The notes under the pieces were generated by a model, which saw only the letters and a program-made list of their open reading frames with translations, did not search any database and was not told the origin of the DNA. A stretch of 64,000 nt of DNA from a virus (taxonomy: Duplodnaviria; Caudoviricetes): positions 1-64,000 of IMG/VR virus record IMGVR_UViG_2667527450_000001; one strand, 5' to 3'. The position numbers and the translations under genes were made by a program. Of this stretch, positions 1 to 64,000 are shown one piece after another. Positions within the stretch are counted from its first letter, which is position 1, and each line of letters begins with the position of its first letter.

Positions 1-405
1 CAGAGCAAGAGCATCCTGCTCCGCAGGCGTGGCGCCCTCGACGCGGTTGCCGTACAGGGCGTTGAAGGTGGTGCAGCCCAGCGACGCGGCGAACGCGATC
101 GCCACCGGCACGTTCGCCCGGAACCTCTCCGACTCCACCCCCGGAACCGACAGCGCACCACGATCCGGACCCGGCAACCGCCCGGCGTAAAAGTTCAGCC
201 CCGTCAACTGCGTCCCGGCATCACGCAGCGCATCGCCCAGCGCGTCCAGCTCCGACCGCTCCGGGGTCGGGGCGTCCACCCACGGCCACCACAGCTCCAC
301 CGCGGTGAAACCCACCGCCCGCGCGGCCGCCGGCCGCTCCAACAACGGAAGCTCGGTGAACAGGATCGACAGATTGACGTTGAAGCGCGTGTCCGTGAAA
401 CCCAT
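1..405 (-). CDS. hyi: Hydroxypyruvate isomerase family TIM-barrel protein (3' end beyond window)
   Basis: Manual translation from ATG at 405: MGFTDTRFNVNLSILFTELPLLERPAAARAVGFTAVELWWP...LNFYAG...ALYGNR, typical Hyi N-terminus; not in the ORF track because it runs off the edge. Confidence 0.85.
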   Translation of the reverse strand, partial: MGFTDTRFNVNLSILFTELPLLERPAAARAVGFTAVELWWPWVDAPTPERSELDALGDALRDAGTQLTGLNFYAGRLPGPDRGALSVPGVESERFRANVPVAIAFAASLGCTTFNALYGNRVEGATPAEQDALAL

Positions 406-541
406 AAGGCCCGGCGCTCCTTCCGGATAGCGGAACTTACTTTCTGCGTAATGGAACATTGCCGGGCGGGCGGGGAGGCTGTCAAGGGGGGCCGGGAGCA
501 ATTTCTGGTCGGCGGGGCGAAGCGCGCGTAGGTTGAACCGC

Positions 542-877
542 GTGCGATTGAGAGTTGAGTTCACGACCGAGCCGTTCGACCTGGACGAGGCGCCAGCCCA
601 TGCCGTGGTGGCGCGGGAGATCGTCACCGGTGCCGAGCTGGACGCCGTCGACGTCGGCCCCTTCGGCAATACCGCCGAGGGCGACGCCGACCGGGTGCTG
701 GAGGCGGTCGGCGCCCTGCTGCGGCAGTCCCTGGAGGCGGGCGCGACCCGGGTCTCCCTCCAGGTCAATGTGATCGCCGACGACCGGCAGGGCGGCGCGG
801 ATGTCACAGATGCGCGCAGCGCTTCCACTCGGGGTGGCGGCCGGCGACGGGCGGGCGACGAGGGGGACGCGACGTGA
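542..877 (+). CDS. Small conserved protein, thiamine-binding/ferredoxin-like fold (host)
   Basis: MRLRVEFTTEPFDLDEAP...VDVGPFGNTAEG...GATRVSLQV; host-like codon usage; stop overlaps next start (GTGA). Confidence 0.65.
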   Translation: MRLRVEFTTEPFDLDEAPAHAVVAREIVTGAELDAVDVGPFGNTAEGDADRVLEAVGALLRQSLEAGATRVSLQVNVIADDRQGGADVTDARSASTRGGGRRRAGDEGDAT

Positions 878-1254
878 CCGAGCCTGCCGACCACCCCTTC
901 GTCCGGGCGGTCAAACCGCTGGTGGATGCCATGGGTGGCCAGATGGTCGCGCCTGATCAGGCCAGCGGCGACGACGTCGTGCTGGCCTGGGAGGGGCGGG
1001 ACCGGGTGGCCGTCCGGCTCCCGCATCTGTCCGAGTCGCTCGATCACATCCTCGCCGAGCTGGAGCGCCGGCACGGCATGCCGCTCTCCGAGCTGGACCG
1101 CAGGACCAAGCAGTCGGCGGTGCGGATATTGGAGAGCCGGGGTGCTTTTTCGGTCCGGCACGGGGTCGAGACGGTCGCCGGCGCCCTCGGTGTCAGCCGC
1201 TTTACTGTGTACAACTACCTGAATAGGGAGAAGGGGACCGAACCCGAGGGCTGA
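874..1254 (+). CDS. HTH domain transcriptional regulator (HTH_22/YheO C-terminal-like; host, possible integration target)
   Basis: GAFSVRHGVETVAGALGVSRFTVYNYLN motif. Confidence 0.8.
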   Translation: MTEPADHPFVRAVKPLVDAMGGQMVAPDQASGDDVVLAWEGRDRVAVRLPHLSESLDHILAELERRHGMPLSELDRRTKQSAVRILESRGAFSVRHGVETVAGALGVSRFTVYNYLNREKGTEPEG

Positions 1255-1287
1255 AGTAGCCCGAGGTGGAAGCCGCGGAAAAGGAGA

Positions 1288-1324
1288 AACCCGCAGCTCA
1301 GGGGGTGATTCCGAGTTGCGGGTT
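1288..1324. terminator. Hairpin between the convergent host gene and integrase
   Basis: AACCCGCAGCTC ... GAGTTGCGGGTT 12-bp stem (one G-U pair). Confidence 0.55.
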
Positions 1325-1358
1325 CCGGAGGTGACACGATGTGAGTGGATGTGGGCGC

Positions 1359-1386
1359 GTGGACCGAATGTGGACTTCCCGTGGAC
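1359..1386. repeat. Putative integrase arm-type binding sites (attL arm)
   Basis: GTGGAC at 1359, 1370 and 1381 (exact 11-bp period) just beyond the integrase stop. Confidence 0.6.
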
Positions 1387-1388
1387 CG

Positions 1389-2642
1389 CTACGAAGCCAC
1401 GGCCCGCAGCCCGCCGCCGTCAAGAGCCGACCGCACCCGCTCCACAGAGTTCGCGCTCGCGTGCGTATACAGCCACGTGATCTTCGCCCCCCGTTCGTGC
1501 CCCAGGATCTTCTGGGCGTCAGCCTCGGGAACCCCCAGGCTATGGAGCCGTGAGGCAAATGCGTGCCGGACGTCGTGCAGATGAGGCCACCGCTCCACTC
1601 GCCCCGTGACCGGGTTAGTCGCCTTCCGGGACACGCCCGCCTTATCGGCAGCGGCCGTCCATACCCGCCAGAAGTTCGATCGCCCGAGCACGCCCCCGCC
1701 GACGCTACGGAACACCAACTCCTCCTTGTGCATGCCGCTCGCCGGCGCGGTCCGGGCGCTGGAAGCCGGGCACCGCTCCAGGTGCCTCTTGATGGCACGC
1801 GCTGCACGATCCGAAAGTGGCACCGACCGGCTACCGGCGGCTGACTTCGGGTACGCCTTTCGGACCGCCTTCCCGCGCACCTGAATGATCGTCTCCCGTA
1901 CTTGCAGGCTAAGCCCTTCCAGGTCCACATTGCACCGCCGCAGGCCGATCAGTTCGCCCCAGCGCAGGCCGGTTTCCTCGGCCACAACCAACATGTCGCG
2001 GAAATGCTCTGGCACGCACGCGCGGATCTCCGCGAGCTGGTCATAGGTGGGCGGCAGGACGTCATCAGGGTGCTTCGGCTGAGCCTTCGGTAGCCGCACG
2101 CCGTCGCACGGGTTGTAGGCGATCCTGCGGTCTCGTAGGGCGGATGTGAGCATCCCGTCGAGCATGCGGAACGCCTTCTCGATCGTCGCGACCCCAACCG
2201 CGCGGACGCGATCGGCGACCCATGCCTCGACGTCCATGTTGCTGATCGATTGCAGTCGCCACTTCCCGAAGTGCGGTTGCACGTGGTTGGTCCACACGCT
2301 GTCAGCGGTTTCGCGGGTGTTGTCGCCGATGCGCTGAGCTGGTCGCCACTTCTCGCGCCACTCCTCCAGCGTGATCTGGCCGCGGTCCAGGTCCACGAAC
2401 GAGCCGGTGCGGACTTGATCACGGGTTTTGTCGAGGAACGCCTCAGCTTTGGCTTTGGCACCCTTGCCGGCGAACTGCTTCGCCCGCTGCCTCCCGGCGG
2501 GATCCCGGTAGCGTGCCTGCCACGGCCCGGTGCAGTCCTTCCGTGTCGACTTCTCGCCGGGCCTGTACTCCTCGGTGCAGAGCTTGCATCCGCAGGACTT
2601 CGAGCGTTTTTGCCGTGGGTTGTTGCGTGCCTTACGCGCCAC
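1389..2642 (-). CDS. int: Tyrosine recombinase/integrase
   Basis: TGLRWGEL, HDVRH, LGH and catalytic Y (WLYTH); arm-binding N-terminus WQARYRDPAGRQR; GTG start at 2642 with GGGAG RBS. Confidence 0.95.
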   Translation of the reverse strand: MARKARNNPRQKRSKSCGCKLCTEEYRPGEKSTRKDCTGPWQARYRDPAGRQRAKQFAGKGAKAKAEAFLDKTRDQVRTGSFVDLDRGQITLEEWREKWRPAQRIGDNTRETADSVWTNHVQPHFGKWRLQSISNMDVEAWVADRVRAVGVATIEKAFRMLDGMLTSALRDRRIAYNPCDGVRLPKAQPKHPDDVLPPTYDQLAEIRACVPEHFRDMLVVAEETGLRWGELIGLRRCNVDLEGLSLQVRETIIQVRGKAVRKAYPKSAAGSRSVPLSDRAARAIKRHLERCPASSARTAPASGMHKEELVFRSVGGGVLGRSNFWRVWTAAADKAGVSRKATNPVTGRVERWPHLHDVRHAFASRLHSLGVPEADAQKILGHERGAKITWLYTHASANSVERVRSALDGGGLRAVAS

Positions 2643-2892
2643 TGCGCACTCCCTCACGATACGAGCTTGAGTGACGAGACAGCTCTTCCGGCCATGGGAT
2701 GTGGACGCTGTCCCCGCACCAGCATGTCGCACCGGTGCATCCCTGGCGTGCTCCCAAGAAGATGAGCATGGCGCGGACTTGACGTATCGCCTGGCGCCTT
2801 GTGAGTCCACGTCCTATGACGATGGCAACCCGGGTTCGGTCCCACTGGGGTGCCGTTGGGTTGATGTCCTCGACCACCACTTGCGCGCACAT
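2632..2892 (-). CDS. Small hypothetical protein coupled to the integrase (CWC motif)
   Basis: 86-aa ORF with GGGG RBS; stop overlaps integrase start. Confidence 0.6.
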   Translation of the reverse strand: MCAQVVVEDINPTAPQWDRTRVAIVIGRGLTRRQAIRQVRAMLIFLGARQGCTGATCWCGDSVHIPWPEELSRHSSSYREGVRSGA

Positions 2893-3056
2893 GCAGCCCC
2901 CATCGACAGACGGCTAATCGAGTCCGGCCGCAGGTGGAGGTACGGCGGATTACCGACCGTACAGCGGTCAACAACCGTTCGTGAAGGGTTGGTAGACGAT
3001 TCGCGTGATGCTCTCGCAACTCGCCGAAAGTTGCGCGAAACCGCGCGAAATCTCTG

Positions 3057-3431
3057 TCAGTTGCCGGTCTGCGCCTGTGGCTTGCGCTCCTGCATGGCCG
3101 TCATGGTGGCCTCCAGGACACGCCTGTCCTCCGGCGAGATGGACCGGAGAAGGTGGAGGAAGCGCCGCTCTTCCTCTGGGGCCAGCTCGGCGGGGATGTA
3201 TCGTCCGGCCGCCTCGAAGACCTCGGAGACGGAAAGGCCGGCGCCTTCTGCGAGCTGGCGGAGCTTGCTGGGGCTGGGGCCGCGGGTGCCTGTGGCGCGG
3301 TCTCCGCTCTTCCAGCTGTGGAGCGTGGAGATGGACAGGTCGGATCGACGCGCCAGGGTGGACAGGGACCAGCCCCGTTCGTCCATCACGCGTTCGATCA
3401 GCTTCCCCAGTGCATCCACATGTAGAAGCAT
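3057..3431 (-). CDS. XRE-family immunity repressor
   Basis: GWSLSTLARRSDLSISTLHSWKSG HTH; divergent from the cro-like gene, upstream of int. Confidence 0.85.
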   Translation of the reverse strand: MLLHVDALGKLIERVMDERGWSLSTLARRSDLSISTLHSWKSGDRATGTRGPSPSKLRQLAEGAGLSVSEVFEAAGRYIPAELAPEEERRFLHLLRSISPEDRRVLEATMTAMQERKPQAQTGN

Positions 3432-3439
3432 CGGGCATC

Positions 3440-3934
3440 TTCCACATTCACTCAAGCCAGCTTGGCCACGATGGCTCAACCTGGCTTCCACAGTGAATAT
3501 GCGCAGGTGGAAAGGGTGTCCGCCGCAGGGCGGAGAACAGCGGATACATCCCTTGACATCCATCCACATTGAGAGTTGAATGTGGAAACGGGAGGGGCGG
3601 ACATTCCACACTCCGCACCTCCAGGGAACTATCTCGGCCACGAGGGGGCATCACCCATGCAACGACTGGATGAAGGCCGGCCCATACGGGACGCAATGCA
3701 CGAAGCCGGCCTCTCCATCCAGCGCCTCGCCGAGAAGACCAAACAGGTCGACCCCGCTGGCTACGGCATCAGCCGATCCGCCATCGGCCACATGGTCTCC
3801 ACCGGCCCTTCGGGGCGCCGCGTCTTCACCCGGCGCTCCGTGGACCTGGTGGCGGCAGCGCTCGACAGATCCGTCCAGGAGCTCTTCGCCGACAGCCCCA
3901 CCTGATATTCGTGCGCGAACAGCTTCCACATTCA
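3440..3934. promoter_or_regulatory. Lysis/lysogeny switch: operator repeats (consensus TTCCACATTCA) and rightward promoter
   Basis: Exact TTCCACATTCA at 3440 and 3924, inverted at 3577; variants at 3486, 3503 (inverted), 3562 and 3604; TTGACA at 3553. Confidence 0.75.
3657..3905 (+). CDS. Cro-like HTH regulator
   Basis: GLSIQRLAEKT...ISRSAIGHM HTH; first rightward gene. Confidence 0.8.
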   Translation: MQRLDEGRPIRDAMHEAGLSIQRLAEKTKQVDPAGYGISRSAIGHMVSTGPSGRRVFTRRSVDLVAAALDRSVQELFADSPT

Positions 3935-3971
3935 TCGTAAGAATCCATCACTTCCATAGGAGGGAGGGGTC

Positions 3972-4226
3972 GTGGACAAGCGCACTACCCCACGCCGGCT
4001 ACTGACGAAGGCGCAGCTCAAGGAATGGCTTCAGGTCAGTGACTTCTGGGTGCGCGACCGTCTCGACAACGACCCGGAATTCGTAGAGCGGTGCGTCGTC
4101 GATCTGGCACCGCAGGGCAGCCCGCGCCGCACGCTCCGCTTCCACGAAACGGCCACCGCCACCTACCTCGGCATTCCAGCGTCCTGCGAGCCGATCCAGC
4201 GCACCGAGCTCCAGCCCGCCGCCTAG
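3972..4226 (+). CDS. Excisionase-like winged-helix protein
   Basis: RLLTKAQLKEWLQVSDFWVR...RRTLRF pattern; strong GGAGG RBS. Confidence 0.65.
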   Translation: MDKRTTPRRLLTKAQLKEWLQVSDFWVRDRLDNDPEFVERCVVDLAPQGSPRRTLRFHETATATYLGIPASCEPIQRTELQPAA

Positions 4227-4315
4227 CCGCGGCCTACGGGCCCAGCCGCCGGGCTCTCACACACCGGCAACCGGGCCCTAGACGCACCACCCCAACCACA
4301 TGAAGGGCAGGCGTC

Positions 4316-4537
4316 ATGAACGCCATTCAAACATCAACTCGTTCCGTGGCCGACCCGACGGTCCTTGCCGAGGTCCGGCAGCGTCTCCTCGCGGACCCGA
4401 GCCACTCGGATGCGGCGGTGTCCGCGACCTCGATGTCCCTCTTCCTCGTCCAGCACCCGGAGGCCCGGGTCTCCGAGATGGACGACTACCCCGAGTTCGC
4501 CGCCCGCTTCACGACCACCGAGGACGATGCCCGATGA
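4316..4537 (+). CDS. Hypothetical phage protein
   Basis: RBS; ATGA coupling to next gene. Confidence 0.65.
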   Translation: MNAIQTSTRSVADPTVLAEVRQRLLADPSHSDAAVSATSMSLFLVQHPEARVSEMDDYPEFAARFTTTEDDAR

Positions 4538-4968
4538 CCACGACCACTCATCTGACCGTCGCTGACCTCGCAAGTCTCGCCTTCGCTAAGTGGGAGGCCG
4601 AGGGCGAAGCCAAGGGCGACGAGATGTTCGAGCAGCACCGCGAGGAGTTCCTGGCCTTCGCCCGTGGCAAGGCCCGCAGCGTCCTCGGCGAGGAGGCTGC
4701 CACCCAGCTGGATTGGCAGTACACCAGCACGCTCGTTCTGCCGGCGGACACGGAGCAAGCCACGGCGAGCCTCGGCGAGGGCCGCACCGAGTACCTGAGG
4801 TACCGCGTAGTCGACGGTGACGAGGTGTCGTTCACCCTCGTGCAGCCGTGTGGCACGTGCGGCCACGACCAGGTCAACGAGCTTCGCGACCTCACCCACC
4901 TCGGCGGGCTCCTCGAAACCGCCGCCGACCTTGCGAAGGCCGTGCAGGGCGGTGGCGACCGTGGCTGA
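4534..4968 (+). CDS. Hypothetical phage protein (CxxC)
   Basis: ATG at 4534, coupled; QPCGTCGH. Confidence 0.7.
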   Translation: MTTTTHLTVADLASLAFAKWEAEGEAKGDEMFEQHREEFLAFARGKARSVLGEEAATQLDWQYTSTLVLPADTEQATASLGEGRTEYLRYRVVDGDEVSFTLVQPCGTCGHDQVNELRDLTHLGGLLETAADLAKAVQGGGDRG

Positions 4969-5428
4969 CGACCGTCTGACCGAGATCGCGGCCCGCGCGA
5001 CGGCGGTCACCCCAGGCCCGTGGCTGCAGCGTTCTGACGCCGGGATCGTCACCGATGCCGAGGACCGGCCGCTGGCCGTGTTCGGCACGAGCGGCCCCCA
5101 CTGCGTCGACGCCACCTTCATCGCCCACGCCCCGGAGGACGTCCGGTGGCTGCTCGCCCAGCTGGAGCAGGCCCGTGCCATCGCCGTCGAGTTGGAGAAC
5201 GAGAACGCGCGGCTCACCGCCGCCATGGAGCGTCGCCGTAAGCGTCTGGTGGCTGCGGAGGCTGACCTCCTCGACATGCGGGGAACGCTTTCCCCGAGCG
5301 GAGCCCCGCGGCGTGTACCGATGGAGCTCGGTGGACGCCTCACGCCGGTCGTCGAATGGCTCCTCGACGAAAACGCCCGGCTCACTGCCGACCTCTCGAA
5401 GGACGCCAGCAGGGGCGGCGTCTCGTGA
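4961..5428 (+). CDS. Ead/Ea22-like phage protein
   Basis: RLTEIAARATAVTPGPW...DATFIAHAPEDVRWLL motif. Confidence 0.65.
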   Translation: MADDRLTEIAARATAVTPGPWLQRSDAGIVTDAEDRPLAVFGTSGPHCVDATFIAHAPEDVRWLLAQLEQARAIAVELENENARLTAAMERRRKRLVAAEADLLDMRGTLSPSGAPRRVPMELGGRLTPVVEWLLDENARLTADLSKDASRGGVS

Positions 5429-5796
5429 CCGCCGCGCTCACCCTCATCCGCCCATCTGGAGGCGTCATGTCTCTGACCGCTTTCGACCAGGCCCGCGGCT
5501 ACCGTCTGTTGACCGAGCTGGGGGAGTCCCACCCGCATCTGCCGGCGGCTGAGGTGCACGTGCACCGTCAGATCTCGTTGGTGGCTGAGCTGACCATCGA
5601 CGTGTCCCTACACGGCGACGAGGTCGGTTTCGCGCAGTGGCAGCGTGCCCTCGGTATCACCGCGGTGGACACGCGCCGGATCGAGTTCGGCGGCTGGGTG
5701 TCCTCCGGGCACGTCACCCGCGACGGGATCACCGTCATCCTCACCCTGCATCACCGGCAAGAGGCTCCGGTGCTGGCTCTGGCGGTGGCGTCATGA
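5425..5796 (+). CDS. Hypothetical phage protein (alternative start 5467)
   Basis: Coupled ORF with typical codon usage. Confidence 0.65.
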   Translation: MTAALTLIRPSGGVMSLTAFDQARGYRLLTELGESHPHLPAAEVHVHRQISLVAELTIDVSLHGDEVGFAQWQRALGITAVDTRRIEFGGWVSSGHVTRDGITVILTLHHRQEAPVLALAVAS

Positions 5797-6032
5797 CCGC
5801 TGGCGGGCGCCTCTCGATCCGGGCTCAGCGTCTGCTCGCGGAGATCCGGCGGGATCCGCTGCGGACCTGGACGACGGGCCAAGTGCGGGAGCTATACGCG
5901 GAGATGGGCCTCGGCCCGCAGAGGTCGACCGCTCGACGCGACCTGCAGCACCTGGCAGTGCGCGGCCGGCTCGTCGAGGCAGGGCCGGAGAACTGCCGGA
6001 TGTACCGACTGAACCAGGCGGCGAGCCAATGA
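5793..6032 (+). CDS. Small winged-HTH protein
   Basis: WTTGQVRELY...RSTARRDLQHLAVRGRL. Confidence 0.65.
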   Translation: MTAGGRLSIRAQRLLAEIRRDPLRTWTTGQVRELYAEMGLGPQRSTARRDLQHLAVRGRLVEAGPENCRMYRLNQAASQ

Positions 6033-6427
6033 CGATCCGACTCATCCTCCGCCTCCGCCGCCAACTCGCCGAAGCCCGCAGGGAGAACGCCCGCCTGAAG
6101 CGTGACCTCCACAGCCTCGACGGCGAGATCGCCGACGTGCGGGACGCCAACACTCAACTCCACCAAGAGGCCGCCGTCGCCCTCGCACGGCAGGTCGCCG
6201 CGATGGTGACCATCGACCAGCTCACCGCCGAACGCGAGCGCCTACTGGCCGAGCTTGAGAAGGCCATCGACTGGGCCACCGAAGTTAACCGCGTCAATGC
6301 CTACATCGATCAGCAGAACCGGCGGCTGACCGCCGACAACGAGCGCCTCCGCCGCGAACTCGCCGCGCTGACACGGCCGGTCGCCAAGGTCATCCCGCTC
6401 CAGCAGCGCGGCCCTGACGCCGCCTGA
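6029..6427 (+). CDS. Coiled-coil hypothetical protein
   Basis: Heptad-rich sequence; ATGA overlap. Confidence 0.65.
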   Translation: MTIRLILRLRRQLAEARRENARLKRDLHSLDGEIADVRDANTQLHQEAAVALARQVAAMVTIDQLTAERERLLAELEKAIDWATEVNRVNAYIDQQNRRLTADNERLRRELAALTRPVAKVIPLQQRGPDAA

Positions 6428-6568
6428 CCCGCCCCACCGCACCACCTCCGACGGGACAGCCATGCCAGAAACCGGCTCCACGGCCGCCCCGACGCCCCGC
6501 CTCACCCGCACCTGACCGTCCCGCTCACCGAAATCGGACGGGACGGCCGAACACAAGGAGAACCGACA

Positions 6569-7549
6569 GTGTCCGACAACTCCGCCATCGAGTGGACCGA
6601 TGCCACCTGGAACCCTGTCACCGGCTGCACCAAGGTCTCGCCGGGCTGCGACAACTGCTACGCGCTGACCTTCTCCGAGCGCTGGCGCGGCACCCCCGGC
6701 CATTACTTCAAGAACGGCTTCGACGTCCAGCTCCGCCCCGACAAGCTCACCACGCCCTTCGCCTGGAAGAAGCCCCGCCGCGTCTTCGTCAACTCCATGA
6801 GCGATCTGTTCCACAAGGACGTCCCCGACGCCTACATCGCCAAGGTCTTCGCCGTCATGGCGGCCACTCCGCAACACACGTATCAGGTGCTGACCAAGCG
6901 GCACGGCCGCATGCGCGCCCTGCTGAACGACGAGTGCAACTGCGGCAACGGTCATGTGCCTGGCGTGCACTTCCGTTCGGCGATGGCATGGGCAGTGTCC
7001 AAGGCCAACCCGGACCGCATCCCAGGCGTCTCCGACGACGCCGAGAAGCGCGTCTGGAACGCCCCGTGGCCCCTGCCCAACGTGTGGCTGGGTGTGAGTG
7101 TCGAGGACCAGAAGCGTGCCGACATTCGCATCCCCGCCCTCCTCGGCACCCCGGCCGCCGTCCGGTTCCTGTCCTGCGAACCGCTGCTCGGGCCAGTTGA
7201 GCTGTACGACTACCTGGTCGAGTTGCGCGACGTCACGGACGACCACGCGGACGCGCCGGACGGGGCGGTCGTCGAGGGCATGCGGCGCAGCGGCGACCAG
7301 TGGCACCGAATCGAGCGGCTGAACTGGGTAATCGTCGGCGGCGAATCTGGACGAGGCGCCCGACCCATGAGCCCCCAGTGGGCCACGCAGATCATCGAGC
7401 AGTGCCAGAGCTCCGATGTCGCAGTGTTCGTCAAGCAGCTCGGCTCCCGCTGGGCCAAAAATCACAAGGACATCGACACTTTTCCCGCGGCGCTCCAGAT
7501 TCGTGAGTACCCGCAGGCGGTGGCGGCCATGCAGGACGGCCCGCGATGA
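6569..7549 (+). CDS. DUF5131 / phage Gp37Gp68 family (radical-SAM-like)
   Basis: IEWTDATWNPVTGCTKVSPGCDNCYA, VFVNSMSDLFH, WVIVGGESG, VFVKQLG. Confidence 0.92.
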   Translation: MSDNSAIEWTDATWNPVTGCTKVSPGCDNCYALTFSERWRGTPGHYFKNGFDVQLRPDKLTTPFAWKKPRRVFVNSMSDLFHKDVPDAYIAKVFAVMAATPQHTYQVLTKRHGRMRALLNDECNCGNGHVPGVHFRSAMAWAVSKANPDRIPGVSDDAEKRVWNAPWPLPNVWLGVSVEDQKRADIRIPALLGTPAAVRFLSCEPLLGPVELYDYLVELRDVTDDHADAPDGAVVEGMRRSGDQWHRIERLNWVIVGGESGRGARPMSPQWATQIIEQCQSSDVAVFVKQLGSRWAKNHKDIDTFPAALQIREYPQAVAAMQDGPR

Positions 7550-8391
7550 CCGACCCGAAGCACGCACGGGACACCGACAACGGCCGCTACTACACCGACC
7601 CGGCCGGCGGCCCAGACCTCGTGTCCGTCACCAACGTCCTCGACACCAGCGTCAACAAGCGGGCCCTCATGCCGTGGGCGGTGAAGCTCACCGTCGAATG
7701 GGCCCTCGACCACCGCATGGAGATCGCCCGCCGGGCCATCACCGACCGGGACGGCCTGACCAAGCAGCTCAAGCAGATCCACCGCGACGCCCGCGAGAGC
7801 GCCGCCGACCTCGGCGACCGCATCCACAAGGCCGCAGAGAACCGCGTTCTCGGAGCCCCCGTCGCCTCCGACCCCGAAGTCGCCTCGTACCTCGACCAGT
7901 TCGACCGGTGGGTGGCCCTGTGGGGCATCCACTTCGACAGCGACGTGTACGCCACCGAGATCACCTGCATGCACCGGCGCCTGGGCTACGCCGGAACCGC
8001 CGACCTCGTGATCTGGCTCCCCACCGGTCCCAACCGGCGCCGCGAACTGTGGCTCATCGACTACAAGACGTCGGCCACCCGGTCCGCCAAGTCCGTGTAC
8101 CCGGAGAACACCCAGCAGCTCGCCGCCCTCCGCTACTGCGAGACGGTCCTGCTGCCCGACGACACCGACGCCCCCATGCCCCGCATACAGCGAGCTGGCG
8201 TCCTGAACCTGCGGCGCAAGTCCCACGCCCTCGTCGAAATGCCCGCCGGCCGCGACGCACACCGCGCCTTCCGCGGCGCCCTCCAGAACGCGATCTGGCA
8301 CCACGCCGCACCGTCCACCTACCCCGCGCTGCTCGCCCCCGGCCAAAAGGCCGCGGCCCCGCGCAGGCGCACCATCCGAAAGGCGGCCTGA
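7546..8391 (+). CDS. PD-(D/E)XK exonuclease (RecE/Cas4-like)
   Basis: SVTNVLD, GYAGTADL, LIDYKTS, QLAALRY motifs. Confidence 0.8.
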   Translation: MTDPKHARDTDNGRYYTDPAGGPDLVSVTNVLDTSVNKRALMPWAVKLTVEWALDHRMEIARRAITDRDGLTKQLKQIHRDARESAADLGDRIHKAAENRVLGAPVASDPEVASYLDQFDRWVALWGIHFDSDVYATEITCMHRRLGYAGTADLVIWLPTGPNRRRELWLIDYKTSATRSAKSVYPENTQQLAALRYCETVLLPDDTDAPMPRIQRAGVLNLRRKSHALVEMPAGRDAHRAFRGALQNAIWHHAAPSTYPALLAPGQKAAAPRRRTIRKAA

Positions 8392-8392
8392 C

Positions 8393-9337
8393 ATGGGCGC
8401 CCGCATCCTCACCCTCCAGCGGCAGGCCCGCGAACTCGGCCGGCTCCGCACCGGCTACACCGACGGCAAGCGCCCGATGCGCTCCCGCACCTGGGTCATC
8501 TCCTCCCACGCCGAGCACTACGTCGAGGCCGCGGCCAAGGCGTGGGGCGGAACCGTCGAGTCCTGGACGCCGCTGAACTCGAAGATCCCCCAGTTTCGGG
8601 TCATCACCGAAGCCGAGTCCATCGATGCTCTCCTGCCGCCCGGCGACCCGCTGTCCCAGTACAACGAAATGTGGTCCGGTGGCGGCTGCCAGCGCCGCTG
8701 CAACGGCGAGACGGAACAGATCTCCCGCCAAGCCTGCCTGTGCCTCGCCCAGTTCGGCGAGGACTGGCACCAACAGCCCAAGGGCCGCGTCTGCTCCGCC
8801 ACCTCACGCATCAACGTGATGCTCCCCGACATGCCCGACCTCGGCGTATGGCGAGCCGAAACCCACAGCTTCTACGCCGCGAACGAATGGGGCGGAACCG
8901 TCGACATGGTCCTGTCCGGCACCGGCGGCCAGGGACTCGTACCCGTATCCCTACGCATCGAGCCCCGACAGCGCGTCGCAGGCGGACAGACGAAGAAGTT
9001 CCCCGTCGTCGTAGTCGAGGTCCGCGGCATCACCCCCCGACAGGCCCTGACCGGCCCTCTGCCGACAGCCCTGGCCTTGGACCCGGCCGGCGCCGAGCAG
9101 CCGCTCGCCCTGGAGGCCGGCCGCCCGGACTACATCGCCGAGGCCGAGGGCGCGCTCACCTCGGACGACGTGCGGGACGTGTGGCGCAAGGCCGCGAAGA
9201 ACGGCGACGTCGACCCGAAAGGCACCGACCCGCTGTCCAAGAAGCTCATGGCGCTCGCCGCCCTCAAGGACGAAGAAGACAAGGGCCCGGACGAGGACGG
9301 GGCCTACGAGGCCGAAGTCATCGAGGAGGCGTCGTGA
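8393..9337 (+). CDS. phiC31 gp3-like recombination / DNA-annealing protein
   Basis: LQRQARELGRLRTG, WSGGGCQRRCNG, GVWRAETHSFYAANE; follows the exonuclease. Confidence 0.7.
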   Translation: MGARILTLQRQARELGRLRTGYTDGKRPMRSRTWVISSHAEHYVEAAAKAWGGTVESWTPLNSKIPQFRVITEAESIDALLPPGDPLSQYNEMWSGGGCQRRCNGETEQISRQACLCLAQFGEDWHQQPKGRVCSATSRINVMLPDMPDLGVWRAETHSFYAANEWGGTVDMVLSGTGGQGLVPVSLRIEPRQRVAGGQTKKFPVVVVEVRGITPRQALTGPLPTALALDPAGAEQPLALEAGRPDYIAEAEGALTSDDVRDVWRKAAKNGDVDPKGTDPLSKKLMALAALKDEEDKGPDEDGAYEAEVIEEAS

Positions 9338-9711
9338 CGGAGATCCGCTGCGCCCGCTGCGGCGACACCGACGGCCCCTTCACCGGCGACGGCCCCGACG
9401 CGCTCTGCGAAGCGTGCGCCCGGCCCGTGCCCCTCTCCTTCGGCCGACGGCTGTTCGCGGCCCTCACCCATACCGGGCCTGGCTATGACCTGCCACATAA
9501 GCCTCGCCGCGGAGACGCCGTCGAGCAGTGGCTCAAGGCCCAGCGTGACATGCAACGCGACCGGTTCGGCCGAACCCCCGCCTGGCACAACCTCGACGAC
9601 CTGCTCGACGCCTACCGCCTGCACGCCGACACCGGCACCCCGCTCGGCGAGCACGTCTGCATGGCACAGGCCGTCGGCGGATGTGACTGCTTCGACACCA
9701 CCGCCCAGTAG
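9334..9711 (+). CDS. Hypothetical Cys-rich protein
   Basis: CARC..CEAC; PRRGDAVEQWLK...LLDAYRLHADTGTPL. Confidence 0.65.
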   Translation: MTEIRCARCGDTDGPFTGDGPDALCEACARPVPLSFGRRLFAALTHTGPGYDLPHKPRRGDAVEQWLKAQRDMQRDRFGRTPAWHNLDDLLDAYRLHADTGTPLGEHVCMAQAVGGCDCFDTTAQ

Positions 9712-9785
9712 GGCGCCCCGGGCCGCCGCCACCCGACATGGCGGCGGCCCACCCCTCCAGCATCACACCCGATCGGAGAACCGCG

Positions 9786-10157
9786 ATGACCCGCCGCCTC
9801 ACCCCGGCCGAACGCCTCGCCGCCACCGACAAGAACACCACCCTCGACAGCATCGTCGCTCGAACCGGCGACTGGGACAGGTTCCTCGTCGAGCAGGCCA
9901 TTTGGCACTTCGGGCTCGCCTGCGACGAGTGGTCCGCCAACGACCTCCGCGACATCCTGCCCGAGCTGTCCCACGGCTACCTCGGCGCCGCCATCAACTC
10001 GCTGCGCACCGCCGGCCTGATCGAGCACACCGGGGACATGGTGCCGTCCACCAGCGGCCCCACCCACGGCCATCGCCTCAGCGTCTGGCGGCTGTCCATC
10101 AAGGGCCTCGTCATAGCCGAGACCCGCCGCAGCCGGCCCAAGCAGGCCGCCGCGTGA
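9786..10157 (+). CDS. Hypothetical (winged-helix-like) protein
   Basis: WSANDLRDILP...VPSTSGPTHGH; GGAG RBS. Confidence 0.65.
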   Translation: MTRRLTPAERLAATDKNTTLDSIVARTGDWDRFLVEQAIWHFGLACDEWSANDLRDILPELSHGYLGAAINSLRTAGLIEHTGDMVPSTSGPTHGHRLSVWRLSIKGLVIAETRRSRPKQAAA

Positions 10158-10288
10158 GGCTCCTCCGCCGGCTCGCCGCACTCCTCCGTCGCCGCGAACC
10201 CCTCGACCCGCAACTCGCCGCACTCGAAGCCATCTGGCGCCACCCCGCCGCCCGCCGCCGCAACACCCCAGGAAGGGGGAACCGATGA
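10154..10288 (+). CDS. Small hypothetical protein (44 aa)
   Basis: Start/stop overlaps on both sides. Confidence 0.5.
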   Translation: MRLLRRLAALLRRREPLDPQLAALEAIWRHPAARRRNTPGRGNR

Positions 10289-11157
10289 CCGCCACGAAGA
10301 CGCTCCCGCCCCACGGAACGCTGTCCCGCCACAAGTACCACGGCTGCAAGTGCGCCACCTGTTATGAGGGCTACCGGACCTATCAGCGGTCCCGCCACCG
10401 CAAGCAGGGCTACGGAACGTGGCAGCCCTACGTCGATGCCGAACCCATCCGGCAGCACCTGCTGAAGCTCCGTGAACAGGGCATCGGCTTCACTCGCGTC
10501 GCCGAGCTCGCCGGCTTGTACCCCGCCACCGTCGGCGGATTCCTCTACGACCTCGGCAACAACAGGCCCCGCAAGGTGAAGGCTCGCCCCGAGATCGCGG
10601 CCAGGATCCTCGCGGTCACCGCCGACACCACCCAGCCATGGCGTATGGACGCCACCGGGACCCGCCGGCGCCTTCAGGCGCTTGCCGCCAACGGCTGGCC
10701 CTTCAAGAGCCTCGGCCCTCACATCGGCGTACACCCCGCAACCGTCGCCAGGCTCCTCCACCAGGACCACGTCTACGCGAGCACGGCCACAGCAGTCGCT
10801 GACACCTACCAGAGCCTTGCCGAAGACCAGCCGGAGCAGCACGGCGTGACCCCTGGTATGGCGCGGCGGGCACGCAATCACGCGGAACGCGAAGGCTGGC
10901 GCACTCCCCAATGGTGGGAGGACATGGGCGACATCGACGACCCCGACTTCGACCCCGACAAGGCAGACGCCGCCCCGACCTTCCTCGAACGAGCAGCCCT
11001 CCGACGCGAGGAGATCATCCACCTCGCCTGGTCCGGCAACGACCCCGACCACATCCACGCCCGGCTCAACGAAGAAGTGTCCATCAGCACCGTCCGAGCG
11101 ATCGTCCGCGAATGGCAGACCGGCCAGAAGCGCGACCGAAGGGTGGCCGCGGCATGA
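10285..11157 (+). CDS. Phage DNA-binding protein (N-terminal Zn motif, tandem HTH)
   Basis: HGT...GCKCATC; DATGTRRRLQALAANGW. Confidence 0.75.
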   Translation: MTATKTLPPHGTLSRHKYHGCKCATCYEGYRTYQRSRHRKQGYGTWQPYVDAEPIRQHLLKLREQGIGFTRVAELAGLYPATVGGFLYDLGNNRPRKVKARPEIAARILAVTADTTQPWRMDATGTRRRLQALAANGWPFKSLGPHIGVHPATVARLLHQDHVYASTATAVADTYQSLAEDQPEQHGVTPGMARRARNHAEREGWRTPQWWEDMGDIDDPDFDPDKADAAPTFLERAALRREEIIHLAWSGNDPDHIHARLNEEVSISTVRAIVREWQTGQKRDRRVAAA

Positions 11158-11405
11158 CCGGCATCTGGCAGGACCAGGCCCTCTGCGCCCAGACCGACCC
11201 CGAGATCTTCGCGCCGGACGTCTACAACGCCGCCACCACCCGCGACGCCAAGGACATCTGCAACCGCTGCGAAGTCAGACGTGAATGCCTCGCTGACGCC
11301 CTCGCGGAGGAAGGCGCCGACGCCATCCAACTGCGCGCAGCCGTCCGCGGAGGCACCACTCCGCGCGAACGCCACGACATCAGCCGCAAGCCAGCCGCCG
11401 CCTAG
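11154..11405 (+). CDS. WhiB-family transcription factor
   Basis: WQDQALCAQTDPEIF...AKDICNRCEVRRECLADAL...GGTTPRER; four Cys. Confidence 0.92.
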   Translation: MTGIWQDQALCAQTDPEIFAPDVYNAATTRDAKDICNRCEVRRECLADALAEEGADAIQLRAAVRGGTTPRERHDISRKPAAA

Positions 11406-11441
11406 ACGCAACGACGCCCCGCCCTACCAGCGGGGCACCCG

Positions 11442-11519
11442 GCCCGGGTGGCGCAACAGGCAGACGCAGCCGCCTTAAAAGCGGATCAAGTGCGGGTTCG
11501 AATCCCGTTCCGGGCTCCA
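11442..11519 (+). tRNA. tRNA-Leu(UAA), reads the rare UUA codon (bldA-type specificity)
   Basis: Acceptor GCCCGGG/TCCGGGC; D arm GCG-CAACAGGCAGA-CGC; anticodon loop CTTAAAA (TAA at 11476-11478); T arm GCGGG-TTCGAAT-CCCGT; encoded CCA; short variable loop; U73. Confidence 0.85.
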
Positions 11520-11545
11520 GACGACCAGATCCCAGGAGAAACCCA

Positions 11546-12505
11546 ATGACCACCTACCTGCTCCACCTCCACATCCCCGGACATGACACGCGGCCACTCA
11601 CCATCACCGGCGGCACCCCGGGTGAACTCGCCGCCGCCGTACACCGGCACGCCCGCGGCCAACTCGGCAGCTCCCGCGTCGACGTACACCTCGACGGCCT
11701 CGACGGCGAAATCGTCGCCCACGGCGCGACCGCGGGCACCTTCACCCTCCAGCCGGTCGAACAAACCCAGCCGGCCACCAGCGACTCCACTGCCGCCGAC
11801 CACGTCGCCCACGGCTACACCATGCGCGACCTCGACCGCGCAGCACGCGCCGCCTGCACAGCCGACCGCACCCTCTCCTCCAACATCAGCCTCCGCTACG
11901 ACCTCGCCTGGTCAGCCATCGCCGAACACCTCGTCACCACCGACCAGCCCCCGGCATGGCCCGAGTTGGTGCGCGTCGGCTGGCAGGCCATCTACCAGGA
12001 CGTGAAGGCCGTCCGCCGCCTCTACGGCGTCGACTCCACCGGCCGCTCCGGCGAGGTGGCATCCGCACCCCGCTTCGTCGCCTACTGGACCCACGCGTCG
12101 ACCGACGGGGCAAGCGACGGCATCGTCGAGCGCATCGCCGTCCACCAGGTTCTCGCCACCCTCCCCGAGCATCAGCGGCAGGCGGTCGTCGCCCTCGCCA
12201 CGCAGGACGACTACCAGAAGGCCGCCGACGCCCTCGGCATCAAGTACGCGACCCTCACCGCCCGCATCCGACACGGCCGCCGAGGATTCCGCACCCTGTG
12301 GTTCTCACCCGAGACCGCCCCGCCCACCAAGGGCACAGACCGTCGCGTCGCCTCCCGAGCCGGCACCCCAAATCACTGCCCGCAGGGCCACGAGTACACG
12401 CCGGAGAACACCATCCGCCGGCCCTCCAGCCGCGGTCGACGCTGCCGCACCTGTGAACAGATCCGCGACGCCGCCCGCAACCGCCGCCGTGCGGAGGTGG
12501 CTTGA
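11546..12505 (+). CDS. Sigma-70 region 4-like HTH protein with C-terminal Zn ribbon
   Basis: LATLPEHQRQAVVALA...YQKAADALGIKYATLTARIRHGR; HCPQGHEYTPENT...RCRTC. Confidence 0.7.
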   Translation: MTTYLLHLHIPGHDTRPLTITGGTPGELAAAVHRHARGQLGSSRVDVHLDGLDGEIVAHGATAGTFTLQPVEQTQPATSDSTAADHVAHGYTMRDLDRAARAACTADRTLSSNISLRYDLAWSAIAEHLVTTDQPPAWPELVRVGWQAIYQDVKAVRRLYGVDSTGRSGEVASAPRFVAYWTHASTDGASDGIVERIAVHQVLATLPEHQRQAVVALATQDDYQKAADALGIKYATLTARIRHGRRGFRTLWFSPETAPPTKGTDRRVASRAGTPNHCPQGHEYTPENTIRRPSSRGRRCRTCEQIRDAARNRRRAEVA

Positions 12506-12900
12506 TCGTGCCCAGCATGCAGATACCCGACGATCTGTGCCCGGTGCATAGGGAGATCGCTAAAGGGTGGCGTGACAACCACTTCGACATCTGGAACCCC
12601 GGGGAATGGCCCGCCGGCCGGTCCGTCACTTCGGGTGAGCGCACGTTGCTCATGGATAACCGGACCACCGTTGACGAGCGAGAGGCCGAGTTCGAGCGGA
12701 AGAACCGGGAGCAAGTGGAACTGACCATCCGGATCTGCCGCTCAGGCCGGTCACCTCAATGCACTCCAGGGCACCGCGATCGGGGCACCAGTCGCTTCGA
12801 CCACGCACTCGACACAGCCGACGTTGAGCCGCCCGAGCAGCCAGCCGTCCCGGCGCCACGCTCCACCCACGACGTGCAACTCGTCGGCACCTACCTGTAG
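12502..12900 (+). CDS. Hypothetical protein
   Basis: Coupled TTG start, GGAGG RBS. Confidence 0.6.
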   Translation: MIVPSMQIPDDLCPVHREIAKGWRDNHFDIWNPGEWPAGRSVTSGERTLLMDNRTTVDEREAEFERKNREQVELTIRICRSGRSPQCTPGHRDRGTSRFDHALDTADVEPPEQPAVPAPRSTHDVQLVGTYL

Positions 12901-12923
12901 CCACATCCTCCGAAGGAAGCCCG

Positions 12924-13907
12924 ATGCCCTGGTTCGCGCTCGACGACGGGTTCGACACCCACCCGAAGGTCCGCAAGGCGGGTAACGCTGCGGCCGGGCT
13001 GTTCTGCCGCATGGGCGCCCACTGCGCGAAGCACCTCACTGAGGGGCTCGTCGACAGCGCGACCGCGCGGGACTACGGCAGCGTTGCCCAGCTCCGGAAG
13101 CTGGTAGACGTCGGCATGTTGCACCCGGCCGGCCACGGTTGTGGAAGGTGCCCGCAGCCAGAGCCGGGCGGATACGTCTTGCATGACTACCTCGACTACA
13201 ACCGGTCCCGGAAGCAGATCGAGACGGCCCGGGAGAACGGCCGGAAGCGCCAGCAGAAGGGTCGCGACCGGCAGGCTGAAGCCCGCAAGCGCAATGATTC
13301 GAGCGCGAATCGAGACGCAAACGCCGCCCAAAATGAACGCGATTTGGCGTCATTTTGCGTCCAAAATGAACCTCACTTTGAGGAAGGAACCGCAGGCCAG
13401 GGGCATGTGTCACGGCGTGACACCCTCCAGGGTGCTACGGCCGTCCCCTCCCATCCCATCCCCAGCAGTTCTTTCAGAACTGCTGCTAAGGGCAGCGGGC
13501 AGCTGGCCGGGATCTCCATCCCCGAGTGGGCGCAGCCTCTGGTCGACGCTCTCAGCGACAGCAACATCCACCTCAGCTGGCGACTCAGCACGATGCAGTG
13601 GGGCGCGGTCCAGGAACTGATCAACACCCGTGGGGTGCCGTTCCTTGCAGAGCAGGCCCGACGCCGCTGGAACCCGAAAGACCCGATCAAGTTCGCCAGC
13701 TTGCTGATTCAAATCTGGTGCGAGATCCCGGCCCCGTCGCCCCGCAAGGCCCGCGACGGCTCGTCGAACGAACTTCCCCCGTACTGCGGCGACCCCGACT
13801 GCGACGAAGTCACCCGCACCCGCGACGTCGAGCACGCCAACGGGATCCGCTCTCTCACGCCGTGCCCTGTATGCCACCCATCCCGTAAGGAGAACCGAGC
13901 CGCATGA
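12924..13907 (+). CDS. Phage replication initiator / replisome organizer
   Basis: MPWFALDDGFDTHPKV...GYVLHDYLDYN; directly upstream of DnaB. Confidence 0.75.
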   Translation: MPWFALDDGFDTHPKVRKAGNAAAGLFCRMGAHCAKHLTEGLVDSATARDYGSVAQLRKLVDVGMLHPAGHGCGRCPQPEPGGYVLHDYLDYNRSRKQIETARENGRKRQQKGRDRQAEARKRNDSSANRDANAAQNERDLASFCVQNEPHFEEGTAGQGHVSRRDTLQGATAVPSHPIPSSSFRTAAKGSGQLAGISIPEWAQPLVDALSDSNIHLSWRLSTMQWGAVQELINTRGVPFLAEQARRRWNPKDPIKFASLLIQIWCEIPAPSPRKARDGSSNELPPYCGDPDCDEVTRTRDVEHANGIRSLTPCPVCHPSRKENRAA

Positions 13908-15259
13908 CCGACGAGTTCGAAGACCTGGAGCGCACCCCGCCTCAGCACCTGGAAGCTGAGCAGGCTGTTCTCGGGGCGATGTTGCTCAGCCCCAGGAGCG
14001 TCATCGACCAGGTGATGCCCATCGTCAAGCCGGATGACTTCTACCGTCCCGCCCACGAGATGATCTTCACGGTCATCTGCGACGTCTACGGCCGCAGCCG
14101 CGACCCGAAGATCGACCCCATCACCATTGCCGCCGAGCTTCACAGCGCTGGACTCATCGAAAAAATCGGCGGCGCCACCTACCTTCACACGCTCGTACAG
14201 ACAGTGCCGTCCACCGGCAACGCCGACTACTACGCCCACATCGTCTACGAGAAGGCGCAACTCCGGCGCGTCATCGAAGCGTCCAGCAGGGCCGCTTCCC
14301 GCGCCTACGCCTCCCAGGGCGAGGCGACCGAAATCGTCGATGACGCCATGGCAGAGCTGCAAGGCGCCGCCACTGGCATCTCCGCAATCGAGGTCAAGCT
14401 CAGCGTCAGCGACCGGTGGGCCGGCTTCCTCGACGAGCTGGAGGCCGGCAAGGATCCCCGGGCACTGGACACGCCCTGGCAAGACCTCAACGAAATCGTC
14501 GAGTTGAAGCCCGGCCAGCTAGTGACAGTCGGCGCCGCCACGGGCGGAGGTAAATCGCTGCTCGGCATGAACCTCGCCGCGCACGTCGCCATGACCCGAG
14601 CCCGGCCCGTGCTCGTCGCCTCCATGGAGATGGGCGGCTCGGAACTCATGGCGCGCCTCACCGCAGCCGAAGCGTCCGTGAACTTGGACCGGCTCATTCG
14701 CCGGAAGCTTGAGGACTCCGACTGGGCAAAGATCGCGAAGGCTTCGGAGCGGCTACAGAACGCCCAGAACTTCATCCTCGACGACTCGCCCAGCCTCACC
14801 GTCAGCAAAATCCGGGCCCGCATGCGATGGATGACCTCCCGCGGCACACCACCCGCCATGGTCGTCGCCGATTACCTCCAGCTCCTCACCCCCGAGAGCA
14901 GCAAGGGCAGCGGCGAGAAGTCCCGAGCTGTGGAAGTCGCCGAGCTATCCCGCAACTTGAAGCTGCTGGCGATGGAGTTCGAGATCCCCGTAGTCGCCCT
15001 TGCCCAGTTCAATCGCAACGCGGTCGGCCGCCAGCCGCAGGTGTCGGACTTCAAGGACTCGTCGGCGATCGAGCAGGACTCGAACGTGATCGTGCTCATG
15101 CACCGACCGCTGGCCGAGGACGGATCCGACACCAGCGAACGCGCCGGTGAGATCGACCTCATCGTCGCGAAGAACCGCAACGGCGCCTCCGGCCGCATCG
15201 TCCCCCTGGTCTTCCAAGGCCACTACGCCCGCCTGCGGTCCCTCGGCCGCGCCGTCTGA
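13904..15259 (+). CDS. dnaB: Replicative DNA helicase
   Basis: EAEQAVLGAML, DFYRPAH, Walker A GAATGGGKS, VVADYLQLL, SAIEQDS, AKNRNG. Confidence 0.95.
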   Translation: MTDEFEDLERTPPQHLEAEQAVLGAMLLSPRSVIDQVMPIVKPDDFYRPAHEMIFTVICDVYGRSRDPKIDPITIAAELHSAGLIEKIGGATYLHTLVQTVPSTGNADYYAHIVYEKAQLRRVIEASSRAASRAYASQGEATEIVDDAMAELQGAATGISAIEVKLSVSDRWAGFLDELEAGKDPRALDTPWQDLNEIVELKPGQLVTVGAATGGGKSLLGMNLAAHVAMTRARPVLVASMEMGGSELMARLTAAEASVNLDRLIRRKLEDSDWAKIAKASERLQNAQNFILDDSPSLTVSKIRARMRWMTSRGTPPAMVVADYLQLLTPESSKGSGEKSRAVEVAELSRNLKLLAMEFEIPVVALAQFNRNAVGRQPQVSDFKDSSAIEQDSNVIVLMHRPLAEDGSDTSERAGEIDLIVAKNRNGASGRIVPLVFQGHYARLRSLGRAV

Positions 15260-15272
15260 CAAGGAGCTCAGC

Positions 15273-15545
15273 GTGATCACCTGGAACGAACTCGTCCTCG
15301 CCGAACCGCGGCTGCGGGACCTTGAGGCACAAGCCCGAGCCGAGGCCACCAAGGCACTGCGGGACCCGGAATGGTCCTTCTCTGCCTACTGGTCCTTCAC
15401 TCTGCGGCCCGCCGTCAACCTGCTCGTCGGTTGGAAGCGGCCTGGCACCGATCAGCCCCAGCTGCGCACAGAGGAAGCGTGGCATGCCGCGATCAGCCAC
15501 TTGATCTGCTTGCTGCCCGAAGGCGAAGGGGCGCTGGCGTCATGA
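15273..15545 (+). CDS. Hypothetical protein
   Basis: AAGGAG RBS plus GTG; TWNELVLAEPRL. Confidence 0.65.
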   Translation: MITWNELVLAEPRLRDLEAQARAEATKALRDPEWSFSAYWSFTLRPAVNLLVGWKRPGTDQPQLRTEEAWHAAISHLICLLPEGEGALAS

Positions 15546-15736
15546 AGGACACCTGCCCGGCTTGCCTGACCCGCGACATAGCCCCCGCCGAATCCCGCCG
15601 CCGCGGCGGCCGAACCGTCGACGGCTACCAGTGCCCCCGCTGCCGCCACACGTGGGCCACGGTCCGCGACCTCACCGCCTACTCCGAACTCCACGCCCGC
15701 CGCGCCCAGCGCCGCAACCGAAGGAGCGCCGCGTGA
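15542..15736 (+). CDS. Zinc-ribbon protein
   Basis: CPAC...YQCPRCRHTW. Confidence 0.7.
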   Translation: MKDTCPACLTRDIAPAESRRRGGRTVDGYQCPRCRHTWATVRDLTAYSELHARRAQRRNRRSAA

Positions 15737-16038
15737 TCCAGATCCTGCCCATCGGGACCCCGGTGTGGGTCGCCCAGGCCGCTGACCCGTCGACGGGCCG
15801 CCGCGCTCTGGCCGGCGACGGGGTGGTGACCGGTCACGTGCCGTGCAGCGCTTGCTGGCAGCGGTACACCGGTTCGATCCGGCGTATGTCCCGGGCCGCC
15901 TACGCCGCGGTGGCCGCAGCGTGCGACAGGCCGGCCGGGTTCGTGGTCACGGTCCACCGTCGGCCGGTGACCGTCACCGCCGACGACCCCACGGTGATCG
16001 CGGTGCCGATCACGAGCGATGAGCGGAGCACGGCATGA
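15733..16038 (+). CDS. Hypothetical protein
   Basis: Coupled ORF with RBS. Confidence 0.6.
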   Translation: MIQILPIGTPVWVAQAADPSTGRRALAGDGVVTGHVPCSACWQRYTGSIRRMSRAAYAAVAAACDRPAGFVVTVHRRPVTVTADDPTVIAVPITSDERSTA

Positions 16039-16226
16039 GCCACTACGTGTCCATCGTCTGCGACACTGTCGACGACTTCGGCGAACGCTGCTGGACCGAA
16101 GACAGCGGTCCGGGTGAGCCGAAGTCCGCGACGGCTGCCCGCGAACGCCTTCGGAGCGGAGGCTGGCACCGGACTCGCGACGGCCGCGACATTTGCCCCG
16201 GCTGCTGGACGGACGGTCGGCGATGA
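16035..16226 (+). CDS. Small Cys-motif protein
   Basis: IVCD...GW...DICPGC. Confidence 0.65.
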   Translation: MSHYVSIVCDTVDDFGERCWTEDSGPGEPKSATAARERLRSGGWHRTRDGRDICPGCWTDGRR

Positions 16227-16501
16227 CCGCCCGCTGTCGCGCCTGCCGGCGTCGTCTGACGCGCCCGGCCGCGGATGGTCTCGGGCCGGTGTGTCGCCGC
16301 CGGATGCAACCCGCCGTGCTGGCACCGCGCTTGGACCTGCCGCCCGCCGTGCCCGCCGCCTCAGGCCAGCTCGCGTTCGACGACCCGCCACCCGAGGTGC
16401 CGTGCAGCGAGTGGCCGGCACCCCGCCGACTCGACCGCCGAACCGTCACCGTGCCCGGACCCGACACCTGGAACCCCAACCCGCCCGAGGAGGCTGCCTG
16501 A
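16223..16501 (+). CDS. DUF6011-like Zn-finger protein
   Basis: CRACRRRLT...GLGPVC. Confidence 0.65.
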   Translation: MTARCRACRRRLTRPAADGLGPVCRRRMQPAVLAPRLDLPPAVPAASGQLAFDDPPPEVPCSEWPAPRRLDRRTVTVPGPDTWNPNPPEEAA

Positions 16502-16872
16502 TGGCCATCGATCACCGCCCGCTCCAACTCGTCGGCGAGGTATCCGCCCGCGACGGAGGCCCGGACCTGGTGCGGGCCGTCGACGGGGAGCTGGAACTCA
16601 GGTTCACCCTCAGCATTCCCCGCTGGCGGAATGCTCGCCTCGACGGCCGGGACTACCACCGGGTCGTGCTCCGCAGCCCCGGTACCGGCGACGCGGCGGC
16701 CTATGCCGCGGTGCTTCGCCCCGGGCAGCGCCTTCACGTCCACGGCGTGTGGCGCACCCGAGTCGGACTTGCCGGGACGGTCGACGAGCTGGTGGTGACC
16801 CGTCTGTGGGCGCCGCTCCCGATCCCCGCCGGCACACCCGTCCGCCAGCCCCGCGAAGGAGACCTGCTGTGA
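16501..16872 (+). CDS. OB-fold / SSB-like protein
   Basis: LVGEV...YAAVLRPGQRLHVHGVWRTR resembles SSB strands. Confidence 0.5.
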   Translation: MAIDHRPLQLVGEVSARDGGPDLVRAVDGELELRFTLSIPRWRNARLDGRDYHRVVLRSPGTGDAAAYAAVLRPGQRLHVHGVWRTRVGLAGTVDELVVTRLWAPLPIPAGTPVRQPREGDLL

Positions 16873-17114
16873 CCGCCTCGGCGGCGCCGCGGGTCACCCT
16901 GACCGGCCCGCAGCTTGAGGCGCTGGTGTACGCGGCGAACGGCCTGACGTCCAGCCAGATCGCCGGCCGCCTCGGATGCGGCCGGGACGCCATCAACCTC
17001 CGTATCCGGTACGCCGCTTCCGCTCTCGGTGCCACGTCCCGCACTCACGCCGTGGCCCTCGCCATCGCCCGCGGGCTCATCGATCCCGACGAGATTCACC
17101 CCGCGAGGCGTTGA
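16869..17114 (+). CDS. LuxR-type HTH protein
   Basis: LTGPQLEALVYAANGLTSSQIAGRLG...LGATSRTHAVALAIARGLI. Confidence 0.85.
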   Translation: MTASAAPRVTLTGPQLEALVYAANGLTSSQIAGRLGCGRDAINLRIRYAASALGATSRTHAVALAIARGLIDPDEIHPARR

Positions 17115-17214
17115 GCGCCCGCCTGAGCCCCGCAGAGCGCCGCGGGGCTCCCAGGCCCCACATCGACCGCCAAAGGCCGCCATGCGGCCACACAGACCCG
17201 TAGGAGACCTCGAA

Positions 17215-17649
17215 GTGACCCACCGACAAGAACCGGCGAGCGAAACCGAGCACCACGACCGGGAAACCCCCGAGAACGCCGCCAGCGGCCCGCAGGGCGC
17301 CGCGCGAGGCGAGAACGACGCCCTGGATGCCGAAGCGCCCGAGAGGGCCGCAGACGGGCGCGTAGCACCCCGCGACCCCACCACACCCGACGCCACCATC
17401 CGCCGGCAGCTTGAGCAGATCCTCGCCCTACGCGAAACCGTCATCCAGCAGCGGGCGGCCATCGACCGCGTCCGGGCGCTCGCCGCCGACATGCGCACCT
17501 GGTGCTCACCACACGGCATCGCTGCCGACTACGCCGACCGACTCCTCGCCGCCTGGTTCGCGTACACCGCCCTCGGGCCGCTCGTCGCACCGGTGCGGCT
17601 CGAAGTCCGGCATCCGGAGACGACCGCGAGCGGGTGCCGGTCGTGCTGA
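17215..17649 (+). CDS. Hypothetical protein
   Basis: AGGAG RBS; AAIDRVRALA motif. Confidence 0.55.
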   Translation: MTHRQEPASETEHHDRETPENAASGPQGAARGENDALDAEAPERAADGRVAPRDPTTPDATIRRQLEQILALRETVIQQRAAIDRVRALAADMRTWCSPHGIAADYADRLLAAWFAYTALGPLVAPVRLEVRHPETTASGCRSC

Positions 17650-17675
17650 CGGGCAACGCGCTGACGACAGACGAA

Positions 17676-17701
17676 AGCCGCACACCGGAAGGCGTGCGGC
17701 T
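17676..17701. terminator. Hairpin between convergent genes
   Basis: AGCCGCAC...GTGCGGCT. Confidence 0.45.
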
Positions 17702-17714
17702 CGGGCGAGGCAGG

Positions 17715-18233
17715 TCAGGCGTCGTCGGTCTGCTTGTCGGCTGCGGTGCGGGCGCGGAAGAGGTCGGCGCGGCTTTGGTACTTCTCCGCGACCGGGATGT
17801 CGTGCTCGCGGGCGAGCCGGCGGAAGACCTCGGGGGTCATGCCGGTAGCCGCGGAGAGCTGGGCTGCGGTCGCGCCCTTGCGGAGTTCGGCGACCGCGAG
17901 TTCCGTGACGATCGGGCGCAGGAAACGAACCTCTTCCAGCGCTTCCCTGTACTCGCCGCAGAGCTTCTCCGACTCGCTGTCGCCCAGGGGGCGGACGATG
18001 TGGTGGAGGTTCCAGTACGGCTGTTCTGCCCTGATGGCCTCCTTCTCGGTCTTGGCCGCCTCGGCGCGAGTGTCGTGCCACTCCACTCGGCGCTCCGCGA
18101 CCTCGGGCCACCATGGTTTCGTCTGGGAGTGCTGGCCGAAGCGAACGTCGGGGTTCTGGCTGATGCCGATGTAGAGCAGCTTCCCCGCGGCGTCGAAGAC
18201 GCGGTACAGAGCGGTTCGTCCTTCGCGCTTCAC
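17715..18233 (-). CDS. GIY-YIG nuclease with C-terminal HTH
   Basis: TALYRVFDAAGKLLYIGIS...RFGQH...EKEAIRAEQPYWN; ATAAQLSAATGMTPEVFRRL. Confidence 0.85.
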   Translation of the reverse strand: MKREGRTALYRVFDAAGKLLYIGISQNPDVRFGQHSQTKPWWPEVAERRVEWHDTRAEAAKTEKEAIRAEQPYWNLHHIVRPLGDSESEKLCGEYREALEEVRFLRPIVTELAVAELRKGATAAQLSAATGMTPEVFRRLAREHDIPVAEKYQSRADLFRARTAADKQTDDA

Positions 18234-18451
18234 TCGGCGTTGCCTTGCGCCTCGGAGGACTCGGCCTTCCAAGCGTCCCGGTCGGGTCGCTTCACTTGCT
18301 TGGCGCCGGGCTTGTGGATGTACCAGGCCATGAAGGCGCGGATAGCTGCACTGCGGTCGGTTCCCATGGCGGCGGCGGCTTTGCCGAACTCTGCCCATTC
18401 GTCCAGGTCGACGCGGACGGGGCGGGTGGGTGTCTTCGGTGCGTTCGGCAT
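18230..18451 (-). CDS. Ribbon-helix-helix (CopG/Arc-like) regulator
   Basis: TPTRPVRVDLDEWAEFGKAA...DRSAAIRAFMAWY. Confidence 0.8.
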   Translation of the reverse strand: MPNAPKTPTRPVRVDLDEWAEFGKAAAAMGTDRSAAIRAFMAWYIHKPGAKQVKRPDRDAWKAESSEAQGNAE

Positions 18452-18470
18452 GCCCGGACCGTATCCAGGC

Positions 18471-18593
18471 GTAGCTACAGGCTGCAACGTGAGCTCCTCT
18501 CTGGTGTAGCTACGAATCCCTGTCGGGTGTAGCTACAGATTCTTCGGATTGAGACTTGCGGTGTAGCTACACCCAAGAGTACGGTGTAGCTAC
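18471..18593. promoter_or_regulatory. Five palindromic GTAGCTAC operators over divergent promoters
   Basis: Copies at 18471, 18506, 18529, 18563 and 18586; TTGCGG (18556)-18 nt-TACGGT (18580) promoter. Confidence 0.8.
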
Positions 18594-18649
18594 ACCTCGG
18601 GGCAAGAGGTGGAGTCATCGCCAAGCGAACAACCGCAGGGGAGACGGAA

Positions 18650-18919
18650 ATGAACGCCACCGCAGACGCCTTCGAGCCTGTCGACTTCAGCGCTGTCGTG
18701 GAAGGTGACCGTCTGCGCTTCCTGACCAACGACAACGGTTACGGCGGGCGCGGCACGTACCGACGTACTGGAACCGTCGTCCGCGTCACCGGCAAGACGG
18801 TCAAGGTTTCCTGTGACGACGGCACCAGCGGAACCCTCCGCCACGCCGACTGGCGAGCGCGCTCTCCGCAGCGCGCCAGCGGCGCTGAGTGCGCCTGTAC
18901 CCGCCGCTTCGAGCGCTGA
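18650..18919 (+). CDS. Hypothetical (SH3/KOW-like beta) protein
   Basis: GGAG RBS; RTGTVVRVTGKTVKV. Confidence 0.65.
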   Translation: MNATADAFEPVDFSAVVEGDRLRFLTNDNGYGGRGTYRRTGTVVRVTGKTVKVSCDDGTSGTLRHADWRARSPQRASGAECACTRRFER

Positions 18920-18986
18920 TCGCCCCGCCTGGCCCTGAGGGGCTAGGCCCGCCCACAGATCTTCCGCATCGTCCGAGGGGGACCCA

Positions 18987-19373
18987 ATGCGCCGCACGCT
19001 CACCGCCATCCGCCGCACGATCGCCGCCGCTCTCGCCGCCGGCCGGCACCTCCGCTACACGGCCCTCTCCGGCGAGGTCGCCGCCCAGGTAGCCGCGGGC
19101 CGGCTGGTGCGCACCGGGGACCTGCTCGACCGTCTCGGTGCAGGCGACCTTCCCGACGGGCAGAAGTCCTGGTTCGGCCGGCACGTCGCCAAGGCGTACC
19201 GCGGGATGCACGGCGGCGCCGACGCGGTCCGGGTGTGGGCGCAGCACCGCACGACTGGCCGCTGGATTCACGTTCACGTCTACGCCCCTGCCGAGGCGGC
19301 TCTGTACGCCGGGCTCGCCTCCTACAAGGCCACCCGCCACCTCACCCAGGCTCAATTCACGGAGGCGGCTTAG
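18987..19373 (+). CDS. Hypothetical protein
   Basis: GAGGGG RBS; strong codon bias. Confidence 0.7.
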   Translation: MRRTLTAIRRTIAAALAAGRHLRYTALSGEVAAQVAAGRLVRTGDLLDRLGAGDLPDGQKSWFGRHVAKAYRGMHGGADAVRVWAQHRTTGRWIHVHVYAPAEAALYAGLASYKATRHLTQAQFTEAA

Positions 19374-19421
19374 GCCGCCTTCCCCGCTCCGCCCGCCCGC
19401 TCTACCCCGAAGGAGTCTGCT

Positions 19422-19828
19422 GTGTTCGACCCCGAGGTTATGGCTGATCGTCGGCGCATCATCGCCGCGGCCATCGAGCATCTGAAGAGTGGCAAGTCCA
19501 CCGAGGTCAGCCCGGAGGGGCTCTCCAGTTCTTGCGCCGTGCCCAGCAGGAGGACGGCACTGTCGGCCAGTTCGGGGCGTACAAGCGGGCGCAGAGGATC
19601 CTCCACCGCGATCACGTCGAGAAGCGGACCGGCCTCTGCGGCACCTGCGGTGACCGCACGAGCAGCGACGTCCGCTACGGCTGCACCCCGTATACCTGTG
19701 TCCGTCCCTGCGACGTTTGTGGCCACCCCGGCGCTGTGCACCGCGACTGGTATGTGCACCGCGGGGAGCCGTGGTTCTGCCGCCGGTGCCCGGAGGACGA
19801 CAACCGCCATGACTACGTACCCGCCTGA
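19422..19828 (+). pseudogene. Cys-rich protein split by a 1-nt frameshift in the G-run at 19517-19520
   Basis: One extra G joins MFDPEV...SPEG to ALQFLRRAQQEDG...CGTC...CDVC...CRRC. Confidence 0.55.
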
Positions 19829-19916
19829 CGCCACGGGCGTCGCCTCCACGGCCGCCCCAAGTCTCCTGCGTGGGGTGGCCACTCTTCCCACCCGCATCAA
19901 CCCGAAGGAGTACGTC

Positions 19917-20162
19917 ATGGATCCGATGGATGTCCCGACCGAGGTCACGAAGCTCGTCTACTCCGCGCCGCGCACCGAGGCTCGTTCGCAGAACCAGGTC
20001 GCCGAACTCCTCGCCCACTACTGGCCGGCGATCGAGAATCACGTTCGCAGTCAGGTACTGCGGGAGGCCGCCGCGATTGGCCGCGAATTGAGCCGGAAGG
20101 GCTACAGCGCCCAGGAGATCGCGAAGAAGCTCGATGGCATGGCTGACGGCGGCTCCTGGTGA
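19917..20162 (+). CDS. Hypothetical protein
   Basis: AAGGAG RBS plus ATG at 19917. Confidence 0.65.
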   Translation: MDPMDVPTEVTKLVYSAPRTEARSQNQVAELLAHYWPAIENHVRSQVLREAAAIGRELSRKGYSAQEIAKKLDGMADGGSW

Positions 20163-20521
20163 GCGCCGCCGACCTCTCCGCTCGCCTGGACGGCCTCGGC
20201 ACCGGTGTCATCCTCCGCTTCGACCAGATACGTGCCGAGACGCTCGAACAGTTGGCTCGCGCGTGGGCCGACGACCCGACCGCGGTCACTGATGCCCTGG
20301 ACCGGCTCGCCGCGGTGGTGCAGCGCACGACGGATCCGGACGACGACACCGGCTGGCACCCCGCCGCGATCGATGCGGCCCGCGACGACCTGGAGGCGGT
20401 CGCCGGCCTCGACGCCGCCGAGGTCACCCTGCGGCACGGCACCGCCATCGCACTCGCCGGCGCACTCCAAGCCGCCGCCCGCGGCACGTTCACGGCGCGC
20501 ACCCGAGGAGTGGCCGCATGA
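20159..20521 (+). CDS. Hypothetical protein
   Basis: GTGA coupling. Confidence 0.6.
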   Translation: MSAADLSARLDGLGTGVILRFDQIRAETLEQLARAWADDPTAVTDALDRLAAVVQRTTDPDDDTGWHPAAIDAARDDLEAVAGLDAAEVTLRHGTAIALAGALQAAARGTFTARTRGVAA

Positions 20522-20578
20522 GTGCACGAGACGACCTGTACGGCCCCGCCGACGCCGAAGCCGCCTGAGGAGGCGACC

Positions 20579-21016
20579 GTGTTCCGCTTCGACCCCGTAG
20601 CCGTACTCCGCCACTACGCCAGCCAGCCGTGCAGCGACCCGGCGTGCGAGGTTGACCGGCTCACATCCATGGCCGACGCCCGCATAGCCATCGGCGCAGC
20701 CCAAGGCGTCGACCTGGACGACATCGACCCGGCCTCGGGCTACGACTACTCCCGCCGCGCCTACGACAACGTCCGCCGCTCCTGGATCGTCAACATCAAG
20801 TACCACGGCTGGTCACCGTTCTACGAGCAGCAGCACCTCGACAAGGCGCTCGCCTCCTGGACCGAGCACCGACCCGAGTTCACAGCCGGGGACGACTGGC
20901 TCGCAGCGGGCATCGCCACGCACCGTGCCTACTGGTCCGAGATCGGCCGCCCCTGCAACAGGGGGAGCTGCGTCCTGCACGAATCGCAGACAGCTCCGGG
21001 CGCTGCCGCCGCCTGA
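20579..21016 (+). CDS. Hypothetical protein
   Basis: GAGGAGG RBS plus GTG. Confidence 0.7.
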   Translation: MFRFDPVAVLRHYASQPCSDPACEVDRLTSMADARIAIGAAQGVDLDDIDPASGYDYSRRAYDNVRRSWIVNIKYHGWSPFYEQQHLDKALASWTEHRPEFTAGDDWLAAGIATHRAYWSEIGRPCNRGSCVLHESQTAPGAAAA

Positions 21017-21073
21017 CCCCCGCCCCACGCCCGCCCCGGACTGGGGCGGGCCACCCACCTTGAGGAGCACTAC

Positions 21074-21352
21074 ATGCACATCGCTTTGCTCCCCGCCCAC
21101 ACCATGACCATCACCACGATTCCCGACGGCCGGGACCTCGACTGGTCCCACCCCGACAACTGCCCGCAGCCGGAGGACCGGTGCGAGTTCGTGCGTCGTA
21201 TGCGACGCATGGGCCACGACATCGCGGACCTGGCCGAGGGGCGGCCGGACGGCGTGTACCGGCTGGGCGGCTTCGGCTTCCACAGCCTGTGCTTGGTCGA
21301 CGATGAGGGGCGCATGCTGCCCGAAGTGCCCGTCGCTGAGGCACACGCGTGA
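21074..21352 (+). CDS. Hypothetical protein
   Basis: GAGGAG RBS; HPDNC...C motif. Confidence 0.65.
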   Translation: MHIALLPAHTMTITTIPDGRDLDWSHPDNCPQPEDRCEFVRRMRRMGHDIADLAEGRPDGVYRLGGFGFHSLCLVDDEGRMLPEVPVAEAHA

Positions 21353-21540
21353 CCGCCCTGCCGCCGAATGGCTGCCGCACTCCTGTGGGCTGCATCGCGC
21401 ATCCACGGCGGCCACCGGTCGATCTACGCCAACCGGGACTTCGTGAAGCGCTTCGCAGTCAACCCGTACCCGAACGAACCGCAGTAGTCCCCCCGACCCG
21501 CCGTGACCCGCGGCGGGCCCACACCACAAGGAGCAGCAGC

Positions 21541-21999
21541 ATGGCTACACCCACCAGCCGGGACGCGATTCTGTCCGAGGCCGTGACCGCACTTCAAGAG
21601 CAGGCAGGGCGACTATCAGAGATGGCTGATGAAGAGATGCGCCGCGACCTTGAGGAGAAGGCGCAGGTCTGGCACGAGGCCGCCGAGGTCGTTCTCCGCC
21701 TGATCGGTAAGCCGCAGCAGGTCAACGCCACAGAGGAGCAGGAGGTCAGCGCGTTGTTCCGGCTCATCTACGACCCCGGCGTCGAATCCCTCCACGACCA
21801 ACTCCCGTCGGCCACGAGCCACGCCCTCACCGCCGCCCTCGACGCCGCCTGCCACGACCCCATCGGACACACCGCACCCCGCCGCGGCCAAGCCGAAGAA
21901 TGGAACCGGCAAATCCGAGTCGACGGCGCACTCGCCATGATCTTCGTCAGCTACAGTCAGAAGGCCCTCGCCGTCGTCGACATCATCGACCTCAGCTGA
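21541..21999 (+). CDS. Hypothetical protein; C-terminal half RelE/ParE-like
   Basis: AAGGAG RBS; FRLIYDPGV...LP...DP...AVVDII pattern; internal GGAGG-TTG start. Confidence 0.55.
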   Translation: MATPTSRDAILSEAVTALQEQAGRLSEMADEEMRRDLEEKAQVWHEAAEVVLRLIGKPQQVNATEEQEVSALFRLIYDPGVESLHDQLPSATSHALTAALDAACHDPIGHTAPRRGQAEEWNRQIRVDGALAMIFVSYSQKALAVVDIIDLS

Positions 22000-22113
22000 A
22001 GCCGCTCGTCGTGGTGGTTGCTGCACTTCGTTGCTGTACAGCAACCACCTGATCACCGCCCCTCTTCATGGCTCGTTGCGGCCTGGAAGTCCAGCGCTGG
22101 AAGACCTCTGGCG

Positions 22114-22353
22114 CTACATCTTGACCCGGGCCTTCCTCGTCTTCGACCGTTCGGCATCGACGACGACCAGCTCAGCATTGCGGGTGGGCCTTCCGCGTTC
22201 GGTCCAGGTCTCGCGAACCTTCCGGCATAGGGTTCCGGTCCGCCCGAGCTTCTCCAGCAGGATGTTGAAGAGCTCCACGAGCCCTATGAGGGCAAAGAGC
22301 CCGACGACAGCCGTGAGTGCCACCTGGTCGACGTGCTCCGCGGCCGTGATCAT
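22114..22353 (-). CDS. Small membrane protein
   Basis: One TM segment and basic tail; coupled to a 21-codon upstream ORF (22350-22415). Confidence 0.55.
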   Translation of the reverse strand: MITAAEHVDQVALTAVVGLFALIGLVELFNILLEKLGRTGTLCRKVRETWTERGRPTRNAELVVVDAERSKTRKARVKM

Positions 22354-22884
22354 GCACCACCGCCGAGGAGAGCGGCGCTCAACATGTCACACTGGTTGGC
22401 AATGCTCATTGGCATGGGTCCTTTCTCGGGACTCGGTGGCTCGCCGCGTCCGGTTTCTGTTGGCGCAGCTCGGACGCGGCGAGCCTTCTGAAGCAGCCAC
22501 GGACCTTTCCGCATCTGCAAGTTGTGCAAAGAAGACAAAAAGGGACCCGTCCGCACTCGCGGACGCGATCCCTTCCTCTTCTCGACTCAACGGTAGCACC
22601 ACGGCAGAGGTGCGACGCACGGCCGTGACGACGGACGGTCGACCGCTCCCCGGAGTTCGATCAAACCGCCGTTCGTGACCTGCTTGGCAACTTCCGACTT
22701 GGCTAGTCAGCTCCATGACTTCCCATCAGAGCCCCGGCCGCCGATGCCCTTGCGAGCGGAGCCCGAGGGCCTGGTGACGCTGACGCGGACGGCGGAGCGG
22801 GGGCGCTCTCGCCAGAGCCGACCTCGTGGCGGCCCGCATGCGGCTCAAGCACGCCGACGACCCCACCGAGCGATAACCCCTGTA

Positions 22885-22918
22885 GAAGGGCCCCCGCCCA
22901 CCCGGGCAGGGGCCCTTC
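22885..22918 (-). terminator. Intrinsic terminator-like hairpin
   Basis: GAAGGGCCCC...GGGGCCCTTC downstream of the 22940 gene. Confidence 0.6.
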
Positions 22919-22939
22919 GTCGTCTCGTCGTCGCGGCTC

Positions 22940-23284
22940 TCACGCCGCGACCGCATCCTCCCGCGGGAAAACCGCCGTGCACCCCCTGCACACCAACGAC
23001 CGCTCCCACCGGGCCCGTTCGTCCTCCGCAGCCCGCGCACGCCGCGACAACCAGTAGCCGACACCGATGCTGCCGGCCAGCAGCACGACCCCCGCGGCTA
23101 CCTCACCCGAGACCAGCGCCACCACGCCCAGCACGGCCGCTACCACCGGCAGTAGCCACTGCACCACGTACTCCGGCGGCGGCGCATGTGTCCTCTTCGC
23201 CTCCGCGTCCTGCGACAACGACCGCCAAAACTCCGGCCGATGCCACACCTCGCGACCCCCACACCGCGGACAACCAAACGCCAT
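22940..23284 (-). CDS. Membrane protein with split Zn ribbon (CxxC-TM-TM-CxxC)
   Basis: CPRC...two hydrophobic helices...CRGC. Confidence 0.7.
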   Translation of the reverse strand: MAFGCPRCGGREVWHRPEFWRSLSQDAEAKRTHAPPPEYVVQWLLPVVAAVLGVVALVSGEVAAGVVLLAGSIGVGYWLSRRARAAEDERARWERSLVCRGCTAVFPREDAVAA

Positions 23285-23435
23285 GCCATTCCCCTCAATC
23301 AGAGGAAAACAGGCTGTCACCACGCCAACACAAACGGGCAGCGGCGCACAGGAGCCAAACCGGCGCACACGGCGGCGCGCAAAACCCCGCCCAATGGGCG
23401 GGGCTGGCACTGCGCGCAGCCACACACCGCCGCCC

Positions 23436-23900
23436 CTAGGAGCCGACCAGCGCACCACTGCGATTGCCCAGAACCTGTCGGGCCAGCGCCAGCGTGTAGT
23501 CCTGCCCTGCCGCCGGACTGTCCGACTTCTCGGGGTCCTTGAGCGTCAGCCGGCCAACATACAACCCCTCGTGGCCGTAGATCATCTTGGCGGGCTGGCT
23601 ACTCCCGTCGACCTCCAACTCCCACTCCGCGTCCCGGAGGTCCACTGAGGTCGGCTTCAGGACCACGCGGCTACTCCAGCCGGTGCACAGCACCCATTCG
23701 GTGGCATTCGGACTGTGACGCGCCGCCACATCCATAAGGTGCACGTCCGGTACCTCCGGGACCGCGAGGTACCCCACCACAGCATCAATGCCGAATCGCC
23801 CGGTGGTCGTGTACGCGACAGCCCCGACCACGTCCGGCCAGAAATGGACCAGAGGGAAGATCGTCACACGACCAGTACCCGACATCGTCCTGCTTGCCAT
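23436..23900 (-). CDS. Hypothetical beta-rich protein
   Basis: AGGAG RBS plus ATG at 23900; globular composition. Confidence 0.7.
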   Translation of the reverse strand: MASRTMSGTGRVTIFPLVHFWPDVVGAVAYTTTGRFGIDAVVGYLAVPEVPDVHLMDVAARHSPNATEWVLCTGWSSRVVLKPTSVDLRDAEWELEVDGSSQPAKMIYGHEGLYVGRLTLKDPEKSDSPAAGQDYTLALARQVLGNRSGALVGS

Positions 23901-24321
23901 GGCTCTCCTCATAGATCTGAACCCGAACGGTCCCGCGCTAGTCTCCCAGCGCGGGACCACTGCACCTAGTCGATCACCTTGCTACAGAACCCAGTTGACG
24001 ATCAGCTATCGCCACAACCCTGACTCGGATTGCCCTCCTGCCCATCCGAGCCGTCACCCGTCTCGCCCTGCGAGTTCTCCTCGTCGCCGTAGGCGAGCGC
24101 CATCCTCAGCGTCATCGTGACCTCCAGGCCGCCACAGGGACCGCCCCCGCAGCAACCCGCCACGCTGCCCCCACGACGAGAGCGTCGACAGGGCGCAAAG
24201 ACACAGCCAGAAGCACCCGAACGCGCCCCACCCCCACCCGGCGACACTCGAAAGAGGGACCCCAAGCCGCCCGGTCATCGCGGGAACCGCACCAGCCAAT
24301 CCGGAAGCGGCTTGTGCAGCG

Positions 24322-24996
24322 CTACGACCAAGACGTGCAGGTTCCGAGGGGGACGAGGTAGTACGTGTCGGTGGCTTCACTCACCGCGACGACGGCATCG
24401 GCGTCGCTGAAGTCGAACCACTCGCCGCGAATCTTGCGACTATCGAACCGGTTGTGCAGGTGGGACTCCAGGCGCCAGTCGCCACCGAAAGACCACAGCA
24501 CGCGCAAGTCATGCGGCGACGAAGTCTGAATGTCCCCCAGCCGTGAGCGCAGGCTCGATGTCGTGCCGATCTTCACTACGCCCTGCGGCCGTTCGCCGAT
24601 CACATAGACCACAGAGTCCTGCCGTTGAAGCGGAAACGGCGCGCGAGGCTCCTGCGGCGCGGACTCATCCCATGCGTTTGGGAGGTCACACACCTCGATC
24701 AGCGTGAAGAACACGCCGCCAGATAGCCGCTTCCGGGTGCGTCGCATGTAGCCAGCCTCTTCCAGCTCCGCGAAGAGAGCCCGCATAGCCCGCCGCCCCT
24801 CCCCTCGGGTGTCACCGCGAGCCTCGCGTGCAGCACGCGACAGCTCGTCCGCGTTCGCCTCCCAACCTTCCGGCCGGCTCAAGATGCCCAACAGCAGCCC
24901 CCTTGCGGCATAGCTGAGCCGCTCATCCATCGCAGTCGTCCGAGGGACCGCCGTGAAGTTCCAGCCGCTCGCCTTGATCACTACCTTCATCACCAT
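24322..24996 (-). CDS. Rep-type winged-HTH fused to T5orf172 (GIY-YIG) domain
   Basis: FTAVP...RLSYAARGLL...ELEEAGY; VVYVIG...VKIGTT...RLGDIQTSSP...GEWF. Confidence 0.85.
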   Translation of the reverse strand: MVMKVVIKASGWNFTAVPRTTAMDERLSYAARGLLLGILSRPEGWEANADELSRAAREARGDTRGEGRRAMRALFAELEEAGYMRRTRKRLSGGVFFTLIEVCDLPNAWDESAPQEPRAPFPLQRQDSVVYVIGERPQGVVKIGTTSSLRSRLGDIQTSSPHDLRVLWSFGGDWRLESHLHNRFDSRKIRGEWFDFSDADAVVAVSEATDTYYLVPLGTCTSWS

Positions 24997-25062
24997 GCCG
25001 GCTCCTTAGCTTTCAGACGGATCGAGAACGGCCGGGCAACCCGCGCTGCCCGGCCGTTCAGG

Positions 25063-25887
25063 TCAGGCGGCTTCCGCGGCCCCCAGGGTCAGTTGCCCCT
25101 TCGCCTCGAACTCGTTGACTGCCTCAGCGATCTCGGCGTACACCTGCTCCAGCAGCGGCCGGTCCTCCTCGCTGTAGACCACAACCTTGTCGATCCGTGA
25201 GCCCGCCGGCCCCGGGATCTTCTCCGGGCGCCGCCCGTGCACCTTCAGATAGCGGTTCGAGACACGCGACCCGAACCCGGACTGGAACTTCGCCACCGTC
25301 GCTGGCTTGTGACCCTTCTCCGCGAGGAACGTCGATGCGTACAGCGGCGTCTCCCCGCTCTCCAACTCCGGCCGTTCGCCCATCGCGCGGGCGAGAATCA
25401 CCTTGCCGGTCGCCGTGGCGTAAGGCTCGGGAAGCACTGGGCGGAGGATCGCAAGGATCTCCGCCTGCTCGCGGTAGGGGAGCGGGCCGGCCGCGGCGGT
25501 GAGCTCCCGATGCTGAGCTGGCGGCGCTACGGGGTGGACCTCCGCCTCGCGGGTCTTGATCACGAAATACGCCTGAGCTCCGGCGACCTCGGGCTTGTTC
25601 GGATCTCCGTTCATCGCGACCAGGTAGGCCGCGTAGCGACTGAGGTGGTAGTCCATGCGGGGGCGCCCGCCCGTGGAGTTGTCAGGGGATCGCCTGAAAA
25701 GCTGCTCCGCGTCCTGCCCCGTGTTGGTGGCTGCTGTCGCGGCTCGTTCGAGAGCCCGCTGGAATTCGTTCCAGCGGGCGTATCCCATGAGGGGTTGCAG
25801 GTCGCGTGCACTCCAGTGCTCGCCCTCGGGGGTGGTTCGCTTGATGCTGTCGAACGGGGATTCCCCGTCGCGTGGGACCATGGTCAC
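25063..25887 (-). CDS. DinD/Bro-N-like antirepressor
   Basis: SPFDSIK...WSARDLQPLMGY.RW...DYHLSRYAAYLVAMNGDPNKPEVA.AQAYF. Confidence 0.85.
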   Translation of the reverse strand: MTMVPRDGESPFDSIKRTTPEGEHWSARDLQPLMGYARWNEFQRALERAATAATNTGQDAEQLFRRSPDNSTGGRPRMDYHLSRYAAYLVAMNGDPNKPEVAGAQAYFVIKTREAEVHPVAPPAQHRELTAAAGPLPYREQAEILAILRPVLPEPYATATGKVILARAMGERPELESGETPLYASTFLAEKGHKPATVAKFQSGFGSRVSNRYLKVHGRRPEKIPGPAGSRIDKVVVYSEEDRPLLEQVYAEIAEAVNEFEAKGQLTLGAAEAA

Positions 25888-25996
25888 GGTCCCCTCCGTT
25901 TCTGTGGAAGGTTCGGAGCTGATCACCGCCTGCGCCTGGGTAGCCGCCCGGGCGCAGGTCTTTATCGCGGGGATTCCCGCGACTCCCATACACACA

Positions 25997-26050
25997 CGTT
26001 AGACATTCGTTGGACATTGGGCAACCGATTCCTGGACCTCATGTCAAACG
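25997..26050. promoter_or_regulatory. Operator repeats between the divergent antirepressor and XRE genes
   Basis: CGTTAGACATT, CGTTGGACATT in tandem; inverted copy ATGTCAAACG at 26041. Confidence 0.55.
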
Positions 26051-26068
26051 GTGGTGCATTATGAAGGC

Positions 26069-26449
26069 ATGGACCTCGACTGGAAGGCGCTTGCGACGGA
26101 GCTGCGGCAGGCGCGACACGAGCAGATGCTCACCATGAACGACCTGGCCGTGCGGTCGGACGTGACACGGTCGACGCTTCACAGTCTCGAACAGGGCACG
26201 GAGCGATCGCGCATTCCGTCATCGCTCAGCAAGGTTGAGCAGGGGCTGGGATGGCCAACCGGGCGCGCCATGGAGATCCTGACCGGCAAGCCGACCCCGG
26301 CCACTGGGGGCGGCTCCGTCAGTGCGGAAGAGATCGAGCGCTCCGTTAGCTACGCAGCCATCGCCGTAATGGACGACATGACCTCCGCGCAGATCAAAGA
26401 GCTTGCGCGTCTCGCGGTGGAGGATCTTCGTCGCCGCGGCGTCATTTGA
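26069..26449 (+). CDS. XRE-family regulator
   Basis: LRQAR...LTMNDLAVRSDVTRSTLHSLEQG...LGWPTG. Confidence 0.85.
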   Translation: MDLDWKALATELRQARHEQMLTMNDLAVRSDVTRSTLHSLEQGTERSRIPSSLSKVEQGLGWPTGRAMEILTGKPTPATGGGSVSAEEIERSVSYAAIAVMDDMTSAQIKELARLAVEDLRRRGVI

Positions 26450-26479
26450 CCCCCTCGGCAGCCTGAAGGCCAGGTGCCC

Positions 26480-26626
26480 CTACCGCGGCGCCAACTCGGT
26501 GTCGAGGTACTGCTGGACGGGCTCGAACAGGCCGTAGGGCGCGGATTCGGGGGCCTCGGTCAGTGTCACCCACGAGACGTCGGCGAGTTCTTCCTCGTCT
26601 GCTACGTGCGCCTCGCCAAGTCTGGC
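26480..26626 (-). pseudogene. C-terminal remnant of a NUDIX hydrolase (pSAM2 Pif-like)
   Basis: Manual translation GEAHVADEEELADVSWV...PYGLFEPVQQYLD*, no start codon; lies downstream of the korSA-like gene. Confidence 0.6.
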
Positions 26627-26646
26627 CCCGCGGCAGGCAGACCGAC

Positions 26647-26686
26647 AAAGCCCAGGCCTGGAGATGATGTCCAGGGCCGGGGCTTT
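26647..26686 (-). terminator. Terminator after the GntR gene
   Basis: AAAGCCCAGGCC...GGCCGGGGCTTT stem. Confidence 0.6.
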
Positions 26687-26731
26687 CGCGTGTCGCGTCT
26701 CGCCCTCCAGTGCTCCGGGGCATGCATCGCC

Positions 26732-27469
26732 TCAGCCCATGTCGTGCTCGGCGGACGTCTTGCGGCCAGCGCCGTAATAGTCGACTGCGTACTCGGTCGG
26801 TTCGCCGTTCTGGTCCCAGTAGTGATTCACCACGGTCAGCAGGGGCGCCCCCGACTCTTCGTCAAGCAGCTCAGCGACGTCGGCCGGAGCGGGGCTGATC
26901 GAGACCGTGTCACGGCGTCGGGCCACACGGCGCCCGGTCTTCTCCTCGATGAGGCCGAAGGTCATCTTCGGCAAAGGCTCGGGTGCGAGGAACTCCGGCG
27001 CCCGATCCGCCAGGGCGCCCGAGATCCAAGTGGCAGAGACCACCGCCACACCCTCGTCGTCTAGGTACTTACGCCGACGGCGCGCCACTTCGGCACCGAG
27101 TTCCAGGTTGAGCGCGTCCGCGACGTCCTGGGTGGCAGGCTGCCGCTCGGCGTCCAGGAACTGGACCTCTTCTCCGTCGGTCAGGCCAGTGCCACCGGAG
27201 CGCACGAGGGTAAGCCGGTCGGCGCCTGTAGTGAGCTTCTTGGGCGCGGCCACGATGGTTCCCACGCCAGGGGTTGCGATAGCCCACCCTTCGTCCCGGA
27301 GGAAGCGGGGTACGCGGGAAGCCGTTGCTGAGCTGATCCCTTCCTTCTTGATGATGTCTCGGACAGACGGCAGAGGGTCGCCCGGCTGCAGTTCACCGCT
27401 CTTGATCCGTTCGATCAACGCCTCAGCGATCCTGCGATACGGTGGGAGGTTTTGTGGGTTTTGTGTCAT
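26732..27469 (-). CDS. GntR/HutC (UTRA) repressor, KorSA/KorA/TraR-like
   Basis: PPYRRIAEAL...GELQPGDPLPSVR...PGVGTIV plus UTRA domain; divergent from the tra operon. Confidence 0.9.
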   Translation of the reverse strand: MTQNPQNLPPYRRIAEALIERIKSGELQPGDPLPSVRDIIKKEGISSATASRVPRFLRDEGWAIATPGVGTIVAAPKKLTTGADRLTLVRSGGTGLTDGEEVQFLDAERQPATQDVADALNLELGAEVARRRRKYLDDEGVAVVSATWISGALADRAPEFLAPEPLPKMTFGLIEEKTGRRVARRRDTVSISPAPADVAELLDEESGAPLLTVVNHYWDQNGEPTEYAVDYYGAGRKTSAEHDMG

Positions 27470-27480
27470 TTAGCCCTCTG

Positions 27481-27538
27481 GGTGTCTTAAGGCGTCTTGG
27501 GACGATCCTTGACTTCGGCAGGTGTCTTAAGTCATTCT
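27481..27538. promoter_or_regulatory. GntR operator repeats overlapping the tra promoter
   Basis: GGTGTCTTAAG at 27481 and 27521, GTCTTGGGAC at 27494; TTGACT (27509)-18 nt-CATTCT (27533). Confidence 0.7.
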
Positions 27539-27664
27539 AGAGCTGTGCCCGAGGACGTACACCGGGGCACAGGCCACTGTGCGCAAAAAGGCCCCAGCGG
27601 GGTCGTCGCGGTGCTCGCAACACCGCGCCCGCCAGGGCCACGCATCCTGAGATTGGAGTTCTCG

Positions 27665-27910
27665 ATGCACGACAACCCTACCGCGCAGGCGCCATCGCAG
27701 GTGGCGTCCTCGAAGCCTTACCGGGTCAAGGAAGTCGCTTCCACCCTTGGTGTCGACATCTCGACCGTGTACGCCGCGATCCACGAGGGCCAACTTGTCG
27801 CGTACCGCGTTGGCTCGGGCCGCGGAACCTTTCGTGTCCCCCGTTCAGCCCTCGCTGAGTACGCCGCAAAGCGCGGCATCCCCAGCGAATTGCTGGAGGT
27901 GGCCTCGTGA
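27665..27910 (+). CDS. Excisionase-family HTH_17 protein
   Basis: YRVKEVASTLGVDISTVYAAIHEGQLVAYRVG...FRVPRSAL. Confidence 0.85.
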   Translation: MHDNPTAQAPSQVASSKPYRVKEVASTLGVDISTVYAAIHEGQLVAYRVGSGRGTFRVPRSALAEYAAKRGIPSELLEVAS

Positions 27911-28299
27911 GCACCGCCCTCGTCGCACCACGCGCTTCCCGCTCGGTGCGCATCCTCGTCCGCGACGCGAAGGTCACCGTCGACTGCCCGGCGTGGTGCG
28001 TCGAGCCTCATACCGAGGTCTACCGGTCCCTGGAGGACGTCGCGCACCGCGGCAGTGAGATCGCTCTGTCGGTGCCCGTCTACGGCGGCGACACCGTGCA
28101 GGTTCTCACCGCCCGGATCGAGTCCTGGCCGTTCGCCGGCGACCCGCAGACGCAGAACCCCTTCTTCGCCTACAACCCGGCGAACGACGAGTTCGCGCAG
28201 ATCACCCCCGAGGTGATGGCTGCCGCAGCCGACCAGGTCATCGCCCATGGGCATGCTCTCCTCGCCCTTGCCGCGACCATCGCCGGGGGTGCCCAGTGA
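27907..28299 (+). CDS. DUF6907-like protein
   Basis: CPAWCVEPH...DVAH motif. Confidence 0.7.
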   Translation: MSTALVAPRASRSVRILVRDAKVTVDCPAWCVEPHTEVYRSLEDVAHRGSEIALSVPVYGGDTVQVLTARIESWPFAGDPQTQNPFFAYNPANDEFAQITPEVMAAAADQVIAHGHALLALAATIAGGAQ

Positions 28300-28580
28300 G
28301 CACCGCTACCGCCCCCGCCATGTCGGCCGCGGACCGTGCCGCGCACCAGGCCGGATCGCACGTCCGTGTCTCGCTGGAGGTCCAGCGTGCTGTGGCCCGT
28401 TTCGAGACTGCCGCGCTGCGGGTGGAGGAACTGTCCGGGCTGGATGCCCGGGGCATGTCCGGCGCTCAGTTCGATTCGCTGGTTCTGGCGCAGGACACGA
28501 TGGCTGAGTCCCGGCGGGTTCTGGAGCTGGCCGGCCTGCTGCACCTGATCGACACGGCCTCGAAGGCGGTGGCCCGATGA
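28296..28580 (+). CDS. Hypothetical protein
   Basis: Coupled on both sides. Confidence 0.65.
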   Translation: MSTATAPAMSAADRAAHQAGSHVRVSLEVQRAVARFETAALRVEELSGLDARGMSGAQFDSLVLAQDTMAESRRVLELAGLLHLIDTASKAVAR

Positions 28581-28894
28581 CCGCTCTGGTTCCGTCCTCG
28601 TTTGCTGCCCCGTCGGGGGGTGAGGGCCTCGTCTCGTCGGTGGGTGCGGCTCGGCCGGGTTCGTTGGTGGCCTTGCGGGGTGTGATCACTGGTGTGGGCG
28701 TGAGTGTGTCCACGTTGACGGTGACGGTGTCGGATGGGGCGGGGTCGGTCTCGATTCACGTTCCGTCGGAGGTGTGGCGGGGTCTGGGTCGTGATGCGTT
28801 CGGTCTGGGTCTGGTGATGTCGCTGGTTGGCTGCAAGCAGGCCGGCTTTGTGTTCGCTGTCCGTGTCGCTTTCGACGGGGTGGTGGGGTCGTGA
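28577..28894 (+). CDS. Hypothetical (OB-fold-like) protein
   Basis: VALRGVITGV...VTVSDGAGSVSI. Confidence 0.5.
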   Translation: MTALVPSSFAAPSGGEGLVSSVGAARPGSLVALRGVITGVGVSVSTLTVTVSDGAGSVSIHVPSEVWRGLGRDAFGLGLVMSLVGCKQAGFVFAVRVAFDGVVGS

Positions 28895-29262
28895 GCAAGT
28901 GGTCCTGCCCGTGGGCGACGACGCACGCGAATGGTCTGGTGACGTCTGGTTCGACGGAGCCGGTGCTCACTGTCCTGGAGGTTCGCGGCTTTCAGCTCCG
29001 CGACATGTTTCTGATCGGCTTCAACCCGGATTGTGGGTCGATCGTGGTCGAGGAGGAGGCGCGGGCCTGGGAGGTCAAGGCGGCGTTGGAGCCGGCGTAT
29101 CGGGTGACCGTCAAGCGGGATCCCGATGGTGATTGGGTCGCTGATTTTGATCGGCGGGAGCTGGATGGGTCTGTGCCGGACTGGTTTGGTCGGACGATTG
29201 CTCTGGCTGACGGCACTGTGGTGATGCGGGATGGTCGTTGGGTCGGGAAGGGCGGTTCGTGA
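28891..29262 (+). CDS. Hypothetical protein
   Basis: Coupled ORF. Confidence 0.6.
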   Translation: MSKWSCPWATTHANGLVTSGSTEPVLTVLEVRGFQLRDMFLIGFNPDCGSIVVEEEARAWEVKAALEPAYRVTVKRDPDGDWVADFDRRELDGSVPDWFGRTIALADGTVVMRDGRWVGKGGS

Positions 29263-29591
29263 TGTCGACTGCTGCTGCCCCGTTCCCGGGTGACTCCGAT
29301 CCGTCGGTGGCGGAGGCTCTGCGCCGCATCACGGATCCGACTGCGCGTCTCGCCGAGGTCGATGAGTCCCGAGCCGACCGTTGTGTGGTCGCGACGATGT
29401 CTCTGCTGGATCGTGGCGCGTCGGTCGACTATGTCGAGCCGTTGCGTTCTCGGGCTCGCCGGCAGTTCGCGGAGGCTGCTGCTGCGACGGAGCAGCCGAC
29501 GTGGCGGTGCCGTGAGTGCGACACGTACAACGGCTGGTCTGACGAGTTCTGCATGGTGTGTGACTCCAAGCGTCCGACCGGGTTGTGGTGA
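29262..29591 (+). CDS. Protein with RanBP2-type zinc finger
   Basis: WRCRECDTYNGWSDEFCMVC matches W-x-C-x2-C-x3-N-x6-C-x2-C. Confidence 0.7.
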   Translation: MSTAAAPFPGDSDPSVAEALRRITDPTARLAEVDESRADRCVVATMSLLDRGASVDYVEPLRSRARRQFAEAAAATEQPTWRCRECDTYNGWSDEFCMVCDSKRPTGLW

Positions 29592-29911
29592 CCGTGGCCG
29601 CCGAGACAGAGCCTGAGCCGCAGCATGACCGGGCCGAGCCGCCGCGTGAGATTCCGCCGCTTCAGCAGCGTGTTCCTGGTGGTTCGTTGTGAGCGCGGAC
29701 GACGAGACGCGTCGTCGTATTGAGTCGATCCGTCGGTCCGAGGCTGCCGCTCGTCGAGCTGAGGCGGCACGCAAGAAGCTTGAGGCCGAACGCCGTTCCG
29801 GCCGTTCCTAGTTCCCGTGCCCCGGGGTTGACCGCACGTCCCCGGGCGCGGTCCCTCCCCGCATCACTCAATCCCATTCGTGCACCACCTTCGCCGAAAG
29901 GTCATGCCGTC

Positions 29912-30019
29912 ATGCCTTCTTCTGCCCGCACCAGCAACTCCACTTGGCCCGAGGGCGTCATTGCCCGCTACCTCACCGCCATCGGGCCCGGTCGATGGGA
30001 ACGCGGCCGGGCCCACTGA
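29912..30019 (+). pseudogene. Short ORF, possibly a truncated phage protein (WPEGVIARYLT)
   Basis: RBS and a conserved-looking N-terminus, ending in a hairpin after 35 aa. Confidence 0.35.
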
Positions 30020-30032
30020 GAGGAGCGATCCG

Positions 30033-30290
30033 ATGTTGTCCCAGTACAAGGCCCGCCAGCGCCACCAGAAGATCATGCGCGTCGCCCACCACCTGCTTCG
30101 CGAGGCGGCCGACCGGCGCCGCCCGGAGTCCCTGCGCTACAACCCTGCCGCCGTTGACGTCACTGCCCAGGACGTCGTCGCCTTCGCCTTCGGTCGCCAC
30201 CAGCTCGACGTGGACGTCGACGAGGCGCAGAAGTTCCTCGACGCAGCCCGCGTCTCTCGCGGCGAGACCGCCGCCCCGGCTACCGCCTGA
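30033..30290 (+). CDS. Hypothetical protein
   Basis: AGGAG RBS. Confidence 0.65.
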   Translation: MLSQYKARQRHQKIMRVAHHLLREAADRRRPESLRYNPAAVDVTAQDVVAFAFGRHQLDVDVDEAQKFLDAARVSRGETAAPATA

Positions 30291-30336
30291 CCCCAAGCCC
30301 CATCCACCGCCCACTTCTTCTGAGAGGACCACCGTC

Positions 30337-30513
30337 ATGCCCGAGAACACTCGCATCGCCTACCTGAACGAGTACCGCGACGCCGTCGCCAAGGGGGACC
30401 TGGACCGGCAGCTGGGCATCCAGCTCGCTGCGCTCGATCTGGACCAGGCGGATCCCGACGGGCCCCGGCTCATGGACGAGATCCGCGGCTTCCGTCAGCC
30501 GGCCGCCGCCTGA
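30337..30513 (+). CDS. Small hypothetical protein
   Basis: GAGGA RBS. Confidence 0.65.
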   Translation: MPENTRIAYLNEYRDAVAKGDLDRQLGIQLAALDLDQADPDGPRLMDEIRGFRQPAAA

Positions 30514-30686
30514 TGTCCGCCGCCGTCCGAGCCGCCCGCAAGGTCGACGCCTACCTCGGCCCGGTCGAGCGGGGTGAGGCCCCGAAGCCCGGCGCAGCCC
30601 AGGCTGCCGGCCTCGCGATCCGCACCGCCGTCCGAGCGGGCATCAGCCCCGCCCAGATCAACGCCGCCCGCACCACCAACCGCTGA
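30513..30686 (+). CDS. Small hypothetical protein (57 aa)
   Basis: TGATG coupling; manual translation MSAAVRAARKVDAYLGP... Confidence 0.55.
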   Translation: MSAAVRAARKVDAYLGPVERGEAPKPGAAQAAGLAIRTAVRAGISPAQINAARTTNR

Positions 30687-30696
30687 AGGAGACCGT

Positions 30697-30876
30697 ATGT
30701 CGCGTTTGAAGAAGGCCGCCGAGGAGCTGCGCAACGACGCTGCCCGGAACCGGGCTGTCGGCCGTGACGAGCAGGCGGCGCGCCAAGAGGCCCGCGCCCG
30801 CGAGCTGGAGTCCGGTCGCGTGACCGACCGCACCGACGACGTACTCGCCATCGTCCGCTTCGGCCTCCGCCGCTGA
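30697..30876 (+). CDS. Small hypothetical protein
   Basis: AAGGAG RBS. Confidence 0.6.
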   Translation: MSRLKKAAEELRNDAARNRAVGRDEQAARQEARARELESGRVTDRTDDVLAIVRFGLRR

Positions 30877-30975
30877 CCAGTTGCCCGATCCGCCCGTCCC
30901 GCACGGGCGGTGAGGGGAGCCGGCCAGCCGAACCCGCCACCACCCCTACCGCATCAACGAGTTGAGGAGACCGTC

Positions 30976-31317
30976 ATGACCGAATGGGAACGCAGCAAGC
31001 GCGGTGCGAAGAAGTTTGCCCGCGAGGTAGAGCTAGGCAAGACGTACTACATCATCATGACCTCCACCAATCCGTGGGGCGACGAACCGGTCTGGACGAG
31101 CTATGTCTTCGACCATCGTCAGGTGTTCACCGGTGGGGCGATGAGCGGTTCCATGTCCGCCGAGGGGCTGTGCCTCAACTACGGTCCGGTGTACGACGAG
31201 AAGCCCGGCTCCCACATCCGTCCGATGTGTGAGCGGGACGACGACCAGCTGTACGCGACGCCCGCGGACATCGTCCAGGTCCGCAAGTCCCGCGACAAGA
31301 AGCCGGCGCGCCGCTGA
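30976..31317 (+). CDS. Hypothetical protein
   Basis: GAGGAG RBS. Confidence 0.7.
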   Translation: MTEWERSKRGAKKFAREVELGKTYYIIMTSTNPWGDEPVWTSYVFDHRQVFTGGAMSGSMSAEGLCLNYGPVYDEKPGSHIRPMCERDDDQLYATPADIVQVRKSRDKKPARR

Positions 31318-31604
31318 TGGCCGCGGTCACCGTTGGTACGGGGATCCGGCCGGAGAGCACGACGTGCTGCGGCCGGCAGCTGGCTCCCTATGACCGTTTC
31401 GGAAAGCTTGTGTACTTCTCGAAGCTGCGGACGGACCGGTGGCTGTGCCAGTTCTGTCACTGCTTCCTGCGGGTGGCTATGAGCGGCTTTGCGCCTCGCG
31501 GTCTGCTCTTGGTGACCGAGGCCAACACCGATGCCTGCCGGCGAGGTCATCGCGCGCCTGCCGTGCCCGACTTCTTCGTCGACCCGGAAGCGAACCCCGC
31601 GTGA
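31317..31604 (+). CDS. Cys-containing hypothetical protein
   Basis: TGATG coupling; CCG...CQFC. Confidence 0.55.
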   Translation: MAAVTVGTGIRPESTTCCGRQLAPYDRFGKLVYFSKLRTDRWLCQFCHCFLRVAMSGFAPRGLLLVTEANTDACRRGHRAPAVPDFFVDPEANPA

Positions 31605-31644
31605 TGTGCAGGGACTACTGACCACTACCCCAGAGGAGATCAAC

Positions 31645-31848
31645 ATGTTCGGACGGAAGACCGACGTCGAGAAGCGGGCCATCGCCGAGATGCGCGAGGC
31701 CGATCGGAAGCTCAATGAGAACAGCGACCGTGAGCGTCGGGCCGGCATCCGCCACGAGACGCCCGAGTACCAGCGCCTCAACCGAATCGCCAACGAGAAG
31801 GCCGCCGAGGTGCCCCGCATGTTCGGCGGCACAAAGCGCGGACGCTGA
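31645..31848 (+). CDS. Small hypothetical protein
   Basis: GAGGAG RBS. Confidence 0.65.
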   Translation: MFGRKTDVEKRAIAEMREADRKLNENSDRERRAGIRHETPEYQRLNRIANEKAAEVPRMFGGTKRGR

Positions 31849-31936
31849 CCGCGCGTCGGTAGCCCCCGCCGCCGGTCTCGTACCGGCGGTGAGGGGAGCC
31901 AGGCAGGCCCCGCACTCACACAGGAGGTTGAACGTT

Positions 31937-32134
31937 ATGGCGAAGCGCTGGACCTGGAATGCAACCGTCGTCGAAGAGAAGCACGGCACGCGCCGCGTCG
32001 GGTCGGCGATGGGAGAGGTCGAGGCCCCCACGCGAGAGGCGGCACGCGCCAAAGCGCGCCGCAGCATCGAGGGCAAGGGCACAGGCCGTACCGCCCACGG
32101 TGTGCAGGTTTTTGAGGGCGGCTGCGGGAACTGA
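31937..32134 (+). CDS. Small hypothetical protein
   Basis: AGGAGG RBS. Confidence 0.6.
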   Translation: MAKRWTWNATVVEEKHGTRRVGSAMGEVEAPTREAARAKARRSIEGKGTGRTAHGVQVFEGGCGN

Positions 32135-32228
32135 CCGCCCAACCCCGCTCGACCGTGAGCCCCGCTATCCCGCTCGCCGGTAGCCCTCGGTCCGCGTCTC
32201 GCACGCGGGCCCTGGAGATCCGACGCAG

Positions 32229-32262
32229 CACCCCACCCCACACCCCACCCCACACCCCACCC
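32229..32262. repeat. Tandem repeat (CACCCCACCCCA) x ~3
   Basis: caccccacccca caccccacccca caccccaccc. Confidence 0.75.
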
Positions 32263-32292
32263 GACCCTCACTTCTCCCTTGAAGGACTCGTC

Positions 32293-32508
32293 ATGCGTCT
32301 CGGCATTTTGATCGGTCTGACCCGAGCCCGGGTCGCCCTGATGATCGCCGGGCTGGCCTGGTTCATGGGCCTGTCCGCCCCGGTCGGCATACGCATCCTC
32401 ATCGCCGGCCTCGTCCTGGCCGGCATCGCCGGAGACGGCGCCGTCGAGGATCACCGCACCAAGACCCCCACCACCACGTCGACCTCCGACTACCGAACCG
32501 CCGCCTGA
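32293..32508 (+). CDS. Small membrane protein (Spd-like)
   Basis: Two TM segments; upstream of the DUF2637-like gene and traB. Confidence 0.6.
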   Translation: MRLGILIGLTRARVALMIAGLAWFMGLSAPVGIRILIAGLVLAGIAGDGAVEDHRTKTPTTTSTSDYRTAA

Positions 32509-32543
32509 CCGGCCCCCCTCACCAGTAAGGAAGGAGAAGCCCG

Positions 32544-33836
32544 ATGACCACCGTCATCGAAGGCAAGGCCACTACCGACACGCAGTTCGATCCGATCGCC
32601 CTGGCCGAGGCGGCAGCGATCCGTACCCGCGCCGAGTCCGAGGCTGAAGCCCGCCGTATCGAGGCCGAGGGCAAGGCCGAAGCCGACAAGATCACGGCGA
32701 CGGAGGAAGCCGAGAAGCTGCGCATCGCCAACGAGCGCGCCGCGATGCGGTTGGAAAAGGAGAGGGCCGACCACCAGGCGCACCTTGCTAAGAAGGCCGC
32801 TGACACCGCGAAGTCCAACGCCGAGGAAGCAAAGGCGAAGAAGGCCCAGGAGGAAGACGCCGAGCGTGAGGCACAGCAGCTGGCCGAGCAGGAGCGCTCC
32901 GAGCGGTACTGGAAGTGGGGTGCCCGCGGCATCTACGCCGTCGGCCTGATCATCGCCGCGCCCGTGCAGTTCATGCACTTCTGGGACCGCGAGCGTCCGT
33001 TCCTCATCGCCGCGCCTGCCCTGCTTGAGGGGCTCGCCCTGGTGCTGGCGTTCGGCGCCGCGTGGGCGGTTGCTCACCGTCGCGACGTCGCTCCGTACCG
33101 GGTCGGCATCATGCTCGGCGCCATCATCGCTGCCGGCATCAACCTGTACGGCGGTTGGACCGATCCCGCGATCGGGTTCAACGCCGGACTCATCGGGGCC
33201 ATCGCTTCCCTCGGCGGTCCGATCGTCCTCATGGCCTACGAACACGGCGTCGCCCAGAAGGCGGACGGCATTCCGTCTTGGCGGGAGAAGCGCGCGGCCG
33301 AAAGCGAGAAGAAGCGTGCAGCCGAAGAACGGCAGAAGGCTAAGGAGGAGAAGGCCACGGCGGAAGAGCGGGCTGCTGCCCAGAAGGCCGCCCAGCAGGA
33401 GCGCGATAGGGGAGAGCAGGCTCGTAAGGATAAGGATCGGCGTGAGCACCACGCGGACGTGTGGGAAGTCGCTGAGGCTCTGCGTTCTGCCCGCGGTTCG
33501 AGCGTGGTGACGGAGCAGATTTGGGCTGACGCCTGGTACCGGGTGACGGGGTCGAAGGTCGTCGGTGTCCGGCCCGAACTGGAGGCTGAGAGCCGGGCGG
33601 CTCAGGCCCGGATGAAGATGGCGTCCGAGGTGCCGATTCTTGGCCAGTTCTCGCACGTCGAATCCCAAAAGGGCCCCGGGTCGAAGAGGGCTCCCGGGAC
33701 CCCCGATGGGCGGCGCTCCAACGGTGGCACCCCGCCCCTCAGGCGGGCCGGTGACGCCCAACCGTACTGCGATGCCGCGAAGAAGCAGGCGGCTCTCGAA
33801 CAAGCCGACACGGCGTCATCTAACAAGACCATCTGA
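32544..33836 (+). CDS. DUF2637-like coiled-coil membrane protein (SpdB2-like spread protein)
   Basis: Coiled coil, four TM helices (AAPVQ, AGINLYG, SLGGP..MAYEH), coiled coil; directly upstream of TraB. Confidence 0.7.
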   Translation: MTTVIEGKATTDTQFDPIALAEAAAIRTRAESEAEARRIEAEGKAEADKITATEEAEKLRIANERAAMRLEKERADHQAHLAKKAADTAKSNAEEAKAKKAQEEDAEREAQQLAEQERSERYWKWGARGIYAVGLIIAAPVQFMHFWDRERPFLIAAPALLEGLALVLAFGAAWAVAHRRDVAPYRVGIMLGAIIAAGINLYGGWTDPAIGFNAGLIGAIASLGGPIVLMAYEHGVAQKADGIPSWREKRAAESEKKRAAEERQKAKEEKATAEERAAAQKAAQQERDRGEQARKDKDRREHHADVWEVAEALRSARGSSVVTEQIWADAWYRVTGSKVVGVRPELEAESRAAQARMKMASEVPILGQFSHVESQKGPGSKRAPGTPDGRRSNGGTPPLRRAGDAQPYCDAAKKQAALEQADTASSNKTI

Positions 33837-33847
33837 GGAGCGTTTCG

Positions 33848-35965
33848 ATGGCTATTCACACTCCCTCTGCGGACACTGAAGAACTCGTGCGGCCGACCCT
33901 GAGCCTCGTCAAGAACACCCCTGTCGAGGGCGCGGTCGTCGAGCATCAGGGTGAGAAGCGCCCGGTGTGGATCCACTCGCAGAGGGCTCTGCGTCACGTG
34001 CTCGATAACCGTCTGTACATCGGCTGGTCGTTGCGCGGGTACCGGGAACTGGGCCGACGGTGGCTGGAGGCGCGGCGAGATGACCACCCGCAGATGATCG
34101 AGAGCGCGCGTCTCGCGCTTCGCGCTGCCAAGCGCAACCTGGACCGTGAGGCGGAGATGCGGGACCTCCTCACCGAACGGCGGGAGGCGTACAGGCGCCA
34201 CAAGCGGATCATGGTCGCTAAGACCGGTGGCTGGGCCGCTGCCATCACAGCTGGCGCCACCGTAGGCGCTGTCACGGGCGGCCCCGTGGTCGACCTCCTC
34301 ATGGGGCTCGGCGCCATGGCCCTCGGCGCCTGCCACGGCCGGCCCGAGCCGGCGGACGACATCGAGGAACCGAACCAGCAGGAGCGGGAGATCGAAGCCG
34401 GGCCTCAGGACGACGTGGCTCCGGCCCCCGCCCCGGCCGCCGCCGAGCGGGCCTTCGACGCTCCGCCGCCCCCGGCCCTCACGATCGAGGAGCTGGACAC
34501 GGCGCTGCGCGAGATCGGCATCGTCAAGGGGCGTGAGCAGATCACTGTCCTCGCGCCACCCGAGCGCGGCGAAGACGGCAACACCACCGCCGTCTTCGAC
34601 CTCCCCGCCCGCGTCACCGTCGCCATGCTCCTGAAGCAACTGGAAGCCCTCGCCGGAGCTCTCGGTCGCGACTCATCGATGATCGACGTGGTCAAGGCCG
34701 GCACCGAACGCCGCGTCTCCCTGTGGATGACCGACGCCAACCCCTTCGGGACGCCGCGCCCGTCCCCCCTGCTGGTTCTGCGAGGCGCCATCGACGCCTG
34801 GAAGAACGGCGTGCCCGTCGCGTGGAACAAGCGCGGCATCACGATCCGGCTGGTCATCAACAACAGCTCGTTTGTCATCGCTGGCATGACCCGCTCCGGC
34901 AAGGGCGTCGGAGCTTCCAACTTGGTCGTGGGCGCCGCCTTTGATCCCCGGATCAACCTGCGGATCGTGGCCGGAAAGAACAACGGCGAATGGGACGCCT
35001 ACGCCAAGACCGGGATCGCTTCCACGTACTTCAAGCCCAGCCCTGAGCGGCTCCTCGCCCTGCTGAAGGGGCTGTTGGCGGACAAGGACCGGCGTGAGGC
35101 CGAGCTGGGCAGGCTCGGCAAGTCCAAGCTTGTGGAGTCTGCCATCGAGCACATTGGCGGGCTGGAGCTGCTGGTCATCGACGAGCTGGCCACGTACACG
35201 CGGCCGGGTAAGCCGCTGCGTGACGAGATCCTGGAAGCTCTGATCGAGCTGTCTGCCGTTGCTGCTGGCGCGGGCATCCTCTTGGTGCTCATCACGCAGT
35301 ACCCCGAGGTCGATGTGATCCCGCAGGCGCTCGCGATGAACTGCGGTACCAAGTGGGCGATGCGCGTGGACAACGCGGATCAGTCCAACGCCATCCTCGG
35401 CAAGGGCTCATCTGGTGCGGGCCGTGACGCTTCCAAGTTCGATCCGCCGCGGCCCGGTCTGGGCTGGCTGGTGAACCCCTTCGCCGGGGTCACCGACAAG
35501 GCCCGTAGCTTCGACCTGGACGAGGACGAGCGGGGTGAAATCACCGTGCTGCTGGAGCGGGCCGCGAAGATCCGCGAGCAGGCGGGCCGTCTCGCCGGGC
35601 AGTGGGATGACGCGATCGAGAGGCAGCTAGTCAATACGACCGGCCTGTCGTCGACAGCCGGCGGGCCGAAGCGGGACGGTGTGCCCGGCCGCCAGGTCCT
35701 CAACCACACGCCGGAGCAGAAGCACCAGATCGCATGCTGCCGTGAGGCTCTGGTGGCGATGGATGAGCTCGGGCGGGATGTGGCGCAGCTGGAAGAGATG
35801 GCGCAGCTCATCGGCGCTATCGCCGGAGACGACCTTGGCAAGGCCCTGCGTGCGGCCGGCGCCGGAGGCACCGTGAAGATCACGTTGCCGGGTCGTGAGG
35901 GGCAGGTGCGCGGCTACCGGCGAGACGACATCAAGGACGCGCTGGACCTGCTGCTTGGTGCATAG
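33848..35965 (+). CDS. traB: TraB-type FtsK/SpoIIIE conjugative DNA translocase
   Basis: N-terminal TM region, Walker A AGMTRSGKG, Walker B LLVIDELA, LITQYP, C-terminal wHTH ending RGYRRDDI. Confidence 0.85.
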   Translation: MAIHTPSADTEELVRPTLSLVKNTPVEGAVVEHQGEKRPVWIHSQRALRHVLDNRLYIGWSLRGYRELGRRWLEARRDDHPQMIESARLALRAAKRNLDREAEMRDLLTERREAYRRHKRIMVAKTGGWAAAITAGATVGAVTGGPVVDLLMGLGAMALGACHGRPEPADDIEEPNQQEREIEAGPQDDVAPAPAPAAAERAFDAPPPPALTIEELDTALREIGIVKGREQITVLAPPERGEDGNTTAVFDLPARVTVAMLLKQLEALAGALGRDSSMIDVVKAGTERRVSLWMTDANPFGTPRPSPLLVLRGAIDAWKNGVPVAWNKRGITIRLVINNSSFVIAGMTRSGKGVGASNLVVGAAFDPRINLRIVAGKNNGEWDAYAKTGIASTYFKPSPERLLALLKGLLADKDRREAELGRLGKSKLVESAIEHIGGLELLVIDELATYTRPGKPLRDEILEALIELSAVAAGAGILLVLITQYPEVDVIPQALAMNCGTKWAMRVDNADQSNAILGKGSSGAGRDASKFDPPRPGLGWLVNPFAGVTDKARSFDLDEDERGEITVLLERAAKIREQAGRLAGQWDDAIERQLVNTTGLSSTAGGPKRDGVPGRQVLNHTPEQKHQIACCREALVAMDELGRDVAQLEEMAQLIGAIAGDDLGKALRAAGAGGTVKITLPGREGQVRGYRRDDIKDALDLLLGA

Positions 35966-35981
35966 GTGCCCGCTTTGCCCG

Positions 35982-36117
35982 GTCTTGCGGGGTGGATATC
36001 ACACCGTTTGCTCCGTCTTTCGGGGTGGCTGGTGGGTGGATCCCATCCGGCTGCCATCCGCCATCGCGGATCCCCTCTCCACCCCGCAAGACGTGTCAAA
36101 CCATGTCATATCCACCC
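35982..36117. repeat. clt-like locus: nested inverted repeats and GGGTGGAT-like 8-mers
   Basis: GTCTTGCGGGGTGG (35982) / CCACCCCGCAAGAC (36079) perfect 14-bp inverted repeat; GGGTGG(A/C)T at 35990, 36023, 36034; inverted copies at 36077 and 36110. Confidence 0.6.
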
Positions 36118-36185
36118 TGCTGGGGCCCTGATGACGCCCAGCGACGGACCACGCGACACGAAACGATCACAAGGAGAAGCGCACG

Positions 36186-36869
36186 GTGGACGACACGAAA
36201 AGCCGATGGGTCTACCTCGTCGGGTCGACTCTGACCAGGCCGGTGAAGATCGGCGTCGCTACGAACGTCAAGGCGCGCCTTGACGAGCTTCGGGTCGGCT
36301 CCCCGCTCCCGCTACACCTGATCTGGAAGGCGCGTGGCGGCCGGGCCCTAGAGAGGACCCTGCATGAGTACTTCTCCCCGTACCGCATCCACGGCGAGTG
36401 GTTCGACTTCGGAGACGAGAACCCCGCAGCGCTCGTCGCCACGGCAGCCGTGCTCATGGGCAGCCCTTCGCATCCCCAGCGCGTAGCGGCAGAGAGCCGT
36501 CTGCGAATCGTCCAAACCTCCCTGACGGCCGACGCGTCGAACGTGATCGGGCACCTGATCAACGCGGCGTCCGAAACCGGGCGAAGCTCGGTGACCAACG
36601 CCGAAGCGTTCGCCTACCTCGCCTCGGTCGACCCGGAGTTCGCTCGCTCCGATGGAGAGGGCGACGAGCAGTACCGATCGCGCGTCGGGAAGCGCCTCGC
36701 TGCCGCCCTGCGTGCAGAAGGCATAGCCGTGCGGCTCACGAAGGTCACGACGGCCGATGGCACGCGAAGCAACGGCTACCGGCTCGAAGCCCTTAGGGCA
36801 GCACTATCTGCTCGGTTCGAGCGTCGCCAACCCGTGCGCGCCACCTGGCCGCCGGCTAACCCCTACTGA
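36186..36869 (+). CDS. T5orf172 (GIY-YIG) nuclease fused to a TraB-like C-terminal wHTH
   Basis: WVYLVG...VKIG...RLDELRVGSP...HGEWF; C-terminus GKRLAAALRAEG...NGYRLEALRAAL. Confidence 0.8.
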   Translation: MDDTKSRWVYLVGSTLTRPVKIGVATNVKARLDELRVGSPLPLHLIWKARGGRALERTLHEYFSPYRIHGEWFDFGDENPAALVATAAVLMGSPSHPQRVAAESRLRIVQTSLTADASNVIGHLINAASETGRSSVTNAEAFAYLASVDPEFARSDGEGDEQYRSRVGKRLAAALRAEGIAVRLTKVTTADGTRSNGYRLEALRAALSARFERRQPVRATWPPANPY

Positions 36870-36979
36870 CCTGTTCGGAAAACACCGGCCTCCGCCATGG
36901 CCGCCACCCCCACGGCGATGGCGAGTAGCTCAGCCGGGGCGCCTCAACCCACCCACCCAACACCCGAGGAGATCACAGC

Positions 36980-37168
36980 ATGTTCACCGGCACCCCAAAG
37001 GAGCTGCGCAAGCTCCAGGACCAAGCCCGCAAGCTCGCCCTCCAGACCGCCGACCTCCTGAACCAACTTGACGCCCTGGGCCTCGGCTCTGGCTCAGGCC
37101 AGCTACACACCCCCGGCGGGATCATCCGCAACCGGCTCGGTCAGGGCTGGATCGTCACCGATCGCTGA
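36980..37168 (+). CDS. Small hypothetical protein
   Basis: GAGGAG RBS. Confidence 0.6.
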   Translation: MFTGTPKELRKLQDQARKLALQTADLLNQLDALGLGSGSGQLHTPGGIIRNRLGQGWIVTDR

Positions 37169-37248
37169 CCGTGGCGGGGCGGCCGTCCACTGCCAGGCGC
37201 ACAGCCGCCCCGCTGTCCACCACCCATCAGCAGCAGACAGGAATCAGC

Positions 37249-37827
37249 ATGCCCACTCTGACCGCCGCCGACCTCGACCAGGCCGCCGCGCGCATCGCCC
37301 CGACCTTGACCGAGCCCGAGCGGGCAGCGTGGGCCAGCATCGCCGCCGGCTACTCCCGCGGCCTTGTCGCCAAGAACACGCAGCAGCTCGTCGACGAGGC
37401 TCTCCGCTCCCTACCGGATCACGGAACCCGGCCCGCGGTCGACGTCCGCCTCCCCGGCCGCATTGCCCGCGCCCTGCCCGACTGGGCGCACCGCACCCGC
37501 ATCGACCTGTCCCACAAGCCCAGCACTCAACTTGCCGTCGCCGCCGAGGTGTTGCGGCGGTGGGGCTGGCAGCAGAAGCCGCACAAGCTCCGCGACTGGC
37601 GCGGTCGGCGCTGCATCTGCGGCGCGATCTGCACCACGGTCGACGGCCTTGGCATTGGCTCGGTCGACTCCGCCCACCAGGCCGCCGGCTACGTCCTGCT
37701 CGAACTCAGGGCGCGCAACTGGAACGCGCTCGTGGGCGATTGGAACCAGCGCGTCTGCCGCACCGCCGAGCAGGCCATCGAACTCGTCACCGCCTCCCAC
37801 CACCGAGCCCTCGCCGCAGGGCACTAA
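37249..37827 (+). CDS. DUF6197-like protein
   Basis: GWQQ...RCICGAI...WNQ...RTAEQAIEL. Confidence 0.7.
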   Translation: MPTLTAADLDQAAARIAPTLTEPERAAWASIAAGYSRGLVAKNTQQLVDEALRSLPDHGTRPAVDVRLPGRIARALPDWAHRTRIDLSHKPSTQLAVAAEVLRRWGWQQKPHKLRDWRGRRCICGAICTTVDGLGIGSVDSAHQAAGYVLLELRARNWNALVGDWNQRVCRTAEQAIELVTASHHRALAAGH

Positions 37828-37841
37828 CCCGAAGGGGACCC

Positions 37842-38381
37842 GTGAACATCACCATCGACCGCCGCTGCCGGAACGCCCGCCGCATCGAGGACCGCATCCG
37901 CGAGATCGGCGACCAGGCCGGTCGCCTCGCCGCACACCACCTCGGCGGTCGTCTACCCCAGGTGGAGATAGTCCTGACCGACGGGAACGGCGTCACCCGC
38001 CTCATTCAGGACGCCGACCTCGCCCTCGCGGGCAACACCTCATGGCGGCGTCGAGCGGTCGGCCGCGTGATTGACCGCTGGCACGGCCGACGTGCCTTCG
38101 CTGCCACAGCCCTCACAGCCCGCGGCGCTCTGGTCGCCATCAACGCCTCCCACAACAGCGACCTCCGCGAACTCGACCGCACCCTCATCCACGAGCTCGG
38201 CCACACCGTCCAGCTGTCGGCTCCCGGAGCCCGCAATCAGCACATTGCCTATCTCCGCCAGCAGTACGGCATCACCCCGCACAGCAAAGACGATCAGCGC
38301 GAATACGAGCGCCTCATCGACGTCCGCGAACAGCAGGCCGCCAACCTCGAAGCCCTCGCCCGACAACTCCCCAACCACTGA
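37842..38381 (+). CDS. Putative zinc metallopeptidase (HExxH)
   Basis: TLIHELGHTVQ plus distal E (REQQA). Confidence 0.7.
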   Translation: MNITIDRRCRNARRIEDRIREIGDQAGRLAAHHLGGRLPQVEIVLTDGNGVTRLIQDADLALAGNTSWRRRAVGRVIDRWHGRRAFAATALTARGALVAINASHNSDLRELDRTLIHELGHTVQLSAPGARNQHIAYLRQQYGITPHSKDDQREYERLIDVREQQAANLEALARQLPNH

Positions 38382-38392
38382 AAGGAACCGCC

Positions 38393-38953
38393 GTGAACAA
38401 CCCATGGAAGAAGGCCAGCACTGTCGCCGACCTCGGCCGACTCATGGCTGAGTGGCTGGAGGGACGAATTCCCACCTGGCCCGGATACATGGACACCCGA
38501 CCCGACGACGAAACCCGACACCTCATCCCCACCCTCGCCGCCGCATGCCGCGCCGGGTACGTCACCACCGGCTCGCAGCCCGGACTGCCGCCCGGCTGCG
38601 GTTACGACGGCCGCACCTGGCGGCAACGCGCCGCGGTCGAAGGGTGGATCGCCGACCCTCATCTCCTCAACCGCATCCGCGCCGGCGCCGAGCGTGCGGG
38701 CATCACGGTCATCGCTAACCGTCCGGGGCAGCGCAGCCACCCCGGCATGCCCGTCACGGAAGCCGGCGCTGAAGTCACTACCGACTTCGGCTGGTCACCC
38801 GGGCACCGCCGGCTGATCGCCAGCATGTGGCGCGGCATCGGCCGGCCCGCAGAGCGTGAGCTTCGCGAGGCCACCCATCTCACCCTCGTCGACCCCGAAT
38901 GGGGCCGCGACAACTGGCTCTGGCCCGCACTCGCCCACGCCACCAACCGCTGA
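38393..38953 (+). CDS. DUF6919-like protein
   Basis: RAGYVTTGSQPG...QRAAVEG...VDPEWGRD.WLW. Confidence 0.7.
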   Translation: MNNPWKKASTVADLGRLMAEWLEGRIPTWPGYMDTRPDDETRHLIPTLAAACRAGYVTTGSQPGLPPGCGYDGRTWRQRAAVEGWIADPHLLNRIRAGAERAGITVIANRPGQRSHPGMPVTEAGAEVTTDFGWSPGHRRLIASMWRGIGRPAERELREATHLTLVDPEWGRDNWLWPALAHATNR

Positions 38954-38966
38954 AGGGAACTCCCTC

Positions 38967-39215
38967 ATGTCCCGCTACTCCCAGGCCCGCCTCAACAAGG
39001 AAGCCGCCGGCTTCGAAGCCGAAGCGAAGCGCGCCGCCGCGGCTGCCCGCGACGGCGACCGCGCCGCCAAGGACCCGAACCTCGACACCTACAACCAGGG
39101 CGTCGCCGCCCGCTGCGCCGCCATCGCCCGCAGCAACGCCCGCGAGTACCGCGAGATCGCTGCCGCCCTGCGCGACGGCGAGATCCCCGAAGGCGTCCGG
39201 CTCGACCTCGACTAA
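38967..39215 (+). CDS. Hypothetical protein
   Basis: RBS, codon bias. Confidence 0.65.
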   Translation: MSRYSQARLNKEAAGFEAEAKRAAAAARDGDRAAKDPNLDTYNQGVAARCAAIARSNAREYREIAAALRDGEIPEGVRLDLD

Positions 39216-39248
39216 CCCACCCCGCCCCAGCAGAAAGGACCACACGCC

Positions 39249-39560
39249 ATGACCACCGACCTTCACGGCAAGCCCCAGGCAGCGACCTTCCTCTCCTTGT
39301 ACGCCGACGACGTCGCCTTCGTCACCGAAGAGGCCCCGGCCACCACGCTGCAGGACTTCATCAACCAGCTCTCCACGGCAAGCAGCCGCCTGGACAGCGT
39401 GGGCATCAACGGCGCCGAGGAGCTCGACACCGCGGCGATCTACCTTTCCGACGCCGCCCACAACGCCTCTGGCACCGACCAGATCGCCCTCTTCAACCAG
39501 GCCGACGAGCACTTGCGCGACGTCACAGACATGGTCGACGAGTACCGCCTCATGGTCTGA
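39249..39560 (+). CDS. Acidic hypothetical protein
   Basis: GAAAGGA RBS. Confidence 0.7.
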   Translation: MTTDLHGKPQAATFLSLYADDVAFVTEEAPATTLQDFINQLSTASSRLDSVGINGAEELDTAAIYLSDAAHNASGTDQIALFNQADEHLRDVTDMVDEYRLMV

Positions 39561-39642
39561 CCACCCCTCCCGGTGAGGCCCGGACCGAGCCGACAGGCCG
39601 GGCCCACCGTCAATCCACCACCACACCGAAGGGAGCCCCACT

Positions 39643-39945
39643 ATGGGCTGGACCATCTCGCATGGCGTCCAGAACACCCGCTCCGCCACGACGATCCACA
39701 ACCTTGCCCAACACCTCGCCCACGTCCTGTCGGCATCCGACTGGCGCGCCATTGAGCCGGTCTTCGGCTACCGCTCCGGTGACCCGTTCCAGGTCCCGCA
39801 CGCCGACGCCCGACGGCTCGCCGCCGTCCTGCGACGAGCCGCCAACCACCGCAAAATGCCCGCCGACTGGGGTGCGCTCGCCCGCGAACTCGCAGACTCC
39901 GCAGAGCGCGCTGCCTCAGCGCGGCAGCCCTGGAAGTGGCGTTAG
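39643..39945 (+). CDS. Hypothetical protein
   Basis: GGGAG RBS; MGWTISHG...QPWKWR. Confidence 0.7.
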   Translation: MGWTISHGVQNTRSATTIHNLAQHLAHVLSASDWRAIEPVFGYRSGDPFQVPHADARRLAAVLRRAANHRKMPADWGALARELADSAERAASARQPWKWR

Positions 39946-40051
39946 AGGAACTGGGCGAGTGATGCGCACCGACGGATCACACGTCTGACTGGAATTTCGC
40001 GACCAAGCGAACACCCGCATAGCTCACCGCGCCCCTGGAAAGGGACCGCTC

Positions 40052-40432
40052 ATGCCCATCGGACCCGGCTTCGACGACCCCGAGTACGACAACTACGACC
40101 CCGCGTGGCGACACCAGGACACCCCGTTCCGACGGTGGCTCCACGAGCGTCTCACCGCAGCTGGCAGCGATTGCTCGGCCGACATCGCCGCAAGCTACGC
40201 CCCTGCCAACCGCTACCACGGCCTGAACGCCATCGACCTGGACGACCTCGCCACCCTCACCGACACCACCGGCGCCGCCGTGCAAGCCGCTCACAAAGCC
40301 GACCTCGACGAGTGGGCGCGCGAGCAGCAGCTACGCGATCACCCTGACCTGGCCGTCCTCGACGCCGACCTGGACCGCATCCGACACCGCTCCGGAGCTC
40401 GCCATCCGGCCTCTCGGCGGTGGCGTGAATGA
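40052..40432 (+). CDS. Hypothetical protein
   Basis: RBS, codon bias. Confidence 0.65.
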   Translation: MPIGPGFDDPEYDNYDPAWRHQDTPFRRWLHERLTAAGSDCSADIAASYAPANRYHGLNAIDLDDLATLTDTTGAAVQAAHKADLDEWAREQQLRDHPDLAVLDADLDRIRHRSGARHPASRRWRE

Positions 40433-40577
40433 CGGCCACATCCTGATGCTGCCGAGGGTCCATGTAGCCGGCGCCGGCAATCGGCATGGGCGCCCGGTGT
40501 TTTAATGAGGCGAGAAGGGGAGGGGTCAGCACTGGATGGTCCCTCCCCCCTCTTCGGGCATCAAGGGAGGACTCCAG

Positions 40578-40766
40578 ATGGGCTTCCTGTACATCGCCGT
40601 CTTCGCCGGGTTCCTCTATCTTGCGCCCGCGATCCTCCTATGCAAGAAAGTGGCCAAGAAGACCACTGCGAAGATGGGCTGGGCCTTTGCCTTCGGACTG
40701 ATAGGTCTCCCCATCGCCTTGCTGGTCATCGGCGGGGTGATCGAAGCTCAAGGGGCCGCTGGGTGA
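40578..40766 (+). CDS. Small two-TM membrane protein (moron-like)
   Basis: GGAGG RBS; two hydrophobic segments. Confidence 0.6.
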   Translation: MGFLYIAVFAGFLYLAPAILLCKKVAKKTTAKMGWAFAFGLIGLPIALLVIGGVIEAQGAAG

Positions 40767-40821
40767 GCGGCATCGACGTCGGAGTGCATGCTCGCTCCGA
40801 CCGTGCATTCCCCAGAGGCGA

Positions 40822-41004
40822 TCAGGCTGGCCGGCGCTCTCGCCGAACTTCAGGGCGTGCCGCCGCGCGGGCCAGCCACCGCCCCCGCCCCAGAACGATC
40901 GAGGGCCGTCCGAGCGGCGTCAGGTCCAGCGCGTGGCACAGGCGCTGGAGCTCAGCTGCCGCCGTGGATTCCGAGTCGGCGAGCACCGTATAGACCGTCG
41001 ACAT
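40822..41004 (-). CDS. Small hypothetical protein
   Basis: 60-aa ORF with plausible composition. Confidence 0.5.
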   Translation of the reverse strand: MSTVYTVLADSESTAAAELQRLCHALDLTPLGRPSIVLGRGRWLARAAARPEVRRERRPA

Positions 41005-41150
41005 ATCGGCATTCTGCCGTCACCACAGCGCAGTTGGCGGAGAAACACGTCGGATTCACCCCGGCGGTGGGGCCCCGGGATTGTCGGGCACCCGCTGCAC
41101 AATGGCGACAGCCCACCTCATAGCCCTGGCACCGCAGCGAGGAGCCCGCC

Positions 41151-41804
41151 ATGAACGACGACGCCAACGACAGCTACACGTGGCCCGCGTGCAGCGCCTG
41201 CGGTAGGCCGCTGTGGGAAAACGAACTCGGCCGTCGAGCCTGCCGAATGTGCCAGCGCCGGACGGACGAGCAGCTCGAAGCTCTCGCTGGCCCCCGAGGG
41301 CTCTACGCATCACTCGCGCTCGCCCTCAAGCCGGGGGCTGGCAGCGGAGGCTCCCGTGTTTCTGGCGGGACCCGAACCGCGCCGCTGCCGCTTCGCCTCG
41401 GACCGCTCAGCCTGTCCGCCCGCGGGGGAGTCGTCACCGTCCTGCAAACGTGGCTCGTCGACTGGCACGAGCAACTCGGCTGGACGCACCCCCGATGGAA
41501 AGGTGGCCTGCAACAGCAACTTGACCAGGTCGTGCGCGCCCTTCGGAACAACCTCGAATGGGCAGCCACCGAGCACCCGGCATTCGGCGAATTCACCACC
41601 GAAGTCGCGGCACTCACCCGAGCCTGCCGTCGACAGACAACCGGCGAGAAACCTGAGCGGCGCGTCACCGTCGCATGCCCGTGCGGCGGAACCATGAGCA
41701 TCACCATCTCCACGCCCGGCACCCGGTGCATCACCTGCGGTACTCAGTACACCCGGTCCGAAGTCCTTGAACTGCCCCTCGTCAGCCGCGACATAGCTGC
41801 TTAG
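41151..41804 (+). CDS. Zn-finger protein, candidate late regulator/antiterminator
   Basis: CSAC..CRMC and CPCG..CITC; last gene before the late promoter. Confidence 0.65.
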   Translation: MNDDANDSYTWPACSACGRPLWENELGRRACRMCQRRTDEQLEALAGPRGLYASLALALKPGAGSGGSRVSGGTRTAPLPLRLGPLSLSARGGVVTVLQTWLVDWHEQLGWTHPRWKGGLQQQLDQVVRALRNNLEWAATEHPAFGEFTTEVAALTRACRRQTTGEKPERRVTVACPCGGTMSITISTPGTRCITCGTQYTRSEVLELPLVSRDIAA

Positions 41805-41812
41805 AACGGCAC

Positions 41813-41841
41813 TTGCGTAGTCGGTAGTTGAATGTCACACT
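41813..41841 (+). promoter_or_regulatory. Putative late promoter
   Basis: TTGCGT-17 nt-CACACT. Confidence 0.45.
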
Positions 41842-41877
41842 GCCTCCAACGAAGCACTCGTGTGCCCGAAAAACCTG

Positions 41878-41904
41878 AAGCCTCCGATTCGTCGGGGGCT
41901 TTTT
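41878..41904 (+). terminator. Intrinsic terminator
   Basis: AAGCCTCCGA-TTCG-TCGGGGGCTT followed by TTT. Confidence 0.8.
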
Positions 41905-41927
41905 GCGTGCTCGAACTGGAGGTGCCC

Positions 41928-42170
41928 GTGCGTCTCGCCGAGATCCTGCCGGCAGACCTGGTGTTTGCTCACGAGGCCACCGCGGCAACCGGAGTCCCGC
42001 AGCAGGTGATCCGCCAGTGGGCGGCACGCGGGAAGATCCGCCGTTTCTCCGGCGAGCACCGCCTCACCGGCAACGGCCACGAATACAAGACCATGTACGC
42101 ACTCCCAGAAGTGCAGGAGCGGGCCCGCTCCTATCGAGCCACGCCCCAGCGCGGCCTCCGCGCCGCCTGA
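41928..42170 (+). CDS. MerR-like HTH DNA-binding protein
   Basis: EATAATGVPQQVIRQWAARGKI...MYALPEV. Confidence 0.75.
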   Translation: MRLAEILPADLVFAHEATAATGVPQQVIRQWAARGKIRRFSGEHRLTGNGHEYKTMYALPEVQERARSYRATPQRGLRAA

Positions 42171-42361
42171 CTCCTCGCGGGTGGTCGAGCCTTGTGGCGG
42201 CAGCTCCCGCCCGCGAGGAACAACGCCTGCCGCATGGCAGGCACGGGGCCTTGAAGCGCTATCCCCCAGCGCTCGGCACCCCGGTCCGCCCGGTCGACTC
42301 GACACGACCGGGCGGACCCCGAAACCCCCGCTGCCCGAGGGACCGCGGCCGGGCAGCGGGC
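42171..42361 (+). ncRNA. Candidate structured RNA (five consecutive hairpins)
   Basis: Contiguous stems fill the whole intergenic region. Confidence 0.4.
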
Positions 42362-42380
42362 CATACACAGCAAGGTGACC

Positions 42381-42596
42381 ATGACCGTCTCAGACCCCGC
42401 CCGCGCGTGGCATCACGTCGACGCCCCGTTCACCCCGCCACGCGAATGGGAGCCGATTCCCGGCACATGCTCCCGCTGCGGCCAGCCCGCATGGCTCGGC
42501 GAACGCCGCTGGTGGCACCAAGGACCCGCCTGCCCCTCACGCGGACAGGCCGCCGACTTCATCCCCAGCTGGACCCGTCAAGGAGAAACACCGTGA
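42381..42596 (+). CDS. Small Cys-motif protein
   Basis: CSRC...WWH...C. Confidence 0.55.
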   Translation: MTVSDPARAWHHVDAPFTPPREWEPIPGTCSRCGQPAWLGERRWWHQGPACPSRGQAADFIPSWTRQGETP

Positions 42597-42871
42597 ACGC
42601 TCTCGTCGACCGCCTACACACATTCTTCGGCCGCTTCACCTCCGCCACCCACAAGGACGTCGAGGGCCTGGTCGCGGCCATCGAGCAGCACCTCGCACCG
42701 ATGATCCGCAGCGCCGTCCACGACGCGCTCACCACGGCCGAGACGGACGGCAAGAGCCTCCTAGACCAGCTCAAGGCCGACGAGACCAAGCTCGCCACCG
42801 CGGTCGCCGCCGAGGTCGCCAAGATCCTCGGTCACACCCCGGAGCCGCCCGCGCCCGGAGGAACCGCGTGA
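42593..42871 (+). CDS. Hypothetical protein
   Basis: AAGGAG RBS plus GTG. Confidence 0.65.
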   Translation: MNALVDRLHTFFGRFTSATHKDVEGLVAAIEQHLAPMIRSAVHDALTTAETDGKSLLDQLKADETKLATAVAAEVAKILGHTPEPPAPGGTA

Positions 42872-43281
42872 CCGAAGCACCGGCTCCGGAAGCTGCTCCG
42901 GACACCGTCCAACCGGCCGGGCCTACCTGCAACGCCTGCGGCGGCCGAGCCGCCGTGCAGTGGCAGCGGCGACTGACCGACACCGAATTCGCCGCCCACC
43001 TGGCACTGGAGCAGCAGCGGCGAGACGAACGCCTCCGCCTCGCCGACCCGCAGCAGCCGGTCGCCGACTTCGGACCACTGCCCACCCCCGCCGACTGCGT
43101 CACCCCCGTCTTCGGCTGCGCCACGCACGCCATCACGGCGGACGCTGCAGCCCTCGTCCACCAGAAGACGTGCAGCGCCCCCGACCCGGCCCGGCTGCCC
43201 GGCTGCAACTGCACGCCAGAGCCCGCGCCACAGCCCACCCCCGACCCCGAGCCAGCACCGCTGCCGCCCGGCTGGAGCTAG
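42868..43281 (+). CDS. Cys/Pro-rich hypothetical protein
   Basis: CNAC...CATH...CNC. Confidence 0.65.
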   Translation: MTEAPAPEAAPDTVQPAGPTCNACGGRAAVQWQRRLTDTEFAAHLALEQQRRDERLRLADPQQPVADFGPLPTPADCVTPVFGCATHAITADAAALVHQKTCSAPDPARLPGCNCTPEPAPQPTPDPEPAPLPPGWS

Positions 43282-43293
43282 TGAGGGGGCCTG

Positions 43294-43764
43294 ATGGTCG
43301 CGTCGAAGGCACAGCAGGCCGCTACGGCGGAGCGCCGAGCGAAGGCCATACGTATGAAGATCGAGGGCGCCACGTACACGCAGATCGCGGACGCCCTCGG
43401 GTACGCCTCCCGCAGCGCCGCCCACATGGACGTCAAACGGTCCCTTGAGCGGCACGTCGTCGAGGAGGGCCTCGCCATCGAGGCATGGCGGGAGCTCGAA
43501 CTCGCCCGGCTCGATACTCTCCAGCAGGCCATCTGGGACAAGGCCATGAGCGGAGATCCTCGCGTTATCGAAGCCGCGCTGAAGATCCTCGATCGGCGGG
43601 CCAAGCTCCTCGGGCTGGACAGCGCTATCAAGCTGGAGGTGCTGACGGTTGATGCCCTCGACGCCCAAATCCAGCGCCTCGAAGCCGAACTCAACGCTGC
43701 CGCAATCGCCGCTGTTGACAGCGAAGCTGGAGAAGCTCCGCCGCCTCCGGGAACTACAAGCTGA
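43294..43764 (+). CDS. Terminase small subunit
   Basis: HTH GATYTQIADALGY; ELARLD...RRAKLLGLD; precedes TerL. Confidence 0.8.
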   Translation: MVASKAQQAATAERRAKAIRMKIEGATYTQIADALGYASRSAAHMDVKRSLERHVVEEGLAIEAWRELELARLDTLQQAIWDKAMSGDPRVIEAALKILDRRAKLLGLDSAIKLEVLTVDALDAQIQRLEAELNAAAIAAVDSEAGEAPPPPGTTS

Positions 43765-45238
43765 GGCACAGCGCCGTGAAGCCGAACGACTCCGGCACAT
43801 AGACGTATTCGGCATGCTCGGCTACACACCGACGGCCCGGCAACAGGAGTTCCACGACGCCGACGAATTCGCCGTCTTGATCGGCGGAGCGGCGGGCGGC
43901 GGTAAGAGTAAGGCCCTCACGATGGAGGCCATCCGCGCCTGCGTCCGCTACCCGGGCATCCGGGTTGGCGCGTTCCGCCGCACCTACGGAGAACTCAAAG
44001 AGTCGCTGCTCGCCGAACTGGCGCAGGTGGGCTACGCGGGGGCACTCGGGGCCAGCTGGAACGGCACCGAGTACGAGTTGAAGTTCAACAACGGTTCCCT
44101 ACTCATGTTCCGCTACGCCGAGTCCGTCAAGGATGCGTCCCGCAGGCAGGGCGGCCAGTACCAGATGCTGGTCTTTGATGAGTTGACGCTCACGCCTCCT
44201 GACGTCGTCGCGTTCCTGGAATCCAGGCTCCGCTCGGGACGTAGCGACGTGCCCGTCCTCGGGGTGAAGGCGGGAACGAACCCTGGCGGTCCGGGACACG
44301 GACCGGTGAAAGCGCGGTACGTGGACGCCACCGCCTACGGCACCCGCGTGGCGGTCGACGACCGCGGCAGAACGGTCCGCTTCATCCCCAGCAAGCTGAG
44401 CGACAACCCGCACGTGAACCGGGAGTACGCCGACGACCTCAAGGCCCTCCCGGAGAAGCTCCGCCGGGCCTTCCTCGAAGGAGACTGGGACAGCTTCATG
44501 GGGCAGGCGTTCGCGGAATGGCGCCACGAACGGCACACGGTCGCCCCCATGGCGCTCCCCGCTGCATGGCGGCGGTACGCAGGCATCGACTGGGGCTACA
44601 CAGCGCCCTGGGCAGTCGTGTGGATCGCCGTTGACGAAGACGGCCGGGCCTGGCTGTACCGCGAGCTGTACGCCACCCAGGTCGGCGAGGCTGAGCAGGC
44701 TCGGCGAATACTTGCTGCGGAGGAGGATCGCGAGCAGGTCGCCGTCCGCTACGCCGACGACGCGATGTGGGCAACTCGCGGTGATGCCAAACCGATCGCT
44801 GACGTGTACGCCGAGAACGGGTGCCCGCTCACCGAGGCCGGCAAGGGGCCCGGCAGCCGGATCGCGGGCTGGCAGCGCATGCACTCCTACCTCGCCGAGG
44901 CTCCCGCGTGCCCGCACCATCGGGAGTTGGGATGGGAGACGTGCCCGAAGCTGCACGTCTTCACCAGCTGTGCGAACTTCATCCGCACCGTTCCGGCCCT
45001 GCCGCACGCGACGACGGGCAACCCGGAGGACATCGACACCAACGCTGAGGACCACCTTGCGGACGCGGTCCGCTACGCCGTGATCAATCTCGGTCGTGAA
45101 GCTCGCTTCCACTTCCCGGCCCCGGATCCGGTCGCCCCGGCCCTTGACCCGAACGCCACCAGCAGCCGGCCCGCGCCGGCCGTGCCCAGCATCGGCGGGT
45201 TCCCGATCCTTGAGGGAGGTAGCCCATGGGCGCTCTGA
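43715..45238 (+). CDS. Terminase large subunit
   Basis: GGAAGGGKS Walker A, LVFDEL Walker B, TNPGG, GIDWG, DHLADAVRY. Confidence 0.92.
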   Translation: MTAKLEKLRRLRELQAEAQRREAERLRHIDVFGMLGYTPTARQQEFHDADEFAVLIGGAAGGGKSKALTMEAIRACVRYPGIRVGAFRRTYGELKESLLAELAQVGYAGALGASWNGTEYELKFNNGSLLMFRYAESVKDASRRQGGQYQMLVFDELTLTPPDVVAFLESRLRSGRSDVPVLGVKAGTNPGGPGHGPVKARYVDATAYGTRVAVDDRGRTVRFIPSKLSDNPHVNREYADDLKALPEKLRRAFLEGDWDSFMGQAFAEWRHERHTVAPMALPAAWRRYAGIDWGYTAPWAVVWIAVDEDGRAWLYRELYATQVGEAEQARRILAAEEDREQVAVRYADDAMWATRGDAKPIADVYAENGCPLTEAGKGPGSRIAGWQRMHSYLAEAPACPHHRELGWETCPKLHVFTSCANFIRTVPALPHATTGNPEDIDTNAEDHLADAVRYAVINLGREARFHFPAPDPVAPALDPNATSSRPAPAVPSIGGFPILEGGSPWAL

Positions 45239-46740
45239 GCTGGATCCGGGAGACCTTCCGCCGAACTCCTGCCGCAGAAGCGGCGGCTGGAACTTCGATC
45301 GCGCCGCCGACTCCGGCGCAGGTACGTCGTACTGGCTTCGAGTACGGGCTGCCGCTCAACATCCAGAACACGTCGTCGTTGACCTCTGCCACCAGCGAGC
45401 GGCAGCAGGTTCTCGCGCAGCTGCACCAGGCGTACATGTCCTGCAACTGGGTTTCGGCATCTGTGGACCTGATCGCGCGGACCGTCACGGCTGGCGGCCT
45501 GCAAGCTGTCGCCGATGACGACGGGACCGGTACCGCGCTCGTGACTCCCGAGGTAGCCCGGCTCCAGAGGCTGATGAGGTTCACCAACCCGCGCGAGGAC
45601 ATGGTCCAGCTGCTCAGGTGCGTGGCCACGGACCTACTGTTGTTCGGTGACGCCTACATCGAGATCGTCTACCTGCTCGGCGAACCCGTAGCGCTGTATA
45701 CGCTCGACGCGACCACGATGACCGTGATCGCGGACCAGCACGGCGAGGTGTCCGGCTACATCCAGGATGTCGACGGTGTCCGCACCGCGCAGTTCGATGC
45801 GGATCAGGTTATCCACATCTCTTTGGACGCTCCCCGCGGTGGCCTATACGGGGTCAGCCCGGCGCAGAAGTGCTTGCTGCCGGTCACCGCGTGGCTGTTC
45901 ACGATGGCCACGATCAAGGAGTGCTTCAGGCGTGGTGACCCGCCGCGGCTGCATGTCGATCTCGCCCACTTCCAGGACAACGACGTTCAACGCTGGCGGG
46001 AGCAGTACCGGGTGTTCAACCTCGGTCCGAAGGCTGTCGGGGAGCCCGTGCTGACGACCGGTGGGGGCGGGGTGCAGGTTCTGGACCAGAGGAAGGTCAC
46101 CGACTATCTAGACGCGGACCGGCAGTTGCGGGACCAGATCATCGCGGCATTTGGCGTCCCGCCGGCCAAGCTCGGCATCATCGAGACCGGCAACCTCGGC
46201 GGCGGAACGGGCGAGGCTCAGGACAAGACGTTCCGAGTCAACACGATCATTCCCATTGCCAACCTGATCCTGGAAAAGCTCAACTTCCACCTGCTGTTGC
46301 AGGGCTTCGGGATCACGGACTGGCATCTGGAGTTCCAGGAGATCGACTACCGCGATTCGAAGGTGGTCGAAGAGATTAGGGAGATGAGGCTCCGCGCGGG
46401 CGCCTACTCACTGAACCGGTGGCGTGCCGAGATCGGCGAACCCCCAGTCGAAGGCGGCGACACCCCTATCTTCATGGAGCGCACGTTCATCGCCGATTGG
46501 GCCAACATGGAAGACCTCGCCAAGAGCTTCATCGTCAAGAACCTTGGGGCGTCAGCCCAGCAGCCCGGTAGTGCACCGCAGGACCCGAACGACCTTGCCC
46601 CGCCCGCATCCGGCGACGGACCAAGCGACCCGGAAGACGGGCCTGGCTTGTCGAAGGACGCGGCGCAGGGTGAGCCACCGGAGGAGATGTGGGATGACCT
46701 CTACCGGCGCATCCTCAACGAGACCCTCGCTGGAGTCTGA
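45226..46740 (+). CDS. Portal protein
   Basis: LLFGDAYIE, YGVSP, IIAAFGVPPAKLG, NRWRAEIGEPPVEGGD. Confidence 0.9.
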   Translation: MGALSWIRETFRRTPAAEAAAGTSIAPPTPAQVRRTGFEYGLPLNIQNTSSLTSATSERQQVLAQLHQAYMSCNWVSASVDLIARTVTAGGLQAVADDDGTGTALVTPEVARLQRLMRFTNPREDMVQLLRCVATDLLLFGDAYIEIVYLLGEPVALYTLDATTMTVIADQHGEVSGYIQDVDGVRTAQFDADQVIHISLDAPRGGLYGVSPAQKCLLPVTAWLFTMATIKECFRRGDPPRLHVDLAHFQDNDVQRWREQYRVFNLGPKAVGEPVLTTGGGGVQVLDQRKVTDYLDADRQLRDQIIAAFGVPPAKLGIIETGNLGGGTGEAQDKTFRVNTIIPIANLILEKLNFHLLLQGFGITDWHLEFQEIDYRDSKVVEEIREMRLRAGAYSLNRWRAEIGEPPVEGGDTPIFMERTFIADWANMEDLAKSFIVKNLGASAQQPGSAPQDPNDLAPPASGDGPSDPEDGPGLSKDAAQGEPPEEMWDDLYRRILNETLAGV

Positions 46741-46930
46741 ACCCCTCCGCGGGCACACCGACGAGCTGACCGCCGACCAACTCGGCGGGTTCGAGGTCCG
46801 CTGGTACGACCACAACGGCGGTCGGCGCGTAGGCCCGTTCGACCGCATGGACGAGGTCGCCCTCTACATGGCCGAGCACGACCTGGACGCCCCCGACGAG
46901 CTACTCGCACCGGTTGATCCCGGGAGGTGA
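46694..46930 (+). CDS. Small hypothetical protein
   Basis: GAGGAG RBS within the portal 3' end; plausible globular C-terminus. Confidence 0.45.
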   Translation: MTSTGASSTRPSLESEPLRGHTDELTADQLGGFEVRWYDHNGGRRVGPFDRMDEVALYMAEHDLDAPDELLAPVDPGR

Positions 46931-47031
46931 CGACCATGGGTGGCGGACATCCGACGCGGGCACAGGATGTGGGCCCGCTGATCGCCAAGGAGATCGGCTG
47001 ACGCCAGGTCGTGGCCTGCAAGGAGGTGGCC

Positions 47032-47805
47032 GTGCCTGATGCCACCATCCAACTCCGGTCCCTCAAAGGCGTCTGGCGGCCGGTCTACGCACACCGTCAA
47101 GCCCTGCACGCCACCGCCGACGCCATCGTGCTCGCCGCGTGGAAACGCGACGCGCACGGCCTTGACCTCGCGCCGGCCGTCGCCGCGTGGCAGCAACTCC
47201 TCGGCGAATCTGCCGACCCGGCGCAGCGGCACCGCCGTCAGACCGCAGCTGCTGCGGTGCTCGGCATCCTCAGCGCCTGGTCCTGGCAGCGCACCCGCAC
47301 AGCCATCGCCCTCGCCGCGAAACGAGCCCACCGCGCCGGATGGGCCGCCGGACGCGCCCTCGTCACCCAGGACCCCGACGACGACACCCCCTACGACACC
47401 GGACCCAGCAGCCCCCACGTCATCGGCTCGCCCGACATGAGCGACGACACCGCGGACGGCACTGCTACGGCTGTCCTCACCGCAGCACTATCCGCCACCG
47501 CTGACCGAGCCGGCAGAGCCATCGCCGACAGCACCGACGACCCGGCAGATGACGGCGAGGACACCATCGAGACCGCCCTCGACCTCGCACTCCTCACCGA
47601 CGCCGCGGTATCCGCCGCCTACGGCGCGGGCATGCTCGCCGCCTACCTCGCCGCCGGCACCAGGTCCGTTCTATGGCTGACCGCGGGCGACGGCAGGGTG
47701 TGTGAACGCTGCTCGGACGCCGAAGCCGGCAGCCCGTACAGCCTCCTCGCCGCCCCGACACTGCCGCAGCATCCGAACTGCCGCTGCTGCCTCGCCCCCG
47801 CCTGA
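47032..47805 (+). CDS. Minor head protein (Mu gpF / SPP1 gp7-like)
   Basis: WLTAGDGRVCERC...HPNCRC. Confidence 0.8.
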   Translation: MPDATIQLRSLKGVWRPVYAHRQALHATADAIVLAAWKRDAHGLDLAPAVAAWQQLLGESADPAQRHRRQTAAAAVLGILSAWSWQRTRTAIALAAKRAHRAGWAAGRALVTQDPDDDTPYDTGPSSPHVIGSPDMSDDTADGTATAVLTAALSATADRAGRAIADSTDDPADDGEDTIETALDLALLTDAAVSAAYGAGMLAAYLAAGTRSVLWLTAGDGRVCERCSDAEAGSPYSLLAAPTLPQHPNCRCCLAPA

Positions 47806-47815
47806 GGAGGACCCC

Positions 47816-48142
47816 ATGGCACACAACCCAGTCATGACGCTGGTCGACGACAACAGCAGCAGCATCGGCGGCTCCGCGACCGTGCCTATCGCGGCCGGGG
47901 CGGGAACCGTAGTCGTCAAAGGGGCCGCAGGGCGATTGTGCCGAGTCGTGGTGACAGCAGCGGGCAGCACCGGCGCAGTGACGTTCTACGACAACGCGAG
48001 CGCGGCATCGGGCACCGTCCTCGCCGTTGTTCCGGGCGGTGCGGCAGTCGGCACCGTCTATGAGACCCAGATGCCTGCGGCGAATGGCATCGTCGCATCA
48101 GCTGCCGCATCCTCCGTGGCCCTCACCGTCGCCTACTCCTGA
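47816..48142 (+). CDS. Small beta-rich virion protein
   Basis: GAGGAGG RBS; VKGAAGRL..TFYDN. Confidence 0.65.
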   Translation: MAHNPVMTLVDDNSSSIGGSATVPIAAGAGTVVVKGAAGRLCRVVVTAAGSTGAVTFYDNASAASGTVLAVVPGGAAVGTVYETQMPAANGIVASAAASSVALTVAYS

Positions 48143-48159
48143 TGAGAAGGGATGGGCTG

Positions 48160-48381
48160 ATGTACGAGATCCCCAAGCGAAGGGCCGTCCGCCGCGCGGT
48201 CACCCGCGACCAGGTCGCAGAAGCCGAAGCGCAAGCCGCCCTGATCGAGACCCTGATCGACGCCATCGACAACGAGCCCGAGGTACGCGCCGCGATCCTC
48301 CGCGTCGTCGCCGGCGGACAGATGTCCCGCCGACCACGCCCCACGACCACTCAGCCCGTGCGACGCGGAAGGGGGCGGTGA
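48160..48381 (+). CDS. Hypothetical protein
   Basis: Coupled to the protease gene. Confidence 0.6.
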   Translation: MYEIPKRRAVRRAVTRDQVAEAEAQAALIETLIDAIDNEPEVRAAILRVVAGGQMSRRPRPTTTQPVRRGRGR

Positions 48382-50060
48382 TGGACAAGCGGATCGCCAC
48401 AATCTCGGGCACGATGCTCACCCCTGGTGTCTCCCGAAACAAGAGGTTCTACTCAACCGAGTTGATCGCGCGGGCTGCGAAGCGGATGCAGGAACGCATC
48501 TCCGACCCCGACGGTTTGCCCATCGTCATGCGCACCCACCACAACGCAGGTGACGACTCCCGGAAGATCGTCGGACGGCTCACTCAGGTGAAGGTCGGCG
48601 AAGACGGGGCCGCCTCCTACTCCGCGGACCTCTACGACACCGCGCCCGGCCGGGACATTGCCGCCCTCATCACCGGGAAGAACCCGGCGCTGAAGTCGGT
48701 GAGCATCCACGGCTATTGGCTGGGGCCAGTGAAGCGCGTTGCCCACGAGGGCGAATCGGTCACCACCGCTGAAGACTTGGAGGTCGACGCGCTCGACTTC
48801 ACCGCCAGTCCCGGCGTCCTCGGGGCGAACGTCGCTGCCGCGTCCTACCTCCCCGACGCACCCGCGGCAGCGGAGTCGACTGCCGGCCGCACGCCGATCA
48901 GCGAATCGGTGGAGGCAACGGTGGAAGCGATCACGGAAGCGGCGCCAGTGGACGAAGCGGGCTACTCCGGCAAGCAGCGGCGCCAGATGGCGGCCAAGGG
49001 CCAGGCCATGAATGACGGCGCCTATCCGATCGCCAGCAAGAAGGATCTGCGGAAGTCGATCCGCGCGGTCGGCCGCGGCGGAGCAGATCACGACGCGATC
49101 AGGCGCCACATCGTCAAGCGGGCCCAGGCCCTCGGCCTCACCAGCCTCATCCCCGACAACTGGAAGGCCGACGGCTCCATGAAGGAGAACACCACCCGCC
49201 TGCTCGACGTCCGCGAGTACTACCCCGACGGGCCCGAGGGGCAGGCCGGCTTCTGCATCGACGCGTTCAACGGCCCCATTTCGCTGACGATGCGGGCATG
49301 CGGCATCGACCCCGCAGATCTCCGCGCCATCACACAGGCCGCCATGTGCGCGGCCGTCGATGCTCTCCAGGCGATGGACCCGGACATGGACGCCGACATC
49401 GACGTGGACGACACCGATAGCGACGACGGCGGAGAGAGCGCCCCCGAGCCGCCGGCCGCAGCAAGCGAGGCACTCAAGCCCGCTACCGCGGACGTCGACG
49501 ACGCCCTCACCCAGACCGCCCCGCCCGACCGAGGCGCGGCCACCACCACGACAGAGGAGGAGGCCGCCATGGGCGAGCCCACCACCGAAACCGACCAGAC
49601 CGCGGCCCCCGCCCGGTCCCTCACCGACGCGGACATCAGCGCCCTCGGCGCCCTTTTCGGAGCCGCCCTCAAGGAGAGCCTCGCACCGGTCACCGTCGCC
49701 CTCGCCGAGAACGCCCCCAAGGCCAGCAAGAGCGAGAGCGAAGCCACTGAGAGCGCCGACGTCAAGCGCGGCAGGGAGGCGAAGGAGTCCAAGAAGGCCA
49801 AGGTCGCCAAGCTCCAGGAGACCGTGCGCGCCGAGATGGCCGAGCTCAAGGAGTCCCTCCGCGAGGAACTGCTGCCCAAGGTCCGCGACGAGCTCCGCGA
49901 GGAACTCCTCCGCGAGAACGGGCTCCCGCCCCGGAAGGGCTACCGAGTCCACGAAAACGAGCAGTCGGGGCCGGACGAGACCAGTCCCGAAGACCTCTAC
50001 AGGAACCGAGCCGAGCTGCTCCTAGGCGAGTTCGGCCGTACACCCCAGCCCGCCCAGTAG
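48381..50060 (+). CDS. Prohead protease / scaffold fusion (probable internal scaffold start at 49569)
   Basis: GVSRNKRFY...H...VSIHG...LDFTASPG protease; DUF6582-like middle; acidic/coiled-coil C-terminus. Confidence 0.8.
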   Translation: MDKRIATISGTMLTPGVSRNKRFYSTELIARAAKRMQERISDPDGLPIVMRTHHNAGDDSRKIVGRLTQVKVGEDGAASYSADLYDTAPGRDIAALITGKNPALKSVSIHGYWLGPVKRVAHEGESVTTAEDLEVDALDFTASPGVLGANVAAASYLPDAPAAAESTAGRTPISESVEATVEAITEAAPVDEAGYSGKQRRQMAAKGQAMNDGAYPIASKKDLRKSIRAVGRGGADHDAIRRHIVKRAQALGLTSLIPDNWKADGSMKENTTRLLDVREYYPDGPEGQAGFCIDAFNGPISLTMRACGIDPADLRAITQAAMCAAVDALQAMDPDMDADIDVDDTDSDDGGESAPEPPAAASEALKPATADVDDALTQTAPPDRGAATTTTEEEAAMGEPTTETDQTAAPARSLTDADISALGALFGAALKESLAPVTVALAENAPKASKSESEATESADVKRGREAKESKKAKVAKLQETVRAEMAELKESLREELLPKVRDELREELLRENGLPPRKGYRVHENEQSGPDETSPEDLYRNRAELLLGEFGRTPQPAQ

Positions 50061-50174
50061 GCAGGCAGCACCTCCTGAAGGCCCGCAGATCGGGACCTTC
50101 GCATCTCCACCCACCACCCCAGCCCTGCACGGCACCGGCCGCGTGGGGCTTTCGCATGAAGAGGAGGCGCTTCC

Positions 50175-51536
50175 ATGGCCAGCGAGCTGGAAGAAGCCAT
50201 CACCACCGCAGGCGCGGTAAGTCCGCTCATTCCGAAGGCGATTTCGCCGCTGCTGCTGGAGTACCAGCGGCGGTATGCGCCACTGCTCGCCGCGATCCCG
50301 AGCCGGCAGTGGAACTCGACGCAGTACTTCTTCAACCGTCGCGTCGCCCGCCCGGACTCCGGTGGTGTTGTTGACGGCGGTGCCCGACCGATCGGGAACA
50401 GCACCTACGAGCAGGCTGTGTTCAACATCAGGTTGTTCCAGGCCGTCGGCTCCGTCACCGGGTTCGCTCAGACCGTCACCCGCGACGTGGTCGGTGACCT
50501 CCGTCAGCTGGAGCTCGATGGCACTGTCACCAGCATGCTGTGGACCCTGGAGAACAGCTTCGTGTGGGGTCACGACGGCGCCACTGCCAACGGCCAGTAC
50601 CCGATCTGCTCTGGCCTCGACTACCTCGTGTCCAACTGGACCGCCGGAACCGGCAGCAACAACTACGTGAACGCGCTGGACATCAACAACACGTTCGGCC
50701 TGCACTACCTCGACCAGCTCATCGACCTCGTCGAGACCAACGCCGCCATGCCGGTCGGCAGCAACTGGATGTTCGTAATGAGCCCGCGCATGGCCTCGGC
50801 GGTCAGCCAGTCCCTGGTCGCACAGCAGCGTTTCGCCGCTCCCACCACCCAGATCGGTGCCGGCCTCAACGTGCCGACGTACCGCGACATCCCGATCATC
50901 AAGTCGTCGTTCCTCAGCCCCCGGTCGAACACCATGGGCACCGTGACCACGGCGACATCCACCTCCGGTGGATCGCTGGCCGCGGCCACCTACTACTACC
51001 GGGTGTCCGCCGTAGTCGCGCGGTTCGGCGAGATCTCCGCTTCGACCGAGGTCTCTCAGACCACCACCGGCTCGGCCTCGACGGTCACGTTGAGCTTCAG
51101 CACGCCGACCAACCTGCCGGACAGCGCCACCCCCGTCCTGTACAAGGTCTACCGCAGCACGGCCACCGGCACCGAGTCCCTGATCGGCACCGTGGACGCC
51201 TTCGACACCACCGGCGCCGCAACCACCTCGATCGTCGACACCGGCGCGAACCTCCTCACCAACTCCTCCGGCAACACTGGCCCGGCCGCATACCAGGGCA
51301 CCAACTCCGGTGCGCTGCCGCGCGGTGGAGCCAACGCCCAGGAGGACGTGTACCTCATCCCGCGCGACGAGAACTTCATGGTGCGGCCCTATACCCGCGA
51401 CATGCAGATCCTGCCGCTCGCACCCACCGTCACGGCTCCGGACAGCCTTCCATTCGCGGTGCTCTGTGACACGACGCTTGCCTGCCGCGGCAGCCGTTAT
51501 GTAGGCCGGCTCTCCCGGCTCTCGGCGACCCTGTAA
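50175..51536 (+). CDS. Major capsid protein with inserted Ig/Fn3-like domain
   Basis: Position after scaffold, strong RBS; GSVTGFAQ; insert TYYYRVSAV...YKVYRST. Confidence 0.85.
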   Translation: MASELEEAITTAGAVSPLIPKAISPLLLEYQRRYAPLLAAIPSRQWNSTQYFFNRRVARPDSGGVVDGGARPIGNSTYEQAVFNIRLFQAVGSVTGFAQTVTRDVVGDLRQLELDGTVTSMLWTLENSFVWGHDGATANGQYPICSGLDYLVSNWTAGTGSNNYVNALDINNTFGLHYLDQLIDLVETNAAMPVGSNWMFVMSPRMASAVSQSLVAQQRFAAPTTQIGAGLNVPTYRDIPIIKSSFLSPRSNTMGTVTTATSTSGGSLAAATYYYRVSAVVARFGEISASTEVSQTTTGSASTVTLSFSTPTNLPDSATPVLYKVYRSTATGTESLIGTVDAFDTTGAATTSIVDTGANLLTNSSGNTGPAAYQGTNSGALPRGGANAQEDVYLIPRDENFMVRPYTRDMQILPLAPTVTAPDSLPFAVLCDTTLACRGSRYVGRLSRLSATL

Positions 51537-51558
51537 TCCCTCCGCGCCTGAACGATCC

Positions 51559-51588
51559 GAAGGGCCCGCGCACGCTGCACGGGCCCCT
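51559..51588 (+). terminator. Hairpin after the capsid gene
   Basis: AGGGCCCG...CGGGCCC. Confidence 0.5.
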
Positions 51589-51608
51589 CACCACCCTGGA
51601 GGCAGCTC

Positions 51609-51842
51609 ATGGCGGATATGCCGCCCCCGCCCGCCTGGTGCGTTGTGGATCTGTTCCATGGCGATCAGGTCCCGGCCGAGACGATCGTCAAGGGCTACAT
51701 GGTGTGCGCAAAGCACCTTTCCTTCCAGGAGGAGTTCTTCCGCCGCTGGGAGGCCATCCAGGACCCCAAGCAGCTCAAGAAGCAGGAGAAGAAGCTGCTG
51801 AAGTCCGTACAGAGTGGAGGGAAGTCAGATGTGGCTTCGTAA
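51609..51842 (+). CDS. Hypothetical protein
   Basis: GGAGG RBS. Confidence 0.6.
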   Translation: MADMPPPPAWCVVDLFHGDQVPAETIVKGYMVCAKHLSFQEEFFRRWEAIQDPKQLKKQEKKLLKSVQSGGKSDVAS

Positions 51843-52116
51843 GACGAAGCTCCTGCCGGGTGGAGCACCTGGCGGCCTGGAGTGGAAGAGCGATCAGGAT
51901 GTGGTGGAGGTCGACGACGAGATCGGCCTCGAACTCATTGCGATTCCCGACGCTGGTTTCTCGGAGGCCGCTCCGCCAGCATCCAGCGGCGCTAACCAGG
52001 ACAAGCCTGCTGCTGGGGCTCCGGCAGATTCGTCGTCTGAAGTGGTGGAGGCCCCTACGGCAGCGCCGAGGAAGCGCGCGTCCCGGAAGCCGGCTTCGAC
52101 TGAGGTTTCTGAGTAG
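51829..52116 (+). CDS. Hypothetical head-region protein
   Basis: GGAGG RBS; basic low-complexity tail. Confidence 0.6.
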   Translation: MWLRKTKLLPGGAPGGLEWKSDQDVVEVDDEIGLELIAIPDAGFSEAAPPASSGANQDKPAAGAPADSSSEVVEAPTAAPRKRASRKPASTEVSE

Positions 52117-52160
52117 CCCGCTGACCGCCCGTCGGCTCGTGAGGGAAGGGGGGAGCGGGA

Positions 52161-52823
52161 GTGGCTACCGACAATCCGAGCCCTCTGGCCAGCGTCGCCG
52201 GCTTCACCGAGGGCCCGTTCGCGAACCTGGTGTCCGGGTTTTCGACGCAGGCGACGACGAACCTGATGCTCCAGGCGACGCGGGCGTGCGAGTCGGCATG
52301 TGACCGCCGGCTGGCCCCGTTCATCGCTGTCGTGGAGACGCAGCGCGCGGACGCGATGGACATCGAGGACGCCATGGACGCCTACGTGCCCCTCGACCCC
52401 ACCAGCCAGCTGGGGTTCTCCCGGGCTCAGTCCCTCGGCTCGACGCTGCTCACCCGGCATTTCTGGGTGCGGGAGCATCCGCCTCGCTACCCAGAACTGT
52501 GGACTGGGAGCATCGCCTCGATCAGCCTGTACCGGTCCTACTCCGGCCAGCAGGCGGTCGCGGTGAACACGGTCCAGTACGAGACCGACACTGGGCATGT
52601 CAGGTTCCAGCTGGGGACTTTCGTGCCGCCGGGGACGACGATCCAGGTGACGTACTCGGGCGGCTACTCCACGGTGCCGGCGGATCTGGTGCAGGCGTGC
52701 CAGTACATGGCCGCGTCCATGGCGGTGAAGCAACTGGACCCGGTGGACGGGCGCAGCGGCCACGATCCGGATGCGCTGCGGGCGGATGCGCTGGAGATGC
52801 TCGCCCCGTACACGAGGCGGTGA
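52161..52823 (+). CDS. Head-tail adaptor
   Basis: ATRACESACDR...VTYSGGYSTVPADLVQAC...LAPY. Confidence 0.8.
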   Translation: MATDNPSPLASVAGFTEGPFANLVSGFSTQATTNLMLQATRACESACDRRLAPFIAVVETQRADAMDIEDAMDAYVPLDPTSQLGFSRAQSLGSTLLTRHFWVREHPPRYPELWTGSIASISLYRSYSGQQAVAVNTVQYETDTGHVRFQLGTFVPPGTTIQVTYSGGYSTVPADLVQACQYMAASMAVKQLDPVDGRSGHDPDALRADALEMLAPYTRR

Positions 52824-52826
52824 GCG

Positions 52827-53048
52827 ATGGCCCGGATTGCGGCAGGCAAGGGTCGGCTCCGGCATCCCCGGCATGGCGCCAGGGCTCGTGGGCGCACGGG
52901 CACTCGCATCGGACTGCGCCACCATAAGCGCCGGCTGCGAACTGTGCACTACGTGCGGCACCGACCGAGGACCGGCAGGGTCCGGCATTCCCGCATGCGC
53001 CACCCGCGGGCGCGTTGGAGCCCCGGCGCGAAGAGGAGGCGACGGTGA
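52827..53048 (+). CDS. Extremely Arg/His-rich small protein
   Basis: GAGG RBS; fills the gap exactly and overlaps the next start (GTGA). Confidence 0.5.
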   Translation: MARIAAGKGRLRHPRHGARARGRTGTRIGLRHHKRRLRTVHYVRHRPRTGRVRHSRMRHPRARWSPGAKRRRR

Positions 53049-53530
53049 CGACGGCTGATGCAGTCGACCGGGAGGTCGCCTGGCTGACGACTGCCGGTGA
53101 TGGCCTTCCGGCGCTGCTGACCGGCGCCGGCGGTCCGTGGGGCAGTATCCAGGCGTACCAGCCGCGCACCCCGGGGCGCCGCAACACCTACGTGATCGTG
53201 CTGCGCAGGCAGATCCACGAGACGAGGTTCGCCAACGTGCGCCGCATGCCGAAGTACGAGTTCCTCCTCAAGCTGGTTTGGCCGCTCACCTCGGGGCAGG
53301 GGCGGGCGGAGGACGACCAGCGGGCGTTCGACGCCGCGGTCGACAAACTCCTCACGCGCATCGGCGGGTTCGCAGGCGACAAGAGCCACGGTGGCCGCTT
53401 CCGATCGGTAGCTGAGGATCCGGCCTATGTGACAGTCCGATTCGACGACCCTGAGCACACGGTGCCCCCTGAGGCCGAGTTCAGGGCCGAGGTCACGTAC
53501 TTCGCCGACGACATCGAGATCAACGGCTGA
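53045..53530 (+). CDS. Putative tail terminator/completion protein
   Basis: Position and size; AGGAGG RBS. Confidence 0.6.
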   Translation: MTTADAVDREVAWLTTAGDGLPALLTGAGGPWGSIQAYQPRTPGRRNTYVIVLRRQIHETRFANVRRMPKYEFLLKLVWPLTSGQGRAEDDQRAFDAAVDKLLTRIGGFAGDKSHGGRFRSVAEDPAYVTVRFDDPEHTVPPEAEFRAEVTYFADDIEING

Positions 53531-53588
53531 CCCACCGCACTTCCAGGCTCCGCCGATCGCGGGGCCTTCTGTATGCCCGGAGGTCCCT

Positions 53589-53807
53589 GTGCGCCAACGC
53601 AGCACCCACGAAGCGCCGGTGGACGTACCGGCCATACCTGCGACGGTCCAGCCCGGCGGGGTCGTCGACTGGCCCAGCCCCATCGCCGGATTCGAGCCTG
53701 TCCCCGACGAGCCTCCGGACACCAAGACGGACGCCCCCGCCAAGACCACCCGCAGCAAGAAGGCCGCGCCGACTGAGGCGCCTACCGGTGAGGAGCCGAA
53801 GCAGTGA
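53589..53807 (+). CDS. Small hypothetical protein
   Basis: GGAGG RBS; coupled to the tail tube gene. Confidence 0.55.
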   Translation: MRQRSTHEAPVDVPAIPATVQPGGVVDWPSPIAGFEPVPDEPPDTKTDAPAKTTRSKKAAPTEAPTGEEPKQ

Positions 53808-54949
53808 CCCAGATTTCGCGGCTCGCTACTTTGGGGCTGGCCAAGGAAGCCGTTGCCGGCACCTGGCTGGCGCCCACGGTCGGTGTGCCCTTCACCAAGG
53901 GCGACTACGAGGACATGTTCACCGAGCTCAAGGACGAGTCCGTCCGGGGCAATGACACCGTGCTGCAGGGCATGTACCAGGGTGTTGTACATGCCGAGTG
54001 GCAGCTCGATGTCATGGCCTACCCGGACCTGGTGGGGCATTTCCTGTGTGGCGTGATCGGCCCGGACACGGTGACGGCGGGCGTGTCCACGACCCTGTCC
54101 TCATCCACGGTCATTGGTGCCACGTCCATCTCGACGGCGGCGACGATCCCCGTCGGCTCCACGGTCGCGATCGATACCGGCACGAAGGTCGAGTACGCGA
54201 CGACTGGAACACCGACCGGTTCCGGGCCGTACACGATCCCGATCGTGACCCCGGCGACCGGACTAACACAGGCCCACAACTCCGCGGTCACCGTCGTCAG
54301 CCAGACGACGCACACGTTCAAGCAGTCCACGTCCGCGCTCCCGACGTACAGCCTCACTCTGTACGACACGACGCAGACGGTGTCGTGCTCGTACTGCCGT
54401 CTTTCGGACCTTCAGATGAAGATCGACCCGAAGGGCGCGGTGTCGCTCTCGCTCAAGTACATGTCGTTCCCCAGTGTCGTGCAGACCTCTCAGACGGAGA
54501 CCTTCAGCACCTACGACCCGCTGCTCGGCTGGTCCTGGACGATGAACAACGCCGGTGGTGCGTCCACCCGAGGGCTCACCTACGACATGACGGTCAAGCG
54601 CGCGACGGAAGCCATCGCGTCGTCGGACGGCACTCAAGCCCCTCGGGAGGTTTTCGCCGGTCCGATCGAAGTGGACGGCACGTACAAGGCGATCTTTGAG
54701 AACCAGACGGACATGGCCTTGTACCTGAACTACACACAAAGCGCCACGACCGCGACTCTCGCGCAGCCGGTGCCCCGCGGCGGCCAGTCCCTCGCCCTGA
54801 CCATGTCGAAGAGCGGCTACTACAAGGGCAAGCGTGACCTCGGATCGGCCTACGTACAGGCCGACTTCTCGATCAGCGGCATCTACAACACCTCCGACGG
54901 CGGCGCCGTCAGCGCGGTCCTGAAGAACTTCACTTCGGCCGCGTACTGA
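53804..54949 (+). CDS. Major tail (tube) protein
   Basis: LGLAKEAVAGT, THTFK, PTYSLT; precedes the chaperones and tape measure. Confidence 0.8.
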   Translation: MTQISRLATLGLAKEAVAGTWLAPTVGVPFTKGDYEDMFTELKDESVRGNDTVLQGMYQGVVHAEWQLDVMAYPDLVGHFLCGVIGPDTVTAGVSTTLSSSTVIGATSISTAATIPVGSTVAIDTGTKVEYATTGTPTGSGPYTIPIVTPATGLTQAHNSAVTVVSQTTHTFKQSTSALPTYSLTLYDTTQTVSCSYCRLSDLQMKIDPKGAVSLSLKYMSFPSVVQTSQTETFSTYDPLLGWSWTMNNAGGASTRGLTYDMTVKRATEAIASSDGTQAPREVFAGPIEVDGTYKAIFENQTDMALYLNYTQSATTATLAQPVPRGGQSLALTMSKSGYYKGKRDLGSAYVQADFSISGIYNTSDGGAVSAVLKNFTSAAY

Positions 54950-55037
54950 CAAACTCCCCGGTCGTGTCCGCCTTGGAGGGCGTGCGGCACGACCGGGGTC
55001 CACACCCTCCAACGCCCTCAATGCAAGGAGATCCACC

Positions 55038-55445
55038 GTGTCGGGCTACACCAACCGCGTCATCTTGCTCCAGTTCCCCGAACTCGGCGACAAGGTCAGT
55101 GTCCTGTTGCGCAATCCCCGGCTGTTGCCCCCGGCCGAGCTCACGCCGGAGGACGTCCCGGTCGACGCCAATGGCCAGCCGCTCGATCCGCAGGCTGCCA
55201 ACGTCGCCATGTACAAGGTGATGGCGAACCTCATCGCGGCATGGCACGTGTACGACGCCACCGCGACCGCAGGCGCCGTACACGTTGATCTCGACGCCGA
55301 CGACCTCGACGCGCAGCTCCAGGCCCTGGAAGGCGCCGACCAGGTCCGGCTGGTCGACATCACCCCGGAGAACGTCGCTCGGCTGCCCATGGCGATCATC
55401 AACCGGATTGGCGAGGAGATCGGCCGCGTCGCGGACCCTTCCTAG
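55038..55445 (+). CDS. Tail assembly chaperone (G)
   Basis: Position; ends GAC CCT TCC TAG. Confidence 0.75.
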   Translation: MSGYTNRVILLQFPELGDKVSVLLRNPRLLPPAELTPEDVPVDANGQPLDPQAANVAMYKVMANLIAAWHVYDATATAGAVHVDLDADDLDAQLQALEGADQVRLVDITPENVARLPMAIINRIGEEIGRVADPS

Positions 55446-55708
55446 GCCCCGGCAGCGAGTACTACGAGGACGTCCTGCTGCCGGTCGAGTCGATCCTCGA
55501 CGGCACATGGGGGAGCGGGAACCCGCCCGCCGAGTGGGCCGACTTCATTCTCATGTACCGGATGCGCTGGACGTGGGACGACCTGCAAGCAACTCCCGCC
55601 TACGTGCGGCGCTACGTGCTCGACTTCCTCGGGCTGATCGCTGAGCAGGAGCAGGAGCAGAACGACCGAGCCCAGCGTGAGGCCAATCGCGCCCAGCGGA
55701 TGGGGTGA
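55038..55708 (+). CDS. Tail assembly chaperone G-T via a -1 frameshift near 55436-55442
   Basis: The -1 frame is open to TGA at 55708: ...EWADFILMYRMRWTWDDLQATPAYVRR... Confidence 0.65.
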
Positions 55709-56178
55709 TGCGGGTGCCGGAACTGAGGCCGGGCATGTTCGCCCGCCTCTTCACGGAGATCGACCGTGATGCACAGCAGAAGACGAGGACGGTGGTGTCC
55801 CGTCTGGCTGACGCGGTCGAGCGGCAGGCGAAGATCAACGCCAGTAGTGGGGCACACCCCTACGGCACAAGAACTCCGGCCAGGCCCGGTACGGGGCCGG
55901 CTGTCATCTCCGGGACTCTCCGCCGATCCCTCACTCACACCACCGCGGTGTTCACCGGCGGCGGCTGGGAATCCAAGGTCGGCACGGCTCCCGGCCACAC
56001 CCCGCCCTACGGCAGAGCACGCACTCCGGCCAACCTGTACGGCCTCTACCTGGAAAAGGGGATGCTCCGGAACGGCGCCGCCTACCCCTTCCTCCTGCCG
56101 GCGTTCCAGTTCGGGGTGAGACAGGTGGCCCCGCAGCTCTACCAGGCGGTGTTCCGCCCCGGCTGGCCGCACCTTTAA
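55708..56178 (+). CDS. HK97 gp10-like neck/tail component
   Basis: PAVISGTLRRS...YGLYLEKG...YPFLLPA. Confidence 0.75.
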   Translation: MRVPELRPGMFARLFTEIDRDAQQKTRTVVSRLADAVERQAKINASSGAHPYGTRTPARPGTGPAVISGTLRRSLTHTTAVFTGGGWESKVGTAPGHTPPYGRARTPANLYGLYLEKGMLRNGAAYPFLLPAFQFGVRQVAPQLYQAVFRPGWPHL

Positions 56179-56198
56179 CCCTGGAAGGGCGGTGACCC

Positions 56199-58997
56199 GT
56201 GGCGGACGTCGCTGACCTCTTCGTAGTGCTCAGGGCGGAGACGGCGCCCTTCACCGCTGGCATGCGCACAGCCGCAGCCGAGGGGGAGTCGTTCACCGCC
56301 AAGATGGGCGGCGTCGGCGGGGCAATGACGCGGCTAGGTGCCGCGACGACGGTCGCCGGCATCGGTATCGCCACCGTCAGCGTGAAGATGGCCGGCGACT
56401 TCCAGGCCAGCATGCAGAAGCTCGTCACCACGGCTGGCGAGTCGCAGGCGAACATGAAGAAGGTCTCCGCGGGGATCCTCGACATCGCCGTCCAGACCGG
56501 CACCAGTACCAAGGCGCTGGCCGACGGCATGTACATGGTGGAAAGTGCCGGATTCCACGGCGCCGAGGGGCTCACCGTCCTGAAGGCCGCGGCCGAGGGC
56601 GCTCGCGCGGAGCAGGCCCCGCTGCCGGAGGTCACCAACGCGGTCACCTCGGCGCTCAACAGTTACCACCTGCCGGCTTCGGCGGCCGTGCAGATCACCA
56701 ACCAGATGGTGGCGGCCGTCGGACACGGAAAGATGACCTTCGGTGAGTTCGCGGGCTCACTGTCTACCGTGCTGCCGATCGCCTCATCCGCGCACCTGTC
56801 TTTCGCTCAGGTCGGCGGCGCCATCGCGACGCTGACCAACCACGGCACCAGCGCCCGCGAGGCCACGCAGGAGCTCGCTTTCTCCATCCGGGCGCTCCAA
56901 GCCCCGAACAACGTGGCCGTGCAGGAGATGCAGCGCCTCGGCCTGTCCTCCGTCGACGTGTCCACGCACCTGGGGCAGCGCGGACTCACCGGCACGATCG
57001 ACATGCTGCAGCAGGCTGTGTTGCAGCACATGGGCTCGGCCGGCACGGTCCTGCTCAACGCGTTCAACACGTCGAAGCAGGCCGCGCAAGACGCCAACGT
57101 CATGATCTCGAAGATGCCGGCGTCCCTGCAGAAGCTGGCGCAGTCCTATGCCCAGGGCGGCATCTCCGTCGCCGACTGGAAGAAGCAGATCAAGGCGCTG
57201 CCGGTCGACCAGGCGAACCTCCTGACGCAGTTCGCGACCCTGACCAGCCGATCCAAGGGCTTCAATGCGCAGCTCAAGGCGGGTGGACCGAGCGCGCAGA
57301 CGTTCAACGACGCCATGAAACGGATGATGGGTGGGGCGACGGGCCTCAACACCGCGCTGATGCTCGGCGGGGACAACATGGCGTCCTTCCGGACCAACGT
57401 CGCCGCGGTCGGGGCGGCAGGCCAGCACGCCGGGAAGGACATCCACGGCTGGGCCGAGACCCAGAAGACATTCAACTTCCAGATCAGCCAGCTCAAAGAG
57501 CGCGTGCAGGTCGCGGCCATCACGATCGGCACGAAACTGATCCCGGTCGTCTCGGCTGTGATCGGCTTCTTCACCCGATACCAAGGCGTCACCCTGGCCT
57601 TGGCCGCCGTGATCGGCGGGGTCCTGACAGCGGCCGTCATCAAGTTCGCGACCGGGGCCGTGACAGGTGCGATCAAGGGCGTCAGCGAGATCGGGAGTGG
57701 GCTGCGAACAGCGGGCACAGCGATCCGGGCCTTCGCCACGTCAGAGAAATTGGCTGCCGCAGCTTCCAAGATCATGGCTGCTGCCCAGTGGCTACTGAAC
57801 GCCGCAATGGACGCCAACCCGATCGGGCTGATCGTCCTCGCGATCGCGGCTCTGGTTGCCGGGCTCATCTACGCCTACAACCACTCCGCGCGGTTCCGCG
57901 CGATCGTGCAGGCCGCCTTCGAGGGCGTGAAGGTCGCCGCGGTCGCCGTGTGGCACGCCCTGCAGGCGGCGTGGAACGGCCTGGTGGCCGGGGTGCAGTG
58001 GCTGTGGAACATCATCAAGACCGTGTGGAACGGCATCGCCTCGGTGACCTCGACCATCTGGAACGGGATCACCGCGTTCTTCCGGAAATGGTGGCCGTTG
58101 CTGCTGGCGATCTTCGCGACGCCGATCGCCATCGTCATCTCCATCTGGAACCACTGCCACAACACCATCGTCAACGTCGCCAAGACCGCCTGGAACGCGA
58201 TCACTTCCTTTCTGGGCTCCGTTTGGAACGGCATCAAGGATGCGGCGGCGCTCATCTGGCTCGGCATTCAGACCGGGATCATCAATCCGATCAAGCAGGT
58301 TTGGAACATCCTCGTCAGCATCTGGAACTTCGTGATGGACTGGCTGGAAAGCCAATGGCTGTCCATCAAGCGCACCGCGGCGCTCATCTGGCTCGGCATC
58401 CAGATGTCCATCATCAACCCGATCCGGTCAGCGTGGCACTCGGTGACCAGCCTCATCGGCAACATCGCCAGCTCGATCTGGAACGGCCTCGTCTCGGCCT
58501 GGAACTCCGTCAAGAGCGTCGGCTCGTGGTTCATGAGCATCGGCTCGAACATCGTCAACGGCATCATCAACGGCGTCGAGAACGCTGCCGGGTATCTCTA
58601 CAACTCGCTCAAGAACCTTGCCAGCAATGCCCTGAACGCCGCGAAGAACTTCCTCGGGATTTCCAGTCCTTCAAGGGAATTCGCCGACCAGATAGGCCAG
58701 TGGATCCCACACGGCATCGCGGTCGGCATCACCCAGCACGCTCAGGTGGCGACCGACGCCGCCGACGCGCTGGCTCAGCGCACCCTCGGCACCGCGAAGA
58801 CGGCCCTGGTTTCACCGACAGCCGGCGGCGCACTGGTTGCCGGCGGCAGCGCAGTGCCCGGCGGACAGACGGTCACCGTCAACATCACCGTCCAGGGCAG
58901 CGTGCTCAGCGAGCGAGACCTCCGGGACGTCGTCCAAACCCAGATGCTGCGCCTCGGCATGCGCTCCTCCACCAGCTACACCCCGTACAAGAGGTGA
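56199..58997 (+). CDS. Tape measure protein (TP901-family)
   Basis: 932 aa; AMDANPIGLIV, periodic W repeats, LGISSPSREF. Confidence 0.92.
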   Translation: MADVADLFVVLRAETAPFTAGMRTAAAEGESFTAKMGGVGGAMTRLGAATTVAGIGIATVSVKMAGDFQASMQKLVTTAGESQANMKKVSAGILDIAVQTGTSTKALADGMYMVESAGFHGAEGLTVLKAAAEGARAEQAPLPEVTNAVTSALNSYHLPASAAVQITNQMVAAVGHGKMTFGEFAGSLSTVLPIASSAHLSFAQVGGAIATLTNHGTSAREATQELAFSIRALQAPNNVAVQEMQRLGLSSVDVSTHLGQRGLTGTIDMLQQAVLQHMGSAGTVLLNAFNTSKQAAQDANVMISKMPASLQKLAQSYAQGGISVADWKKQIKALPVDQANLLTQFATLTSRSKGFNAQLKAGGPSAQTFNDAMKRMMGGATGLNTALMLGGDNMASFRTNVAAVGAAGQHAGKDIHGWAETQKTFNFQISQLKERVQVAAITIGTKLIPVVSAVIGFFTRYQGVTLALAAVIGGVLTAAVIKFATGAVTGAIKGVSEIGSGLRTAGTAIRAFATSEKLAAAASKIMAAAQWLLNAAMDANPIGLIVLAIAALVAGLIYAYNHSARFRAIVQAAFEGVKVAAVAVWHALQAAWNGLVAGVQWLWNIIKTVWNGIASVTSTIWNGITAFFRKWWPLLLAIFATPIAIVISIWNHCHNTIVNVAKTAWNAITSFLGSVWNGIKDAAALIWLGIQTGIINPIKQVWNILVSIWNFVMDWLESQWLSIKRTAALIWLGIQMSIINPIRSAWHSVTSLIGNIASSIWNGLVSAWNSVKSVGSWFMSIGSNIVNGIINGVENAAGYLYNSLKNLASNALNAAKNFLGISSPSREFADQIGQWIPHGIAVGITQHAQVATDAADALAQRTLGTAKTALVSPTAGGALVAGGSAVPGGQTVTVNITVQGSVLSERDLRDVVQTQMLRLGMRSSTSYTPYKR

Positions 58998-59006
58998 GGA
59001 GGCCCC

Positions 59007-61841
59007 GTGGCGATCAACCCGAACTGGCCGGTCATCGCTGAGGATTGGGGGCCGTACTGGAACTGCGCCGGTGGCGACTCGCCTCTGGACAGGTACGTCG
59101 AGGTCACCCCTCGCACCCGGGGCCGCACCAGCATTCAACGGGGCCGGCAGTACGAGCTGGACCAGGTTCGGTCAGGCGAGTATCAGGCGACGCTCGCCAA
59201 CACGGATGGCGCCCTCGACCCGCTCAACACCGCCGGACCTTGGTACGGGCACATCATGGCCTACCAGCCGTACCGCAAACGCGCCCAGTGGCCGCCCACG
59301 CAGAATCTGCTGACCCAGGTGCAGGCGACCGGGGGAGACCTCGGCGGCTACAACACCGGCACGCTGGACCAGTCCGGCCTCGGCCCTGACGTCTTCTCCC
59401 TCACCGACTCCAGCGGCGGCCAGATCGTCGCTGACAGCGGAGCTTGGCAGGGTGCCCGGGTTCTGCAGTTCGCGGTGCCATCGGGCTCTACGGCGCCGAC
59501 CCGTATTTGCCACACGCCGCAGTACGGGGTGCTGCCGGGCCAGACGTACACGATGCAGATCCGCGTCCGGGACATCACGGCGGCGACCACGCTCCAGATA
59601 AAGCCGCACATCGGCTGGTACTCGGCATCCGGCGGCAGCCCGACCTCCTTCGCCTACGGCACTACGGTCACCCTCACCGGCTCGCCGACCGCGGCGTGGA
59701 CGCAGCTCACCGTCACCGCTACCGCCCCCTCGACCGCGGCCGGCATGAACGTCGGCGTGTCCGTCGCCGCCACCGCAGCCTCCACCTGCAGCATGCAGAC
59801 GGACGGTTGGCAGTTGGAGAAGGGGTCTGCCGCCACTGCGTGGACGGCCCCCGGGGTCTGGTACCCGCTGTACGCGGGGTTCGTGGAGCGCTGGCCATCC
59901 CGCTGGGCATTTAACGGGACCTACGGCAGTGTCGAGCCGGTCGCAGTGGACGCGATATCCCTCCTGTCGCAGGTGCAGTTGGCCGACCCCCTCACCCAGG
60001 AGATCAACTCCCGCAATCCGCGGTTCCTCTACAAGCTTGACGACCCGCAAGGCAGCGGATCTTTCGCAGACGCTACAGGCAACTATCCGGCTGCACCGAT
60101 CGGTGTCGCCAAGGCGGGTCCGGGCTCCCTAACGTCCGGCAACCAGATCGCAGCCGCTGCCGCCAGCGGTACCTACACTGGAAGCACCGGCACGGTTGTC
60201 ACCGTCTCTAATCCTGACCCTGGAACGAACCTCACGGACCCGGCAACCTTCATTGCTCTCACCAATGCAGGAATCAAGGGACCCGCGAACCCAAGCGGCG
60301 ACTGGACGCGAATGCTGGCGTTTCGATACACCGGCCCAAACCCCAGCAGTGGCGGTGCCGCGACGATGTGGTCGTGTTTCGACAAGAACGCCAATGGCGG
60401 ATCGAATATCCGCTTTATGGTCCTCCCTGGGGGTATATTTACCTTCAACATGGGAGGGCCGACCACCGGTACAAGTTTCCAGCCGTTCAGTACCAATGTT
60501 GCTGATTCAAACTGGCACTTGGCCATCGTCAGTTACAGTCACGCAAACGCCCAACTGATTACGAGCCTCGATGGGGCCTCGCTGACCTACACCAGCGTTA
60601 ATCCGGCCATCGAGCCAACTGGGCTAGTGGCGGACAGTATTGGCGCTTGGATCGATCCAACGACAGGCAACGGGTCGGCCTTCCAATATAAGGGCGACTT
60701 GTCGTTCTTCGCCGAGTTCCCTTCGGCGCTGTCGGCGACCGACTGCGCCAGCCTGTACAACGCCTGGAAATCAGCCTGCGCTGGCGAATCCAGCAACGCC
60801 CGCTACTACCGAATCCTCCGCTACGCCGGATACCTCGGAACCTACTCGCTACAGGCTGGGCTCACTACGAGCATGGGGCCGATGGCAACCGGCGGGCAGG
60901 ATGCTCTTAGCGCGTTGCAAGCGGTCGTGGACACCGAGAACGGCGAGCACTTCATCGACCGTGCGGGAACGGTGACGTTCCGGTCGCGCTCGGCCCGATA
61001 CAACGCGCTGACACCGACCTACGTCTTTGGGGAGCGGGCAGACCTGGGGGAGTGGTCTTACGAGGACTGCCAGCTGGACTACGACTCCACGCACCTGTCC
61101 AACCAGGTCACCGTCACTCAAGCATCCACGGGTCAGCTCTTCTACGATCAGGACGCTGTGTCGGTCACGAACTACTTCCCAAGGACGCTGTCCCGCAGCA
61201 TCAACTCGTCGTCCGCCCTCGAATGCCAGGATGCCGCCGGCTACCTGCTGAGTCGGTACAAGAATCCCGCAGTGCGCGTCTCCGCCATCAGACTCCATCC
61301 CAGCGCGAACCCTGCTCTCTGGCCCGTCTGTCTATCTCTGGAACTCGGCATGCGGGTGCGGGTGATGCGCCGTCCGCCCGCCGCTCCGGCGATCCAGCTC
61401 GACTGCATCGTTGAGCAGATCCAGGTAGGGATGGACGACCATGGGGACGCTACGTGGACCCTGCAGTGCAGCCCCGTCGACCTGACGCCCTACGCCGGAT
61501 TCGCGGCATGGCACACCACCCTCGCGTCCACGATCGCGTCCGGCGTCACGGCGATCACCGTCAACGCGTCGGCGGACACCACCAACCCGCTCGCCACGCA
61601 ACTCGCTGCTGGCCAGCAGCTCGTCCTCGGCCAGAACACCGCCAACCAGGAAACGGTGACGGTCGCCTCCGTCGGGGCGACTTCCCCGGGCTGGACCAGC
61701 GCCACGATCACCCTCACTGCGGTAACCACCAAAGCTCACACCGCGGGCGACCTCATCAACGAACCACTGCCAGCCGGGATTACCGACCCGACCACATGGG
61801 ACGCGGTCACCCGATTCGACAGCTGCGCATTCGCGTACTGA
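59007..61841 (+). CDS. Large tail-tip / minor tail protein (carbohydrate-binding and LamG-like domains)
   Basis: IQRGRQYELD, NTDGALDP, DGWQLEKG, ADSNWHLAIVSY. Confidence 0.8.
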   Translation: MAINPNWPVIAEDWGPYWNCAGGDSPLDRYVEVTPRTRGRTSIQRGRQYELDQVRSGEYQATLANTDGALDPLNTAGPWYGHIMAYQPYRKRAQWPPTQNLLTQVQATGGDLGGYNTGTLDQSGLGPDVFSLTDSSGGQIVADSGAWQGARVLQFAVPSGSTAPTRICHTPQYGVLPGQTYTMQIRVRDITAATTLQIKPHIGWYSASGGSPTSFAYGTTVTLTGSPTAAWTQLTVTATAPSTAAGMNVGVSVAATAASTCSMQTDGWQLEKGSAATAWTAPGVWYPLYAGFVERWPSRWAFNGTYGSVEPVAVDAISLLSQVQLADPLTQEINSRNPRFLYKLDDPQGSGSFADATGNYPAAPIGVAKAGPGSLTSGNQIAAAAASGTYTGSTGTVVTVSNPDPGTNLTDPATFIALTNAGIKGPANPSGDWTRMLAFRYTGPNPSSGGAATMWSCFDKNANGGSNIRFMVLPGGIFTFNMGGPTTGTSFQPFSTNVADSNWHLAIVSYSHANAQLITSLDGASLTYTSVNPAIEPTGLVADSIGAWIDPTTGNGSAFQYKGDLSFFAEFPSALSATDCASLYNAWKSACAGESSNARYYRILRYAGYLGTYSLQAGLTTSMGPMATGGQDALSALQAVVDTENGEHFIDRAGTVTFRSRSARYNALTPTYVFGERADLGEWSYEDCQLDYDSTHLSNQVTVTQASTGQLFYDQDAVSVTNYFPRTLSRSINSSSALECQDAAGYLLSRYKNPAVRVSAIRLHPSANPALWPVCLSLELGMRVRVMRRPPAAPAIQLDCIVEQIQVGMDDHGDATWTLQCSPVDLTPYAGFAAWHTTLASTIASGVTAITVNASADTTNPLATQLAAGQQLVLGQNTANQETVTVASVGATSPGWTSATITLTAVTTKAHTAGDLINEPLPAGITDPTTWDAVTRFDSCAFAY

Positions 61842-61855
61842 GGAGGTGAGCAGCC

Positions 61856-62392
61856 GTGGCACGTACCATCCCAACCTCGGCAACCGTCAGCCCCGGCCAA
61901 TTCATTACCGGAGCCCTGTGGAACGCCCAGGTGAAGGGCACCACCGACTACCTGACCGGCCCGCCCGTGTGCAGCGTTTACGCGACGGCAGTGCAGTCCA
62001 TGCCCGGCTCGAACGCTATGACGGCGCTCATTTTCGACACGACGGTCCTCGACAGCGACGGCGGCCACTCCAACGTCACCAACCCGTCCCGGTATACGGC
62101 AACCGTGCCCGGCACATACCTCGTCATCGGCGCCGTGGCCTGGGTCAGCAATACCACCGGTGACCGTCGTATTCAGATTGCCCTCAACGGCGCCGGGGTG
62201 ACCGGCTCCGCCGCGTCGTTCGACCCCATGAACCCGGTGATTTGCGCACACCAGGCGCAGGCACTGGTCACCATGAACGGCACGACGGACTACGTCGAGG
62301 TCATGGTCGCACAGGCCAGCGGCACGTCCCTTTCCACCAGTACAGGCGGAGCGTTCAGCCCCAGCATGCGCGTCATCTGGATCAGCCGCTAA
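61856..62392 (+). CDS. Minor tail protein (C1q/TNF-like beta-sandwich)
   Basis: NPSRYTATVPGTYLV...NGTTDYVEV. Confidence 0.7.
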   Translation: MARTIPTSATVSPGQFITGALWNAQVKGTTDYLTGPPVCSVYATAVQSMPGSNAMTALIFDTTVLDSDGGHSNVTNPSRYTATVPGTYLVIGAVAWVSNTTGDRRIQIALNGAGVTGSAASFDPMNPVICAHQAQALVTMNGTTDYVEVMVAQASGTSLSTSTGGAFSPSMRVIWISR

Positions 62393-62409
62393 CCCAAACC
62401 GGAGAGCCC

Positions 62410-62664
62410 ATGTCCAGCCTCAATACCGTCACCGAGTACCAATTCAACTTTTCCGTCAACGGCCCGCAAGGCGAGAGCGACGGCGGATTCATCCTCACCT
62501 CACTCGCCGGAGTCACCGACACGATCGCCCTGGGGATCGCGAAGGCTTTCAACGCGCAACCGTGGCCGACTGGCGTCACGAACCCCATGACGGTGACCAA
62601 GCAGGACAAGGTGTTCACCGTGTACACCACCAACCTGACGGCGAACCCGCCGTCGTTCACCTGA
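62410..62664 (+). CDS. Small virion-associated hypothetical protein
   Basis: GGAG RBS. Confidence 0.6.
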   Translation: MSSLNTVTEYQFNFSVNGPQGESDGGFILTSLAGVTDTIALGIAKAFNAQPWPTGVTNPMTVTKQDKVFTVYTTNLTANPPSFT

Positions 62665-62754
62665 CAGCGCCTGCTTCTGGCTGTGGGAGCACAGCCGCGC
62701 ACCCCATGTCGCCCCGGGCCGCCGGCCGGGGCATTCCCATGCCCGGAGGCACCA

Positions 62755-63231
62755 ATGGCCAGCCAGCCGCACCGGATGGTCGCCGCACACGACCAGATGC
62801 TGACCCTGCACCTATCGCAGCACGTCGAAGAGCATTCGCCTCGCGAAGACGACCCTCATTACCACCTGTTCGAGCAAGCGAAGGCACGGCTGAAGAAGCA
62901 GGGCCTGTGGAAGTGCGTGATCGACGACGAACTTTGCGGGGGCCAGCCGGAACTGCACCATTCACACGTCGAGTTCAGCGAGATCAACAGCACCGATCCC
63001 GCCAAGGTAGCCCGCGCGCTGGGACTGCATTTCCAGACGGACGACGCCTTCCAGCAGTGGATCGAAGGCCCTGGCAACCTGGAAGTGCTGTGCACAAACC
63101 ACCACCGGACCCGCTACGGCATTCACGTCCTCCCAGAGCCGCTGTGGCAAGCAGTGCGATTCCACCGGGCCGGCATCGAGGCACCAGCCCACTTCGTCCC
63201 GGCCAGTGAGCTCGGTAAGGACGGTTCCTGA
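62755..63231 (+). CDS. HNH-like protein
   Basis: C..C...ELHH...NLEVLCTNHH...GIH. Confidence 0.65.
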   Translation: MASQPHRMVAAHDQMLTLHLSQHVEEHSPREDDPHYHLFEQAKARLKKQGLWKCVIDDELCGGQPELHHSHVEFSEINSTDPAKVARALGLHFQTDDAFQQWIEGPGNLEVLCTNHHRTRYGIHVLPEPLWQAVRFHRAGIEAPAHFVPASELGKDGS

Positions 63232-63232
63232 T

Positions 63233-64000
63233 ATGGGCATCTACGGTCAGGACTGGTCGTCGTACCAGCCATCGACGCCGGACACGTCGGGCCTCGCTTT
63301 CGCTTTCGTCAAGGTCACCGAGGGGCTCAACTACGTGAACCCGCGCTGGGTGGCGCAGCGCGACCACGCCAAGGCGGCAGGGCTGGTGTGGGGCGCTTAC
63401 CACTACCCGCACATGGGCAACTCGGTGCAGGCCGAGGCCGACTACTTCCTCAGCCAGGTCAGCTGGAAGCCGGGCGACCTCGTGGTCCTCGACTGGGAGG
63501 GCTACGACGCGGCCAACGCCGGTGTGTCCCGCGGCACGCAGGCCGCGTACAAGGACGCGTGGCTGAAGTACGTGAAGAGCAAGCTGCCGAACAACCGGGT
63601 CGGCATGTACTGCAACACCGACTACTGGCGGAACGTCGACACGACCTCGTACTACGGGGACTTCCTGTGGATCGCCACCGCCGGGCGGGCCGCCGGGGAT
63701 CCCGGGATCCAAGCCGACTGGCTGTTCCACCAGTACTCCGACAGCGGCGTCGACCGCGACTACTGCCATCTCTCTTCGCTCGCGGACCTCAAGGCGTGGG
63801 CGCTAATCCAGGAGGCTGACATGCCCCTCACGCAAGCTGACATCGCCGCGGTCGCGAGCGCGGTGTGGAACTACAACGAGCCCGGCCCTGACCCCAAGAA
63901 GCCCGTCCGGGTCGGCGCCGTCATGGGCTGGATGGACACCGTCCACAGCAACCAGAACGCGGCACTCGCCAAGGCCGTCGCCGAGGGCGCCGCAGCGCAG
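63233..64000 (+). CDS. GH25 lysozyme endolysin (truncated by window)
   Basis: Manual translation GIYGQDWSSYQ...FVKVTEG...GAYHY...LDWE...HQYS...VDRD. Confidence 0.9.
   Translation, partial: MGIYGQDWSSYQPSTPDTSGLAFAFVKVTEGLNYVNPRWVAQRDHAKAAGLVWGAYHYPHMGNSVQAEADYFLSQVSWKPGDLVVLDWEGYDAANAGVSRGTQAAYKDAWLKYVKSKLPNNRVGMYCNTDYWRNVDTTSYYGDFLWIATAGRAAGDPGIQADWLFHQYSDSGVDRDYCHLSSLADLKAWALIQEADMPLTQADIAAVASAVWNYNEPGPDPKKPVRVGAVMGWMDTVHSNQNAALAKAVAEGAAAQ

What the first reader, a model, noticed from the sequence alone, without database searches (positions are those of the whole stretch)
11442..11519. Phage-encoded tRNA-Leu(UAA): a bldA-equivalent inside the early operon
Seen: a full cloverleaf with anticodon TAA and encoded CCA. 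Known: in Streptomyces UUA is read by the single bldA tRNA, which gates adpA and many antibiotic regulators. Checking TTA occurrences by eye, I found none in frame in the phage CDSs of this window, so codon supply for these genes is not an obvious purpose. Oddities: short variable loop (host bldA has a long arm), U rather than A at the discriminator position (A73 is a LeuRS identity element), and a G.A mismatch at the top of the anticodon stem. Inference: it may advance or bypass host developmental translation control, act as a decoy or mischarged tRNA, or offset anticodon-nuclease defence.
Basis: partly seen in the sequence, partly recalled or inferred. Interest (0 to 1): 0.82.

Follow-up and report, generated by a model that had tools for sequence, protein, structure and literature searches.

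The report
Short-armed leucine tRNA (UUA) in Streptomyces prophage
A Streptomyces prophage carries a real, well-formed leucine tRNA for the very rare UUA codon that lacks the usual long extra arm; published work shows Streptomyces can charge such tRNAs whatever the base next to the CCA end, so it is an ordinary member of a known kind.

Summary
Window 11442-11519(+) is a tRNA with anticodon UAA, a 6-nt variable loop, G27.A43, U73 and an encoded CCA (ARAGORN; Rfam RF00005, 46.7 bits).

It belongs to a family of 41 distinct short-armed ("type I") tRNA-Leu(UAA) genes, found in Streptomyces prophages, in viral contigs and beside chromosomal bldA. Covariation supports the cloverleaf.

Within the family:
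- The short loop is universal.
- G.A is the commonest 27:43 state, in 11 of 41.
- Only U73 is rare, in 2 of 41.

Fan et al. 2019 (PMC6614811) showed that S. coelicolor LeuRS charges type I tRNALeu and does not use A73. A73U kept 141% and 88% efficiency, and A73 mutants of bldA fully complemented a bldA null.

The ~72.8-kb prophage has no credible in-frame TTA, against 1.8 expected at the host rate.

Most likely this is a functional, bldA-independent UUA decoder carried as an accessory gene in the early operon. Its purpose is untested.

This scan has reported the same kind of tRNA before on other DNA. I class it as a new member of a known kind, of modest interest.

The parts
11442..11519 (+). 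Type I (short variable loop) tRNA-Leu, anticodon UAA, U73, CCA encoded
   Evidence: ARAGORN; Rfam RF00005 at 46.7 bits; family alignment and covariation
11416..11436 (+). G+C hairpin (7-bp stem GCCCCGC/GCGGGGC, 7-nt loop) between the whiB stop and the tRNA 5' end, with no U tract. Possibly a processing or mRNA-end structure (inference).
   Evidence: Read from the sequence. No sigma-70-like promoter and no + strand terminator called in 10200-12000.
11154..11405 (+). WhiB-like gene directly upstream. Its ATG overlaps the stop of the preceding gene (ATGA).
   Evidence: Pfam PF02467 Whib, E 1.2e-15; PHROG WhiB families; start read
10285..11157 (+). HTH protein of the early operon, used to find related phages
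   Evidence: Pfam HTH_23/HTH_38; relatives found
11546..12505 (+). Gene 27 nt downstream of the tRNA: HTH (sigma-70 region 4-like) plus a C-terminal HNH endonuclease domain, with its own AGGAG ribosome site
   Evidence: Pfam; PHROG HNH endonuclease, E 4e-11. Homologues lie next to the tRNA in L054, L051 and L075.
12924..15259 (+). Replication initiator (12924-13907) and DnaB helicase (13904-15259) further down the same operon
   Evidence: PHROG replication initiation protein; Pfam DnaB/DnaB_C
3057..3641 (-). Phage repressor-like HTH gene, divergent from the rightward early genes
   Evidence: PHROG transcriptional repressor families
1389..2810 (-). Tyrosine integrase
   Evidence: Pfam Phage_integrase, E 8e-19
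1209..1229 (.). attL core. The 21-bp exact direct repeat recurs at G000:C70:73967-73987 (attR, outside the window), which bounds an element of about 72.8 kb.
   Evidence: blastn-short, E 8e-06, and sequence print
43649..46740 (+). Large terminase and portal genes, which mark the element as a phage. Neither has a TTA codon.
   Evidence: Pfam Terminase_6N and Phage_portal; TTA counts

Best explanation
This is a genuine, structurally intact type I tRNA-Leu(UAA) gene. It is carried as an accessory gene in the rightward early/replication operon of a ~72.8-kb integrated Streptomyces phage.

Inferred mechanism:
1. It is transcribed as part of the polycistronic early transcript, between whiB and an HTH-HNH gene.
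2. The usual tRNA-processing enzymes cut it out. CCA is already encoded.
3. The host LeuRS leucylates it.
4. It then reads UUA, and possibly UUG by wobble, as leucine, independently of the host's developmentally controlled bldA tRNA.

The short variable loop, G27.A43 and U73 do not stand in the way, because Streptomyces LeuRS accepts short-armed tRNALeu and ignores position 73.

Shown here or in print: the gene, its fold, its family, its context, and the tolerance of S. coelicolor LeuRS.

Inferred: expression, charging in this host, and any benefit. The prophage itself has no credible TTA codon. Any benefit would therefore lie in TTA-bearing genes of the host or of other mobile DNA, or the gene is kept as cheap insurance.
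For: 1. It is a tRNA by two programs.

2. The body is leucine-type. The five best matches of its first 27 nt among the 90 other host tRNAs are all Leu tRNAs, the best being 23 of 27 with Leu(CAG). C3-G70 rules out the alanine mark.

3. The family holds 41 distinct sequences:
- the window's copy;
- 7 from a 400-genome genus sample;
- 30 loci from the genome-contig scan and 8 from viral contigs, of which 5 were identical to earlier ones.

4. The cloverleaf is supported by covariation. 98.9% of cells pair, 6 of 20 pairs change on both sides, 0 of 500 shuffles reach the covariation score, and slid controls pair at 34-48%.

5. Trait counts in the family:
- variable loop of 5 nt in 24, 6 nt in 16 and 7 nt in 1;
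- 27:43 is G.A in 11 of 41;
- 7:66 is G-U in 6 of 41;
- N73 is A in 37, U in 2 and G in 2.

6. The tRNA is far better conserved than its flanks. It is about 96% identical to L038 and L058. The L038 flanks are about 76-79% identical in DNA, with WhiB at 54% in protein. The L058 flanks gave no DNA match of 100 nt or more.

7. The Rfam score of 46.7 bits lies within the 44.8-57.5 range of the 15 relatives scanned alongside it.

8. Fan et al. 2019 (PMC6614811; sections and Table 1 read) reported:
- S. coelicolor LeuRS charges a native type I tRNALeu.
- A73U gives 141% (type I) and 88% (bldA) relative kcat/Km.
- All three bldA A73 mutants restore a bldA null.
- C74 and U8-A14 matter, and both are present here.
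- At least 5 nt of variable loop are needed; here there are 6.

9. The host LeuRS has the same long architecture. It is about 965 aa and carries the RLRDW..SRQRYWG motif at about residue 518, against R517 in S. coelicolor.
Against: - No expression or charging data exist for this gene. No RNA run of this organism was listed.
- The LeuRS data come from S. coelicolor, not this host. They were obtained on a 5-nt loop and on other tRNA bodies.
- The Rfam score is near the bottom of the family range.
- The MFE fold alone does not give the cloverleaf.
- There is no obvious need. I found 0 credible TTA codons in the prophage. TTG use is only slightly above the host's, 5.5 against 4.1 per 1000.
- Flanks of tRNA-carrying relatives show TTA at the host background rate. 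The script counted 8 in 44,311 codons. I judge that 3 of these are the tRNA anticodon read through by a spurious ORF, which leaves 5.
- The gene is sporadic. None of 6 viral relatives of the neighbouring HTH gene has a tRNA within 4 kb.
- No promoter of its own was found, so it may be silent in the lysogen.
Confidence: 0.7

Rival explanations
1. Selected host manipulation. Expressed early on induction or infection, the tRNA lifts the bldA gate on host TTA genes (adpA and others), and this is what selection keeps it for.
For: The prophage has no credible TTA codon of its own, yet the tRNA is much better conserved than its flanks. By my ORF screen, 183 of 4,719 host ORFs carry TTA. The tRNA sits beside a WhiB-like regulator.
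Against: There is no functional evidence. The gene is sporadic among related phages. Type I copies also sit stably beside chromosomal bldA in several species, so the design is not phage-specific. I did not examine host adpA or its TTA in this genome.
Confidence: 0.15
2. Neutral passenger or slowly decaying copy. The tRNA spreads with mobile DNA, for example with the neighbouring HNH endonuclease gene, and does nothing useful here. On this view U73, G7-U66 and G49-U65 are the first steps of decay.
For: An HNH homologue is adjacent to or near the tRNA in L054, L051 and L075 as well as in the window. The distribution is sporadic. There is no TTA demand. The Rfam score is at the low end. Three of the window's departures from the consensus lie in the last 12 nt.
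Against: All 20 stem pairs are still standard or wobble pairs. The G-U states are shared with other members, 6 of 41 and 2 of 41, and U73 recurs in L058. Identity to its relatives is much higher than in the flanks. U73 is harmless to leucylation in S. coelicolor.
Confidence: 0.15
3. Decoy, mischarged tRNA or counter-defence. U73 shifts identity to another synthetase (host tRNA-Gly and tRNA-Cys carry U73), or the tRNA replaces or soaks up an anticodon nuclease target.
For: U73 is shared with host tRNA-Cys and tRNA-Gly. The phage has no TTA demand of its own.
Against: The body is Leu-type. 37 of 41 family members have A73. bldA A73U works as Leu in vivo. The anticodon lacks the GCA and NCC elements; that these two synthetases rely on them is recalled knowledge, not tested here. 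No nuclease targeting tRNA-Leu(UAA) was looked for or found here.
Confidence: 0.04
4. Non-decoding role. The tRNA acts as a processing signal that separates the whiB and HNH messages, or as an attachment site for other elements.
For: It sits in a 140-nt intercistronic gap with a hairpin just upstream. In three viral contigs (L070, L072, L073) the tRNA lies within about 500-800 nt of the end of the stored locus.
Against: The anticodon loop and all decoding features are conserved across 41 sequences. The CTTAAA motif is invariant by construction of the search, but the anticodon stem covaries. That conservation is not needed for a processing or att role.
Confidence: 0.04

Closest known systems
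Type I tRNALeu(CAA) of Streptomyces coelicolor and its charging by ScoLeuRS (Fan et al. 2019, NAR 47:6369, PMC6614811)
   Same: A leucine tRNA with a short variable loop, living in a Streptomyces cell that has a single long LeuRS. U8-A14, G18G19, N48 and C74 are present. Position 73 is free to vary.
   Different: The anticodon is UAA, not CAA. The variable loop is 6 nt, not 5. The gene is prophage-borne, not a core chromosomal gene. It has U73. Charging was not tested for this tRNA or this host.
bldA, the type II tRNALeu(UAA) of Streptomyces
   Same: Same anticodon and codon. The acceptor stem is nearly the same, 6 of 7 pairs matching the host bldA. It would do the same decoding job.
   Different: It has no long variable arm. 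Its D arm and anticodon stem differ. It is not at the bldA locus. It has U73 rather than A73, and it sits under phage early-operon control. It works like bldA but is not a bldA orthologue.
Short-variable-loop tRNALeu genes in phage tRNA arrays and horizontally acquired tRNA clusters of actinobacteria
   Same: Same design on mobile DNA:
- Streptomyces phage Wakanda tRNA-Leu(CAA), 74 nt.
- Mycobacterium phage Phabba tRNA-Leu(GAG), 74 nt.
- A cluster-borne tRNALeu(TAG) with a short variable loop, in a Mycobacterium tRNA cluster that has an HNH endonuclease gene (PMC6582537, passages).
   Different: Those are members of large tRNA arrays in lytic or jumbo phages or in genomic islands. This one is a lone tRNA in a temperate phage's early operon.
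UUA use by phage phiHau3 and prophage StrepC.1 terminase genes (described in PMC10732093, passages read)
   Same: A link between Streptomyces phages and the rare UUA codon and bldA.
   Different: It is the opposite strategy. Those phages place UUA in their terminase so as to depend on bldA. This prophage has no TTA in its terminase and brings its own decoder.

Membership tests
tRNA (Rfam RF00005) | Covariance-model score above the gathering threshold over the full model | tested here: met
   46.7 bits against a threshold of 29, model positions 1-71
tRNA (Rfam RF00005) | Cloverleaf supported by compensatory changes in homologues | tested here: met
   98.9% of cells paired; 6 pairs with changes on both sides; 0 of 500 shuffles reach the score. 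Many stem positions were fixed by the search pattern, so only the anticodon stem, one T-stem pair and the 3' acceptor strand were free to vary.
Type I tRNALeu of Streptomyces (Fan et al. 2019) | Leucine anticodon on a body with a short variable loop of at least 5 nt that keeps N48 | tested here: met
   UAA anticodon and the 6-nt loop UCAAGU
Type I tRNALeu of Streptomyces (Fan et al. 2019) | Leu-type core: U8-A14, G18G19, U54-A58, C74 | tested here: met
   All present in the sequence. The 5' 27 nt are closest to host Leu tRNAs, which take the top 5 places of 90.
Type I tRNALeu of Streptomyces (Fan et al. 2019) | Leucylated by the host's single LeuRS | not testable with these tools
   Only indirect evidence: the host LeuRS has the S. 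coelicolor-like length and motif position.
bldA (type II tRNALeu(UAA)) | Long variable arm (stem-loop) | tested here: not met
   The variable loop is 6 nt, against an arm of about 15 nt in the host bldA.
bldA (type II tRNALeu(UAA)) | Conserved chromosomal locus | tested here: not met
   The host bldA is at C74:488769-488851. This gene is inside a prophage on C70.
bldA (type II tRNALeu(UAA)) | Anticodon UAA reading UUA | tested here: met
Alanine-identity or other recoding tRNA | G3.U70 in the acceptor stem | tested here: not met
   C3-G70 in all 41 family members
Integrated temperate phage | Integrase, repressor, terminase, portal and flanking direct repeats | tested here: met

The most novel reading that the evidence does not exclude
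The phage uses a tRNA as a regulator. The tRNA is made from the early lytic operon and charged by a LeuRS that ignores both its missing arm and its U73. This bldA-independent Leu-tRNA(UAA) would open the host's UUA gate (AdpA and other TTA genes) out of developmental turn. It would reprogramme development or secondary metabolism to the phage's benefit, although the phage itself has no TTA codon.
Probability: 0.15. Interest if true: 0.7.

Novelty: new member of a known kind. Interest (0 to 1): 0.3.

Why it matters
UUA and bldA form a textbook developmental switch in Streptomyces, and strain engineers use it to wake silent antibiotic clusters. If prophage-borne, bldA-independent UUA decoders are active, lysogeny could alter when TTA-containing regulators are made. 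That would also explain some leaky bldA phenotypes.

The gene itself is an ordinary example of a design already documented biochemically, and this scan has found it repeatedly. The U73 variant adds natural support to the published claim that Streptomyces LeuRS does not read position 73: N73 is A in 37, U in 2 and G in 2 of 41 otherwise intact genes.

Tried and rejected
- **Codon supply for the phage.** I rejected this. Every in-frame TTA in any ORF of 50 aa or more was listed. The candidates with gene-like composition were then tested:
  - 2671-3579(+) lies opposite a repressor gene that has PHROG hits.
  - 4486-5565(-) has no family hit, while the + strand ORFs over it do: phrog_722 and DUF6195.
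  - The TTA of 27497-27910(+) lies upstream of the real ATG at 27666, which has a GGAG site.
  - In the part of the prophage outside the window, the one TTA (C70:70116-70433, codon 16) lies two codons before an ATG that is preceded by TACAAT.
  - My gene calls rest on GC-by-codon-position and ORF length, not on a trained gene finder.
- **TTA enrichment around the tRNA in relatives.** None was found.
- **Close relatives among isolated phages.** The best hits to the 78-nt query in 50,697 phage records were only 76-82% identical.
- **MFE folding.** It was uninformative.
- **RNA evidence.** No RNA holder was listed, and read laying was not used.
- **Promoter scan.** Nothing was found, but the scan covers only sigma-70 consensus sites.
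- **Literature.** Searches found no paper in the held library describing a prophage-borne type I tRNA-Leu(UAA) in Streptomyces. PMC10276819 held none of the terms bldA, TTA, tRNA or UUA.
- **Supplements.** They are closed. Supplementary Figure S5 of Fan et al. (A73 mutants of the other isoacceptors) and the supplementary tables of PMC10732093 were not seen.
- **Not done.** I did not locate host adpA, build a tree of the family, or build a covariance model.

Full report
**Observation.** ARAGORN reports a single tRNA in the window, tRNA-Leu(taa) at 11442-11519 on the + strand. Rfam's tRNA model matches 11442-11516 over its full length at 46.7 bits (gathering score 29, E 8.1e-07).

Reading the alignment and the sequence gives:
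- Acceptor stem GCCCGGG/UCCGGGC, with a G7-U66 wobble.
- U8 and A14.
- A three-pair D stem plus C13.A22.
- G18G19.
- Anticodon stem GCCGC/GCGGA, whose top pair is G27.A43.
- Anticodon loop CUUAAAA.
- A six-base variable loop, UCAAGU.
- T arm GCGGG-UUCGAAU-CCCGU, with G49-U65.
- U at position 73, and an encoded CCA.

A single-sequence energy fold does not recover the cloverleaf and is no better than shuffles (z = -0.26). The structural case rests on the covariance model and on homologues.

**Host background.** The window is G000:C70:2-64001, in a 9.36-Mb genome of 94 contigs. ARAGORN finds 91 tRNAs in that genome. Two have anticodon UAA: this one, and an 83-nt long-armed A73 tRNA at C74:488769-488851, which is the host's bldA-type gene.

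The phage tRNA has a leucine-type body. Among the 90 other host tRNAs, the five best matches to its first 27 nt are all Leu tRNAs, the best being 23 of 27 with Leu(CAG). Its acceptor stem matches the host bldA in 6 of 7 pairs. Pair 3:70 is C-G, so the alanine mark is absent.

**The family.** A BLAST of the 78 nt against 400 genomes of the same genus gave clear short-armed homologues in 6 of them. There were 7 loci at 79-87% identity. Two loci, L021 and L023, held a different short tRNA-Leu(UAA) type lying next to a tRNA-Ile(UAU).

An IUPAC pattern scan then found two further sets:
- 30 loci in the species-representative genome collection. Of these, 27 are Streptomyces records, two on one contig, and 3 are MAG contigs that hold tRNA arrays.
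- 8 loci in IMG/VR viral contigs.

After removing 5 identical sequences, 41 distinct sequences including the window's were aligned.

On the cloverleaf, 98.9% of cells form standard pairs and 6 of 20 pairs show changes on both sides. None of 500 shuffles reaches the covariation score, and sliding the partners drops pairing to 34-48%. The search pattern fixed many stem positions, so only the anticodon stem, one T-stem pair and the 3' acceptor strand were free to vary. The compensatory changes lie in exactly those places.

**Which oddities are family traits.** Counts over the 41 sequences:

| Trait | Counts |
|---|---|
| Variable loop length | 5 nt in 24, 6 nt in 16, 7 nt in 1 |
| Pair 27:43 | G.A in 11 (the commonest state), G-C in 7, G-U in 6; the remaining 17 are spread over eight other states |
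| Pair 7:66 | G-U in 6 |
| Pair 49:65 | G-U in 2 (window and L038) |
| CCA encoded | 17 |
| Position 73 | A in 37, U in 2 (window and L058), G in 2 (L051 and L070) |

Only U73 is unusual, and it is not unique.

The window's Rfam score of 46.7 bits sits at the low end of the scores of the 15 relatives scanned alongside it, which range from 44.8 to 57.5. It is equal to that of its closest relative L038, at 46.6.

**Context.**
- A tyrosine integrase lies at 1389-2810(-) and a repressor-like HTH gene at 3057-3641(-).
- A long rightward gene run follows: DUF5131, a Gp3-like factor, an HTH protein, WhiB at 11154-11405, the tRNA, an HTH-HNH protein at 11546-12505, a replication initiator and DnaB.
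- Terminase and portal genes lie at 43.6-46.7 kb. Together these features identify an integrated temperate phage.
- A 21-bp exact direct repeat at window 1209-1229 and at C70:73967-73987 bounds about 72.8 kb.
I only confirmed an Xis-like gene there.
- The tRNA lies in a 140-nt gap, 36 nt after the whiB stop and 26 nt before the next ATG, which has its own AGGAG site. A G+C hairpin at 11416-11436 precedes it. No sigma-70-type promoter was called nearby. Co-transcription with the early genes is the simplest reading, and it is an inference.

**Relatives' context.**
- L038 shares the order HTH - WhiB - tRNA with the window.
- A homologue of the downstream HNH gene lies next to or near the tRNA in L054, L051 and L075.
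- Six viral contigs encoding a relative of the HTH gene (38-60% identity) have no tRNA within 4 kb. One of those contigs carries the tRNA about 5 kb away in another position.
- The tRNA is about 96% identical to L038 and L058. The L038 flanks are about 76-79% identical in DNA, and the L058 flanks gave no DNA match of 100 nt or more.
- The gene is thus a sporadic accessory whose sequence is held far more tightly than its surroundings.

A second subgroup has C38, a GUGGG T stem and a 5-nt loop (17 of 41). These copies lie 0.3-4 kb downstream of the chromosomal bldA in at least 8 distinct loci. In L035 an integrase-like gene sits between the two tRNAs.

**Codon use.** I found no credible in-frame TTA in the prophage:
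- None occurs in 57 high-GC3 ORFs of the window.
- Every TTA-bearing ORF of 50 aa or more was listed and the gene-like ones were tested and rejected.
- One borderline case lies outside the window, two codons upstream of a better start.

By the same screen the host uses TTA at 0.106 per 1000 codons, with 183 of 4,719 ORFs carrying it. The expected number in 16,793 prophage codons is therefore 1.8. Finding none is unremarkable.

TTG is 5.5 per 1000 in the prophage against 4.1 in the host. In 19 loci around tRNA-carrying relatives, the script counted 8 TTA in 44,311 codons. I judge that 3 of these are the tRNA's own anticodon read through by a spurious ORF. The remaining 5 give about the host rate.

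**What is already known.** Fan et al. 2019 (PMC6614811; I read the abstract, Introduction, two Results sections, the first part of the Discussion, Table 1 and the complementation passage) studied a native S. coelicolor tRNALeu(CAA) with a 5-nt variable loop. They reported:
- The cell's single LeuRS charges both types of tRNALeu.
- A73 is not an identity element. A73U gives 141% relative kcat/Km in the type I tRNA and 88% in bldA, and all three bldA A73 mutants fully restore a bldA null strain.
- C74 is essential.
- U8-A14 matters.
- At least five variable-loop bases including N48 are required.
- bldA carrying the 5-nt loop keeps 14% efficiency.

The window's tRNA has U8-A14, G18G19, a 6-nt loop ending in U, and C74. 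The host's LeuRS has the same long form, about 965 aa, with the conserved RLRDW..SRQRYWG motif at about residue 518 against R517 in S. coelicolor.

Short-armed tRNALeu genes are also annotated in Streptomyces phage Wakanda and Mycobacterium phage Phabba. One was noted in a horizontally acquired Mycobacterium tRNA cluster that includes an HNH gene (PMC6582537, passages).

**Mechanism and rivals.**
- *Best reading (0.7).* This is a functional, Leu-inserting UUA decoder made from the phage early operon, independent of bldA and kept as an accessory gene.
- *Selected host manipulation (about 0.15).* Whether selection keeps it to open the host's UUA gate cannot be told from sequence.
- *Neutral passenger or early decay (about 0.15).* The sporadic distribution, the lack of demand and the low-end score fit this reading. 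The intact pairing, the sharing of each variant state with other members and the strong conservation relative to flanks argue against it.
- *Decoy, mischarging or anti-nuclease roles (about 0.04).* These have no support. The body is Leu-type, most relatives have A73, and U73 in bldA still gives leucine function in vivo.
- *Processing or att role (about 0.04).* This would not need the conserved decoding features.

**Novelty and score.** In the held library I found no paper on a prophage-borne type I tRNA-Leu(UAA) in Streptomyces. However, the design and its charging are published. Earlier reports of this scan describe the same kind of gene in other genomes with the same closest known system, which I re-derived independently here.

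I class it as a new member of a known kind, with an interest score of 0.3. The one small addition is that natural variation at position 73 (A, U or G in otherwise intact genes) fits the published claim that Streptomyces LeuRS does not read that base.

Noticed in passing
L031:9597-10077; L032:8777-10076; L035:10001-14130; also L041, L042, L045, L049, L059: In at least 8 distinct loci of other Streptomyces species, a short-armed tRNA-Leu(UAA) lies 0.3-4 kb downstream of the chromosomal long-armed bldA, on the same strand. It falls in the one stretch where synteny with this genome's bldA region breaks. In L031 and L032 a PobA-like flavin monooxygenase ORF follows it. In L035 an integrase-like gene lies between the two tRNAs.
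   Followed up: partly
window 11546-12505; L054:794-1438; L051:4077-4679; L075:9513-9941: A homologue of the HTH + HNH endonuclease gene lies next to or near the short tRNA in four otherwise different phage contexts. This may be a mobile tRNA-HNH cassette, like the homing endonucleases found in phage tRNA regions.
   Followed up: partly
L058:2467-2541 and L051:4776-4852 (one Streptomyces aculeolatus contig): Both short tRNA-Leu(UAA) genes lie on one contig. L058 has U73 with no encoded CCA. L051 has G73 with G1-U72.
   Followed up: no
L040, L052, L060: These MAG contigs are labelled Saccharibacteria, Bacteroidia and Limisphaerales. L040 and L052 each carry an array of 23 tRNAs in which every Leu tRNA is short (75-81 nt). 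L060 has three consecutive 77-nt Leu tRNAs (AAG, UAA, CAG). They look like phage tRNA arrays.
   Followed up: no
L021:1047-1565; L023:1485-1952: A different short tRNA-Leu(UAA) type, with acceptor GGGCCCG, is paired with a tRNA-Ile(UAU) in two other Streptomyces genomes. Both tRNAs decode rare A-ending codons.
   Followed up: no
window 27481-27531: The 11-nt word GGTGTCTTAAG occurs twice, 40 nt apart, in an A+T-richer divergent intergenic region just upstream of an Xis/MerR-like gene whose real start is the ATG at 27666. This looks like an operator-like repeat of the transfer-module switch.
   Followed up: no
window 1209-1229 and G000:C70:73967-73987: A 21-bp exact direct repeat bounds about 72.8 kb next to the integrase and is the likely attL/attR. 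The core is not part of a tRNA gene.
   Followed up: partly
L041:3266-3350; L045:6086-6169: The Rfam gathering-threshold scan listed the short tRNAs but not the long-armed bldA genes that ARAGORN finds in the same loci. This is unexplained and may be a filter effect.
   Followed up: no

Follow-up and report, generated by a model that had tools for sequence, protein, structure and literature searches.

A putative pSVH1-type transfer and spread cassette built into a temperate siphovirus prophage

The tra-spd locus of pSVH1, a 12.6-kb rolling-circle plasmid of S. venezuelae, comprises TraR, SpdB3, Spd79, SpdB2, Orf108, TraB, clt and Spd198 (Thoma et al. 2015, PMC4447253). According to this account TraB reads the clt repeats and the plasmid TraB-clt pair mediates inter-mycelial transfer, while the spd genes are required for spreading and dispensable for primary transfer. 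SpdB2 has four transmembrane helices and a coiled-coil amino terminus. The traB and traR genes form a kil-kor pair, traB being toxic without traR. AICEs integrate site-specifically, carry one FtsK-like Tra protein and have a regulator of the GntR type, and those named in one review measure 10.9-17.3 kb. Streptomyces plasmid-phages that conjugate and also form particles are described as well (PMC4170104, PMC3583192), namely pZL12/phiZL12 (Zhong et al. 2010, J Bacteriol 192:3747) and pFP4 (Chen et al. 2012, Plasmid 68:170), both as reported in PMC3583192, PMC4170104, PMC4487206 and PMC7157519. FtsK-like translocases of the same superfamily as TraB are annotated in virulent Streptomyces phages of ~130 kb (Bmoc, Jay2Jay, NootNoot, Wofford and others).

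The window studied here, a stretch of 64,000 nucleotides, holds the left part of an integrated Streptomyces element of 72.8 kb (Table 1). The element is bounded by an exact 21-bp repeat that has only two copies genome-wide, and no third copy was found on the contig even when 4 mismatches were allowed. The flanking host genes lie at most 500 bp apart in 23 of 24 genomes of the same genus, which display the empty site. The order att-integrase-early-replication-late-lysis is that of a normal prophage, and the late genes, whose GH25 lysin gene extends beyond the window end at 64000, are syntenic with those of the sibling phages G234 and G180. Genes were called with a purpose-made GC3 heuristic and their start codons are therefore uncertain. 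In contrast to AICEs, the element is far larger than the sizes given above, integrates in the 3' end of a protein-coding gene and has complete sets of virion and lysis genes. Its contig also lacks RepSA and RepAM, as a first-pass annotation of the window had stated; the 3 RepSA and 2 RepAM matches of the genome are on other contigs.

Table 1. Features of the element, positioned in the window unless indicated otherwise.
Feature	Position	Strand	Basis or remark
attL core, 21-bp exact repeat	1209..1229 (about)	+	3' end of host HTH_22 gene (874-1254)
Tyrosine integrase	1389..2810	-	Pfam Phage_integrase 8e-19
DnaB-type replicative helicase, phage replication block	13904..15259	+	Pfam DnaB_C 1.1e-61
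TraR/Kor-like GntR-UTRA repressor	26732..27469	-	Pfam
Candidate operator	27481..27531	+	Two exact 11-bp direct repeats GGTGTCTTAAG, 40 bp apart
HTH_17 (excisionase/MerR-like) DNA-binding protein	27497..27910	+	Pfam HTH_17 1.3e-9; phrog_66
Small co-oriented genes, DUF6907 and unknowns (about ten small ORFs)	27907..32508	+	Candidate Spd-like proteins
2-TM protein, last of the small-gene run	32155-32508	+	
SpdB2 homologue, 430 aa	32544..33836	+	AEKRQ-rich coiled-coil-like N-terminus, four hydrophobic segments
TraB, FtsK-like dsDNA translocase, 705 aa	33848..35965	+	Homology, motifs
clt-like repeat cluster	35987..36120	.	Direct GGGTGGA/GGGTGGC, then inverted TCCACCC copies
T5orf172/GIY-YIG-type nuclease	36186..36869	+	Between repeat cluster and spd198 homologue
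Spd198 homologue (DUF6197)	37171..37827	+	Pfam
DUF6919, 103-aa ORF, DUF7739	38393..39945	+	Also adjoin traB on plasmid CP042280.1
Two genes, 217 and 112 aa	41151..42170	+	In relatives also between traB and terminase gene
Late genes: large terminase, portal, major capsid, tail tube, tape measure, GH25 lysin	43649..64000	+	Pfam
attR, second 21-bp copy	Contig C70 73967-73987, outside window		Exact repeat

The first-pass annotation had also proposed that a transfer module of the pSVH1 tra/spd/clt kind is built into this phage genome. Both parts of the proposal agree with the present data. The module (26.7-40 kb of the window) lies with integrase, DnaB and late genes inside a single att-bounded insertion; no convincing direct repeat flanks it, as had been claimed, and own att sites are absent. 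The further claim that there is no second integrase holds inside the window, but the element continues past the window's end, and there an ORF weakly resembles integrases (Pfam E 7e-5, short of the cut-off). Near the right end of the element, also outside the window, lies a further TraR-like GntR gene.

Four proteins of the module are homologous to pSVH1 products. Identity is 26% over 201 aa between the GntR-UTRA repressor and TraR (E 4e-11), 30% over 380 aa for TraB (E 3e-36) and 34.6% over 156 aa for Spd198 (E 1e-11), while a profile of 9 homologues aligns with pSVH1 SpdB2 at an hhalign probability of 99.3% (E 2.9e-20). The order is shared too: traR divergent from the spd genes, then spdB2, traB, the repeats and spd198. 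BLASTP found no homologue of SpdB3, Spd79 or Orf108. Unlike in pSVH1, there are many more small genes between the repressor and spdB2, and the cassette resides in a phage that integrates, has DnaB-type replication and encodes virion proteins. Several of the small genes are common to the window and the closest provirus (L054), in which tblastn gave no match to the T5orf172/GIY-YIG-type nuclease.

The GGTGTCTTAAG copies at 27481 and 27521, just upstream of the repressor gene, are the only exact ones in the window and make up a candidate operator. The HTH_17 gene probably starts further downstream than 27497; from this gene rightward all are divergent from the repressor. The first reading of the region had listed a GntR-UTRA repressor with operator repeats, a divergent operon with an excisionase-like gene, small ORFs, a 2-TM protein, a four-segment protein (SpdB2-like) and an intact TraB, and a repeat locus behind it. 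All these features are confirmed, at about the coordinates it gave.

TraB has intact Walker A (GMTRSGKG at 346) and Walker B (LLVIDE at 441) motifs, preceded by an amino terminal domain and hydrophobic segments (128-164) and followed by a carboxyl terminal winged helix (621-705). It scores below the Pfam FtsK_SpoIIIE cut-off (16.7 versus 24 bits; 46.1 bits for pSVH1 TraB), and its sequence matches the FtsK motor 2iuu with E 1.3e-4. The modelled fold matches the FtsK motor 2ius (Z 8.6, rmsd 7.9) and its carboxyl terminus matches winged-helix domains (Z 5.4-7.1), both weak matches because the model as a whole is of low quality (mean pLDDT 45.7). Compared to the closest relative, the ATPase core is 93% identical and the carboxyl terminal domain 59%, with unique wing residues.

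The repeats follow traB directly, as in pSVH1, where they are of the GACCCGGA type rather than GGGTGGA. Of the window's 16 copies of GGGTGGA, 4 fall within 128 bp in this cluster (2 direct and 2 inverted), together with 1 GGGTGGC. It is this clustering alone that is notable, not the abundance of the motif in the whole window, which is not enriched (13.8 copies expected). Six of nine relatives of the window-type TraB have 4-7 heptamers of the CCCGGAC or CCGGACA type 3' of traB, followed by inverted copies, and the position and architecture of the cluster match those of pSVH1 and of these relatives. In L055, L059 and L003 no heptamer of these types reaches three copies 3' of traB. The repeat motif differs between the window and its relatives where the TraB carboxyl terminus differs.

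The SpdB2-TraB pair is also found in other Streptomyces prophages, again located between the early and the late genes, and the late-gene sets of these prophages are of at least three different kinds. Recurrence was established from two further genomes (G024 and G025), the sibling phage G234 and 28 IMG/VR provirus contigs. G234 (71% TerL identity, full late synteny) encodes an SpdB2 (55%) and a TraB-like ATPase at this place; G024 and G025 combine TraB and SpdB2 with a different TerL, an SPP1-type portal and an HK97-type capsid. Among the 28 contigs with TraB relatives, morphogenesis genes were verified in 12, and an SpdB2-like match precedes traB in all 24 whose sequence extends 2 kb or more upstream. 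Among the 32 large ORFs found in the first 10 kb past traB, 9 match portal families and others match TerL domains. This recurrence at one position argues for an integral phage module and not for a nested AICE.

Homology, gene order, the single att pair with its empty site and recurrence make it moderately probable that the locus is a complete pSVH1-type transfer and spread cassette and a built-in part of one temperate siphovirus prophage. The steps of transfer can be inferred as follows. Relief of the GntR repressor would be followed by excision of the element by the phage integrase, and the excised circle would be replicated by the DnaB-based system. TraB hexamers would dock through their winged helix on the repeats 3' of traB. 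Aided by SpdB2 and the small membrane proteins, they would then pump the phage circle, as double-stranded DNA, into adjacent hyphae and across septal cross-walls. Such transfer would not depend on the capsids that the late genes encode.

It is rather unlikely that TraB and SpdB2 serve only the phage cycle, moving phage DNA across septa within one mycelium after infection or induction and never between separate mycelia. The spreading function of the pSVH1 spd genes fits such a role. In addition, the TraB clade of G024, G025 and G234 groups in a quick tree with the FtsK-like proteins that ~90 virulent Streptomyces phages of 130 kb encode (34-38% identity to the G025 and G234 proteins); stable conjugative inheritance makes no sense for virulent phages, so that a purely phage-internal role of TraB-like proteins is possible. 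However, the window TraB groups in the same tree with plasmid and AICE TraBs of the pSVH1 type, apart from the virulent-phage clade, and has no match in that phage collection at E 1e-5. Bmoc has no SpdB2-like or GntR neighbour beside its FtsK-like gene, and the plasmid TraB-clt pair acts between mycelia.

A cassette recently recombined from an AICE or plasmid, with no function for the phage, is improbable. In the sibling prophage G180, whose TerL is 67% identical and whose late genes are fully syntenic, an HMM search of 100 kb found no TraB, showing that the phage lineage can dispense with the module. The window's TraB type, accompanied by DUF6197, DUF7739 and DUF6919 neighbours, is present in plasmid CP042280.1 and in the integrated phage-less element G023 (no late genes in ~32 kb annotated downstream of traB), making recent acquisition possible, and a homing-type nuclease gene lies inside the cassette. 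Yet all cassette genes are intact, the place of SpdB2-TraB is kept across unrelated late-gene sets and the provirus contigs, and the repeat site is mostly kept beside traB, its motif changing with the TraB carboxyl terminus.

The absence of the module from G180, one of the two sibling phages, the different clade of the TraB in the other, G234, and the occurrence of the window type outside phages show that the module is an exchangeable mosaic cassette and not a one-off domestication.

Another purpose of TraB and SpdB2, be it exclusion of incoming DNA, host growth arrest (kil) or mobilisation of host chromosomal DNA, is very doubtful: traB toxicity without traR would suit it and the FtsK-like genes of virulent phages are known by annotation only, but the conserved cis-site of repeats right behind traB speaks for a system that recognises the DNA of the element itself. 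Least credible is accretion at one att site, with an AICE-like element extending from the integrase to TraB and a separate prophage, which may be defective, from the terminase to the right end. Such accretion is known for AICEs (PMC9513070), and the integrase-like ORF and second GntR gene near the right end would fit it. Against it, a third core copy is missing, the late block by itself has no replication or lysogeny genes, the gene order is normal, TraB and late genes stay together in relatives, and genes of the right arm have counterparts in provirus G425 (86% identity).

Overall, the initial interpretation of a conjugative prophage is partly supported. The idea of conjugation plus virions is not new in principle, since plasmid-phages doing both are already in print. 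Like pZL12 and pFP4, as these are described, the element has genes for phage particles and a tra gene together on one replicon; in those two the tra gene is needed for conjugal transfer. The pZL12 relative pSLE1 has ParA/ParB. Whereas pZL12 and pFP4 are reported as extrachromosomal, the element is integrated in the chromosome at a defined att site and encodes a tyrosine integrase together with a GntR switch like that of AICEs. With its transfer module, the prophage may also spread between hyphae without virus particles.

The transfer cassette belongs integrally to a mosaic family of temperate Streptomyces phages, as a module that can be exchanged, and is not a nested AICE. Judged from homology and gene anatomy, its most likely role would be to move phage DNA, once excised and replicating, from hypha to hypha and through septa without a capsid. 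A serious rival is that the cassette is limited to intramycelial spread during infection, as Thoma et al. suggested for phage SpdB2 homologues (PMC4447253).

The window corresponds to positions 2-64001 of C70, at the left end of this 414-kb contig, and its DNA has ~68% G+C. Gene calls were made from third-position GC and start codons are approximate. The layout assigned by Pfam is that of a prophage: an integrase beside the att site, replication genes and a full packaging, head, tail and lysis block form one att-bounded unit, as in temperate tailed phages of siphovirus type. The late block is syntenic with those of two other prophages of the genus (G234 and G180).

Features of the prophage and its transfer cassette (window positions unless a contig position is stated)
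Feature	Position	Strand	Basis or context
attL, 21-bp repeat	1209-1229		3' end of host HTH_22 gene
Tyrosine integrase	1389-2810	-	Pfam
DUF5131 protein			Early region, after integrase; Pfam
Gp3-like domain protein	8393-9337		Early region; Pfam
tRNA-Leu, anticodon UAA	11442-11519		Inside early region
DnaB helicase	13904-15259		Pfam
GIY-YIG/T5orf172-type nuclease	17715-18398	-	
GIY-YIG/T5orf172-type nuclease	24322-24996	-	
Bro-N protein			Between DnaB helicase and cassette; Pfam
GntR+UTRA repressor	26732-27469	-	Pfam
2-TM protein	32155-32508	+	
Tandem array of CACCCCACCCCA	32229-32267		Inside 2-TM gene
SpdB2 homologue	32544-33836		430 aa
TraB	33848-35965		705 aa
GIY-YIG/T5orf172-type nuclease	36186-36869	+	Between clt-like site and spd198 homologue
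DUF6197 protein (Spd198 homologue)	37171-37827		
Large terminase	from 43649		Followed by portal, capsid, tail tube, tape measure
GH25 lysin			Late gene, extends beyond window end
Weak integrase-like ORF	C70 70400-71449		L034 (right-arm locus) 6400-7449; just inside attR
Second GntR gene	C70 72789-73433		L034 8789-9433; just inside attR
attR, 21-bp repeat	C70 73967-73987		HTH_22 gene end still readable

The exact 21-bp repeat found at the 3' end of the host HTH_22 gene recurs 72.8 kb away, where one can still read how that gene originally ended. No further copy exists genome-wide at up to 3 mismatches, and one match with 4 mismatches lies on another contig. Between the HTH_22 gene and the OHCU decarboxylase gene, which comes after attR, there are 24-474 bp in 23 of 24 same-genus genomes; the gap amounts to 4.2 kb in G002 and to 72.8 kb in the genome studied here (G000). 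A nested element with its own att was rejected, as neither a convincing direct repeat bracketing the cassette nor a third copy of the att repeat was found. This agrees with the first-pass annotation, which had reported no flanking repeat and no RepSA or RepAM with the module. Searches for these two initiators gave no match on C70: PF20199 (RepSA) has three matches in the genome, all on C48 and C78, and PF12307 (RepAM) has two, on C49 and C78. AICEs use a RepSA, RepAM or Prim-pol initiator while this element has DnaB, and AICEs are small and devoid of virion genes while this element is 72.8 kb long and codes for terminase, portal, capsid, tube, tape measure and lysin. The five RepSA/RepAM matches on the three other contigs indicate that G000 probably holds several classical AICEs.

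In the right arm past the window end (contig 64-74 kb) lie genes for DUF6879 and an HTH_31/DUF5753 regulator. The arm also has an ORF that weakly resembles an integrase (Pfam E 7e-5, short of the cut-off) and a further TraR-like GntR gene, whose product is 32.7% identical to pSVH1 TraR (E 2.5e-13) and thus closer to it than the repressor of the cassette. Several right-arm genes recur in a related provirus. The integrase-like ORF and the GntR gene may be left over from an element that occupied this site before, or may belong to the phage right arm. The Gp3-like Pfam family of the early region is named for a recombination directionality factor, and phiC31 gp3 partners a serine integrase; the only clear integrase accompanying the Gp3-like protein of this prophage is a tyrosine recombinase.

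The region was compared with public sequencing runs at the level of assembled contigs, leaving uncounted a few reported joints whose sides have only 20-24 letters. In run X1, which may be the source, an 80-kb contig spans positions 24500-44400 without differences. Contigs of the independent run X2 tile the same interval without differences, except for breaks at 32223-32274 and 34351-34449. The same arrangement is present in this second sample.

All the components that the first-pass annotation listed for the cassette are present in the window. The GntR+UTRA protein has 26% identity to pSVH1 TraR (E 4e-11), and two exact copies of the 11-bp repeat GGTGTCTTAAG, 40 bp apart, are located just upstream of its gene. 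Like the TraR/Kor repressors of pSVH1-type systems, it is divergent from the spd and tra genes. Rightward of it come an HTH_17 gene, a DUF6907 gene, about ten small ORFs and the gene of the 2-TM protein. The next gene codes for a protein with a charged, alanine-rich amino terminus (AEKRQ fraction of 0.67 in residues 1-120) and four hydrophobic segments at residues 125-233. This architecture agrees with that published for SpdB2, which has four TM helices and whose amino terminus is a coiled coil (PMC4447253), and the gene lies upstream of traB as in pSVH1-type systems. Pairwise BLASTP between this protein and pSVH1 SpdB2 was not significant (E 0.16), and no Pfam model matches either of them. 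The SpdB2 assignment rests on profile comparison, the only method that worked: hhalign of a profile of 9 SpdB2 homologues with pSVH1 SpdB2 gave 99.3% probability and E 2.9e-20 over 183 columns. The DUF6197 protein is 34.6% identical to pSVH1 Spd198 (E 1e-11). The nuclease gene that precedes it has no tblastn match in the closest provirus relative (L054) and looks like a homing-type insertion. A kinship between the T5orf172 carboxyl terminus and that of TraB was also considered and rejected (BLASTP E 1.6, not significant).

TraB carries intact Walker A (GMTRSGKG at 346) and Walker B (LLVIDE at 441) motifs, as is proper to the FtsK/SpoIIIE-like translocase of pSVH1-type systems. It shows 30% identity to pSVH1 TraB over 380 aa (E 3e-36), matches phrog_1358 at 2.8e-26 and is related by sequence to the FtsK structure 2iuu (E 1.3e-4). 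Its Pfam FtsK_SpoIIIE score of 16.7 bits is below the 24-bit cut-off, while pSVH1 TraB passes with 46.1 bits. The structure model is poor overall (pLDDT 45.7), being usable for segment 211-295 and the carboxyl terminus. The best folds found were the FtsK motor and the TcpA coupling protein, both at Z 8.6 (rmsd 7.9 for FtsK, 82 residues for TcpA), and EccC ATPases; because the model is poor this search lends weak support. Residues 621-705 are modelled at pLDDT 77-92 as helix-helix-helix-strand-strand, a winged-helix topology, and resemble Rex (Z 7.1, rmsd 2.6, 70 aligned) and MarR-type proteins (Z 5.4-5.5), middling Z values within a poor whole model. TraB thus has the predicted C-terminal winged-helix DNA-recognition domain of pSVH1-type systems. 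Compared with the closest relative, this domain shows 59% identity and the ATPase core 93%, and the domain features QVRGY where eight of eight relatives have RVNGY. At E 1e-3, TraB has no second copy in G000; the one further match, a weak one on C83, was taken as chromosomal FtsK.

In pSVH1 (NC_007431.1) the order is traR (on the minus strand), spdB3, spd79, spdB2, orf108, traB, a repeat spacer and spd198, and the spacer is full of GACCCGGA-type repeats. In the window the 220-bp spacer 3' of traB has copies of GGGTGGA/GGGTGGC and, after them, TCCACCC in inverted orientation; a stretch of 128 bp contains four of the 16 GGGTGGA copies of the window. In pSVH1-type systems clt is a cluster of short repeats, about 8 bp each, that TraB recognises. 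The candidate clt cluster of the window, at positions 35987-36120, has the place and architecture seen in pSVH1 and in six of nine relatives with a window-type TraB. The six carry four to seven CCCGGAC- or CCGGACA-type 7-mers in the first ~150 bp after the stop codon and then inverted copies, an architecture identical to that of pSVH1 with nearly the same motif; in the remaining three (L055, L059 and L003) no 7-mer of this kind reaches three copies. The motif of the window differs from that of the relatives at the same place. Repeat motif and TraB carboxyl terminus appear to differ together, which is suggestive and no more because it is a single coincident change. Some 300 bp ahead of spdB2, a tandem array of CACCCCACCCCA (2.8 copies, 100% match) is similar to TCCACCCC, the inverted arm of the repeats that follow traB, and contigs of the public runs break exactly at the array. 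It may serve TraB as a second site, or be nothing more than a repeat in the coding sequence.

Megablast of the whole region gave no match in the phage collection, the hits being plasmids over short pieces, and tblastn of TraB (P0001) and of a second query protein (P0002) against this collection gave none. The terminases of isolated phages are all distant from this one (at most 37.5% identity), so that no isolated phage can be used as reference. Among 400 same-genus genomes the terminase search yielded two close relatives, G234 (71% identity) and G180 (67%), and in both the complete late block is conserved in the same order. In G180, tblastn and HMM searches found no SpdB2/TraB pair in the 100 kb examined. 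G234 has, at the equivalent place, a SpdB2 homologue (55%) and after it a TraB-like ATPase of 692 aa.

A TraB search of 36 same-genus genomes found close relatives in three. In G024 and G025, SpdB2 and TraB occur with another terminase, an SPP1-type portal, an HK97-type capsid and a long protein resembling a tape measure. In G023 (65% TraB identity) the cassette is associated with DnaB/DUF3987 and DEAD helicases; the 32 kb downstream of TraB, up to where host genes begin, have no late genes, and the 40 kb upstream have no homologues of the late-gene queries used. Plasmid CP042280.1 has TraB (55%, in three pieces), DUF6197, DUF6919 and DUF7739 in common with the window and no late genes. Among IMG/VR provirus contigs, which reach 88 kb, TraB is of window type in 8 and of G025 type in 20. 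An SpdB2-like match precedes TraB in all 24 contigs with at least 2 kb of upstream sequence. A terminase homologue is encoded within 10 kb downstream of TraB in eight contigs, and four more have terminase, portal, capsid or tape-measure genes on further sequence. Of 32 large ORFs downstream of traB, nine match portal families and some others match terminase domains.

Two TraB clades (SH-aLRT 100) separate in a quick tree that was rooted at its midpoint and whose branches are long. The window type and pSVH1 TraB fall in one, together with TraBs from other genomes; the other contains those of G024, G025, G234 and the FtsK-like protein of the virulent phage Bmoc. The second type matches ~90 isolated 130-kb Streptomyces phages, while the window type matches none. 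The Bmoc gene (NC_055842.1, 73724-75541; ~90 similar records) illustrates that FtsK-like translocases of virulent 130-kb phages share a clade with TraB-like proteins encoded beside SpdB2 in the temperate G024, G025 and G234.

Integrated prophages with a full TraR-SpdB2-TraB-clt set are not described in the literature searched; the supplementary AICE lists of PMC9513070 and PMC3218068 may include such elements. The only printed precedents found are extrachromosomal plasmid-phages. pZL12 and pFP4 conjugate and also make particles, as cited in PMC3583192, PMC4170104, PMC4487206 and PMC7157519. The likeness, drawn from published description, lies in the presence of phage particle genes and a tra gene on one replicon; those replicons are extrachromosomal, whereas the present element is integrated. 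ParA and ParB were found in none of the scanned ORFs of the element, a part of all its ORFs.

It is tentatively proposed, at somewhat under an even chance, that temperate Streptomyces phages of 55-88 kb, which integrate into the chromosome and form a mosaic and widespread family, have two genuine modes of transmission. Their DNA would either leave in virions or be pumped as naked dsDNA by their own TraB-SpdB2-clt system into neighbouring hyphae and through septa, with a separate GntR gene as the switch. Extending this, the FtsK-like genes of virulent Streptomyces phages would spread DNA through the compartmented mycelium. The design is readily testable by standard Streptomyces matings. If the cassette works, it would provide a temperate phage of a mycelial bacterium with a second, capsid-free transmission route, bypassing receptor-based host range and most extracellular barriers. 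The boundary between phage, AICE and plasmid would be blurred, unexplained FtsK-like and SpdB2-like genes of actinophages would gain a testable function, and models of gene flow and prophage spread in Streptomyces populations would change.
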